Of a stretch of 64,000 bases of DNA, positions 1 through 64,000 are shown piece after piece. The stretch is taken from assembly GCF_964355755.1 (NCBI RefSeq), contig NC_092671.1:39070304-39134303 (forward strand), given 5' to 3'. Within the stretch, counting starts at the first letter, position 1. Each line of letters begins with the position of its first letter. The notes under the pieces are model-generated. The model searched no databases. It worked only from the letters and a program-made list of their open reading frames with translations, and was not told the DNA's origin. A program made the position numbers and the translations under genes. This stretch comes from Antedon mediterranea (lineage: Eukaryota > Animalia > Echinodermata).

Positions 1-4
1 AATG

Positions 5-885
5 AGGGGTTGCGACAGCAACAGAGCGCCATAACACATTGTGTCCGCAACCCCTGTAACATACAACTTAATACAAGTTAAAAATGAATATAAAATATAC
101 AGAATATATAACAAATTTAATTAATTTGTATTACTGTATTACACAATTTAAAATACACCTATACAATTAAAATAAAGTTAGCGTTTATCAAGCAGATATT
201 TTTTCGATTTCGACAGGAAATTTTTCAAAGGAAGAGTAACTGCTTTATCTTTGATTATGGAGGGTAGTGATGACCATATAACAGGAAAATTGTTGATAGA
301 CGAATATTTTAAAGTATCGGTACGTGCAAAAGGGTGGACAAATGTGAGTAATTCAGGATGGCGTTGATTGATATGGATATTATTATTTACAGTACTACAA
401 AAAGTTACATTATAAAAACAACGAAATATAAAGGAAATTAAAATCATTAAACGTCTATCACGTAAGGAGAACCAACCCAAAGTTATTAAACGTTCGTCGT
501 ATGATATATGTCCTCAGTGGGGTCCCAGAATACGTCTAGAGGCCCGTCGCTGAACCTGTTCGAGGCGTTCTACGTGTCCTCCATTTCTGGGGCCCCACGC
601 CGGCAAACCATACTCTAGAATAGGTAGCACCAAAGTTTTGTACAGACACGAAATCGCGTCTGGAGAAAAATTTCCGGCTACAGAAAAAATAAAGCCTAAC
701 ATTCGAATAGCTTTAGATATTAGATTATCGATATGAACATTCCAATTCAGTTTAGAATCGATATGTAGTACTCCTAAATGTTTATGGCTATCCACCACCG
801 CAATTGTCTCACCATTAAGAAAGTACAACGGCTTAACAAAGTTACGCTTTCTGGTGATATGCATTAATTTAGTTTTAGACTTTGA
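5..885 (-). mobile_element. 5'-truncated non-LTR retrotransposon (CR1/L2-like LINE) 3' fragment
   Basis: ORFs 514-864 and 178-480 encode the RT C-terminal region (HKHLGV..DSKLNWNVHI, LYKTLVLPILEYG..W, LEQVQRRA, LGWFSLRDRR), broken by a stop/frameshift. A 3' UTR hairpin pairs aggggttgcg (5-14) with cgcaacccct (46-55). The fragment abuts a truncated TTAA-MITE at ~886. Confidence 0.85.
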
Positions 886-1092
886 CTAATAATTGGATCT
901 AAACAAAATTTATTTACCTGAAAAAAACTGTAATTTACAGCAAAAAAGGTTGAATTGGCTGCAAGTGAAACATTTTTGTTTTTGTTTTCTTTCTATGGAA
1001 GTGATTAACTTTAATAAAACTACAAAATAATCTATTCAAAATCTGATTCAATTAAACTTCTTTTTTTCATGTTTTTGTGGGACAATACATCT
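886..1092. mobile_element. Truncated copy of the TTAA-flanked MITE family (reverse orientation)
   Basis: Reverse-complement match to 5971-6300, ending gggacaatacatct|ttaa. The other end is replaced by the LINE fragment. Confidence 0.7.
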
Positions 1093-1180
1093 TTAATAGG
1101 ATATAAAGATGACCGAAAAACAAAAATCATTTAAAAACAGAAATTTAAAACAAATATCTAAAAAGAGAAAACGAAAATAC

Positions 1181-4100
1181 CTGGCATTGAAGGAAGAGCC
1201 CAGCCCTCAACTTCTTTATTCGCTACGTCAATAACCTTCTCGTGAGCCCATGTACCATTCTGTAATGTAAAAACATAGCGAGTGTTTATACAATAATTTC
1301 TCTATAATAATAATTTATTGAAACTAGACCAATACACGGTGCGTTCTATATACAGATAGACATTCAACAGATACAAATTAATAAAAACAGATACAAAATA
1401 AAACTAGTCAACCACCGACTCGATCGCTGTCGTAGTCGTACGTCACTTATGCAATATACAATGAATTAAAAAGAAAAGAAATACAAACAGTTAAGAAGTA
1501 AAAATTAAACACCCTTATAGTTCAAACAGTTTTGTTTTAACTCCATTTTAGTTGAGATAAAAACAATAGCAATTTCAATCATACACAATTGAATGTGAGC
1601 ATTTTTATCATGCACCACTTATCATATCAACTTTCAACGATTGTGTATACAATACAATACAATATCAACCTGTATTCAAGGCCAGAGAGCTATATTTACA
1701 ATAGGTTAAACCATAGGGCAAAGTGCTACAGACAATTGAAAAAAAATGATTTCCTATACTCAGCAAATGCACGAGCACTGAACCTCAACAATGCCATTAT
1801 ATTTGTTGAAAAAAAGAGGAGTAGTAGGGCCTATATTTACCCATCCAGCCTCTACACAAAATCCAAATTAACTTGAAATCTGATAAATTCTAGACTATTA
1901 GGGAGGTTTCGCAATCTTACGAATACGATAACGAAAACGGATACGTCACGCACACGTATTCGTTTTTCGTAAGCCAGTAAAAATCTGTTTCGCATGGCAA
2001 CGAAATATTGAGGGCGCCTCCCAAAATATGACTGCGGTAAATGTGAGGGAAGCGCAGGTACGTGTTGCTTGGCTGCCTTGGCCTAGCGTAACATCAAAGC
2101 GAGTGAAGCCTTTAAAAATTGCTATTTATCAAAATTTACCTGGCATTTTAGTAAATTACTTTCAATAAAAGTATAATTATATTATAATCATGAATCATTC
2201 CTGATTCAAATGCAAAATGTGCAAAATAGATCAAAAACTATACTCGTTTTGTAGTTACGAATATGACTGGTGATATTCGTCAACACGAATACGCTTTACG
2301 AATATGAAATGGAGATCAGCTCAAAAGTTTCACAAATGTGTGACGTGTCCGTTTTCGTTATCGTATTCGTAAGATTGCGAAACCTCCCTATTATTACTGT
2401 ATTAAAAATGAACTCACGTCTTTCATGTAAAATCTCATTACATTACTGCTCAAAGCACATCCCACAAAACCTTCCTTTGCGATAGGGTTGTGAAGAAAGC
2501 GAATCTCTAGAGGAACAGCGCCCTCATCGCCCATGTTAATTGTTTGTTGTATGGTATGCTTGTCCCAATCCCAAACGTGAAGGCTTTTTCCATACAAACC
2601 TAAAACAAGTAAAGTGTATTCATTATACAAATCTAAAATTAGCAAAAGTTTCAATCAATTTTTTTTCTATACAGATTCCATTAAAAAATATGACAAAAAA
2701 CTTACCGTTGGTGTAGTCGTCAGGGTTGAATCCATTTAGAAAAGCCTTTGGAGCACCCCATTCTGTGCTTATCATCACATTGTGGAAAGGCTGGTACCAA
2801 AAGTCATAACCAAAAGGAGGGTTATGGCCGTCAGCCTCCCACTTGCCTTTGACATGGAAATCCTCTCCATCAAGAATGATAAAACCACCTGAAAAATAAA
2901 TAAACTCAACATGACATGAATAACTAGGCGGTTGGAAGTACAGTATGTTCCTCTGGCCTTGAATCTCATTATGTCTAGTCCAGTAGATGCATCTGTTCAA
3001 ATTGTCATACATTTTTAATTTTTCCTATTTCCTATTCACTTATGTAGAGAGGCAATTTTCTCTCTTCAAAACGTTGGATTTGCGCAAACAAATTTGTCTA
3101 GTGGAAAATCGGCTTTATACCAACTGTTTCACCTTTTGTTTGAAAAGTGTAAGGATTTGAACCAGTAAGTTCTAATCAGAAACTGGGAGCTCACCTGGTA
3201 TATAGTTTTTCTTTTTTAAACTACTAATTTAGAAACTAGTTCAGTTATCATTGAACTTTTGACCGATTTATCTAGTTCAATATATTGATTATAATAAAGT
3301 TCAAATGAACTTTGCATTGCATCATTCTCAGGACATAAGGCTGGGTTAACATTGCCCTTAGGTTATAGCGTATTTACCATTAAAATGTTCGCTCCAATAC
3401 TAAACCTTTTTAAAAATGCATCAAGGATAATATTAATACTGATGGTCTGTGGGAAGCATGAGGACATATCTTTGTACTTATTTTTGATGCAATACAATAA
3501 GAGACGCAGATTTAGGAAATATTCTGCACCGATGATAACATGTAATTTGACAAATAAAGTATTACCGGTTCAGTTATTCTTGTTTTCTCTCTTTCGTTTA
3601 TCTATATAAATTATGGTTAATTCTGACATAGGCGAGCACAATGGAAAAACTTCGGTATAAATCTCCGCCTTCGATACCTACCTTATCTATCTTAGATGTA
3701 CCGCGAAACGTAGATTTGATAACATTAGTTTTCAGTTCGACGCTATTGTTCCATTTTTGTCTTTTACAACGACAAAATTTAGTGTTACCTATCGAAATTT
3801 GTGGATCTCACAGGGTTATTTTCACACTTGCGCTCTGTTGTTCAACTGCCTTCCGAGTCCGTCACTTCCGGCAAAATGGCCGTTGGTGGCGACATTCAAT
3901 ATTAAATACAAAAATTTTATTTTTAGTGGTTCAACGTATCGTGAATTAGGCCTACTGCAATTAATTTGTTTTAGATATTACCGATTGCTGTCAAGTTCGA
4001 TTTCCAGAGGCGTTGGTTATGTTTTCGAGGACCATTCGGGTACACCCACCAGAGGGTGCGCGAGCGAACCCTCTAGTATTATAAATGTGTATTTACTGTA

Positions 4101-7100
4101 CATTTATTATAACATCCATTAGTTTTTACAAGTGAAGTGCGACTCCCAGGCAGGGAATAATTTCGCCAGTGTAGCATAGCAAACAGCCAATACAAAAAAA
4201 ACCTTATTGCTAATGCTACACATTTCTAAAATTGTGTAGCAAAAAATACAATACAAAACTATGTTTCTCGACTCAAAAATCAGTTTGATTAGCAATAAAC
4301 AAAATTTAAAAAATTTTCCCTGACAGGTTGAGGTCGGGTTTTTAGTCATCCCAGCACAAATTATTATTGTATTGTTCTTGGCTATATCACTTGTGCATTT
4401 TAGTTTCATATCATCATATCTACCATATCATGTCATGATCTTTAGCATTTTGAAATCCCAATATGGTAGGTACCCTGCACTAGGATGGCTGCTACAGTAG
4501 GTGAAAATGGTGGAAAGCTTTAGAATAAAGGTATTGAAAATTTGTGATGAGTGACCCAACATGCACCTCAACTCCATAAAAATATGTCACATTTCTAAAT
4601 TTCACATCACATGAAATGATCTCTGATTGCCCTTTCAACTTGTATCAGCCAGAACAAACCAGTCAGCATGACTCAGTACATTCTGAATGGTGTAACTGAT
4701 CAAATATTCAATTTAATATAAAACTGTAGGTTCTCAATTCTACCAGACTTCAAAACTGGACTTCAAACTAGCCTTCAAGATAGGTTTTGTTTTTTTAGTT
4801 AAAAGGGTTTCTGAAGGTTTTAACACTGTGCTTACAAACCATTAAATTTAGTATTGTCTTTATTATTTATCTATATTTTCTTTTTTTTTACAGGATGTTA
4901 AGCAAATTATATATATTATCACTGGACTTAAATACTTATCCATTATTATGCTGGTTGGCTTAGTACTCACCATATTAAGGGATTAAGGTATATCCCTATT
5001 TAACTATATCCCTATTAAGCTATATCCCTATTAAGCTATATTCCTATTGTACGGAACACTTCCATAAACAATAATTAATAGTACACATAAATCTACTACT
5101 TATTTATTTAACAATTAATTAATTTCTTTATACTCAGAGTTTTCAAAATTTTGTAAAGAAAAAACCAATTAAACCCGATTAAACCAATTTTTTAAAAATG
5201 CTACGTCAGTGGTGTATCTAGCATTTTGACAAGAGTTGGTGTCCACCAAGTATTTGTTTTCAAATAATTTAAAATAAAAATGATTTTTATTTGGAAAAAA
5301 AATAAACGTATGTTTAAACAAATACTTAGGTTCAATTGACTTTTAATACTGGTGTGAGGAAAGGTTAAAGAAACCTGACTTACTTATTTGGGGTACTTCT
5401 AGTAATTGTTTGACCCCTCCCTTTGTTCTGTCAGTCAAATATTCACATTGAATAATTATTAAAGACACCTTCCCTACAATTTGTGATGTTTTGTAAAAAT
5501 AATCCATATATATTACTTTAAAAACATTAAACCAGGTCATTCCTTGTCTTAAATGTACGTTTTATGGTAAATTATGATAAAAAGTGAGAAACAATGCACT
5601 TCCCAAGTAGCTCGCGGCGACTGACCTCTCGTGGACAGTCTTTAGGCCTAGCCTAGCTAGGCTTAGTTTTGTAGGCCTAGCTGGTAAACATCGTACGCTA
5701 GCTATATACCTAGCCTGACGTTGTATAGTTGCTGCATTAATTGTCTTTCTATTTTTTCCAGACTCGGTTAATACAAATTGGGGAAAACCTGGTATTTTCG
5801 CTGAAAAGTTAGGAGTCTTCCATTTATTTTGGCCTCACGATCGATCGAAAAGTGGGTGAATTACAGAAGAAAAACAGAAATATCAATCCGCGTGCAATGC
5901 ATTTTGGGATTTATAGCGGGCCGCTATAATTATTAGAATCGACTTATTTTTCACATTTTTAACCATTTAAAGATGTATTGTCCCCCAAAAACATGAAAAA
6001 TGAAGATTAATTAAATCAGACTTTGAATAGGTTATTTTGTAGTTTCCATATTAAGTTAATCACTTCCAAAGAAAAAAAAAACGGAAAAAAAATAACATAA
6101 TAAATGGTTAAATTCAACCAAAAATCCATTGGCTGGCAGCCAATTTGACCATTTTTTGCTTTAAATTCCAATTTTTTCAGGTAAATAATTTTTTTTTTCG
6201 ATCCAATTTTTTGACGAAGTTAATAACTATTATGTGACATTAAAATGGCATATTCAACAAAAAAAAAATAAAAAATTGTTTTTCAGGGGACAATACATCT
6301 TTAAAGACAAAAAAAGTTATCGCAATAGGACCATATAGTATTATTTTTACATTAAATATAGTTTGTGATCTTAAAATAGATCTAAAAAACGTAGTGAAGA
6401 TGTCTTTAAATAAGCATACCTTTTCCTTCCATAGGATCTTCTCCTTTACCCATGGCACTAATCATAACCTCGCCATTAGCAAGACAATGTGATGTATGGG
6501 GTATGGCTAAACCACTTTTTGTTCTTACTTCTTCTGGTTCAACTATCTGAAAGTTAAGCATGATCAAATTGAAGCTTTCCAAAGCCCTGTCTACACTACT
6601 AAACTTTATGTGATATGCCCATAATATGGACATGATGATGTCATATCACTATCATATATGGGCATATCACTACCATGTTTGGGCACATCACACTTTTTTT
6701 GTCAAACTAGTTTGATAGTGTAGACAGATCTTTAGCTTAAATTAAATATATAGTAAATAAAGTACAGACGAACAAAAAAAAAACAAACAAAAAATTAAAA
6801 AAATTACAGTACTACTACTAGTACTACTAAATAAACTACAACTACTGCTACAACTACTACTGCTGCTGCTACAACTGTTACTACTACTGCAACTGCTCTA
6901 ACTACTGCAACTGCTACAACTACTGCAAATGCTACAACTACCGCAACTGCTACGACTGCTACAACTACTGCTGCTGTTACAACTACTGCTGCTGCTACAG
7001 CTACTGTTGCTGCTACAGCTACTGCTGCTGCTACAACTACTGCTGCTGTTACAACTACTGCTGCTGCTACAGCTACTGTTGCTGCTACAGCTACTGCTGC

Positions 7101-10100
7101 TGCTACAACTACTGCTGTAACTACTGCTGTTGCTACTGCTGCTACAACTGCTACTGCTGCTACAACTACTGCTGCTGCTACAACTACTACAACTGCTGCT
7201 ACTGCTACAACTACTAGTACTACTACTGCTACAACTACTAATGATACAACTACTAATGATACAACTACTGCTGCTGCTACAACTATTACTGCTGCTGCTA
7301 CAACTACTACTGCTGGTAGTACCAAACCCTCTGTACTTTATTCCACCCTGAACCATGGGGTTAACAATCATGTCATTCACACTGGGAGATCGATATCATT
7401 CTCACAGAAAACAGAGTTTAGGCTCAGGAGGCTGTGTTGTGATTCTGGGCACTATTTCAATTGTATACACGTACTCAGGCTGCAGAGTTACATTAAATTT
7501 CTGAGTAAATTTGCAAATAAATTTATGATTCAGATAAAAGGTTTGATTTGAATACTAATTTGTTAAATTTGATAATACTAATTTAATTTTTCTTTGGTAA
7601 AAATATGCCTTTATAATATTTAATATAAAAAAGGAAAATATAAAAGCAATTTACAATATAATATAAACGAGAGAAGACCATCAGAGACGATTATTTCAAT
7701 GTTCAGGTCCTGTTCCTGGAACTCAATATAACTTATGGTAATTCTTCAATAAATCACTCCCATCAGCTTTGTAAAACTGTTAATTTTACACAAACTCAAA
7801 TATTATAAGTGATAAAAATCATGCATTTTTGAAAGAATTTCATTTTCGAAGATCATACCACAAAAAAAACAAAAACCCATAATTTTCAAACAAGTTTTTG
7901 GTCTCATGTGCCATTATTTGGAGTTTTAGAGTATTTTTATGAACGGTCAAAAGTTAGTGGCCAGTAAAAGACGTGGATACATTTTTACTGGTCCTCTTGG
8001 TTAGTTAAAAAATGGAGACCCCTATAAACCACTTACCGTATGTATGATGGGTCTCCGTGGATTTGTGGCAACATCAATGACATATATTCTGGAGGAGTAG
8101 AGACTAGGCATGATCAGCTTTGAACGTTTTTTACTTGCATCGTTCCAGCAACTACTGCAGGCATTCCAACCAGTATGGTGGAGTTCATCATTTAAGTAAG
8201 GCATTGGCAGACGGCTAATTACCTACAAATATTAAATTTAAACTCAATAAATAATCTACATGTAATATAAACCACCTATTATTATAATGTATAGACAAAG
8301 TATCATCATAGTGCTTGATTTTTGGGGTTGGAGAAGTAGAAACAGGACAAGCAATCATAAACTGTTGAAATAATTAATAACATAACATACAGTAGTATTG
8401 GTTTCCGATTCAAACTTAACTTCTAATTAAAGATGTATTGTCCCCCAAAAACATGAAAAATGAAGATTAATTAAATCAGACTTTGAATATGCTAAATTGT
8501 AGTTTTAATAAAGTTAATCACTTCCAAAAAAAAACACGAAAAAATAAATGGTTAGATTCAACCAAAAACCCATTGGCTGCCAGCCAATTTTACCATTTTT
8601 GCTTTAAATTACAGTTTTTTCAGGTAAATACATTTTATTTCGATCCAATGTTTGGTCAAAGTGTATAACTATTACGTTACATTAAAATGGCATATTCAAC
8701 AAAAATTTTGTTCCCAATTATTTTTTCAAGGGACAATATCTCTTTAAACATTAAGCTGAATATGCTTACCTTGCAATATGTAGACGATCTTGGATCAATA
8801 TCCACCGTGGCCAAATAATCAGGTCTACCTATTTCAGTGTTTCTGTAAATGCAGGGGATATACAGCAACTCTTCCCTGGGGCCTTTCATGGCATCCAGGG
8901 GTGTTCGGTATCCAGGTCCTGGGCAGCAAGCTACAACAGAATTTGCTCCACATTTAAATTCACATTAACAAATAGTATGAATAATGATATTACACCAATT
9001 GAATGTATGTAAAAACAACATTTATTGTTTTAAAATTAAATTTTTCCCTAAACTATGCAAATAAAAATAGTATGGTATATAGGCCCATACATGTTTTGGC
9101 TTTTAAAGCAGATACAGATCTTTTATTGTCATACAAACAAAAATAGTACAGTATGAAATTTGTCTTCTTGTTGCGAAAAAGAATACACTTAATATTTAGA
9201 AAAAAGGTTACAACACAGCTAAATACAAAAATATTATCTACAGTGAATATACTAAGTATCTTATTTACCTCCGCCAAGGACGTATATGTAATCGATCGCC
9301 TGTGTTTCGTTTGTCTGTCTGTTTGTTTGTTAGCAGGATTACTCAAAGTAATTACAAGATCTTTACCAAAATGAATGTACAGATAGATATGTGGTCAAGG
9401 ACCATTCTATTAAATTTTGGGACCATTTGGGACCATGGTCCCAATTCTGGACCACTTTTTAGTATACTTTTCAGACCTGCTAGTGTTAAAAGATAGGACA
9501 GAATTTTCCAAAAAGCCGGCAAGCAGTCTTACTCTTTACGTGTGACAATCAAACTAAAATTGCATTTTCTCGACAACTACTTGTCTAAAAAAACTTCATT
9601 TTTGTACAAGAGACTAGAGTTATAATTTGTAATTTCAGAACATAATTTGATTTAATGTGCATATTTTTTTATGCGAGTTACATAACTATTTCACCAAACT
9701 CGCATACACATGCTTGTAGTGAAATTAGCTTAAATCAGAAACAGCATTAAGACACACAAAAATATATATATTTTTTTTTCAGGAGAAATCTTATGTTGGA
9801 GAATGTTACAGTAGGCGGAGGTATGCACTCTCGGAGTGGCTTCCTAGTCTGAGTTCGTTTTTCATATTGAATACACTGACAAGCAAGTTGGTTAATTAAA
9901 AATTAAGTTTACCAGGCATATAAATACGGCAAATTTCTTCTACGTTTAAAAATGTTGAGACATAAAAATGGTAAACAATAATAAACAAAATGAAATAAGT
10001 TATTCTTTAATTTAATGAAATTCTATATCGACGGTTCTTGGTATTTGTTCACTATATACTACTGGTTGGTACAAAATTACTGAATGACTATTATGATTTC

Positions 10101-10548
10101 TTTATAATTAATAATATAAATGTAATTATTTTATTTACATAAAAACAACAAGACTGGTCTACTACTAGGCCTTTAGGCTAGAGTTTATTTATTATTTTTA
10201 TTTCTTTATTCTGATATAAAATCATAGTATAAAAACACAAAAGAGTATAAATTTAATACTCTACAAATTTATTTTAGGCCCTATAAAATGTGGACCTTTT
10301 TACTCGTCGCAGGCGATGCCTAGGTCGCACTTTTCCTACAGTAGGTCGCCACCTTTGAGAAATCGAAAGATTGGATGTTGGTTCGGTTCCAATTACAGGA
10401 CCCTGGTAAAAACCAGCCATATGTATGTAGGCTAGAGGCCTATGCACGAGAGACACCACATGCTAAACACACTCAGAACAAAATAATTATACCTATAAAC
10501 ATGGAGTAACCCCTTGCTATAAATAATACAAGCAGTAGACTTACACAT
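1181..10548 (-). CDS. SELENBP1: Selenium-binding protein 1 / methanethiol oxidase, copy A (exons 1-7; 3' exons lie beyond the left edge)
   Basis: GT-AG exons 10545-10548, 8770-8930, 8037-8222, 6420-6546, 2706-2888, 2418-2599 and 1181-1259 join in frame: [87 protein letters not shown]. Confidence 0.95.
1900..2389. mobile_element. Non-autonomous DNA transposon (MITE) with ~50-bp terminal inverted repeats
   Basis: agggaggtttcgcaatcttacgaatacgataacgaaaacgga... pairs with ...tccgttttcgttatcgtattcgtaagattgcgaaacctccct. Flanks allow an ATT or TA target duplication, so the superfamily is not assigned. Confidence 0.85.
3612..4077 (+). mobile_element. Possible Helitron/Helentron-type non-autonomous element
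   Basis: A GC-richer island ends in the hairpin agagggt-gcgcgagcga-accctct running into CTAG-T. The 5' boundary is uncertain. Confidence 0.45.
5971..6300. mobile_element. MITE with TTAA target duplication (Kolobok/piggyBac-type)
   Basis: ttaa|agatgtattgtcccc ... ggggacaatacatct|ttaa. Related copies at 8431-8743, ~25410-25689, 886-1092 and ~10880-10981. Confidence 0.85.
6583..6733. mobile_element. PIF/Harbinger-type MITE (AGCTCTGTCTACACTA family)
   Basis: agccctgtctacactactaaact ... agtttgatagtgtagacagatct, with the internal 21-bp repeat typical of the family. Confidence 0.8.
6826..7320. repeat. Compound trinucleotide microsatellite (ACT/GCT/ACA mosaic)
   Basis: actactgctgctgctacaact... for ~500 bp inside SELENBP1-A intron 3. 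It produces the low-complexity ORFs in the track. Confidence 0.95.
8431..8743. mobile_element. TTAA-MITE copy
   Basis: ttaa|agatgtattgtcccc ... gggacaatatctct|ttaa, highly similar to 5971-6300. Confidence 0.85.
9264..9848 (+). mobile_element. Helentron-associated non-autonomous element (HINE/DINE-1-like)
   Basis: Subterminal inverted repeat acctccgcc (9267) / ggcggaggt (9814), a GTCT/GTTT microsatellite near the 5' end, and a 3' hairpin cactc-tcg-gagtg followed by CTAG-T. Confidence 0.8.
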
Positions 10549-11823
10549 TGCAGTTTTTTTCAAATACAAAATCCAATAAAATTAAGCGAAAAAGTTCAAG
10601 AAGTTTTCTCTCCTCTCTTCCCTTGCGAACAAAAACGGAGATTGTTTGCAGTAGTTTTAACCATCGACACGCATGATCACACCCACTGTATGTACCCACG
10701 CGGCGGTGTGAGAATTACTCCTCCTACCACATACGTCATCAACAAATTCGATTCAAGCGCGCTGATTGGTCATTGAATCTATCTAAAAGAAATCATAAAG
10801 TAAATTTTAATAAATTTTGATCACTTTCCAAATAACAAATACAGTAATTGTTTCATGAATCAAGTTTATTTGCCACGTTTCTCAATTCTCAATTTTGGTC
10901 AAAGTGAATAACTAATAAGTGAATGTCAATTCAACCAATAATTGGTTACAAATTATTGTTTTCAGGGGCAATGGAATATCTTTAAATACAATCACTCAAA
11001 CAGATGCATTTCAGAGAAATCTGTCATGGAAAAATTTGGGAAATTTTGTATATTACTGGTCAAAACAAAACTAATAAAACTTCATTTGGGATTGACACAT
11101 TTTCTTCAATTACGGGTACATCACTTGTTTGAGAACTTTTCTAGAGCATCTTGATTTTTGACAAATTATTAATACTGAACAGCAACAAACAGAACAAAAG
11201 TAAAATAATAGTACACTGAAAAATCATAATAAAATGTTTTTGTAATTTAATTGGTAGGTTTTTATTATTATTTTTATCATTCTTATTAAAATCTTAGTTA
11301 AAGTTACTTTTATACACTGGTAAATAAATATTTGATTTATAAATAAATATTATATATATACCGTATATATTTGAGACAAATTAAATAAATAAAAATAATA
11401 AATTAATCACTAAAAAATATATTTCTCATTTTATTTATTCTCATTTATTAATTATTCTACCACCAATGTTATTATTTAATAATCCACATTATTCACCTGA
11501 TTCTCCGTGCTATAAACATTTGACAATATTTGCACAGAATCACAAACAAATTCCTACAACATGGTGCCTGTATCATGTAAGGTTAGGTTAAGGGTTAAGT
11601 TATGGTGTACATGTTACTAGGGGATACATGTGAAACACATGTGACCCTGTATCATGGTATTTTCGTATGATACTGGACAAATTTAGATGCATTACTGAAT
11701 ATTAGGAGGAGTAATTAATATAACATTTTTTAAAATAGACAGCTGGTTGAGGCTATAAATATGTATTTAAAATAATTTAATACCATTCTGGTCCTATATA
11801 TAGGAAATCATTTTATTTTAAAT

Positions 11824-14800
11824 CTACAAATTACTAGATGTGTTGTGAACATAGATATCAGAGCTGCAGTCACCCCCAGGGTATCGGATCTCGTGGGCAA
11901 GTGCTGGTCCACCTGGTTCATTGCCAAAATCAATCAATACATTCCTGTTGAGGGTCAGGCCTCCTTGGTCAGTGTCCACATCAATTTGCAGCATCACAGA
12001 CCCCTCTCTGTTGAAAATGACAAACAATATATTCAAAATGGAAAATAAGACTGTATTTGCATACATTCAAATACAAATGCATGGTCTTTTCAACTTCCAG
12101 TTAACCAGTTAAATGGTTTGAATGTGTCCTGCCAACTTCCAGTTAACCAGTTAAATGGTTTGAATGTGTCTTGTCAACTTCCAGTCAACAAGTTAACATG
12201 GTTTGGATGTGTCTTGTCAACTTCCAGTTAACCAGTTAACATGGTTTGAATGTGTCTGATCAACTTCCAGTTAACAAGTTAACATGGTTTGGATGTGTCT
12301 TTTCAACTTCCAGTTAACCAGTTATCATAGTTCGAATGTGTCTTGTCAACTTCCAATTAACCAGTTAACATGGTTTGAATGTGTCTTTTCAACTTCCAGT
12401 TAACCAGTTATCATAGTTCGAATGTGTCTTGTAACTGTTCGAAATTAAGTGTTGAAGCCAAACTTGACTTTATATAGCAAATATATATGATCCTGTAAAG
12501 AACTTTTATATTAATCAGTATTACTATTAGATATTAATTCTGCACACTTACCTGACCATGTCTGGGTAGAATTGTACATCCCATTGACTGTAGAGGGAGG
12601 TTGTCACAAAAAGGCGTTTACCATCCAGACTTAGCTGAATCATCTGAGGTCCACCATGGATGCGTTTTCCATTAAAGTAAAACGGCTCTGGTTGTTCGTC
12701 AAGCTCCACATCTTTAATAACTTTCACAGGTCCATTCTTGCAAACAGACCCACCAAGGAAAATCTAAAAGTATCACATTTTGTGTGCTTAATACAGATCT
12801 ACCTTCTGCTTATAATACAGTATATGGTTTTGTAATGTAATACCAGAGCCATATATATAAAGAGTTACGACATTGAATTATAGTCACGTGATATGCAGAT
12901 CAAAATGTGTCAAACTTGTCTCCATTAATGCATGTAAAGTATAGGAGCAAAAAAATACTTTCAATTTTTTCTTATATTAAAAAAAATGTAATTGCACATT
13001 TTACGATGAAATATCGATGTGCACAGCGTACAGAAGTACTTGCGCCAAAGAATATTGCGCTCGCGTGTGCTAGTACATTATAACGTTCGATTGATTGATT
13101 TTGGAACAAAAAATCCCATAACTACGTCCTATTAATAACAATTATGTAATATTTTCAATTCATAATGCATGCTTTGATGACTAAATAAAATAATAAAGTG
13201 TCGTGGATATATTTGTTAATATACTGAAAAGGGTATGAACAATATTTACATAATAAAGGCAAATTATTACAAATGAAATGATGAACGAGTCTCTGAATGG
13301 TAATAACGTTGGCGGCGCAGTTCGTGTAAAAAACACACAGAAAGCCATATACTGCATAAAAAGAGAGGTGAATGTGTATGTTTTTTGTATTGGTTCATTC
13401 TTTGATGTATCCTAACTTCCATGTAGGCCCTAGCATTTATTTTTTTGTTATTATAAAAAATATATATATTTTAACAAATCAATACCATTAATAAAATTAA
13501 TTACTAAAATAAAAACGGAATCTAAGCGTTATTTTATAGACAACAAAATCTAAAAATAGTGCATGAACTATAGGAAAACGCTATACAAAAGAGACGCGCG
13601 CGCCCTCAGCGTGCGAATTCTTTGACACAAAAATGGCTTCTAATTTTCAATGTCGTAACTCTTTATATATATGGCTCTGGTAATGCATATGTAATGTCGC
13701 CCTCTAATAAAATAAAAGTCTGACAAGTTTTGGATGCTTAAACATGTTTGCTGCCCTCTAAATGATAAACTTACCTGTCCTACAAGTTTAGGGTTACTTG
13801 TATCAGTGACATCATATTGTCGAATATCTCCATGTAGCCAGTTACTAAAGTACAGAAACTTATCATCCAATGAGATTAGAATGTCAGTAATAAGACCTGT
13901 TGTAAAAAACAACATGGTTATAAAATTGAATCTAATTACATTATAATTTTATTTACTCACTACAATGCAAAAAGTTCATGCAATGAATATTATATTAACA
14001 CAATTAAGCTTGGTTACCACTAGAACGTAACGCAAGGAAGTAAACGCAACGCAAGCTTTTTAACCAATGACAAGCGAAGTTATAGACAGTTAGCAATGAC
14101 AAGCGAATAAGCCATCGCTTGTGATTGGTCAATTCACTTGCGTTGCGTTACGTCCTTGTGTTGCGTCGCCAGTGGGAACCACGCTTTAGTAGGACACAAA
14201 TGTTGATAATTATGTATGATTGTGTTAGGGCGAGTATTAGGCATTTTTATTATCTATCCAAAACTGTTAAAACAAACATATATTTAAACAAACAAGATGG
14301 TTTTTTTGTTGTTTTTTTTTTTACCATCTTTAATGAGGGTGATCCATCCAGCAATTGCTGTCATTAGGGACACTCAGAGGTTCACAAGAACCTCTTGTTC
14401 TTGTGAACTCTCAGAAGAACCCTCAGAGGTTCACAAGACAAACATATACACAAGATGCTTTACATAAACAAAGTCTTATTACAAATTTCTTCGGAGTGGA
14501 GTTGTAATTTTGCCCTTAGAAAAAATCCTGACATGTGACGGGACTTGAACCCAGGACCCTTGGAGTGGTAGCCAAGCATCATAACCACCAAGCCACAATA
14601 TATTAATAATATAATCTATGAATACAAGAAAAACTAGTATTCTGCTTTAGAACAGACATTTAAAACAGATATTAAATGAGAAAACAAAATACCTGGCATT
14701 GAAGGAAGAGCCCAGCCCTCAACTTCTTTATTCGCTACGTCAATAACCTTCTCGTGAGCCCATGTACCATTCTGTAATGTGAAAACATAAGCATATAACT

Positions 14801-17800
14801 ACCATATTTAAGCACATCACAACTATTTTTATCAAACTGGTTTGATATTGTAGACAGAACTTTAGACAATAATATTCTTTAGATTTTAAGTGGTTCAAGA
14901 TTATAGCAATATTACGTCTTCTTTATGTTCTGTCTACACTTTCAAACTTTATGTGACAAAAAATTTGATGTTCTCGTATATGGACATGATGATGTCATAT
15001 CAACTACCATATTTAAGCATATAACTACCATATTTAAGCACATCACAATTTTTTTTTTTATCAAACTGGTTTGATATTATAGACAGAGCTTTAGACATTT
15101 TTGTAGTGATGATGGCCTTTTGCAAGTTATAGTAGACTGCTTTTGTACTTTAATTGAGAGTAACCATAAATCATTTCATTTTCGTGGACACTTAGGACAA
15201 ATATTAAATGTAGTAAATAAGACACAGTATTGCATGAGCAGAGGATTTAATGAACTCACTTCTTTCATGTAAAATCTCATAATATTACTGCTCAAAGCAC
15301 ATCCCACAAAACCTTCTGCTGCGATAGGGTTGTGAAGAAAGCGAATCTCTAGAGGAACAGCGCCCTCATCGCCCATGTCAATTGTTTGTTTTATGGTATG
15401 CTTGTCCCAATCCCAAACATGAAGGCTTTTTCCATATAAACCTAAAATCAGTAAAAGTATATATTAATACAAATCTAAAATTAGCAAAAGTTTGTTTAAT
15501 AAATCAACATTTTTTCTTCACAGGTTCACTTAAAAAATACAACAAACCCATTTACCGTTGGTGTAGTCGTCAGGGTTGAATCCTTTTAGAAAAGCCTTTG
15601 GAGCACCCCATTCTGTGCTTATCATCACATTGTGGAACGGTTGGTACCAAAAGTCATAACCAAAAGGAGGGTTATGCCCATCAGCCTCCCACTTGCCTTT
15701 AACATGGAAATCTTCTCCATCAAGGAGGATGAAACCACCTGAAAAATAAATATCAAATATAGACAGGAATTTAAGTTGGACTGATGTATGGTCCTGATAG
15801 CATCAATCACAGTATGTGACACTGTGACAGTATGTGACACTGTGACAGTATGTGACACTGTGACAGTATGTGACACTGTTACAGTATGTGACACTGTTAC
15901 AGTATGTGACACTGTTACAGTATGTGACACTGTGACAGTATGTGACACTGTTAAATGTTACCTAGTGTTGTATGATTGCTGTTCAATTATGGTATATCAC
16001 CCGCATATGCTCGCTCGCTCTCTCTGTCAACCGCACTCTCAAATACAGTTGTTACTAGTTTAGAATGTTTTTATTCATCCTTTAATTGTGTCATTAACTC
16101 GACCATAAGCATAGGATACATAGGGGCTACAGCGTCATCATCCATAACAAACCAAATAGAACTGTATTTAACCTTTATTTACACCGACTCACTGTACTTT
16201 TCTGTTTTTAAATTTGGCCACCATCCTATTCTATAAAAGTTTTTATATGGCACCCTAAAAAGAACAGAGTGCCTAACAATACTATAGTATTATAAATTAA
16301 AATATGAATATTGAATATACCAATTCGTACTCGCAGCAAGTGTTTGCTTCACGTTCCTTGTGGTCATGTTGAATGCACAAAACGAGGCATCTTTCAGCGG
16401 TTACCTAACACATTTAATAGGTTACTTGTTACTTGTTTGGATATTGATTTATTTTATGATAGTTTAAATGTATTTAAGGGTAAAATGGTTAAATCTCTTT
16501 AATGTTGTTATCTTTGTTTATGTTTGTGTTGTTTATATGAATACATTTTATATATATTATGTTTAGATTCAACCTGTTAGTGGCGGTTTCATCGCTGTTG
16601 GTTGACAACTGAATAAAATTTAAAAAAAAAAAAAATAAATAAAAAGAAAAGTTTAAACTTGACGTTTAAATAGAGGTGCCGAAAGTAGCTGTGTGAACAG
16701 TTAGTTGTTCCTATTATGCTAGGCTTAGTAATCACTGTATCCAAGGAGTATAATACTATTATAGTATTAAGTATATTTCACTGTCTGGAATATTGGGGTT
16801 TAGAGGTCATTTGTCGCAAATAATAGACATAATAATATGTAAATCTACAACTTTCATTAATCTTACTTTTACTGTCAGTTAGAAAGAACTTTTTTCTTAT
16901 TTAAAAAAAAATCAGTGACCATCTTCTAACCTTGCAAATTATCCATTGTTATGCATAACAATACTAAGTATTATTAATTAAAACGATAAGTTTTAAGTCG
17001 ACGTTTAAACAGAGGTGCCGAAAGTAGCTGTGGCAACAGTTAGTTGTTTCGATTATGCAAGGCTTAGTAATCACTGTATCCAAGGAGTATAATACTATTA
17101 TAGTATTAAGTATATTCCACTGTCTGGAATATTGGGGTTTAGAGGTCATTTGTCGCAAATAATAGTAATGTAAATCAATCTACAACTTTCATTTAATCTT
17201 ACTTTTACTGTCAGTTAGGAAGCACTTTTTTCTTATTTTGAAAATAATCGGTGACCATCGTAAAGTAGCAAAATAATTGTTGTTCTAACCTTGCAATTTA
17301 TCCATTGTTATTCTAGGCTTAATAGTATTAACCCTTCCTATCCAGGGATAACTGTATAATAACACTATTACTTTTAAATTAATGACCATCCTAAAGTAGC
17401 TGTGAAGATTTATTTGTTCTGATTATTCATTATGCTAGGCTTAGCAAATGAATAAGTTGAACAAACACAGTCTAGAATTTGTGTGTAAATCTACTTTAGC
17501 CCTACTAAACATACTAATGTATTTTAATGTATTATATCTTTCATTAACAAAAAATAAGGATCATCGTTTCCCCATCCACAAATTATTTTTTATTACTAGC
17601 TGTTTTAAAGAATCTTTCAATATACAGTTTAAACATAAACTTCAATAAAACCTTTTTTTTAATACTGTATATACATTGTTAGGAGTTGGATAGCCGAGTG
17701 GTTAGGACACTTGACTGTCATACAGATAGACCCGTGTTCAATTCCCGACAACTCCCAGTCCACTCAGCTGTAAATGAGTACCTGGTTGAAAATACTAGGG

Positions 17801-19731
17801 AGAAAAAAGGGCAGCGTGGAAAGGAACTGGCCACCCTACCACATAATGCCGAGGCTTAGTACAATGAGCTCCTAACAGCTCTTTACCTTTATTATTAAAA
17901 TATCGTTGAAATTATACTTGAACATAATTTTATCTGAAGATTGACAGTAAACAGGTAAAAGTAGTGGAATAATCATTTGTACACATCTTTTAATAATTTG
18001 TGGTTTTCATATACATACCTTTTCCTTCCATAGAATCTTGTCCTTTACCCAAGGCACTAATCATAACCACACCGTTAGCAAGACAATGCGATGTGTGAGG
18101 TAACGCTAAGCCAGTTGTTTTTACTTCTTCCGATTCTACTACCTTGAGTTAAGAATGTTCAAAGCTTAGTAATAAAGTATAATACAACTACACAAACTTA
18201 TTTCTTTATGAAAAAAAAATCTAAAGCTGTGTCTACACTACCAAACTTTATGTGACAAAGAATGTGATGTGCCCATATATGGACATGTCATATCACTCAT
18301 ATTTGAGAATATCTCTAACATATTTGGGCACATCAAAACTAGTTTAATAGTGTAGAAAGAGCTTTAGATTATACAACATAGTAACATTTATATTATAACT
18401 GGACGTCTGATGCCTTATTTTTAAGAATTTAAGAGTGTTTTTAATGTTTATAAACCACTTACCTTATGCATGATAGGTTTTCGAGGATTTGTAGAGACGT
18501 CAACGACATATATTCTTGAAGAGTGGAGACAAGGCATGATCAGCTTTGAACGTTTTTTACTTGCATCGTTCCAGCAACTACTGCAGGCGTTCCAACCAGT
18601 GTGGTGGAGTTCATCATTTAAGTAAGGCATTGGCAGACGGCTAATTACCTACAATATTTTATATTAAAGTCATGCTCATTATTTTAACAGTAGAAATTTG
18701 GTGATGGCCGAGCGGTTAAGACAGTGGAACCGTAATTACGTAGTCATAAGATTGGCAAGGGTTCAAGGCTCGTTCGCTCGATGGTTCTGATGGTAGAACG
18801 AGTCTTCTCGGATAAGGACTATAAACCATAGGTCCACTGTACACATCTAGCTAATGTTTACTTTAAAGAATCTAGTACATCTTTCGAGACGAGTAGGGGT
18901 TTACCCGGTGTACTATTACATCACAGCCACTGATCATAACTGGGCCCTCTGGGTCAATTCAATTCAACCATGTTAAACTATACTCAAATGAGATTCTGCA
19001 CAGTATACAAAGATGATGATGAAATAAGAAAACAAATTAAAAGAATGTTGGTATTGGAAAATAATCTATAATCAGTTTAGCTTACTTTTTAGTTGGGGAT
19101 GGCTGTGTAGCCTGTTGATTACCTTACTAGATTCTTATTGAGAACACACAAAAAGTGAGATTCAAATCTGTGATTGATTGCTTTTAATGTCCGTAGAAAT
19201 GAATTCAATTTATTAAAAATTGAACTATTTCAAAATTAAGCTGAATGTGCTTACCTTGCAATATGTAGATGATCTTGGATCAATATCCACCGTGGCCAAA
19301 TAATCAGGTCTACCTATTTCAGTGTTTCTGTAAATGCAGGGGATATACAGCAACTCTTCCCTGGGGCCTTTCATGGCATCCAGGGGTGTTCGGTATCCAG
19401 GTCCTGGGCAGCAAGCTGCAACAGAATTGTTTTCACATTAAAAGAATTGAATGTTATGTATAGTACTTCATATCAAATACACAAATTCACATTTTTTTGT
19501 AACATAATGTTTGATAGTGTAGACAGAGCTTAAGACATCTATGCCTGTCTAAGAGGTCTATACCTTACTTTGAAGACTAGGCCTAATGGAAAAATTGAGC
19601 ACAAATTTACCGGACCTTAGATAAAAAAGTTATCTGCTACAACAAAATCTAATTCATCCAGCACATGGACATAAAATGTGCACATTATTTTGATTCCTGT
19701 TATTATAGAGAAAAAGAAGTTACTTACACAT
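11824..19731 (-). CDS. SELENBP1: Selenium-binding protein 1 / methanethiol oxidase, copy B (complete, 10 coding exons)
   Basis: Exons 19728-19731, 19255-19415, 18463-18648, 18019-18142, 15556-15738, 15260-15441, 14693-14771, 13775-13896, 12552-12763 and 11824-12007 splice in frame. Includes [54 protein letters not shown] and [18 protein letters not shown]. Confidence 0.96.
12090..12432. repeat. ~38-39-bp minisatellite, ~9 copies
   Basis: Unit caacttccagttaaccagttaacatggtttgaatgtgtcttgt in the last intron of SELENBP1-B. Confidence 0.95.
12843..13680. mobile_element. Non-autonomous DNA transposon, ~35-bp TIRs, TA target duplication
   Basis: ta|ccagagccatatatataaagagttacgacattgaa ... ttcaatgtcgtaactctttatatatatggctctgg|ta. 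Confidence 0.9.
14007..14185. mobile_element. Small PIF/Harbinger-type MITE, TTA target duplication
   Basis: tta|agcttggttaccactag..aacgcaacgcaag ... cttgcgttgcgtt..cagtgggaaccacgct|tta. Confidence 0.75.
15810..15952. repeat. 18-bp minisatellite, ~8 copies
   Basis: Unit acagtatgtgacactgtg/t. Confidence 0.95.
16300..16650 (+). mobile_element. LINE 3'-end fragment with terminal hairpin and A-tail
   Basis: RT C-terminal-like peptide ([29 protein letters not shown]), hairpin tcaacctgttagtggcggtttcatcgctgttggttga, then poly(A). An inverted sister copy lies at ~28590-28850. Confidence 0.7.
16658..17330. repeat. ~340-bp tandem duplication (2 copies)
   Basis: gacgtttaaa..gaggtgccgaaagtagctgtg... 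at ~16661 and ~17000, with matching downstream sequence. Confidence 0.9.
17680..17885 (+). mobile_element. tRNA-derived SINE
   Basis: Box A tagccgagtgg, box B gtgttcaattccc, body ccactcagctgtaaatgagtacc. Confidence 0.7.
18223..18363. mobile_element. PIF/Harbinger-type MITE copy
   Basis: agctgtgtctacacta ... tagtgtagaaagagct. Confidence 0.8.
18700..18953 (+). mobile_element. tRNA-derived SINE with Deu/Nin-like central domain
   Basis: Box A tggccgagcgg and box B ggttcaaggc. The body cggataaggactataaacc..aaagaa..tctttcgagacgagtaggggt..ccggtgt resembles, from memory, the DeuSINE domain. Other copies at ~35705-35880 (+), ~41770-41915 (-), ~48695-48750 (+) and ~50890-51165 (-). Confidence 0.75.
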
Positions 19732-21173
19732 TGCTTTTTTGCAATTTCAAAATCCAAAAGTTCTTCTCTCCAAATACCTTCCAAATACCTTCTTTTTTAA
19801 AAAAGTATTTATTAAATTTTGCTTCGGTGGCACATATCACTCAATAGTGTACGTATAACTAACTATACAAATAACAAACTTCATAAAAAAAAAGAGAACC
19901 AGTCATGCTTCATTGCACAAACACCAACAAATGAATACAGCGTTCTGATTGGTTATGCAATACAGAAGAAAGTTACACAACACAATGCTTACATTAATAG
20001 CAGTAAAGTTATAACACAACGTATAGCTTACCAAACCTGTGTCTACACACAAAAAGCTGCTTTCCTTTGCTACTCAGAATAGCTTACACTGAACAAAAAA
20101 AAAGAAGTAAAAAGGCCAGGGCAGCCAGCACACCTGGATGAACATACGCAAATGAACCCAATTAGTGGCAGCACACAAGTACAGATAAAACATATGTGAA
20201 CAGAAAAGTTATGATTGTACACAGAGTAAAATACTGTATTTTAAATTATTTTGGCTCAAACAGGTTATGTTACTCAACATTAAATTTGATCTAAATTCAA
20301 AAGGGCTGCAATTCGTCAATGTCATGATTGTGCTTTTCATTAAAACTTACCATGAACTTACATTATATAAATATCTTCATAATCACTATGACCATCTTCA
20401 AATTATAAAATAATACTAATTTCACTGACAAATCATAATCAAATGTTTGATTTTAATTGGTTTTAGGTTTTTAATGTATTTTACAGACAAAAATCATCCT
20501 TAGTTAATTTTCGTAAAATGTTAATTAAAATAAATGTACATATCAAAATTAGAAACAAAATTAAATAAGATACTTTAATAAATATTTCAGCTTATGTATT
20601 GTTTTGGAATTTGTTGAAATATTTCAATCCACAAAAAAATTGGATAATCCCTATTGGGTAATCCCTATTGGATAATCCTTTCACTCTAATCATACTTTAA
20701 TCAATTTCTATCTAGAATCAATTGTATTAACATAATTATCAGACTTCCTGTATGATTGTAATTTCAATTGATAAACAGTTTTAAATTGAAACCGGTCTCT
20801 AAAAATCCCTAAATAATTAAAATCAAATCTCCCTCTTCTTTAATTTAAAATAAAAAATGTCAGACAAATCTGGAAGGGCTAATTATATATTCTTGTCAAT
20901 TTTGAACATGCCTTCTTCAACTGTTACCTTTCATTTTTATTTCCCTTCATCTTGTTTATCTTCTTTATTGAAGTAAATAAATGACATTTTGAATTGCAAC
21001 TCCTTCTTAATGTCGATTGTTGACTAATCCCATGATGCAAATGATTCCATCTACAATAAACTATTTATAATAATTATACCATTTCACTATTAAAAATCAT
21101 GTATAGATTCAGTAAATAATTTCACTAAATATTTACTATTTACATTCTGACATCAAACAATTAAAATTATAAA

Positions 21174-24100
21174 TCAATCTATTTTTATAGTCCTTTCAGC
21201 GTTATATTTCCTAAAAAATGATTTTCCAAATTCATAGCTTCCAAGCATTATAGCACAAGCTGGCATCACCTTCAGTATTCGGGGTGTTATGCCTAAAATG
21301 CAAAAAAAAAACAACAGAAAAATGACTAATTTTCAAGTAATTTCTGCATGATAAATAAAAATGAATACAGTATGACTATATTGAATTTTTGAAATACCGT
21401 AAAACCAATAAAGATATACCACAAACTAGTTTTTAATGACAAAAATGATGTTGTGAGGAAATGATGCTCGGAGGCTCACCTGCAAACAGGCCTGAAATGC
21501 CGCGTTCTTGATAGATGCGAAGTGCAATATCTTTGGTACTTGTTAGTTTAAAACCAGAGCCTATAAAATAAAAAATAAAAATTTCAGTGCTGTACCTTTG
21601 TTTAAGAGGAATGTTTAAATGTTTGTCCCAAATATCTTTTTATAACAAAAGAAATATTAAACAATGTATTTTGCTCTGTTTCCAAGTTTATCTTGTCTCC
21701 CCATATATGGTAATGATGTCATATCAGTACCATATTTGGACACATTACTTTTATATTTGGGTTCATTACATTTTTTGTCACTTAAAAGTTTGATAGTGTA
21801 GACAGAGATTTATACTGTGTATAACTAAACTATCTTCCTACACTCCAGGTTGATTAGTATAAAACCCTCTCAGTACAATTCCACTCATTGACAAATTTGG
21901 ATAATATAACAACCATACAAATCTATTTCTCTTATGCTTTGTCTACACTATCAAACTAGTTTGAAAAAAAGTTTGATGTGCCCAAATATGGTAGTGATAT
22001 GCTGATCATGTCCATATATGGGCACATCACATTTTTTGTCACATAAAGTTTAAAGTGTAGACAGAGCTTTACAATTCTCTAAGTAGGTTTACGTTTCAAC
22101 ACTATATGATCCACAGTGATTCATTGCAAAAAGTGAAGACAAAGTTTCATAGAGTTAGTTGATTACCTTTCGCCTCTTTTTCACCTATTTCAATTTGTCT
22201 GTGGGTTTTTATAACATCAAATGGTAACGTAAGTACACCAGCAATCTAGCAATGACCACAAAAAAGCATTAAAAAAGTATAACAAAAATTTATAGAAACA
22301 GTTTTATTTTTGCAAAATTATCTCATAATCATAATGTACTCATAATCACAATGATTTGCTATCACAATGATCTAATAATCACAATGATTTCATAATCACA
22401 ATGATTTCATAATCACAATGATTTCATAATCACAATGATTTCATAATCACAATGACTTCATAATCACAATGATCTCATAATCACAATTATCTCATAATCA
22501 CAATAATTTCATAATCACAGTGATCTCATAATCACAATGATCTCATAAGCACAATGATCTCATAAGCACAATGATCTCATAATCACAATGATCTCATAAT
22601 CACAATGATCTCATAATCATATTGGCAATAACAACCTAATTTGTTATAGGATAGGCAGGATTTCAACCTCATCTTTACAGGATAAATTTGACACAACAAA
22701 TAATGATACAAGTAACTTACCGTGCCTGAAATTGCACCAGCAGTAAAGCTTACAACAAACGTTGGATCAGGTATATGATAAAGATGACATAATTGTGTCC
22801 GGAAATATTCGTAAGAAACCCATAACATCACTAGACAAGAAAAATCTTACATAAATTTAAATGTTTTTTTTTTTTTAATAAATGTCAATAAAATTATCTT
22901 TATCACAATGATCCCCTATAATTCGTCAAGGTGACGAATTAAATTCTAGTTTCTTTCAAATATCATTAATAGACTAGAAAATAAATAAGTAAAAGGCTAA
23001 ATAAAATTGTAAAATATATGCATATATTTTGAAAATACTATTCTGAATAAAAGACTAAATCAAATTTAAAAGGTGAACTTAAAAAGACACGCAAAGATTT
23101 GAATACTATTATGACCTCACAATACTGGAAAAAGTAGACAGCATTATTTTATACTTTTTCAAGATATTTAGCTTGTTTTATAAACCTTTACAGTGGCAAA
23201 ATGGCAAAATCAGCACTGTGGTCATGTTACAAGAGTGGTCAAACAAGAGTGGTCAAACAAGAGTGGTCAAACAATATAGATTATCTGATAAAACTCCTAG
23301 AAAGTAGGAACAATTATGCCATTTGACTATTTAATAAACATGTTTCTCAACTTTTAATTTCCTAAATAATAACACCCCTTACTTGAAAATGGAACATCCC
23401 TAAGTAAAGTTGGTGGTAGACCTCTCCACAAGGAGCCTATACCCTCATCTTTTACCGCCATCTTGACGCAGTCTTTCAACTGACTGTAGCTTAGAACTCG
23501 CGACTGCATCTTAGTTCTGATTAATTCAAGGGGACTTATAATTGAGACCACGCCGACTGAAATTGAATAAAAAAATCATTAATTTATTACGCTGGTATAG
23601 GAAGTATTTTACAGTGTTTTATGCTGGGTGCATGATAATTATTACTAAATGAATTTATAAATCCAAAGACAAATTACTGAAAAAATTAGTGACTTTATCT
23701 CAATGGAGATACAATATAAAATAAGCACTTAAAAATGACAATTCTGTTGGTATCAGTGGCTGGATCTCAATGGAGATACAAAATAAAATAAGCAATGAAA
23801 AAATGACAATGATGTGGGTATCAGTGGCTGGATCTCAATGGAGATACTGTACAAAATAAAATAAGCACTGAAAAAATGACAATGCTGTGGGTATCAGTGG
23901 CTGGATCTCAATGGATACAAAATAAAATAAGCACTGAAAAAATAACAATGCTGTGCGTATCAGTGGCTTGATCTCTCAATGGAGATACAAAATGACAATG
24001 CTGTGGGTATCAGTGGCTGGATCTCAATGGAGATACAAAATGACAATTCTGTGGGTATCAGTGGCTGGATCTCAATGGAGATACAAAATGACAATTCTGT

Positions 24101-27100
24101 GGGTATCAGTGGCTGGATCTCAATGGAGATACAAAATGACAATTCTGTGGGTATCAGTGGCTGGATCTCAATGGAGATACAAAATGACAATGCTGTGGGT
24201 ATCAGTGGCTGGATCTCAATGGAGATACAAAATAAAATAAGCAAAAAGCTAAATAAAAACAATAAAGTAAAACAGACAGAAAAAATTGCAGAGCTTTCTG
24301 GTAACACTAGCTATTCATCAGTGCACTGCAAATGTATTTTATGAAGCAAATATGGAATCATTATTAATCAAATTTACTTAAGTCTTTACTTACTTCTAGC
24401 AGTTCCACCTGCAACCATTGGTATAAACAAACTATTACTATCAGCGTCGTGGAAGCCCATCCAGTACTTAAGTTGATCATACGCTGTGTAGTACATGACA
24501 GTCTGCGGAACTGCCATTAACCTAATCACAACAAAATGATTATATATAATTAATACAGAATATTTCTAAGAAGGTTTCTAAATCTCTGTCTACACTATCA
24601 AACTTTATGTGACAGAAAAATGTGATGTGCCCATATATGGACATGATGTCATATCACTACCATATTTGGGCATATCACAACCTTATTTGGGCACATCACA
24701 CTTTTTTTTGTCAAACTAGTTTGATAGTGTAGACAGAGCTTAATAACAGTATCAACTAAATACCAATTGTTTGTTACTTCGTACATCTTTCAATTTGAGT
24801 CTCTCAATTTTAAATCACTTACAATGTTGGCGGTAAGCCACTCCATAATGCAGTTATTCCTTCATTCCTGGCAATTCCCAGGAATGCATCCTAATAATAA
24901 AAGATAACACGGTATTATTTATTCAACAACAATAACACTTCTTATGGTTGTTCTTTTATATATCCAGCCACACAAATGAGCTCACAATATACTGTAGTAC
25001 ATGGCCTGGTAACTTGTACTATGGGTGAAAACCACGGTTAAAACACACAATTACCATACTACCATTTTTACTGGTTTGGTAAACATACCATGGGCAAACA
25101 CTAGGTTAAAATACACACTTAGTACCATTTATACTACTAGCCTGGTAGCTTGTACCATGGATGAGCACCATGTTTAAAGCACACACTTACCATAGTACCA
25201 TTATATTGGCCCGGTAACTTGTACCATGGACGCACACCAGAGTTACCATTAATACACGTACAGAGATGGTCCATTAATCCATTGCAGTACAAAAAACACT
25301 GACCTGAGAAAAGTACATTTGTTTTATATTAAAGCATAAATAAATTACAGTACAGTATAGTCATTCCCTTTAATAATGAGCAAAACCATTTCCATAAATG
25401 GCTAGAATTGTTATTGTCCCCCCAAAAACATGAAAAATGAAGATTAATAAAATCAGACTATTAATTGGCCATTTTGGCCATGTGTAGAAAAATCATTTCA
25501 CTTATAAAATAACAAAATAAACTGTTAATTTTAACCAAAAACTGGAGTACTGAACAATTTAAGTATTTTTTGCTTTAAATTACATTTTTTTCAGGTAAAT
25601 AATTTTTTTCCCAATCCAGTTTTCGGTAAAAGTGAATAACTATTATGTGACATTAAAATTAAATTATTTTTCAGGGGGAAAATATATCTTTAAGTTGACG
25701 CACCATTAATCATTGGTTTTTGCTGGGCTTGTAGTCTGATCTTCACTACATCCATTGGAGTCACTGAAAATAGAATGATTATTTACACAAATTAAAATAC
25801 ATTATTTCGTTTAGTCTTCTTGCATGATTCTGGTTTAAAATTTATGTTTTTGCTCAAATAATTTTCCTCCATATTTTTAAACCATTTTGAGCATTTCGAA
25901 AAAACTTGTTAACATAAAAACACCAGTTTATTTTGATGATCGTGTGTTGGTTCTGTAATTTCACCGGTGTCTGATCATTTCGGCCGCCAGTCATTTCGGC
26001 CGCCGGTTATGGAATTGCCAAATTCATGAAACGCCAAAAAGGACAAAATATGTATTGTTAATTTCGGCCGCCAGAATTGTAATTATTCTTGAATATGTAT
26101 GACACGCCATGTGTGTTAAAATGTTAATATTTTACTAAATACTGTATTATTAAGCCGAATCGGCGGTCTTCAATTCCAGAAACAGCAGCGATATTATAGC
26201 GTGCACATTGCCATCACTACAGTGAATATTAATGATATTTTTTTAATAAGAAGGAGGTGATGCTGAAGTTTTTTTTATGTGCCAGTCAAAAACACTTGAC
26301 TTGATTCATATTAAAAGAAACACATTTTTACAAAGCACAAAAAAACAAATGTATTTAGCCCATTGCACAACTGATCTCTAGTTTAAATGACCATAGTTCT
26401 CTGTGGCGTTCCATAGACTTGATAAAGTTATTTTTTTTCACTGTAATACTGTACAGTTAATGAGTTATTTCTGGCTATTTCAATTTGGCGCGCCATACCT
26501 GGCGGCCGAAATGATCGTGCCATATTTTGTCCTTTTTGGAGTTTCATGAATTTGGGCGTTCCATAACCGGCGGCCGAAATGATTGGCGGCCGAAATGCAC
26601 TGTGACCATTTCACCTAGGCTACAAAATAAACCCAAATCTTTTGAGTTTAAATCTTCTTGTACTGTATCACCTAATATTTAGACTAAATTCATGGTACAT
26701 TAAACGTCAAAAAGATTCGTTAAATTTATTTATTTGAAAACAACAACATCATATAAAATGACATAGAAAACTACGAAGAGATAAAAATACTTGACTTGCT
26801 TCTATTAAATGAAAACAAAAAAAAACCCATTTATTTACTTTTTTATAGTAGCCTAGGCCCCCCTAGTATTCAAAAATGTATTTACTCTCCATAAATATTA
26901 ATAAATGCCTACCCTAGCTAGATAGACCTACAGGCTACACTGATCAGAAAACTTACTTGTTAAACTTGTCAATATAGCACCTGAACAAGACGATATCATT
27001 TGCTGCCATGGTTTTAATGGCGCAGGCCTAGCTTTGCACTTGTTTGGGATCATTGCATCATCAGCTGCACTAGCAGCAGCCGGCGCGGCGGGTTGTCCGA

Positions 27101-27176
27101 CACGGCCACCGTTGTCTTCGCGAGACCCCGAAGTAGTAGGCCTAGGCTGTTTTGATTCAACCATTTCAGAAGGCAT
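21174..27176 (-). CDS. SLC25A40: Mitochondrial carrier of the SLC25A39/SLC25A40 (glutathione importer) subfamily, 10 coding exons
   Basis: Exons 26957-27176, 25704-25763, 25191-25303, 24823-24890, 24394-24521, 23383-23556, 22721-22830, 22167-22245, 21480-21560 and 21174-21292. Three carrier signatures ([24 protein letters not shown]), the subfamily Cys loop [13 protein letters not shown], and LRDVPFS. A39 versus A40 orthology cannot be resolved; probably a co-orthologue. Confidence 0.92.
22320..22620. repeat. 18-bp minisatellite
   Basis: Unit cataatcacaatgatc/ttt, ~15 copies. Confidence 0.95.
23690..24240. repeat. 48-bp (and ~64-bp variant) minisatellite
   Basis: Unit caatggagatacaaaatgacaattctgtgggtatcagtggctggatct. 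Confidence 0.95.
24582..24740. mobile_element. PIF/Harbinger-type MITE, full length, TAA target duplication
   Basis: taa|atctctgtctacactatcaaact ... agtttgatagtgtagacagagct|taa. Confidence 0.9.
25002..25240. repeat. Degenerate ~68-bp tandem repeat derived from an exon/intron junction
   Basis: About 3.5 copies of ggcc/tggtaacttgtaccatgg..acc..taaa.cacacacttaccatagtacca. The rightmost copy is the real end of the SLC25A39/40 Cys-loop exon. Confidence 0.8.
25966..26607. mobile_element. Non-autonomous DNA transposon with long TIRs and 8-bp target duplication (Mutator-like)
   Basis: atttcacc|ggtg..catttcggccgccag..catttcggccgccggttatggaa ... ttccataaccggcggccgaaatgattggcggccgaaatg..acc|atttcacc. 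Confidence 0.85.
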
Positions 27177-27849
27177 GCTATGTCGTACAGCTTAAACTCA
27201 TCACTTATTACAAAATATCATGGAATCTCTAATCCATACATTTTATGTCGGTAGAGTAGAAACTGCCAACTAGGCCTAGCTAGTTAGATGGAAAATTCAT
27301 CTTCTTGTTTTGTCATGTGGTATACGGTGCGAAATAAAAACACATGGTGAGGGCGCACTACAAATCTCTATTTTTATTTAAAGATTTTATATCTTTTCAG
27401 TCTATTTACATTTCATTTTATTTTTTTCAAATTTATTTATTTAAATTAACAACTACTTTGTTCTAGTTCATCTCTTTTGTTTGTTTATTGTGCGTGAAGA
27501 AATTAATTTATTCTGTATGTCTTTCGACACCAACCCAAGGAATGTTCTATATACTTTAAATTCAACAATGTACCATGCACACATATCACTGTACCATGTT
27601 AATACGATAGTGTGAAATTGCGTCGCTGGTCAGAAAAAAAAATTGTAAAACAAATTACATTATACAATGGAATACTAAAGTTATAGGCTATAGATTTTCT
27701 TGACCCACATTTGATATTTTATTACAAATAATTAATTTATAAATATATTTTTTCAAATTACAATAATGAAAGTTATTTGCAAATATACAGCCTATATACA
27801 GGAACTCCTCTCCGCTGTACCAGTGACAAATCATCAACAATCACACATG

Positions 27850-30800
27850 TTAGTTTAGCCTGGTTTTTTTGCTTGGGGAATCTCTTGCTTCGTCTGTTTT
27901 TCTCTTTCTGAATTCCAAGTCATTTCTACAAAAATTATTATTATTATTAGATTAAAGTTAATTGATTGAAGCTCTGTCTACACTATCAAACTAATTTTCC
28001 CAAAAAAAGTGTGATGTGCCCAAATATGGTAGTGATATGCACAAATAAGTTTGACAGTGTAAACTGATCTTTAGAGAAATGAATATGTTTTTGTTTGTAG
28101 CTTATGTGATGTCATAGTTGTTCTCCTCACCTTTTCATAATTTCAATTGCTCCTTTGCATAAATAATTGCAAGGATTTGGTTCGGGATGCTGCATTAGAA
28201 ATTCAGCAATGTACTCAGCCTTCAGACACATGATATTGTGATCAACAAGTACTTTGATGTCCACCTAAAAACAAAATAAAAATAGTTAGAAATTCATGAA
28301 TTCACTTTTTATTTTAGATCACATACATACTCTACCCAATGAATAGAAGGCATAATGATGTGATGTAACCAATTGCTGCTCAAAAATGCCTACAAAAAGA
28401 TTAATTTTCATAGAAAATGCTGTTTATTATAAGGCATATGATATTAATGGATAAACAAAATAAATCGAATACTAACTCTGCTAGCTAGCGGCTTGAGCAC
28501 TTTCAGTGGATTATGTGTGCTAAATAAATTATCATTATTATGATATTTTAATATTTAAGCCTTATGTTGAGATTTTTAATTAATTAATTTATTTTATTTT
28601 ATTCAGTTGTCAACCAACAGCGATGAAACCGCCACTAACAGGTTGAATCTAAACATAATAAAGTATAAAATGTATTCAAATAAGCAACAAAAACATAAAC
28701 AAAGATTGGAACATTATAGAGATTTAACAATTTTACCCTTAAATACATTTAAACTATCATAAAATAAAATCAATATCCAAAGTAACAACCATTGAAACCG
28801 CCACTAACAGGTTGAATCTAAACATAATAAACTATAAAATAAAAAAATGTCATCTCTGGTCAGCAGAAACTATTATTATTATTATTGAACTATAGCCTTG
28901 ATTATTGTATACATACCTGTGAGGCATGGTCTGTGGTGATAAAGGCATGAGTGGCATCAACGTAGTGATTACTCTTAAACGGAGGGCACGCTGCAAGTAT
29001 CTTAGCGCCACCTGTTTCAAGTAGTCGTTTAAATCCTCCCTCTTTACTTTTGTTGACGCACAGTAGTACACGCCAACTACCAAACGCACCGTCCGAATAA
29101 CCATCCTGTCAATTATAACAAGAAGAAAACGAGTTGGTATCTTAATATACCCTTTTCACATCTGCATAAATTGGTACAACTTGTAACCAGATTTGATCTC
29201 CTGATTTATTAAACGTTTTCATACACGCATATTCAAACCATGAGAGAGCGTAGTTATGCGATATGTGATTACTATGATTGGTCAATTTAATACTAGGGTA
29301 ATACACGCAGTAAGAACTCGGAACATCTCGGAACAAAAACAGGCCTCTCATCAGTGTGGGTTTCTTTAGGCCTACCTTATCTATATCCTCCTGTATTGTT
29401 TTCCTCCATCTTGATGCTGGTAGGGCCAACTTTGCAATCTTTTTATCACGTAAACTTGACGAGTTCAATGGCGAACCCCATTCATGAATATCTTCCTATT
29501 AAATAAATGTATTAATATACAAAAAGTAATTTTCCCTCTAAAACTTAGTGTGTTCCATAAAATTGTATTTATTCACGTTAATCATAAAGCTCTGTCTACA
29601 CTATCAAACTAGTTCATTAAAAAAATGTGATATACCCAAATATGATATCTCCGTGTATATATATGGGTATATAACATTTTTGTCACAAAAAATTTGGTAG
29701 TGTAGACAGAGCTTAAGCGTTGGTACTGTTTGGCAGCCCATTTTTCTCAGGTAGGCTATTTGGATTAGTACACCAGTGTAAACATATACAGGGTTCCAAT
29801 AACATTTAAATAACTTTTAAATTGTTCATTATGTGTAACCTACTTGTGAATTTTGCTTCACTCAACAGAAGGTGAAATTTGTATTAATAAAACAAAATTA
29901 CCTCAACAAAGTGCTGAGCATCCCGACAAGCTTCAAGGTACGACTTGTGAAGGATCCATCTGCCAGTTGACAGTGCAGACAGATACTTCTCATTGCGAGA
30001 TGGCTGGCCTACTATAAGGTGAGTAGTTGATTTGTCAAAATATGTTGCATCTTTTACAATTCCACCAAGTTGTTCAATGAGGGCAGCATAATCTAACTTC
30101 TCCTGCGGTCTTAGCGACGACATCATGAATACCGGAGGTGATTTTTCTTTCTGCTTAATTCAAGAAAAAGAATTATAAATGTTACAAATCATCAAATACA
30201 GTACTGTATTGCTTTAATTAAAATCATAATGATGATGATTATAATACAGCTGACCTCCCAAGCCTGCCGATAATCGCGTGAGATTTCCAATATTTTGAGT
30301 CATTCTCCTGCCTTCTGCTTAGGGGTAATTTCTCCCAATTATTTTTTATATCGAAAAAAAATGTATAATTATTTATCTACTAAGCATTAGTTTGTAAAAT
30401 AAAAGTGTTTCCTCAACAAATTTCCTGCCAGGACTGGCTTTAATAGCACCCTCTATAAGCACTATCAACCTAGTTTGACATCCAATCTACATGGTAGATG
30501 AATGAAGCTATTGTTGTAACCACGTGACTATCTGGCGTAGGTTTTTTTAAATATTTATTTATATATATATATTTTTGTTTCCTTTGTTCTTGAGCTATGG
30601 AGAATTAATTTTTTTTTTCCGAAATAAAAGATGAATGAATGAAAAAAGTGTGATGTGCCCAAATATGGTAGTGATATACAAAAATATGGTAGAAATATGA
30701 CATCATCATGTGCATATATGGGCACATCACATTTGTTTGATAATAGAGCTTTAGAATCTCTTTCTATTCTATTAATTGGCAATTACTTACCAAAACTTGT

Positions 30801-33800
30801 TTCTTTTGTTCTTCTGATAGTGGTGCTGGGGCCACAGGTGGCTGTGCATGGGGCAATCTGATTGGTGGTGCTCTTAAAGCTTCTTCTTCTAACATCTTAT
30901 CCTCATTGTCCATTTCATTTGATAACATCTCTTGAGCTTTCATTAATTCTCTCACTGTAGTATTCGAGTTCTAAAACGCAAAAAAATAAGTTCATTTAAG
31001 AATAACCAGTGTAACGACAACACACATAGGACAACAAGACTTAAGCTCTGTCTACACTATCAAACTTTATGTGACAAAAAAAGTGATGTGCCCATATATG
31101 GACATGATGTCATATTTACTACCCTATTTGGGCATATCACTACCATATTTGGGCACATCGCACTTTTTTTGGTCAAACTAGTTTGATAGTGTAGACAGAG
31201 CTTTAAATAGAGTAAGAGGAAAGAAAATGTGGGAAAAGGAAGCAAGGAGACACTTGTATGTTAATGAGACATGTGTGTGCTAATACACTTACATTCTCCG
31301 AGGTTTCACTCTCATCTGATGACTTTTGTGGTCGTGTTGGACTGCTTGACCGTTGGAGTTGTTCCATTATTTCTTTACGCACTTCACGGCCAGTCGGATC
31401 ATCCCAGGTGATTTGAATATTCTGAGACGCTTCGATTGGAATTTCAGATGAATGCCCTACAAACAAAATCAGTCAAGCATTCAGTGTAGCAAGAAACAAA
31501 CTTTAAAACACATCTTTTAAGAAGAAATTACTTTATATTACTTGGCTAACTTAGCTAGAATGGCAGAATATTCATCATCAGAGTGTTTACTCAGGCCTAT
31601 ACCTACACAGCCTTAAACAAAATATGATGGTCAACACACGCACACCATTTCCTGGTCAGCTGTTGTTCTTTGGAATACCCTTCCAAACTCAATCACAAAA
31701 ACTGAATCACTCGCCACATTTAAACTCCTCAAATCCCACTTTTCTAATTTGCACTTTCAACATTAATTTTTTGCTCTTTTCGTTTTTTACAATTTCTGTT
31801 TGTTTTTGATTGCTTAGAGGGCACCCTCCATTTTGCAATAAATAAATTGAACATTATTATTGTCTACCTTTGAGCGACTTGGATTCGTTCTTCTCCGTTA
31901 TGGTCGTCATCATCTTTGACCTAGGTCGGCGGGTCGATCCACTGTTGTTTAATCCCGAATCAGAATCATTTCCAGTTGATGACGTGGTGTTTAACCTCCT
32001 ACTACGGCGCTTACTACCACCCTTGTTTGACCTACAACATTCACAAAACTCAAATAAATCACTACCCACATTTTATAAAATAAAATACTTAACTTACTTC
32101 AAAATTTAATAAAACAGTGTTTAATCTCGGTATAATTTGTCAAGTTACATTTATTGTCAAGTTACATTGTTTGTCAAGTTACATTGTTTGTCAAGTTACA
32201 TTGTTTGTCAAGTTACATTTTTTGTCAAGTTTCATTGTTTGTCAAGTTATATTGTTTGTCAAGTTACATTTGTTGTCAATTAAATTTCTTGTCAAGTTAC
32301 ATTGTTTGCCAAGTTACATTGTTTGTCAAGTTACATTGTTTGTCAAGTTACATTTTTTGTCAAGTTTCATTGTTTGTCAAGTTATATTGTTTGTCAAGTT
32401 ACATTTGTTGTCAATTAAATTTCTTGTCAAGTTACATTGTTTGCCAAGTTACATTGTTTGTCAAATTACATTTTTTGTCAAGTTACATTTTTTGTCAATT
32501 AAATTTCTTGTCAAGTTACATTTATTGTCAAGTTACATTTATTGTCAAGTTACATTTGTTGTCAAGTTACATTTTTGTCAATTAAATTTCTTGTCAATTA
32601 AATTTGTTGTCAAGTTACATTTGTTGTCAAGTTACATTTTTTGTGAAGTTACATTTTTGTGAAGTTACATTTTTTGTCAAGTTACATTTTTTTTTCGCAT
32701 TACATTTTTTGTTAAGTTACATTTTTTTGTCAAGTTACATTTTTGTCAAGGATTCTGTCAGGATTTGACCTTGACATCTGCACAGACATACTTACATTGT
32801 TGATGTCATCAGTTGTTCGATCTGCTTCTGGAAGTCCTCCCTCTCCTCTAATGATCCTTCCTTTTCCATTTTATTTTCTTCTTTTAATTCGCCGATCTTT
32901 TCTTCTACTCCTTTTTCTTCTCCTTGTTGCTCCATTGCATCAATCATCAGCAATTCTTCATCAGTTATCGTATCTCTCATCACAGTTGATTTTGATGCTG
33001 ATACGGATTGTTCCATTTTAGAAGCAGGGGGTGCTAACTCTATTGCCTGGTCTTTGGTTGATTTTGAATCGGATTGTTTCATTTTAGAAGCAGGGGGTGC
33101 TAAATCTATTCCTTTTTCTTTTGTTGCTTTTTTGACAGCAGGTGTAGTAGAAGTGGACGACAGAATCGTTTTACGTGTTGAACGTCTATTAGAACGCACT
33201 GGTGTTTTTGACACCGTCTGCAGAACAAGATCTCAAATGTTAGTGGTTTAAGTTGCTGGCATAAAGTGAGTCATACATAAGGTCTTTACAAAAGTTGTAC
33301 TTAAGAAATATAGAGGGTGTGTATAGAAAATGTCAAAGTAAATAGTTATTTTGGGGTAAACAATTTTTAGAGGCAGAATAATAATTGGTGTGCCAATTGA
33401 AAGGATTAATTTTTTTATGTGGGCTTTTATTCAATCGTAATACAGCATTCAAGATTCTGACCACCCACTTTCTTATCTATAGCACAATTAAATATAATTT
33501 GACACACCCGACTGTACAATGGTATTTTATACAGGTGTTAACTTTTTTTTTTATTTCCAGAATACATGTACAATACTGTATTATGCTAAATAATATATGT
33601 ACACTTTAAAATTTGTAAAACATTGCTTTTAAAAATTAAAAAAAATTAACAATATTTGGTGATTAGCGTTAATTATTTGAACAGTAAACTATTAGTAGTG
33701 TTCTTACAAGGCTCAACTTTGGGTTGTAAGTGTGAGGATACAAGGACACATCAACATTAACTCTTTCCTCTTGACACTGCAAAGATACAGACTATATTTA

Positions 33801-36800
33801 CAAACAGCATGAAATGTTGTATAAAATGTTCATAAACATATTAAATATGTATATGCAAGTCATCAAATATAAATTTGCCTTTATATTCCTAGACTTTTAG
33901 TGTTTTATTAATTTTTTTATTTATTCAATTTCTACAAAGAAAAAGACAAAACAAAATATAAGACATATATTCAAATTTTAACTATTTCAATGATTTTAAA
34001 TTTGTTTTATTAAGAATTTTAATGTATTTTAATTCTAATTGTATAACTCTTTTTAATTTCCATTTTGGTTAGCCACTTGATAGTGGTTCATTTCGCTTCT
34101 GGGTTAACCAGTCTTTTGGATTTGGAACTTGTTTTTTCCTTTTTTGGTTCTGTTCTGTATTTGTCCCATGGCAGATAGGAAGTTATGGAGAAATCTAGTC
34201 ATATAAGTTTAGGTATATCCCTGACTAAGTAAATATATATTTGTTCTATTCTGACAAAATAAATGAGACATGAGACGCTTTCTGCGAATAAATCAGAATC
34301 CATTTAATGATGTCTGTATCTTAAATAAAACAAAGACTTAACAGCAAGATGGTGGAATCAAATCAAATGTTTGATAAGAAAGAACTTAGCCTACAGCAAA
34401 GAGCCAATGGGGTGACACAATGTACTTCTGTTGTTGTCTTGCTATTTTTAGTTCCTTACTGCTGTCTTTTGCTTTCCCCTAAAATAAAAACATTAGAGTC
34501 ACTTCAAAAACAATAATTAAATGAACAAATTAAAATTATAAAATTAACAAATAAACTAATTGAAGTTAACATATTCACACTTCTGTGTTCCGCCATTGAC
34601 CTATGCTGGTTTCCTCTTCAGCTCTTTTCCAAATGTTAATTTAAAAAAAAAAATAAATATTCCATAACAATTTTGAAGAAGCTACTTATTTTTGTATTTA
34701 CAAAACTACTGATTGTACGACTTTATACCATGAAATGAAGTGGTCTAATGTTTAGGACATCTGCATATCTGGGTTCGAATCTCGGCTGAGGCGACTTTTT
34801 TTCATTCTCACAGATTTCCTCATTTTATCGTTTCAAATTAATTAATTAAATTTCAGTATGTCACTGGGTGGTTTAGAATTAATGTTCTGTGCCTAATGTG
34901 TTTATATTGCACAATTAGAAAAAAAATATTTTAAATAAGTTTAACATTTTGAACCAATTTTATCCCTTTCCACGATATATTATGTTTTATTTATGTTTAC
35001 AATAACTCCTGTAAATATTAAAACTTATCTTTTGGTAAATAAAAGAAAGTGGGTAAATGTTTGTCAAGTGGTGCGAGGATGCAACAAATGAATATGTGAG
35101 TGAACAGTAAAAAAATGGAAAAAAACCCAAAAAACATGGAATGAATCATTTGTCAAAGGAATAGACAATAAGATTTCATATACAAGGCACTATATACCTG
35201 ATATATAAAATGCGTGCATCCATCATCGTACGTCCATCTAAAATCAGCTCCAAGTTCTGTAGCTATCCGGTTGTACTCTGTAAACTTTTTACTCAATTTC
35301 ATGCTCACACAGATGATGACACCTTTTAACACGCCATCATCATTCTGTGAACTCGAACACTAATAAGAACACAAATAAGATAGTTTAACAAGAAAATGTA
35401 TTTTACCGCCATTTTTCATTTCAAAATTTTAATTAATATCGTAGCTAAAATTTTAAATGAGAAAATATATGGTTAATACTGAATTCTGGCATCTTACTAT
35501 GTAAATATACCTGTATTTTAACTACTTTAAACACTTACTTTTAATTGTCAAAAATGTACTTATATGTATATAATATATTCATCAATGAGAATTTAAATAA
35601 ACGTGAGAAGAACTCACACAAGACAAAAAAATCATCATTCTGTGACTGTAACATTATGGTTATGGGTTAAAATAAACACAAAAATCAGTAGTAGAATAGA
35701 ATAGAAGTCTTCTCTGATAAGGACTATAAACCGTAGGTCCTATGTACACATCTAGCTCATGTGCACTTTAAAGAACCTAGTACATCTTTCAAGACGAGTA
35801 GGGGGTTACCTTGGTGTACTAGTACATCACAGCCACTGATCATAATTGGGATCTCTGGGAGACCAGTCTTTGATTAAAGAGGTCACTAAAGAGGTCACCC
35901 AGTACATAAATAAATAATAAACAAACTCAAATAAAAAAATATAGATTACCTCTTCAAATACATCATCTGAACGTTGGTCGATGACAGAGTTTTTCAGGGC
36001 AATTTGCAACTGCCCCTTCAAAAAATCATCTATGGACTAAAACAAAGATTAATATATTAACATCTGTCTAAACAAAAATAGTTTTCTACATCAGACTGTA
36101 CTCCTGTTAATATATAAACTTTAATTATCTGTATCCGTAACGTACACCATCTCTGGTTATCGTGTACTACGCGAGTACGTTGGTTAGGGACAACAACAAA
36201 AAATTAATTTTTTTCATAAATGTGCAATTTTAAATTATTATTATAATAAGAAAGTTTTTTAGCCATTTTTTATTAGATGTTTGTGTTGTTGTAGTGCTTA
36301 TCTGTGTTGAAGCAATTTTTCCGTGATTTTTTTTTGTTTAATTTATATATATATATGATATGCCAGTTTTCAAAACAAATTTCTGTCAATTTTTAAATGG
36401 ACAAATAAAGATATCATGACTATGAGTAGTATTTAAATTTGTTTTCTTCAAATAATTTTCATTTGTAACTAATTAACAACAACATACAAACTTACCATAT
36501 TGCTTTTCCTTGATTTTTTTCTTTCATTTGGAGGGGTTTTCAAGAAGTTCTTAAGTTCCTCACTTATGATAAACTTAGGGCGATATCCAGGAGCAAGGAA
36601 GACAGAAGGACTCTCTCTATTTGGAGAAGATGTACTAGCAGTCCTTTGGAGCTCAGAATGCCTTCGGTTCACTGCCTTTGGTGTCTTTAGATCATCACTT
36701 TCAGTTGTAGTGGATTTGTTAGGAAGTCTTTCACATGTTTCTATTGGCTCATCTGACTTTTCAAAACGTTCTTTAGTCACATTTTCTTCGTGAAAGTCTG

Positions 36801-39800
36801 TGACGTTATTTAAATTTTGTATCACCACCTCATCATCATCATCCTCTTTCTCCTCTTCTGTAACCATCTCTTCTTCAATATCCTGATTCTCTTTTTCCAC
36901 TTCTGCCATTTCTTGAACGTGCTGATTTTCATTTTCCTCTACGTCTTCTGCCATTTCTAGAACTTCCTCCTTTTCATTTTCCGCTACATCTTCTGCCATT
37001 TCTAGAACTTCCTCCTTTTCATTTTCCACTACATCTTCTGCCATTTCTTGAACTTGCCAATTTTTTTTTTCCACTACGTCTTCTGACAATTCCTGCTTCT
37101 TTTCTTCTACGTGTATCATTTCTTCTTTTTCTTCAACATCCACATTCTGTTCTACAACCTCCTTCATCCTAACCTCCATTTCTTGCAGATTCTGTTGAGG
37201 TGTAACCCTTTTACCATCAGGTTGATTAATGCCATTTGTTGACTGTACTGTACCAGTGCATTCTTGATTATCAATTAAATAATTATCTTCATCTGCATGT
37301 CGACATTGCTGAGCACACTCAAGAATCCACCTGTAACAATTATGCAGTGAAAACATAATTTATGTAAATATGATAGGCCACCTGTATTACATACATATCT
37401 TTTTCTCTACTATATGACTGCCTAATTGTCTATCGCAATCATTTTCACTTATCAGTAATATTAAATAATAAAAAATAAATATTCTTACCCAATACCAACT
37501 GCAGGAATTTTCCATTTCTTTGCGGCGTCATACTTCGTTCCTTCAGGATCTTTTAGTAACAGATGAGTGTTAGCTTTTACGTTATTCTTAGCCTTACGGC
37601 TTAAGTACTCTTGGCAGGTGGCTCCCAACAAAGTAGCTATATGTAACAAGCAGTCTCGCTCAACACCAATGTACTGACTGATAAAAGGAAAAACTAATTC
37701 AGTATTGATATTCCAAACATCACGCAACATAAACATGGTAGTAAAATAAATTATGTCATCAAAAAAGATGAAAAAACTAATTCAGTATTGTCATTCAAAC
37801 AATGCTTGACTCTATATTCAATATTACCATTGACACAGTAGTAAAATAAATTATGTCCTCAATAAAAAACTGAGCAAAATTCTTGGAAAAATACAGAGTG
37901 ACAGAGAGCGTGCCATTTAATATTTTGGCCCATAAATGAAGATACAGCTAACTTTAGATTTTATTTTATAAAATTGTTAAAAAACATTTAAAGCAAGTAA
38001 TTTAATTTATCAAAAAGTAATAATAAAATAGAAAATTTGTATGTTACATAAAGGGGAAAAGTGGTAGTTTACACTCTGTAAAACCAGTAGATGAGGGCAC
38101 GTGGCGCAGTTTGGTTCAAATCCAACTCTCGCCGCATTGCTTAGGCAAGACAATTTACTTACATTTGCCTCTCTTCACCCAGGTGTATAAAATAGGTATC
38201 GCTTAGATTAAGACACAACTTTGCTCTGATTACTTGCTGCATTATGGGAGTATGCTTCCATACGCGTTTGATCAAAAAAATGACCGGGGTAATAATGTGC
38301 AGCGCATTGAGAGCTTGCTTATACAGAATGCGCTATATAAGAATGAACTAATACATATATAGAATATATATAGAATTGAGTACCTGACAGTTAAAACACA
38401 ATCTTTCAAAGGTTTTTTATTGAGGTCAAGCAGAATTGGTAGATAGAGCGGATGACTTGAAACCTGATAAACCTCTTGAAACTCCATACATTTCTGCAAC
38501 CAGCAATTGGTGGCCACATTGCAAATGTTAGAAACGGCCTTAGTAACTACATTCGGCACTATCTGGTAATCAGCTTTAGAATTATCACTTGTCGATATCA
38601 CAATGCCTAAAATAATAAAATATGATGATATATTTTACACAATGTCCAGGGGTGATTTTGATTGTTTTACTCGATAATTACCTTTAAAAGGATTTTTTAT
38701 TTATTTTTTATTTATTTCAATTAGCGATCAGGGGGATCCCGTCATTTACAGACTGGAATACATAAAAAAACAAGACAAAAAAAACATCAACAAGGTCCAC
38801 AAGAACCAATTACAAACAATTCTTAATTTTGGATTTAAATAAATGTTATTAATATATTAATACAGCTGCACAGTAGAACCCCTTTCGGACATTGTCGCAA
38901 TAAAAGGAACACTATATGCCCAAATATGGTAGTGATGTGCCCAAATATGGTAGTGATGTGCCCAAATATGGTAGTGATGTGCCCAAATATGGTAGTGATG
39001 TGCCCAAATATGGTAGTGATGTGCCCAAATATGGTAGTGATGTGCCCAAATATGGTAGTGATGTGCCCAAATATGGTAGTGATGTGCCCAAATATGGTAG
39101 TGATGTGCCCAAATATGGTAGTGATGTGCCCAAATATGGTAGTGATGTGCCCAAATATGGTAGTGATGTGCCCAAATATGGTAGTGATGTGCCCAAATAT
39201 GGTAGTGATGTGCCCAAATATGGTAGTGATGTGCCCAAATATGGTAGTGATATGCCCAAATATGGTAGTGATATGCCCAAATATGGTAGTGATATGCCCA
39301 AATATGGTAGTGATATGCCCAAATATGGTAGTGATATGCCCAAATATGGTAGTGATATGCCCAAATATGGTAGTGATATGCCCAAATATGGTAGTGATAT
39401 GCCCAAATATGGTAGTGATATGCCCAAATATGGTAGTGATATGCCCAAATATGGTAGTGATATGCCCAAATATGGTAGTGATATGCCCAAATATGGTAGT
39501 GATATGCCCAAATATGGTAGTGATATGCCCAAATATGGTAGTGATATGCCCAAATATGGTAGTGATATGACATCATCATGTCCATATATGGGCACATAAC
39601 ATTTTGTTGTCACATAAAGTTTGATAGTGTGGACAGAGCTTAATAGCTAATTTGAAATCAAATTTAATGTAAACACCTCCTTCTGCATTTATCATGTTGG
39701 TAATCTCTTCTTCTTCATCTTCAAGAAATTCAAGAATTGTAAATTTCTTTCCTGTGAAGATTCCATTTTCTAACTCTTCATCTGGAACATCTACTTCTAA

Positions 39801-42800
39801 AAAAACATTTGAATTGAAGTATTTATAAACATTTTATGCACTGTATCTGGTGAAATATGGTGTTGTAGCTTGGTGATTAATGTGCTTCCAATCCAAAGAT
39901 CCTGGGTTCAATTCTCATGTAGTGGAAGTAACTCCACTTCTTGAGACTTAGTTTAGGTTTATAAGCACAACATATACAGTATATGCGAATAAAAATAGTT
40001 TGATAGGTTTCATTTTATTTGAACAATATTAACTGAATGGGGTCCCCAAATACAAACAGAAAACATTGCAACTTCCTAATTTTAATATTAAAAACATTAC
40101 ATAGTAACAATTTTAAATATATTTAAAACATTTATAAAATTAACAATGATTTAAAATAATTACCAATATCTTGCTGAATTTGTGTAGCATCATCATCATC
40201 ATCTTCCTCTTCTTCTTCACTTTTCTTATTACCTGCATAATCTGTACAGACAAAACCTTGGTTTATAGAAAATATTTCACTTTTAAGCTCTGTCTACACT
40301 ATCAAATTAGTTTGACAAAAAAAGTGTGAAGTGCCCAAATATGGTAGTGATATGCTAGTGGTATAACATCATCATGTCCATATATGGGCACATCACATTT
40401 TTTTGTCACAAAGTTTAATAGTATAGACAGAGCTTTAGCTTATAAAAATACTTTTTTAGAAAAAAAAGTGGTTTTAGTAGTCTTGTTAACAATACCATCA
40501 GCCATTTATGTTATCGCCAAAAGAGTAACTCTCTCTCCATCCTTCCTTACTCTTTTATCTTTTGGTTCCCATATGTTCTTTAAAAATGGAAACCACAATT
40601 TCATTCATTCAGGCTCATTGCTTTAATTTCATTTATATCACGTAAACAACAAAACTGAGTAACAAATATTAATTTCATATATATAAATATAAATAGTATG
40701 ATAATTATATGTATAATTAAATATGTAGATATGATTTTAGTCCACCTCTAGTTGATTTGTCGAGGTACTGAAGCATGACATCATCTTCTTGGTCCTCTAT
40801 GCTAACACTGCTAACCTTCTTTGCTGGCTTCTTTTTATCCTTTACACTAAAACAAAATTAACAATCAATGCAAAAAAAAAAAATGCATTCTTTCACGTTT
40901 TCACAAAATTATGCTGTTTTTTTTTCATATATTTTTTTATTTTATAAATTATGTTGGTGGCATGTTTTTATTTATTTTTTTCCCCGTACCTTGATAATAC
41001 CGCAGTTGATAATATTGAAATATTTCCATTTTTGAGGCAACTAATAATAGTTCAATTTCGGATAGTGCAGAGACAATCAGTTAGGCGCTCTGTACTTTGT
41101 AGGGCGCCATATAAAAACATGTATAGAATAATAATAGACAAATCATCATAAAAAAATTCAACATAGGCCTTACTTAATACAGTCGAACATAGATTTTTTG
41201 TACGGTTCTTAAACGAAAGATGTAAGTAAAACATGGTATTTGTAAAATCCATGTTGACCTTAAATTGACCCCCAAATATGTAGATCGTACCTAAAAAGTA
41301 GTGATGTAATTCAGTATTTGAATTTGAATGTTATCTCGCCTAAATTGGACTTTTATTATATGATCGTATAGTACAAAACACTTTATATTCAAAAACAAAA
41401 TCAAACGATATTTACTTACGTTTCAACCGGTATCTTTAAGTTTTCAAAACAGGTTGTTGGTACATCTAGGCAGATGTATGGTTGTTCTGATACCATGGCT
41501 GTCTGCTTAAAACATTCCACTAGCCATTCAACAGTCACTACTTCAGGCCTAATACATTATTAAAATATTAATTGGCGATTCTGAATAATTAGTTTTGATA
41601 GTTTGGCATTCATCATTGGAAATATTATTATTATTTTATTATTATTATTATATCATCATGGTATACATAGAAAATGCTGTTGCTTCGAGACAACATACAG
41701 TACAAAAAAAACCAGTGAAAAGTACAATTATAATTACAAAAATACAATCTTATTATATTATTTATTCTTTATACTGGGTAGCTTCTTCAGTCAAAGACTG
41801 TTCTTCCATCGAAAGATGTACTAGGTTCTTTAAAGTACGCGGGACCTACGGTTTATAGCCTTGCCGATGTTATGGCTACGTATTTACGGCTCCACTGTCT
41901 TAACCGTTTAGCCACTTACTTGCCTTATATTGATTGATCGATCGATTGATGGTCTATTATTGATTATATTGATTATATTATTGATGGTCTATTATTTCAG
42001 TTATTCTGCTAAGTTAATAGCCTACAGATAACCATTATAAGTGTGTGTACTACAAACATGATGAAATATTAACTATGTATGGATGACCGTGTTCGTACGG
42101 CGATTGAAATACACGTTTATTTGGTTTTTACCCTTGGGGTAAAACCCATACGACGTTCGTACGAATAAACAAAGTACCGGTAAGCTGACACGAAACCAAT
42201 TAAGATCGGAATTCTTAGGTCAAAAAGCGCCCTCTGTGCGTCGACCCAATCGTTCAATTATTATTTTTCAATCGACAACCAGACCTATATATTTATAATA
42301 TATCGAATACAATTTGCTTTTTAAATAAATAATGATCGAAAATCCTGCTAACGTATGTTGTTTGTTGACCACGTGTATTTATCGTGCGAGCCGAACTATT
42401 GTTGTGGAAATTCCATTTAATGTACACGCACTGTACCCCTCTTGTAAAAATCACCACGTGTATTTATCGTGCGAGCCGAACTATTGGTGTGGAAATTCCA
42501 TTTAATGTACACGCACTGTACCCTTCTTGTAAAAATCACCACATGTATTTATCGTGCGAGCCGAACTATTGTTGTGAAAATTCCATTTAATGTACATGCA
42601 CTGTACCCCTCTTGTAAAAATCACCACGTGCATTCATCGTGCGAGCCGAACTATTGTTGTAAAAATTCCCCCTCTTATCGTGCGAGCCGAACGGTTGATG
42701 TGGTAATTCACAGACACCAGGCTACCACAATACAGAACTCCCTGCCGTTACATGTACATTATAAGCCACCGATTCGCAAGTTCAGGTCACCGGAAAAAAA

Positions 42801-45800
42801 CCAACGAGTTAATTATTTATATATAATTTTACAAAACAATAGATATACATTCGCATTAACAAAAAAGAACATTTTAAACAATAATTGTTAAACAATCAGA
42901 AAGCTTATTTGAGGTCGCGATTTGACATGACCCCGTTAACGCTTGATTAATTATACCCAGAGGCAGCGTGTAATTGGAATGGGATTGAAATAACCAGTAA
43001 AGTTGGTGGATTTTTCGTCCAGATGGTTTTCTAATTTTTTATAGCCAGAGGCGCAAGTTAATTGCCACACGCGACCTCACAGTTGGAAGTACACGGTAGT
43101 TTCAGTCCCGTCCGAACGGGCCCTATGTATGTTGTAACATGAAACCAAAGTCATACATTTAGTACCCTAATGGCTACTGGATATAAAACTGTTGAGGAAC
43201 CTATTTGTACTTACTTATAATCCGATGATGTGATCAACTCTATATGGTCCTCTGTTCCTGTTTCAACTACCACATGCGTAACGTTTTCTGTAAAGTGACT
43301 GAATCGTGTACCGCCACCAGTGTTAATTATCTTGCGAACCTTCTCCAACCGACTTCCAGTGAATCCACTAAGGTATATCTATTGACGGAGTAATGATATC
43401 AAATATACCAACTAAAAAACCCACTTAAAAACTAAATGATACCTTTAAACTTGAAGCAAATTTACAAGAGCCACTCAGAATAATCAGATAGGACTGTCTG
43501 GGATAATATTTGTTTTAAAATTGTGATTAAGCTCTGTCTACACTATCAAACTAGTTTGACAAAAAAGTGTGATGTGCCCAAAGTGGTAGTGATATGCTTA
43601 AATAATTTTCAAATTCACTATCATGAAAATATACAACAACAATATATGAGAACATAAAAAAGATGAAAAGGAAACACATAAAAACTCAAAAGAGCTTGAT
43701 TAGTTGTGTCCCCCTATGTCCCTAACTAGCCTAAAAAACTAAAACATAAATAATAAAAAAGCTAAATCCTGCAACAAGTATAATTTTTAAAATTATTTGT
43801 AAAATGATAATAAATGTTCTTTAAACAATGATTTAAATGTAAAATGATAATAAATGTTCTTTAAACAATGATTTAAATTATGGTAGTGATATAACATCAT
43901 CATGTCCATATATGGGCACATCACATTTCTTTGTCACATAAAGTTTCATAGTGTAGACAGAGCTTTAGAAACAAATTGCATCAAAATCCCTTTTGCGCAT
44001 GTTGTGACAATTGGATGTGCTTCCTTATTCAATTTCTTCAACGCAGGTTTGGCAGATTCTAGATTTTGCATATTACTATCATATTTAGGCACATCACACT
44101 TTTTTGTGTCAAACTTAAAAGTATAAATAAAGCTTCAGACCTGCCATGGTTAATAACGCAAAAGAAAAAGAAAGAAGAAAATCAAAAAAACAAAACAAAC
44201 TTTGCAAGAATCCAGAAATTCTTCATCTGGTGGTTTGTAAAGATCCAGGCTGTTCAAGGGATCTTGAACTTTGACCTCATTAAAGGCTGTAGTTACGTTC
44301 ATAGTTGAGTTGACAGTTTCATCTACTTTAGATACATCTACATAAGATATTGAACTGACATCTGCTACACCTGCAATAAACAAGTTACATTTTGTTTCAA
44401 CAATGATAAAATAATAAATAAATAAAGAGGAAACACATGCTGCGGGTTACTCCAGATGAGAAAGCCAAATAATGACAGCCGTAAGAATGTTAAAAGATAG
44501 TGTTCAATTCAGTGATCTTTTTGTAATACGTGTCTAGCTATGCATTGCATTTTTTAATCTGTCAAGAGTGGAATTTTAATGTTGGATAAATCACAAAATT
44601 TAAGCTCTATTACCATTATTAATTTGCAAAGTAAATGATAAAATCTGAATTGCATAATGAGTCTGCTAGATATGTCACCTAGGGAAAGATCACTGATCAG
44701 CTACAAAATGATGGAATTGGTTTGTTATGCAGAGGCCAGAAAATGTGCAATACTTAGTGGAAACATACAAGCATAGCACACATTCTGACTGCTACATAAA
44801 CAAACAAACAAACAATCATGCTGACTCTTGAAAATATTGTTATCCATGAGTGAAGGAGAAATTAAAATGCAAGAAATTTGAGTCAGGTCCTCCACAAGAT
44901 CACAGCAGATATGCAGCACCTACCATGATCAGACCTACCATTTGAGAACTGGGATTAATGTACACCAGATTAAGCATCCCATTCAAAAGATGAGGAAATG
45001 AGACTAAAACATCAAGGACATCCAAGACACAGCCATGACTTTTCAGATGCAATTCAAGTCTCTTTCTACCGAAACACGAAACTTCTGCAGGTCCATACCT
45101 TTGTCTAAACATTTTTTACATACTGTTCTAGTTATAGTTGTCTAGAGGATTTAGGGGCGTAGCAGATGAGATACAGTTTCCTTTCATATAGGGTATTAGT
45201 AGTTGTAATCGTCATGATACGATAAACAGGAATGTTTCATATGCAATTCAAAGTTCTTTCTACCGTTGTGCAACTTCTGCACTTCCATACCTTTACATTT
45301 TTCACACACTGTACATAAACATTATATCTAGTGAAAACATTTTCCTCTGGTTTTGATTAGTATATTGATATGTAGCAAAGAACTTATAACACAAGAATCT
45401 CCTGTTCGTCCGAAGCGCGTAACAATTTCGAAAGGCATTGTGGGATAGAATAGAGTTATGGGTGGCGCCATTGTGAGCCATGGAGTAGGGCGCCCGCATC
45501 AAATTAGAAAGTCAAAATCATAGAGGGGATCTGCTAATGCTCTAGGGGGGATAGAGTAATTGACTGAGGAGTAGGGCGCCCGCATCAAATTAGAAAGTCA
45601 AAATCATAGAGGGGATCTGCTAATACTCTAGTTGGGGTAGAGTAATTGACTTCCTAGTTTGGAGGGGGCGCTGCTCCATGCTGTGAAATGGCGTCGCCCA
45701 GTTTGACCTTTTAACCCTGTACTTCCGATACTGTGTTTTGAATGCAAATTGAAGAACAGGAGATTCTTGTGTTATAAGTTCTTTGATATGTAGTCCATTG

Positions 45801-48800
45801 ATTGTAAACCAGTATAACATTATATATATTTAAAAATTTATTTTGGTGTTTTCATTTCTTGTTAGTTTTATATATTATAAATTAAAGTGATGTCACTTAC
45901 TGCTAAGTCTTTTGGTTGTAGTGCCATTAGGGGTCGATGTCCTTTCATCTTGATTGGATTCAACTTCAACAATGTAAAGATTTTCATCCTGGCATGCTCC
46001 CATTTCTACACTATCTTTAAACCACTTAAAATAAAAAAAAAAGATAGTTATTTTAATAAGTATCAGTTAATATATTATAAAAATATAAAAAATACATAAA
46101 AGATAATTTCTAATATTTTAAGCAGTAGCTCTATTCGACTAATAATATTTAGAAAGAGAGTGGCTTAGGCCCAGAGAGTGGCTTAGGCCCAGAGAATGGC
46201 GTAGGCCTAGAGAGTGAGGCCTAGAGAGTGACTTAAGGCCTAGACAATGGCTTAGGCCCAGAGAATGGCTTAGGCATAGAGAGTGACTTAAGGCATAGAG
46301 TCACTTAGGTCTAGAGAGTCACTTAAGGCCTAGAGAGTGGCTTAAGGCCTAGAGAGTCACTTAATGCCTAGAGAGTCACTTAATGCCTAGAGAGTCACTT
46401 AATGCCTAGAGAGTCGCTTAATGCCTAGAGAGTGGCTTAATGCCTAGAGAGTGGCTTAATGCCTAGAGAGTGGGGTAATGCCTAGAGAGTCACTTAATGC
46501 CTAGAGAGTGGCTTAAGCATAGAGAGTCACTTAATGCCTAGAGAGTGGCTTAAGCATAGAGAGTCACTTAATGCCTAGAGAGTGACTTAAGGCCTTGAGA
46601 GTCACTTAAGGCCTAAGGAGTCACTTTATGCCTAGAGAGTGACTTAATGCCTAGAGAATGACTTAATGCCTAGAGAGTGACTTAAGGCTTAGAGAGTCAC
46701 TTAATGCCTAGAGAGTGACTTAATGCCTAGAGTGGCTTAATGCCTAGAGAGTCACTTAATGCCTAGAGAGTCACTTAAGGCCTAGAGAGTGACTTAAGGC
46801 CTAGAGAGTGGCTTAAGCCTAGAAATAGAAAGACTCATACAAATACTATAGAATGCAATTCATAAAATAATTTGTTTTCTTTCATACATCAGTACCTTTA
46901 ATGATATACAATGTATTTTCCATCGTTGAGCAAAATCATATTTTTGTCCTTGAAAACAAATATAAAATTATATTCAATTAAGTTTATACAAACACCAAAA
47001 CAAGAACAGTATCAACAAGAAAGGCACAAGTGCTGAAATCTTTCTATTCAATGAATTTTCCAGAAAACTTTTGTTCACAAGATTATAGTTCTGTTGATAG
47101 CATGATAGTTACATGATCTACTATCTACCCTAGGTTTCAAATCTAATCCAACCGGTCATAATATTAATATACAAACCTTTTGGTGTATTGACTATAAGAT
47201 GAGTACATTCATTGAATTTAAGTTCACCCATGTATCGTCCCCCTGAAAATAAAAAATCGAAAATAAATTGGTACATCATAAACATTAACATGTTATGACC
47301 ATAAATAAATGTCAATTCAAATTTGTTTAACTTTTTTCTGAATTTCACACATTCCCTGTTATATATATTATGATCAGGTGCAGATTTTGACCTTTGCATT
47401 GTTTGCATGTTAAATTATAAATACTCCCAAAGGAAGGATTCTAACCATACTATCGTGACCCCTGGAATAAATTAAGCAATCTTCTTCAGTGCGATCCTAG
47501 TCAAGCTAAGAAGCGAACCCAGTCAAGGAAGCCCTTCAACAGTCGGACCCAGCATATATTTAGATGCTAGAGAAGACTGCCTCTTGGATTCGACTGGCAT
47601 CAGTGGGAGGAACAAAACTGTACTCTAGTGTACACTCGTTATATATTATTTTAAATATTCTCACCATTTTTCTCAGTTAATCTTTTTACATCTTTCCTGT
47701 CTGCCGATTCTAGCCCTGTAACACATATGACACAGCCTTTGAACACTGGACACTTGTAACAGTCAAACATTGGGTCTGATGCCTCTACATGGCTACAAAT
47801 AAAGTTAAATACATCATTTTTACCATTGTACTGTGTCTATGGCCAATTTTATTGTACGATTCAATTCAATTTATTTTGGATAATACAAACAATAAGACAT
47901 ACATCACACATGCTAGACCCAGAAGACTCCAACAGCAAACTCAATCGTTTCCGATGGGACGTCAGCCAACGTTATAAATGTTTTTATTATTATGGTAGAA
48001 TGCCTTAACTATTAATATAATATAGTTTGTTTTGTTTTAGATTAAATAAATGCAAATAAATAAATAAATGCTTACCGTTGCTGGCAAGCTTCATATACGG
48101 CATTCACCCATTCTGGCAACACTATTGCTTTATTAAGGCTTGCTGCAACCTGTGAATAAAATTATAAAACGAAAATAAATTACTTTTTGTTTGTTTCAAT
48201 CACAAGGTGATTTTTTTTAACTGGAGTTACATTTTTGTAAACTTGTTGTTTTAAAGGAGTCACACCTGCCAAAGTAGTAGAAATTACATTAGGTAGAAAA
48301 ACAGTAATATTAGAAAACAAAAACTGGAAGTAAAAATACACAAACAGAAGTGGAATTGCAGTTTTAATTTTTTTAATCTTTTCTAGTCTTTTTACAGTAG
48401 AATTAAAGTAAAATTATTGTTAGTGATAAACAAAATTAATAAAATAGAAATTTAAAACCTGGAGTTTAACTTTGAACTTAGTGAAACAATGGGTAGAGTC
48501 ATAAACAGTCTAGTTGAAAACAATTAGATATAATTACATGGTATTTCTTGGAGCCTACTTCGCCAACCACCAGATGCGTAACTAACTCATTAAAAGTCTT
48601 GGTCACATGACCTCCCATCCACTGAACCTTTGTGTGAATCTGTTCCTGTAGACAATAACAATGTAGGCATTAGAACAAAATATATTTATCTATTACATCT
48701 TTCGAGACGAGCAGGGGGTTACCCCGGTTTACTAGTATACACACACAGCTACTGTCACACACAGACACTTATCATGCATACGCTGTTTAGGGTCACCCTC

Positions 48801-50489
48801 TATAAATAAGGTGAAATAAAAAAATTTAAAAAAAAAGCTTCAGCCAATATCAGGGGTGAGGTGGTATTTTTTTTCTCTTTTAAAGTACTATATTATAATG
48901 CGGCCATTGAAATGGATATTTTCTAAAATTTTGAATTAAGTAGACACAGACTCTTTCACACATAAAGAAATGAATAACTGCATATACATTTTCAACTTCA
49001 AGAAAACCATTCAATGCAATAAAGTCGTGAGGTAATTTCCCGATTGATCGTAATCAAAACGGTACTGGGTATGGTCTACTAGTTTTTCTGCTCCCAACCA
49101 GTACATCCATTCATAGAAGCTTTAATGAAGTAAGCCTACCTGGTGGTGGCCATAGAACGGAATATATGCTCGAAAAAAAAGAAGCTTCAATACAAAATAT
49201 CATTAAAATGACAAGCGCAACAAGATTACAATTTAGCTTATTTAGAATACAGTAAACTTATAATATTTAATAACCTATATCACAGCAATGCTTACCCTGG
49301 CTTTCCTTTCAATGTTTGAACAGCACACTTGTATATCTTTCATTGCCATGGAGTATATCGGATGTTTTGTTTTTGGAATCGGAATCTTGAGTGACAAACA
49401 ACTGAGAACACATTGTGGTCCTATGATTCTAACAAAACAAAACAAAAACTTTTTAAAAAAAACCAATAAATTCTGCTCCTACTGGAATGTAATTTTATGA
49501 TTAGTAATAATAAATGATTAAAAACATCAGCTCACATTGTTGTAGTAATCAGCGCAGTTGTGTTTGACCCTGCCAGGTACCCATTTGTCTACTGGCTGGA
49601 GAGAGGCAAACAAAAGTAAAGTGTCTTTTCCAAGGATGTTCAACATACTGTATTACAAAACGTTGGACTATTGACTGCGAGTTCTTGGGTTCGAATCCAA
49701 CGCTGGTCACATTGCTTGTATCCGTAGGCAAGACACTTATTTGCCCTCGTCCCACCCAGGTGTACAATGGGTACCTGGTAAGGTCAAGACACAACTCTGC
49801 GCTGATTATTAGCTGCATTATGGGAGTATGTTATTATTTTGATTAAAAAATGATTGGGGTAATAATAGGCACTTTAAATCCAGGATATTAATAAGACTAC
49901 ATGATGATGAATATTGTACCTGCAGCCAAGGGACTGGATATGTTCAAAAGCAGCACCTTCAAAAGGATCACAGATGTACATACAGTTGTCTTTTTCAGCA
50001 AGCTGAGTGGCTTTGTCTTCAGTAATCCACTCAATTGAAAGTTTGGCACCTTCAACTTCCTGAAAATAAAAATATATGATGGTACATAGATTAGTAAAGT
50101 ATACACAAATTTATGTGAACAGCAAAAATGTTGGCAAAACAAAAAATGTTAATTTTGAAAAGGTTTTATCAAGGCAACAATCCAGCAGAATGCTGAGCTC
50201 CGGAGATCAATTCCACACCCCTTAAAAGACACTGCACGCTGCTGAGAATGTAGTACGGATGGTATTTATCGCAGCCAGACATAAAATCAAAGGACTGTTA
50301 CAAGTTCCTATCTTGGCAAGGTGAGCTCAGTGTTCTGTTGTTAGATTGCCTTGGTTGTACATGAAACATTCTGCTAAAGAGTAAATGAAATTAATAATTG
50401 GTAGGCTACATGGTGACAAATATTCTTACCTTTGAGGCTTGCATAAGGTTGTCAGAAACCTTGTTCAATTTGACACATCGAATACTCAT
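27850..50489 (-). CDS. TOPBP1: DNA topoisomerase II-binding protein 1 (multi-BRCT checkpoint/replication protein), ~31 coding exons
   Basis: ATG at 50489. Exons encode [96 protein letters not shown], the ATR-activation motif SQNIQITWDDPTGRE (~31370-31430), [34 protein letters not shown] and GFKRLLETGGAK. Stop TAA at 27850-27852. Confidence 0.96.
28590..28850 (-). mobile_element. LINE 3'-end fragment (same family as 16300-16650)
   Basis: Reverse-complement match including gtcaaccaacagcgatgaaaccgccactaacaggttgaa, partly duplicated at ~28795. Confidence 0.75.
29588..29713. mobile_element. PIF/Harbinger-type MITE copy, TAA target duplication
   Basis: taa|agctctgtctacactatcaaact ... tagtgtagacagagct|taa. 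Confidence 0.85.
31044..31202. mobile_element. PIF/Harbinger-type MITE, full length, TTA target duplication
   Basis: tta|agctctgtctacactatcaaact ... agtttgatagtgtagacagagct|tta. Further full or partial copies near 14800-15095, 19500, 21720-21810, 21937-22068, 27971-28070, 30645-30750, 43530-43600, 43880-43965 and 44060-44135. Confidence 0.92.
32138..32750. repeat. 17-bp minisatellite with higher-order duplication
   Basis: Unit ttgtcaagttacattgt/ttt; a ~135-bp block is repeated. Confidence 0.95.
38095..38345 (+). mobile_element. tRNA-derived CORE-like SINE with LINE-type tail
   Basis: gtggcgcagt..ggttcaaatcc, then ggcaagaca..tttgcctctcttcacccaggtgtataaa and a tail cagcgcattgag..gcgctatataag. 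Sister copy at ~49660-49880. Confidence 0.65.
38916..39566. repeat. 21-bp satellite, 31 copies, expanded inside a Harbinger-type MITE
   Basis: Unit (g/a)tgcccaaatatggtagtgat, continuing directly into the MITE body and right TIR (to 39640). Confidence 0.97.
40286..40434. mobile_element. PIF/Harbinger-type MITE copy, TTA target duplication
   Basis: tta|agctctgtctacactatcaaa ... tagtatagacagagct|tta. Confidence 0.88.
42084..43122. mobile_element. Probable non-autonomous DNA transposon with internal 83-bp tandem repeat
   Basis: Imperfect termini gttcgtacggcgattgaaa / tttcagtcccgtccgaac. About 3.5 copies of ccacgtgtatttatcgtgcgagccgaactattg... at 42369-42690. Confidence 0.6.
45376..45785. mobile_element. 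P-element-like MITE, 8-bp target duplication
   Basis: atatgtag|caaagaacttataacacaagaatctcctgttc ... gaacaggagattcttgtgttataagttctttg|atatgtag, with an internal ~85-bp duplication. Confidence 0.88.
46155..46825. repeat. ~20-bp minisatellite
   Basis: Unit cctagagagt(ca/gg/ga)cttaa(t/g)g, more than 30 copies. Confidence 0.95.
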
Positions 50490-52049
50490 TTCGATTTTAA
50501 CAATTCAGCATCATTAAATTTACCTACAATTTATAAAAAAAAAGATTCTTATTAAAACAATGCAATCTATGTAGGATTTATTTACTTTTATCACAGAATT
50601 AAATTCTGTAGGACTTGAATGAATTTGATTGGCTTGTATATTCACCTTAAAGCAATGTATTCATAATCATGGCATTAAAATCGAAAGTAGACTAGGGGAT
50701 TCATTTCATTTAATTTATTTTTCACACATTGTACAAAATAGAACAGATATTTATACTTTAGAAATAAAAAAAAAGATACAAAGAGGAAAATGTGTGAAAG
50801 GTGATAATAAGTAATAATTACTTTAAGCATCTGCTTATAGATATCAATTTTAAGGAACAGACAATCAGGTTTGTTTGTTTGTTTTATCTTTATACTGGGT
50901 AACCTCTTCAGTCAAAGACTGATCTCCCAGAGGGCCCAGTTGGTGATCAGTGGCTGTGATATACTAATACACCGGGGTAACCCCCTACTCGTCTCGAAAG
51001 ATGTACTAGGTTCTTTAAAGTGCACACGAGCTAGATGTGTATACTGGACCTACAGTTTATAGTCCTTATCCGAGAAGACTCGTTCTATCACCAGAACCAT
51101 GGAGTGAGTGAGCCTCGAACCCCTCCCTGCCGATGTTATGGCTACGTGATTACGGTTCCACTGGACCATGAATGATTGGGCCTGGTTGTCTTACACTTTT
51201 TTACTATTATTTTATTAGTATTAGTTTGGGACCGATCATCATTTCTTTATGTTAGGACCGATTGTATGAAATACCAGTTGTCAGACAATCACACTCTAGA
51301 AAATAATCAAAACTATGATATAAATGAGTAATCTTGTACTTGAAGGGTTCAATCAAGACACTTCTAATGCGAACCCCGACATGATTCACTTGGTTTCAAT
51401 GTGATTGTGTGTGGTTCATTAATTGGGAATTGCTTGGAGTAATTCCGTCAGATCCACAAGTGACAAGATAGGACAAAAAATCCATAAAATTATAAAGTAT
51501 GATGAACTAGGCCTAAATAAAAAGGTTTTGTAATGAGTGTAAAGCCTAGGCTACCTACCTACTGTTAGCATGGAGGTATTATACCTCCATGCTATTAGTA
51601 TTACTATTATTACTAGGCTAGGCCATATAGGCCTAGCTAGGCCTATTCCTAGGCTAGCTAGCTAGCCACGAATCCGGTTTAATTCTACTCTCATACCCCT
51701 TACGGTTACGCTAGGCCTACTGCCAGTGAGAAAGAATTGGGCCTATGCACCTCCTTCTCCGGTATTCCCTTTTCTCCTCTACCAACAAAGGCTAGGCTAG
51801 TAGTAGTAGCCTAGCCTAGCTATGTATATGTAGGCCTACACTCTACACCACTACTGCCTACTAGCTAGTAGGCATAGCCTATAGTATAGGGCCTAGGCCT
51901 AGTAGGCCTCTAGATAGAATAGTAGCATATACTCTAATAAAGGTAGAGTACGATATTAAAAACAATGTCAAACATATATAAATATAAGGAATGGTTTTAA
52001 AAACCGATTAATTTAAACAAGAAGACGGTCAAACCTTTCTCATACTCAC

Positions 52050-52130
52050 TAGCTGTTGACCTGCCAAGCTAGACAACTCTTTTTACCGCCAACAAGTTTT
52101 TATTTTTAAATAGTTTGCGCCCTCTATATA
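52050..52130 (-). promoter_or_regulatory. Putative TOPBP1 non-coding first exon / promoter
   Basis: Minus-strand donor GTGAGT at 52044-52049 and an acceptor before the first coding exon at 50524-50525. E2F-like tttaccgcca (~52082) and tttgcgcc (~52114). A TAGGCCTA-rich stretch follows in the intron, as near the 5' ends of the other genes here. Confidence 0.5.
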
Positions 52131-52164
52131 TTAAAAACTTTGTAATGTTGTGTGGGCATAATAA

Positions 52165-52788
52165 TGTGATATAAAGATATACTTTTATATTTAAGAAATT
52201 GACCTTTGTATCGGAATTTAAATAGGTTCACAAACTTGACCCAGAAAGTCCAAAGGAGAGTTTGTCCAGATGTTTTAATGACCATTTAGTTTATAATAGA
52301 ATCCCTAAAGAAAACACTTAGCTTAATTTTGTGACTTTCCCATCGTTAAACCAGGAGTGATCGACACTATTTAAGTACAGATTTGACAGTGTCATCCATC
52401 ACAGAAATACCTTATTATACCGTTAATCACTCCCACTTAAACACCCCTGGATCAACTTAGGACCAATCGTTACCCTCTAATATTACGTAGTGACATTATG
52501 CAAATGAACTGAGCCAATATACTCCCAAGTTTCAGAAGGGCCCAGACACACCTTACAGCCACCTCACGGAGCACACACCTTACAGCCACCTCACGGAGCA
52601 CACACCTCACAGCAGACCTACACACTTCACACCTCACCGACAGCATCATTGAATGTCCGTTCCTTATCTATACTTATAGTTGTATATTGTACTGAAGTAT
52701 TATACTGAATAAATAATATATGTGTTACGACAGTCAAGCGAGTCAGAGTCTTTCATTAGTACCTCAACAACCGCAACAATATATTACA
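52165..52788 (+). repeat. 5' LTR (624 bp)
   Basis: Direct repeat of 61398-62020. Contains CCAAT boxes, an octamer ATGCAAAT (52498-52505), 27-bp tandem repeats (~52546-52613) and AATAAA (52708-52713). Confidence 0.98.
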
Positions 52789-52808
52789 TGGTGGAAGACC
52801 CAAATTTC
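52789..52808 (+). promoter_or_regulatory. Primer-binding site (atypical; cognate tRNA not identified)
   Basis: tggtggaagacccaaatttc immediately after the LTR CA. TGG complements tRNA CCA and TGGTGGA fits tRNA-Ala 3' ends, but I cannot extend the match. Confidence 0.7.
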
Positions 52809-52921
52809 ATAAGGAACGGAGTGAGAAAACAAGAAATAAACACTTAACAAGACACGAAGACGAAGACAAAGACAAAAATAACCACATTTGTTTGAAAGGA
52901 GAGAAATTTACTTTGACTCAA

Positions 52922-53128
52922 AAGACAAGCTGAAATTATATTTGAATGAGATCGAGACAAGCAGAAATTTTATTAAATTATTACCATTGGATGAAGACAA
53001 AGAAGATAATCGAGGAAGACACAAAAGACAAGCTGAAATTATATATTTGAATGAAATCGAGACAAGCAGAAATTTTATGAAATTATAACCATTGGATAAA
53101 GACAAAGAAGATAATCGAGGAAGACCCA
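52922..53128 (+). repeat. ~103-bp tandem duplication in the retrotransposon leader
   Basis: aagacaagctgaaattat...gataatcgaggaagac, twice. Confidence 0.9.
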
Positions 53129-53458
53129 AGAAGAATCAAAACAGAAGCAAGCGGACAAGAACTGTTTCGTTTAGAGACTTTCAACTTCACGCCGTTTTTT
53201 TTTCGATCGTTTTTTTAACATTTACTTTTTTGAACATTGATGAACACCTTTCGCATTTTTTTTTGAATTCGTTGTTTGAACATTTAAACATTTTTGAACA
53301 CTTTTGCATTCCTTTAATTCATTTTTAATTGGATCCGAAGCATTTGGGGTAAGTCAAAGCCATTTTGATTTTTGATTTGTAACCTTGATTGAAAAGTGAG
53401 AGTTTACATATACACTAAATTGTTTTTGATATTTGATTAATAATTAATATTATAAAGT

Positions 53459-54430
53459 ATGGTCGACATTGTTGATAACGAAGTAATTTTAAATGAGCCC
53501 GTCAATCCTCACCCCGTGCCCCACCTAAGACAAACCGATTTCCTTCCCAAAAGATATGACGGTTCCATAACCGATCACGACCAATGTAGTGCACACTACT
53601 TATCGTTTACCGACTACCTTGAGGCCCACACGTTAGAAAACCCTGTAAACAATGCCCAATTAATTAATGTAATAAGTATTTTTAAACGTAGCCTTCAGGG
53701 CCAAGCTAGACTCTGGATTGAGGGAAAGCAGTTCGATTCACTAGAATCCTTAAAAACCCAATTCATCAACAGGTTTAGTAAAAACAAATCAATCTATGCG
53801 CACATAAGAGAATACGATTCAATTACATACACCACTGGCGACAACGCCGAAAAGCATTTAACCAAAATCAAACAAGCCGCAGACAGAATTGGATACGCTG
53901 ACCAGCAGATAAAGAATAAATTTATTTCGACCCTTCCACCAAAATGTAGAGCAGCTGTAGCCATGTCCACCCCAATCGATGCCACTATTGAAAATATTGT
54001 AAATAGCACACAAAATTACCTTGACCTTTCCGTAGATGATGCCACACGGGAAGTTTCATTCAATATCAATAAGGAAACAGATAGGCCTAGGCCTAATAGT
54101 CTCGAATCGCTCCAACATGAGATAAATTCTCTCAAGTTAGACATGGCCACAACAAAACGATCCCTTAATGATGATACTCGACGCTCACGTTCCCCCACCC
54201 GAAATTATATCCCAAGACGAAACCGAAGCCCAAGCCCATACAAACCCCAATTCCAGACCCCACCGACCCCAAGATATAGACAACCTCCCCCAACCTGTTA
54301 TTACTGCGGGAAACCAGGCCACATAGCAAGGCACTGCCGACAACAAAACCGCTCTTACGGAAACTATCCCCCGCCATACCCATACCAACAGTCAAACAAT
54401 TACTACCCTAGCCACCAGCAGGATTTTTAA
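53459..54430 (+). CDS. gag: Gag polyprotein
   Basis: 323 aa. Capsid-like FKRSLQGQARLW..LKTQFINRF and zinc knuckle CYYCGKPGHIARHC. Confidence 0.95.
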   Translation: MVDIVDNEVILNEPVNPHPVPHLRQTDFLPKRYDGSITDHDQCSAHYLSFTDYLEAHTLENPVNNAQLINVISIFKRSLQGQARLWIEGKQFDSLESLKTQFINRFSKNKSIYAHIREYDSITYTTGDNAEKHLTKIKQAADRIGYADQQIKNKFISTLPPKCRAAVAMSTPIDATIENIVNSTQNYLDLSVDDATREVSFNINKETDRPRPNSLESLQHEINSLKLDMATTKRSLNDDTRRSRSPTRNYIPRRNRSPSPYKPQFQTPPTPRYRQPPPTCYYCGKPGHIARHCRQQNRSYGNYPPPYPYQQSNNYYPSHQQDF

Positions 54431-54464
54431 AAAGGGGACTAGATGCCGCCTATAATCTGGCCCC
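54421..54464 (+). promoter_or_regulatory. -1 programmed ribosomal frameshift signal
   Basis: G_GAT_TTT heptamer directly before the gag stop. The pol frame is -1 and open from 54412. A 6-nt spacer precedes the stem gggg-a-ctagat / atctgg-cccc. Confidence 0.8.
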
Positions 54465-57400
54465 CCATACTAAATACGACAATTTTAAGGCAAAATACTT
54501 AGGGAATTCAGATAATATTGATTTGTTACTTAACGACAGAAATTACGTTAAAGGAAATTTACCAGATGGTAGAAATGTTTTAACTTTATTTGACAGTGGT
54601 TCAACTAGAACTATAATCTCACAATCGTACGTTAATTCCTCACTTTATTTATCGCGTTTAAAGCCAGTTAAAGTGAACACAACTAAATTTCGATTAGGTA
54701 ACGGTGACTTCTTATATGCCAACCACTTAGTGCAATTCGAATTATTTATCCAAGGACACAAATTTAAAATTTCAGCATTAATCGTTAAAAATTTGACAGG
54801 TATTGACCTGATACTTGGAACCGAAACATTGTCTGAACTCGACGGTACTTTAAATTTTAAGGAAAACACATTTCGCATTAGACCAAAGATTTTTAGCTTT
54901 CGTCCAGTACACAAGATTTTTCTTAAACCCAATGATACTAAAACAGTTAAATTAAAAGGAAGGGTTCCCGCCTTTGTACGCAATTCTGATGTTGTTCTAC
55001 ATGCAACCACCCCTATTTCAAAACTTTGTCCATCAGATATGTTAGTAAAATTACATAGAGGAGAAACCAACATTGATATCACTAACAACACAAACAGAAA
55101 CGTATCTCTAAATACACATCAACCTATCGCGAGCCTTCACTTAACCAACCTTGTAACAGTTACTAACGACCTACCAATTGATAGAATAAAGTTGACCAAT
55201 GACAACGCAAACAAGTACCCACATTTAGAACGTACAGACCCATTGCTATCTTTAACCGAGGAAGAAATAATTAGAAAACAAGTTGATTTAACAGACAGCG
55301 TTTTAACACATAGAGAAAAAGAAGATTTGTATAAAACCTTACAACAAAACAGAAACGCATTTTCACTTTATGGTGAACTATCTAGCTGCCCAAACTTCAA
55401 AGCTGACATACACCTCTCTAACGATGAACCATTTTTTATTCGACCATACTTCGCGACAGACAAAGACAAACATGTTATTGAGGCCGAATTAAACAAATTA
55501 GTCAAATTAGGAATCTTAGCAGCAGGACACCAATCGTATACTTCCCCTGTCCTTCTTGTTTCAAAGAAAAATTCAAAAGATAAAAGAGTTGTCACAGACT
55601 TTCGCTATCTAAATTCCAGGATAAAACGTATTAATCACCCATTCCCATTATTAGCCGAAACTCTGAAAACAATAGGTAACGCTAATGCACAGATTCTTAG
55701 CGTAATTGATTTGAAATCAGCGTTCCACTGTGTACCATTAGCCGAACATGCCCAACAATACACAGGTATAGCTTCATATCATGGTGGAAAACATTATTAT
55801 TATAAGAGATTAGCACAAGGATTAAACGTTTCACCAGGTATATTTCAAGCAAAGATTGACGAAATTTTAAATGAAATCCCAAATTCTAGAGAATTCTGTA
55901 TCGCCCATCATGATGATATTATTTTATTTAGCCAAGACAAATTTGCTCATAAGCAGCACCTTGTTTCCGTTTTACAAGCCCTACAATTAAATGGTTTTAG
56001 AATTTGTCCAAAGAAATGTAAGTTATTCAAGAATAAAGTGCAATATATGGGACACACCATCCTGATTAATTCTTCAGGACACGCATGTATCACACCATTA
56101 GGCGACAGGTGTGCAGCTATCCGAAATTTGCCAGTCCCACGAACCCATAAAGAAACTAAACGATTTATTGGTGCAGTAAATTATGTATCCCATTTTTTCC
56201 CTCAAATACAATCAATTTTACGTCCGTTACACACACTCGCAAGCAAACGCCGAAAATTTGTTTGGTCTACTGACCACCAGAAAGCATTTGACGAAATTAA
56301 ACAATTAATGGTTAAACCACCAACTCTTCAAATGCCTAGAAAAGAAGGTAGATTTACGCTATATAGCGACACTTCAAGAACCGCGACAGGTTCATATTTA
56401 ACACAAACAGTAAACGGTAAAGAACACATAATAGGTTATTATTCCAAAATCTTACCACAAGCCTGTCAACGATATAGCGTCACAGAATTAGAGTTATTTG
56501 GACTTTACATTAACGTTTCAGCATTTCGACACTTACTAAAGGGTTGCGAATTTGATGCATTCGTAGACCACTCAGCAATTGTACAAATTTGGAATTCAAA
56601 AGATCAGCCATGTACACCCCGTTTACAGAAACTAATATTACGATTGTCCGGATACATTTTCCAAATTGGTTATAAGAAAGGAACTGAATTAGTTTTAGCA
56701 GATTTTCTCTCCCGAGCCCCTCGTGATGATGATTCCGAAATTGATCAAGTTGTACCCATTGCATTTAATATTACAGAGACTGAATCTCTTAACCCGATTA
56801 CAAACACATCTACTAGCAGACCAGTAACAAGGTCATACGCCAAGCAAATGGGAATAAATATACCTGACCTACATAAACCCAAACCAGTACAAACGCCCGT
56901 CATTAATCAAAACCCAGTGACAACAAACACGCGACCTACACCTCAACCTACCGCTACACCACAGATAATCACGAGACAACAAACAAACGCACATCGATCA
57001 CCGCCTATCATAACGCCACCTATCGTAACGCCACCCCCAATACGTAATAAAAACATTCGACAACCTCCAGAGGAACGACTAGTAGACAAAAATAAGCTAA
57101 GCAAAGATACTACACATCGAAACGTACCAGTTGAATTATATACATCGCCCAAACCACTAGTACCAAACATAACTGAATTTAAGTCAGCACACATCCCAAA
57201 ACAACAAGACTTAGATAGATTAATGGATGTTATTCAAAGAAAGATAATTAGAGATTATAACCTCCCAGTAGACGTTAAACAATTACGTGTTGAACAAGAA
57301 ACTTCACCATTTTTTAAGCCAGTTTACGATTATTTAGCTCATGATATCCTTCCAGCTGATAAGAAAGCAGCTCGTGCAGTTCAGAATAAGTCAGAGCAGT

Positions 57401-59136
57401 ACATATTGTGCAACGGTTTACTATTCCGTTTATTTTTCCAAGATAAAGGTGGAGAATTTGTATTGCAATTAGCTGTTCCTGAAAACTTAGCAGAGACTGT
57501 TATTTCTCAGTATCACGACAATTTGTTAAGTAGCCACCAAGGTACGATGCGTACTTACCTTACTATTAGGAAATTATTTTACATGCCTCTTATGTTCGAG
57601 AAAGTAAACAATTATACCCAAGCGTGTCTTAGATGTCAACAATTTCGTCCCAAAACCGATAAATTACGTCCTTTACACGATCGAGTACCAGCAACTTACC
57701 GTCCCTTTCATACACTCAGTCTAGATTTTAAGAGTATGCCAACATCACCTTCAGGTTTTAAACATATAATGGTAGTATGTGATGAGATAACTAGATTTTT
57801 GATTTGTGTACCTTTGAAATCCATTGATGCCGAAACAATTTGTGAAGCACTAATTCAAAAGGTCATCAGTATTTTTGGACCCCCATCTCGTCTTATTTCA
57901 GATGCAGCAACCTCCCTTACAGGAAAATTATTAACACTATTATGTAACACCCTTAATATTGATAGGAAAATCATCAGCGTCCACAATCACGGTAGTTTAC
58001 AAGTTGAACGTCATATCCGCACCGTATCGGACCTGTTAAAGGTCAACCTTAACCAATTCGGAACAGATTGGGTTAGATTTGTATCAACAACATGTTATGC
58101 TTATAATTCTTTCTCATCCCCACATCTAGGAAACCACTCCCCTTACGAATTAGTTTTTGGCCGCCAACCTCCAAGTTTGACCTCATTAGCATTTAACCCT
58201 ATTTCAGGATTGTCTCATTCCTATGAAGAATACTTTGAACATCTCAAGAAGAAATTTCAAAACATTTCACAGACAATGCTACAATTACAGCGAACACAAC
58301 AAAACGTCCAAAACTCAAAGATTTCCCAACGATTAGAAAAAAGTCCAATTTACTCAGTAGGACAACTCGTATATTTATACAAGCCAACATCATCATCACT
58401 AACAGCAAATTCAAAGAAAATCGCCGCAGAATGGGTCGGACCATTAGTAATTCATGAAGTACTAGACAGAACACACTACATCCTAGCGACGATTAAAGGA
58501 GAAATACTTCGCGACGTATTCAATTATAACAGACTGAAACCCTGTTTTATGAGATCGCCTAAAGAACGCAAAAATTTTACACATCTACAAAAACTTAAAC
58601 AATTGTTGAATGAACCAACCGATGATAATAACGAGAAAATCCAAAACACCATTAATGTAGTAAATGACGAAAGCAATGTTGAATTTGTAGACGAACATGA
58701 TAGGACACCAGCCCAATTGCAATCAGATACCCTTACACATCCAACTAAGATAGAACCCCTTAACTTGCAACCTTACATTGACTGTGTAGAGAATAACATG
58801 GGATTAGCAGCCCCATTCCAAATGAAAGAAGAACAAATTAAGGAACAAACTAATTTAATTATGACAGCACCTAATGATTCAAGTATGACATTAAACCGAG
58901 GTAGATTTAAAGCAGGACATTTCCAAGTTTTAGTTTCATATTCTAAACCGACTTCAGCCAAACGCAACACCGATAAAACAAAACAAGAATCTAATGATCG
59001 CAAATTTTGGTGGAATATTGACAGATATAACGATACAGATAAATTAATTAAAGAGATCATTAATGATAAACAGATACTGATAAGTGGATCGCCAAAACGA
59101 TTCATAAAACGTTTGTATAATGCAACAAGTTACTGA
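54421..59136 (+). CDS. pol: Pol polyprotein (protease, RT, RNase H, integrase), expressed as gag-pol fusion
   Basis: Protease LFDSGS; RT IDLKSAFH, RLAQGL, AHHDDII; RNase H YSDTS, YSVTELE, VDHSA, ADFLSR; integrase HHCC (YHD..SHQG..CLRC), D-D-E (SLDF, ISDAA, QVER) and WVGP. No internal stops. Confidence 0.97.
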   Translation, partial: GFLKRGLDAAYNLAPHTKYDNFKAKYLGNSDNIDLLLNDRNYVKGNLPDGRNVLTLFDSGSTRTIISQSYVNSSLYLSRLKPVKVNTTKFRLGNGDFLYANHLVQFELFIQGHKFKISALIVKNLTGIDLILGTETLSELDGTLNFKENTFRIRPKIFSFRPVHKIFLKPNDTKTVKLKGRVPAFVRNSDVVLHATTPISKLCPSDMLVKLHRGETNIDITNNTNRNVSLNTHQPIASLHLTNLVTVTNDLPIDRIKLTNDNANKYPHLERTDPLLSLTEEEIIRKQVDLTDSVLTHREKEDLYKTLQQNRNAFSLYGELSSCPNFKADIHLSNDEPFFIRPYFATDKDKHVIEAELNKLVKLGILAAGHQSYTSPVLLVSKKNSKDKRVVTDFRYLNSRIKRINHPFPLLAETLKTIGNANAQILSVIDLKSAFHCVPLAEHAQQYTGIASYHGGKHYYYKRLAQGLNVSPGIFQAKIDEILNEIPNSREFCIAHHDDIILFSQDKFAHKQHLVSVLQALQLNGFRICPKKCKLFKNKVQYMGHTILINSSGHACITPLGDRCAAIRNLPVPRTHKETKRFIGAVNYVSHFFPQIQSILRPLHTLASKRRKFVWSTDHQKAFDEIKQLMVKPPTLQMPRKEGRFTLYSDTSRTATGSYLTQTVNGKEHIIGYYSKILPQACQRYSVTELELFGLYINVSAFRHLLKGCEFDAFVDHSAIVQIWNSKDQPCTPRLQKLILRLSGYIFQIGYKKGTELVLADFLSRAPRDDDSEIDQVVPIAFNITETESLNPITNTSTSRPVTRSYAKQMGINIPDLHKPKPVQTPVINQNPVTTNTRPTPQPTATPQIITRQQTNAHRSPPIITPPIVTPPPIRNKNIRQPPEERLVDKNKLSKDTTHRNVPVELYTSPKPLVPNITEFKSAHIPKQQDLDRLMDVIQRKIIRDYNLPVDVKQLRVEQETSPFFKPVYDYLAHDILPADKKAARAVQNKSEQYILCNGLLFRLFFQDKGGEFVLQLAVPENLAETVISQYHDNLLSSHQGTMRTYLTIRKLFYMPLMFEKVNNYTQACLRCQQFRPKTDKLRPLHDRVPATYRPFHTLSLDFKSMPTSPSGFKHIMVVCDEITRFLICVPLKSIDAETICEALIQKVISIFGPPSRLISDAATSLTGKLLTLLCNTLNIDRKIISVHNHGSLQVERHIRTVSDLLKVNLNQFGTDWVRFVSTTCYAYNSFSSPHLGNHSPYELVFGRQPPSLTSLAFNPISGLSHSYEEYFEHLKKKFQNISQTMLQLQRTQQNVQNSKISQRLEKSPIYSVGQLVYLYKPTSSSLTANSKKIAAEWVGPLVIHEVLDRTHYILATIKGEILRDVFNYNRLKPCFMRSPKERKNFTHLQKLKQLLNEPTDDNNEKIQNTINVVNDESNVEFVDEHDRTPAQLQSDTLTHPTKIEPLNLQPYIDCVENNMGLAAPFQMKEEQIKEQTNLIMTAPNDSSMTLNRGRFKAGHFQVLVSYSKPTSAKRNTDKTKQESNDRKFWWNIDRYNDTDKLIKEIINDKQILISGSPKRFIKRLYNATSY

Positions 59137-59814
59137 TTTAATTTTTTGCAAAATTATTTTTAAATTACGACATTTGCTAAATCATTGATAGCATAGTCTA
59201 CGTATTTGATGAGATTTGTTTAGTAATGATGTGATTTCAGTTAAAAGAGAATTGAATTTATGTTTAAGTATTGATTTTGTAACGAGTTTGATAATGATTA
59301 ATTTTGAATTTTGATGATCGATATATTGAGATATTGAAAAGAACGACAATCATTTTGTAACAAATATTTTGTTTAACCTTTGAGTCGTTAATCTCAAGCA
59401 TTAATTAATTGATATACAATAACAGGAGATTTTCTTAGTACTTTTAATTGTAATTTTTTTAACATTGAGTACAAAAGTCGAATTTGCCGACCGATTGAAA
59501 TCGTAATTACCTGTAAATATAAATGCTTAAATCGATAAAGTTGTGACGATAACGATATATTGTGGATAAGTTTGTGTCAACGGGACAAACACATTTGTTT
59601 CTTTTAAAGTTTTAAGTGATTAAGTTTGATATTTGATTTTAGGCTAATCAGCCACAGTTTCTTGAATTTTACGTTTTGATTTGATTGATTTATATTTGAA
59701 GGCCATTAGAACGCGATAAGTTGTCGCGCTATTTGATATATATTCATTGTACATATTCTCTAAGTTCTTTAAATTTGACCAATTGACGTTTGATTAACGC
59801 TCGAGGGAGGAGTA

Positions 59815-59895
59815 GAGCCAATTACGAGCTATATATATAAACAACCGGATGGGCAGACTATAAATAAGTCGCACGAGCGTATCAAATATACAGTA
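59815..59895 (+). promoter_or_regulatory. Candidate internal Pol II promoter for ORF3
   Basis: CCAAT at 59818, TATATAAA at 59834, TATAAA at 59859 and CAGT at 59891 (~30 nt after TATA). Confidence 0.5.
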
Positions 59896-60065
59896 TTTAC
59901 TGTCGAATTATAAGTTAATTTACTTTTGTGAGATTGTTATAATAGTTGAACTTAAAATTTTATTGTTTGAGTTTTATATTGTTTATTTAGTTTAATATTG
60001 TTTCTTTTAAATACATTTTAATTTTATTTATCGTAATTTTAGTCAATTCCAAATTTCCCCCTAAA

Positions 60066-60941
60066 ATGGAATCCGAAAAGCTTGACGTTACACAGTTATG
60101 CTTAAAACACAAAATTCAAATGACGCCCCTGTCCACAGAATGTGCCCTTATAAAGAAGATAATCCTTTACCAAAGCGAACAAAACGTAATTCTCCATATT
60201 ACCAAAACGATGCCATTTACTTTAGATTCCTTGAAAAGAGTTTTATTATTCCTTTGCGACATCCGTCCAGCAGACCAACTGACAAACCTCAAATTAAATA
60301 CCCTTTTACACATTGGCAGTTATTTATGTTGTTTCGACAAAATGTCCTCCCCCATTATAGACAACATTTGGAAGCATAAGAGTGAACCAGCCCTACTTGA
60401 CTTTTCCACAATCGACCTTTCCATTAATCTAGACGGCATCGCCACTTGTATACCAAACACACATGAATTTCACAGACAACATATTTATTCTATGACCCTC
60501 CTGCTCTTAGCAATTACAAAAGACATCAAAGCCCCACAATGCACAACATTTTTTTCAAGAGTCCGACAACAAACAGGCATCATACCCCAAGACGAATTAA
60601 AACCTAGCGAACACTCACCATTTGGATATGTTGTAACTAAATATAAGAAAAAACTATATTCGCACATTCGTAACATGCAGTACCTGGAAAATAAATACCA
60701 AGATACCCCCTGCCAAATTTGTCAATGTAACCCCGAAATTAAAAACTTTCATACTGACTGTACAATCAACAAATGCTGCGGAACATTGTTTCACAAAAAT
60801 TGCCAACAAATAAACAAGAAATACCAATGCTTGAATTGCGGTATGGTATATTTGAATGAGATGCCTTACACTGCTACCTACATGTTGGACGACGGCACAC
60901 TGTGGACTACATCCCATTATTATCGATTATTATATGATTGA
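60066..60941 (+). CDS. Retrotransposon ORF3, 291 aa, unknown function, C-terminal C4HC3 RING/PHD-like zinc finger
   Basis: Uninterrupted ORF with a good start context (aaaATGG) and the same A/C-rich composition as gag/pol. Pattern C-x2-C-x17-CC-x4-H-x2-C-x8-C-x2-C. No signal peptide or C-terminal membrane anchor evident. Confidence 0.8.
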   Translation: MESEKLDVTQLCLKHKIQMTPLSTECALIKKIILYQSEQNVILHITKTMPFTLDSLKRVLLFLCDIRPADQLTNLKLNTLLHIGSYLCCFDKMSSPIIDNIWKHKSEPALLDFSTIDLSINLDGIATCIPNTHEFHRQHIYSMTLLLLAITKDIKAPQCTTFFSRVRQQTGIIPQDELKPSEHSPFGYVVTKYKKKLYSHIRNMQYLENKYQDTPCQICQCNPEIKNFHTDCTINKCCGTLFHKNCQQINKKYQCLNCGMVYLNEMPYTATYMLDDGTLWTTSHYYRLLYD

Positions 60942-61369
60942 TTTCAATTTATCCTTTATAAATTTTTTTTCTATTTCAAATAATTAACGAGAGTCGACTT
61001 CTTGACCGATGTTTTTTAGGGAAACCCAACCGTTGTGATGTTTATATTTCGGTAATCCGAGTGTAGCATGCATCCAAAGCAACGGACCCACAATTATGTC
61101 GATCTTGAAGAACACTTTTGTTTTTTTATATACATTTTTTGTTTCAAATTTTATATAAATTCCGGAATTTTTATACCAAATTCATTTTTAATTTCATTTT
61201 TTTAAGAGAGAGAAGAGAGAGAGAGAGTGAAAGTGATAAGGTTACACTTCAGAGTCAATGGTTTTGGCTAACTCAATTTTTGCTTATATGTATAATAATG
61301 TTTTTTTCTTTTATATAACTTTAATTTTGCATGCCACTATTATAACCATTTTTATATGTTAAATAGATT

Positions 61370-61397
61370 AGAAAAAAAAAAAAGGGAAATAGAGGGA
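61370..61397 (+). promoter_or_regulatory. Polypurine tract
   Basis: agaaaaaaaaaaaagggaaatagaggga immediately before the 3' LTR. Confidence 0.9.
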
Positions 61398-62020
61398 TGT
61401 GATATAAAGATATACTTTTATATTTAAGAAATTGACCTTTGTATCGGAATTTAAATAGGTTCACAAACTTGACCCAGAAAGTCCAAAGGAGAGTTTGTCC
61501 AGATGTTTTAATGACCATTTAGTTTATAATAGAATCCCTAAAGAAAACACTTAGCTTAATTTTGTGACTTTCCCATCGTTAAACCAGGAGTGATCGACAC
61601 TATTTAAGTACAGATTTGACAGTGTCATCCATCACAGAAATACCTTATTATACCGTTAATCACTCCCACTTAAACACCCCTGGATCAACTTAGGACCAAT
61701 CGTTACCCTCTAATATTACGTAGTGACATTATGCAAATGAACTGAGCCAATATACTCCCAAGTTTCAGAAGGGCCCAGACACACCTTACAGCCACCTCAC
61801 GGAGCACACACCTTACAGCCACCTCACGGAGCACACACCTCACAGCAGACCTACACACTTCACACCTCACCGACAGCATCATTGAATGTCCGTTCCTTAT
61901 CTATACTTATAGTTGTATATTGTACTGAAGTATTATACTGAATAAATAATATATGTGTTACGACAGTCAAGCGAGTCAGAGTCCTTCTTTAGTACCTCAA
62001 CAACCCAACATTATATTACA
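61398..62020 (+). repeat. 3' LTR (623 bp)
   Basis: Identical by eye to the 5' LTR except for four differences in the final ~40 nt. Confidence 0.98.
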
Positions 62021-62567
62021 ATAATAAAGATCAGAGTCAGTAATTCTGTTATTATTAGTTTCTTCTTTGCATGATTTTATAACTAACTCTTTGGCCGTGT
62101 TTCCGCAGACATAAACAAAATTATCGGTAAATCATCGATTCATTTTGGCTATGGAAACATGGCCTTAGATACTCACATACAATTAGTCTCGTGTAAGCAA
62201 GAAAGAACTTGAGATAGCAAAACACTCATTTTGTGTTCATTGTGAGAAGACTTTGGCAGCTCGGTGCGCAGTGCTTCAGCAGTGTATGCATCACATGTCA
62301 TATATCATCACCATTGATTGGTTAAGCTGTCAATTCTAGTTATCATAAATTTCCTCAGTCGTATATCGTCAATTGTCATCAACATTATTATATAACATAT
62401 ATGCATTATAGTCGTATCAACAATTGTAAGAACAAACATCGAACAAATTAATATGTGTGTGTGTTTTATTTTCTAAAATTAATCAACTAAAAACAACATA
62501 TGATTGATTCCCGATTAATAGTACGGTACAGACTTAATTACAGTACAGAATCAATTTAAATAGTTAC

Positions 62568-62929
62568 GCGTTTTAAACACTAAAACAGATTTTAATGTAA
62601 AACAAGTTAGAATATGAATTGTTTTATCGATCTAATTTAAGTTTCACAGTGCAGTAGAATGATAATGTCAATTAAAAATGTTATTTTCGGTTCTCAACAT
62701 TCTTATTCGGCTTTTGTCGGCGGCGGCCGGCACTACTCGTTACTTTTTTTGCGTGTTTAAAACGCTAAAACAGAATTTAATGTAAAAAAAAGTTAGCCTA
62801 TGAACTGTTTAAATTGCTTTATCAATCTAATTTAAGTTTAAAGTAGAATGATAATGTCAATTAAAAGTGTTATTCGGGTCTCAACATTCTTATTCGGCTT
62901 TTGTCGGCGGCGGCACTACTTTTCTTGCG
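62568..62929. repeat. ~185-bp tandem duplication covering the lectin stop codon and 3' UTR
   Basis: ctaaaacaga..agtagaatgataatgtcaattaaaa..tctcaacattcttattcggcttttgtcggcggcggc occurs twice. Confidence 0.85.
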
Positions 62930-63437
62930 GCAACTCGCACACGTAGTAAATCTGTTGTTCGCATCCCCAGTCATTCCAGGTTCCGCTGTCTGGATCACCA
63001 CTGCTTTGATGCGCACAGTCCTCGCCGCCGGAATTATCAGGTTGACCTGTTTTCCAATTGGTATATGTCGCAACATCGCCGGAATCCTTCCACGTCCAAT
63101 TGCCCTCAACGTCACTATCCGTAAGACCAAGCCAGAAAGTGACGTCATAGATTGCAACCATATTACCAGTAGTCGACTTCCAAAGTTCGTATACGAATAA
63201 GTCTTCGGCTTCACTTCGGATGGAGACGAGATGACCAACGTCATGATGATTGAAAAATTCGTGGCAAGCGTGTTCGGCCTCATGATAGGTTTTTTTGGTT
63301 CCGAAGGCACGATAACAACTTTCTTGAAATGGAACCCAATGTGGTAGGCATGGTGGGTGGCATGCCGGGTGACCCGACTCTGCCGAAACAGCTTCAATTG
63401 CGGCTAAAGCAGCGATAACACTCAAAATCAATTTCAT
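62916..63437 (-). CDS. Secreted C-type lectin (echinoidin-like), galactose-type QPD/WND motifs
   Basis: Signal peptide MKLILSVIAALAAIEAVSA, long-form CTLD cysteines, HLVSI, FWLGL, QPDN, EDC and WND. Single coding exon, with a splice acceptor (tttag) 4 nt upstream of the ATG. Confidence 0.95.
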   Translation of the reverse strand: MKLILSVIAALAAIEAVSAESGHPACHPPCLPHWVPFQESCYRAFGTKKTYHEAEHACHEFFNHHDVGHLVSIRSEAEDLFVYELWKSTTGNMVAIYDVTFWLGLTDSDVEGNWTWKDSGDVATYTNWKTGQPDNSGGEDCAHQSSGDPDSGTWNDWGCEQQIYYVCELPQEK

Positions 63438-64000
63438 GTTTCTAAAGACAAAAAATGTATAGGTTTATATTACCATTTAAAAAAAAATAATTTGAAAGGT
63501 CGCTGTCCCTATTTTTATTCTACTTTAGTTATGTGGGCAATCTTCTATAAGTAAAACATGTAGGTAAAATATATTTAATTATTTTTACATATTAATTAAT
63601 AAGAAAATATATGTGTTAATGAACTATTATTAAAAAATAAAATATAACCTATAATATCAATAAAAAAATGTAAACAGATGCACAACATAACAGTGTTAAA
63701 AGAAATTTAGGCCCACTGTTTGGAAATAAAAGTGGGACGAACTCATGTAAGACAAAAAAATAAAAAAGTTGGGCACCAAGTTCGGACTCTACTGAAAGTT
63801 AGCAGCTTTATAGATGCTCGTGTGTAGATAATAAAAAAAAGTGAAAAGGCCCTTAAAAAAGAGCCAATATTCCATGCTTTTATTTAGTTATTACATAAAG
63901 TATATACATAAAGTATAGAATGCTACTAACATTATACTAGGAGGAGGCCACTGATCGAATTGTTTTGATCAAATCGTATGAACTGGGAAAAACAATCAGA

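What the first reader, a model, noticed from the sequence alone, without database searches (positions are those of the whole stretch)
60066..60941. Young Gypsy element carries a non-env third gene with a RING/PHD-like finger
Seen: an intact 291-aa ORF in the env position between pol and the PPT of an element with near-identical LTRs. It shows no signal peptide, furin site or membrane anchor, and ends in C-x2-C-x17-CC-x4-H-x2-C-x8-C-x2-C (60711-60839). Known: C4HC3 spacing is shared by PHD fingers and RING-variant E3 ligases, and third ORFs of Ty3/Gypsy elements are usually env-like. Inference: an accessory gene, possibly an E3 ligase or chromatin reader that counters host silencing or guides integration. 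I do not recognise the N-terminal ~200 aa, so this may define an undescribed accessory-gene family.
Basis: partly seen in the sequence, partly recalled or inferred. Interest (0 to 1): 0.85.

Follow-up and report, generated by a model that had tools for sequence, protein, structure and literature searches.

The report
Orphan zinc-finger cargo of Gypsy element
A recently inserted, intact jumping gene of a marine invertebrate carries, where retroviruses keep their envelope gene, an extra gene for a soluble zinc-finger protein with no detectable relatives, which likely acts as an optional helper for the element's own expression, though its role is untested.

Summary
An intact 291-codon ORF (60066-60941) sits between pol and the PPT of a complete Ty3/Gypsy element with 99.4% identical LTRs. 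It has no membrane, signal or furin features and carries a C4HC3-type Cys/His cluster. It is an orphan: 0 hits in 1.84 billion representatives; single-sequence folds were uninformative (pLDDT 43-46).

The finger fits neither proposed label cleanly. It fails three RING grammars and lacks the linchpin residue; it has the PHD-type aromatic but too short a last loop. Its only recurring Pfam match is a sub-threshold, near-collinear hit to the C-terminal third of the Rubicon-homology domain (best E 1.5e-4 after trimming).

Public contigs hold ORF3 in three coded organisms, without listed stops and with mostly in-frame indels. It is far less constrained than pol (10 of 30 versus 14 of 19 listed changes synonymous), and depth hints that only a minority of pol-bearing copies carry it.

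Best reading: an optional, fast-evolving, non-catalytic adaptor in a swappable 3' cassette (0.35). Non-env third ORFs are a known kind; this protein family appears undescribed.

The parts
52165..52788 (+). 5' LTR (TG...CA), preceded by a 4-bp target-site duplication
52789..52806 (+). primer-binding site (starts TGG); tRNA not identified
   Evidence: position seen directly
53349..53354 (+). consensus splice donor in the leader, candidate donor for a subgenomic ORF3 mRNA (inferred, untested)
53459..54430 (+). gag, 323 aa, one CCHC knuckle
   Evidence: zf-CCHC E 1.7e-5
54412..59136 (+). pol frame (1574 codons stop to stop, overlapping the gag end in another frame, so likely frameshifted): PR-RT-RNase H-IN; first ATG at 55039
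   Evidence: best PDB hit Ty3 RT, E 1e-50
59700..59900 (+). CpG-richer block with TATA-like boxes (59830, 59859) and a CAGT 32 nt after the second: candidate internal promoter (inferred); approximate left edge of the variable cassette
59991..60042 (+). T-rich, AG-free tract ending in AG 24 nt before the ORF3 ATG: candidate splice acceptor (inferred)
60066..60941 (+). ORF3, 291 aa, 33.9 kDa, pI 8.3, soluble orphan protein
60621..60710 (+). predicted helix (residues about 186-215) that adds to the Rubicon-homology profile score
   Evidence: low-confidence model
60711..60839 (+). C4HC3-type Cys/His cluster, residues 216-258, predicted two-zinc cross-brace finger
60988..61120 (+). predicted RNA stem-loop downstream of ORF3 (z -3.6 in a hand-picked window; 2nd and 3rd best of 195 windows in an unbiased scan, z -2.7 and -2.1); weak
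61376..61396 (+). polypurine tract
61398..62020 (+). 3' LTR, followed by the 4-bp target-site duplication

Best explanation
ORF3 is an intact extra gene in the env slot of a complete, recently inserted Ty3/Gypsy element, and it likely encodes an optional, soluble, non-catalytic zinc-finger adaptor that would act in trans to help the element's own transcription or RNA handling in host germ cells. Shown: element anatomy, intact orphan ORF, no membrane features, the Cys/His cluster, presence in three coded organisms, faster evolution than pol. Inferred: expression from a spliced message (donor 53349, acceptor 60042) or an internal TATA promoter (59859); two-zinc cross-brace fold; binding of a host nuclear protein or the element's RNA through the finger and preceding helix; residence in a swappable cassette (about 59700 to 61000-61250) that many sister copies replace with other sequence.
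For: Intact and non-random. Variants read from public contigs: no stop among 30 listed substitutions in organism B, none of them at a putative ligand, and 3 of 4 listed indel events in ORF3 keep frame against 2 of 14 in non-coding parts (P 0.044). Synonymous share 7 of 18 in codons 1-260, omega about 0.4. One 796-nt contig covers most of ORF3 at depth 176 in run X1 with 3 differences, against 12.5-14 for flank contigs, so a homogeneous young ORF3-bearing subfamily has amplified. PHD-type aromatic (Y253) precedes the last Cys pair and the RING linchpin is absent (features from PMC13061254 passages). Expression signals exist. Precedent by function: CERV of Cer1 is an orphan Gypsy accessory protein from a spliced mRNA whose Cys cluster is needed for genomic RNA export (PMC10309623, abstract and passages).
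Against: No partner, localisation or expression evidence. Purifying selection is not significant once transition bias is allowed (P 0.11-0.28) and is much weaker than in pol (P 0.009); both tallies use only the rows the tool listed (40 of 115, 40 of 321), so ligand conservation is not fully checked. A divergent variant in organism B has a 1-nt gap at codon 194 and stops aligning at codon 211, just before the finger. No PHD family was hit in any Pfam scan; the only recurring hit is RH_dom, a cytoplasmic Rab7-binding domain. No sequence link to CERV could be tested.
Confidence: 0.35

Rival explanations
1. Passenger: a captured coding fragment that hitch-hikes in one young subfamily and has little or no function for the element.
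For: Apparently missing from most close pol-bearing copies (single-contig depths pol 584-642 vs ORF3 176 in X1; pol 14.7-15.6 vs 2-2.9 in X10). Synonymous excess not significant. One frameshifted variant and low-depth gapped fragments exist. 7 of 9 changes in the variant 3' end are non-synonymous.
Against: Frame kept over 291 codons in variants about 4-5% diverged (21 differences, 0 gaps in 469 nt, table 8); in-frame indels; strong start context and ATG-free 216-nt leader (P 0.033, post hoc, and other spacers are ATG-poor too); no host parent gene detectable, which a recent capture should show if the host's relatives are in the library.
Confidence: 0.25
2. RING-variant E3 ubiquitin ligase that degrades a host restriction or silencing factor.
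For: C4HC3 order is shared with RING-CH ligases, and viral K3/K5 were first mistaken for PHDs (PMC4897099 passage). Hydrophobic Ile218 lies before the second Cys (feature). Language-model neighbours of residues 180-270 are mostly RING-type clusters, incl. FANCL_C and RINGv.
Against: Those scores are 0.75-0.79, below what a third of shuffled proteins reach. Fails RING-HC, RING-H2 and MARCH grammars (grammars recalled). Gly259 at the linchpin position; no Trp or other hydrophobic residue four after ligand 6 and no Pro after ligand 7 (those two features recalled). No RING family in any Pfam scan.
Confidence: 0.12
3. Captured C-terminal zinc module of a Rubicon-homology (RH) domain that binds Rab7 and acts as a decoy, shielding particles or RNA from autophagic and endolysosomal clearance.
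For: RH_dom is the only Pfam family hit in 9 of 9 overlapping finger-containing fragments (E 1.5e-4 to 0.06); the match is nearly gapless over profile positions about 129-202 of 206 and rises from 13.6 to up to 22.1 bits when the preceding helix is included. An RH cluster is among the language-model neighbours (0.75). Rubicon binds Rab7 through Zn clusters 2-4 and the end of the stalk, i.e. this part (PMC7382272, Results section part 1). Autophagy restricts L1 and Ty1 (PMC4982230 passage).
Against: Always below the gathering score (28.1); E 0.12 for the whole protein; fragments were trimmed post hoc and overlap; Cys-rich profiles over-score. The helix alone and the N-terminal 205 residues give no RH hit. 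The Cys pair that precedes the finger in RH domains (recalled) is absent after H200. Direct phmmer against PDB chains did not list Rubicon.
Confidence: 0.1
4. Histone-reading tether that binds integrase and steers insertion.
For: PHD-type aromatic present (feature); PHD fingers occur in CR1/L2 ORF1 and were proposed to target integration (PMC4120745 passages).
Against: Separate ORF, not fused to integrase; pol has its own long C-terminal extension shared with relatives; last loop shorter than canonical PHD; no Trp at the usual methyl-lysine cage position (position recalled); apparently dispensable in many copies.
Confidence: 0.08
5. Degenerate or atypical envelope protein.
For: Position only.
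Against: No hydrophobic segment, furin site or sequon; no env family hit; a metazoan survey found no env-carrying Ty3/gypsy in echinoderms (PMC13524379 passages), the group of the closest named pol relatives.
Confidence: 0.02

Closest known systems
Family-specific non-env ORF3s of bdelloid rotifer LTR retrotransposons (GDSL, DEDDy, CC, TM types; PMC5408684, abstract and passages)
   Same: Third ORF after pol that is not env, family-specific, gained and lost, modular; intragenomic variation reported as mostly neutral.
   Different: Those ORF3s have recognisable enzyme or membrane domains; the passages searched hold no zinc-finger ORF3 ('zinc' 0 hits, 'PHD' only in a reference).
CERV of C. elegans Cer1 (PMC10309623, abstract and passages)
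   Same: Orphan, fast-diverging accessory protein of a Gypsy-type element with an essential Cys cluster; spliced mRNA.
   Different: CERV is 517 aa, shares exons with gag, has a C4 loop and a G-protein-like domain; ORF3 here is a free-standing 291-aa ORF with a C4HC3-type cluster. Homology not testable (no CERV sequence held).
Rubicon-homology domain (Pfam PF13901; Rubicon, PLEKHM1, Pacer; PMC7382272 Results part 1)
   Same: Helix followed by a compact Cys/His finger with a short last loop; only recurring profile match.
   Different: Only the last third of the profile matches, below threshold; no match to the FYVE-like first zinc cluster or stalk.
PHD fingers of CR1/L2 LINE ORF1 (PMC4120745 passages)
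   Same: C4HC3 finger carried by a retroelement accessory or structural ORF.
   Different: Non-LTR elements, finger mostly N-terminal beside RRM or coiled coil; here C-terminal in an LTR element's third ORF, no PHD profile hit.
RING-CH/RINGv ligases (KSHV K3/K5, MARCH; PMC4897099 passages)
   Same: C4HC3 ligand order; viral accessory use.
   Different: N-terminal RING plus membrane helices; ORF3 has no membrane segment and fails the MARCH spacing.

Membership tests
Ty3/Gypsy LTR retrotransposon | LTR-PBS-gag-PR-RT-RH-IN-PPT-LTR with target-site duplication | tested here: met
   RT best PDB hit Ty3
Ty3/Gypsy LTR retrotransposon | assignment to a named clade | not testable with these tools
   no GyDB/Repbase references held; tree of unnamed relatives only
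env-type ORF3 | signal peptide, furin site, membrane anchor, glycosylation | tested here: not met
PHD finger | C4HC3 order of ligands | tested here: met
PHD finger | aromatic residue before the last Cys pair | tested here: met
   Y253; feature
PHD finger | canonical spacing, 12 or more residues between ligands 6 and 7 (grammar recalled) | tested here: not met
   8 residues
PHD finger | profile or fold match | tested here: inconclusive
   no Pfam PHD hit (HMMER filters drop weak hits); models pLDDT 43-46
PHD finger | histone-tail binding | not testable with these tools
   needs assay
RING / RINGv E3 ligase | RING-HC, RING-H2 or MARCH ligand spacing (grammars recalled) | tested here: not met
   a looser C-x4/5-C-x4-H form does match
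RING / RINGv E3 ligase | hydrophobic residue before second Cys | tested here: met
   I218; feature
RING / RINGv E3 ligase | Arg/Lys linchpin after ligand 8 (usual, not universal) | tested here: not met
   G259; feature
RING / RINGv E3 ligase | RING fold and E2-dependent activity | tested here: inconclusive
   fold searches on low-confidence models gave nothing; activity untestable
Rubicon-homology domain | Pfam PF13901 gathering score 28.1 | tested here: not met
   best 22.1 bits, 12.7 for whole protein
Rubicon-homology domain | four zinc clusters joined by a helical stalk | tested here: inconclusive
   profile positions 1-125 not matched, but weak matches are filtered and no reliable model exists
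Rubicon-homology domain | Rab7-GTP binding | not testable with these tools
   no Rab7 sequence available in session
CERV-like export factor | homology to CERV; requirement for genomic RNA export | not testable with these tools
   no CERV sequence held; needs experiment

The most novel reading that the evidence does not exclude
A Gypsy lineage captured the Rab7-binding zinc module of a Rubicon-family autophagy regulator and carries it as a swappable, self-contained cassette: a retrotransposon-encoded counter-defence against autophagic clearance. No paper in the library holds both 'Rubicon homology' and 'retrotransposon'.
Probability: 0.08. Interest if true: 0.85.

Novelty: new variant of a known kind. 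Interest (0 to 1): 0.42.

Why it matters
Accessory genes are where transposons fight or use their hosts, and very few in animal Gypsy elements have a known job. This one is small, soluble and appears to be present in some sister copies but not others within one genome, which gives a natural with/without comparison. If the finger is RH-derived, it would point to autophagy as a target of transposon counter-defence; if it is a nuclear adaptor, it adds a second CERV-like case outside nematodes. If neutral, it is an ordinary example of 3' cargo turnover.

Full report
Observation. The ORF is real: 60066-60941, 291 aa, with the stated motif at 60711-60839. It has no hydrophobic segment (best 19-residue mean 1.0), no furin site and no sequon. 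An ATG ORF of this length arose in 0 of 2000 shuffles of the region, and a generic C4HC3 pattern in 4 of 20000 shuffles of the protein. Its base composition matches gag and pol rather than the T-rich spacers on either side.

The element. LTRs lie at 52165-52788 and 61398-62020, 99.4% identical, with a 4-bp target-site duplication, PBS and PPT. All LTR differences fall in the last 38 nt, so the insertion is very recent. gag (CCHC knuckle) overlaps an intact 1574-codon pol frame with RT, RNase H and integrase; the best solved relative of the RT is Ty3. The closest pol relatives are 57-65% identical; named ones come from Holothuria, Diadema, Patella and Lineus. In a tree of the first 50 hits that aligned, the window groups with the Holothuria protein at weak support (0.71). 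A marine invertebrate host, probably an echinoderm, is an inference.

ORF3 is an orphan. Word-seeded searches found 0 of 238 and 0 of 2 candidates; phmmer over 1.84 billion representatives found none at E<=0.001; the Atlas gave no usable hit though it scored the sequence as protein-like (2930; 91 in 100 real proteins and 9 in 100 shuffles reach 2300). Pol relatives at about 60% identity are in the collection, some on 10-17 kb contigs, so ORF3 is either absent from those families, not called, or diverged beyond detection. Both structure predictions were low-confidence and five fold searches were uninformative.

What the finger is. The likeliest ligand set is C216, C219, C232, C237 or C238, H243, C246, C255, C258. 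It fails RING-HC, RING-H2 and MARCH grammars and the canonical PHD grammar, passing only when the last loop may be 8 residues (grammars recalled). Against features listed in PMC13061254 (passages): the hydrophobic residue before the second Cys is present, the Arg/Lys linchpin is absent (Gly259), and the PHD-type aromatic before the last pair is present (Tyr253). Language-model neighbours of residues 180-270 are small giant-virus proteins, RING-type clusters and one RH cluster, all at 0.75-0.79, which is lead-level only. Pfam returned RH_dom as the only family for 9 of 9 overlapping finger-containing fragments (E 1.5e-4 to 0.06), nearly gapless over the last third of the profile and stronger with the preceding helix. 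It never reaches the gathering score, scores E 0.12 for the whole protein, and the 6 fragments without the finger gave no RH hit. In Rubicon this is the Rab7-binding part (PMC7382272, Results part 1). I treat it as the best structural lead, not as membership.

Is it under selection? Eleven public runs hold the stretch in whole or part, from three coded organisms, an unnamed run and a metagenome. Of 115 differences the tool listed 40; the 30 inside ORF3 for organism B are 10 synonymous, 20 non-synonymous, no stop. That gives omega about 0.5 (0.4 for codons 1-260), P 0.05-0.06 without and 0.11-0.28 with transition bias. The 19 pol sites among the 40 of 321 listed are 14 synonymous to 5, so ORF3 is clearly less constrained (P 0.009). 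Of listed indel events, 3 of 4 in ORF3 keep frame (counting one cluster of four small insertions in a single contig as one 6-nt event) against 2 of 14 in non-coding parts (P 0.044). The exception, in a variant about 13% diverged, is a 1-nt gap at codon 194 with alignment ending before the finger. The evidence favours weak constraint and does not exclude near-neutrality; bdelloid ORF3s were also reported as mostly neutral within a genome (PMC5408684 passage).

Is it in most copies? Probably not. In run X1 single long contigs have depth 584-642 in pol, 176 across ORF3 and 12.5-14 in the flank; in X10 pol is 14.7-15.6 and ORF3 pieces 2-2.9; in X7 pol bins are 8400-18000, ORF3 bins 640-2240 and flank 155-240. 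Depth drops at about 59700-59730 in all three, where contigs also break (59673 in X1, 59693-59695 in X10), and rises again at about 61000 (organism B) or 61250 (organism A). No high-depth joint skips the interval, so the other copies would carry different sequence there, not a clean deletion. The tool warns that depth is not copy number and that filters drop contigs, so this is a hint. ORF3 versions under 80% identity would look the same.

Expression. A consensus donor lies in the leader (53349) and a T-rich, AG-free tract ends in AG 24 nt before the ATG; separately, TATA-like boxes and a CAGT lie in a CpG-richer block just inside the left edge of the variable interval. Either route is plausible; no RNA data were available.

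Mechanism. Shown: anatomy, intactness, orphan status, non-env character, faster evolution. Rivals: passenger 0.25, E3 ligase 0.12, RH-derived Rab7 decoy 0.10, integration tether 0.08, env 0.02; the remainder is unallocated.

Novelty. Non-env third ORFs are established (PMC5408684), PHD fingers occur in LINE ORF1 (PMC4120745 passages), and capture of host gene pieces as counter-defence is documented (PMC13534243 passages). PMC6238403 (passages) did not help assign a clade. Unchecked notes from this scan describe Cys-finger ORFs after pol in other genomes; none matched this sequence. My literature searches found no description of this protein type, but repeat databases were not searchable. Verdict: a real, apparently undescribed accessory ORF of a known kind, with unresolved function; interest 0.42.

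Noticed in passing
window pol, RT active-site motif (about 55910-55925): The RT motif reads HHDD instead of the usual YxDD (usual form recalled). By a regex, 22 of the 120 listed pol relatives also read HHDD, most others lack the Tyr too (IMDD 52, HMDD 10, IHDD 9), and 9 gave no match.
   Followed up: partly
window 52751-52779 vs 61984-62011: All four LTR differences cluster in the last 38 nt, which looks more like template switching or conversion between variants than ageing.
   Followed up: no
window about 58600-59136: Integrase has a long C-terminal extension with no Pfam match, similar in the relatives printed; a candidate targeting domain.
   Followed up: no
window 60833-60965: Organism A carries two 3'-end alleles of ORF3 at similar depth (78 and 86 in X1); the divergent one shares 7 of its 9 listed changes with organism B, suggesting mosaicism.
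   Followed up: partly
window 60990-61150: In organism B depth jumps here more than tenfold over ORF3, coinciding with the predicted stem-loop; possibly a cis element kept by copies lacking ORF3.
   Followed up: partly
window 58730-61165: A contig in run X7 joins these places at about flank depth: an internally deleted copy lacking the pol end and ORF3.
   Followed up: no
window 62916-63437 (-): Intronless secreted-type C-type lectin gene 0.9 kb from the 3' LTR (Lectin_C E 2e-19).
   Followed up: no
window 2626-3024 (-): Exon of a selenium-binding protein SBP56 gene (E 2e-22).
   Followed up: no
window 36472-37359 (-): 296-codon open frame with no Pfam match at E<0.5.
   Followed up: no
window 52915-53134: Duplicated segment of about 115 nt (92% identical) in the element's leader.
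   Followed up: no
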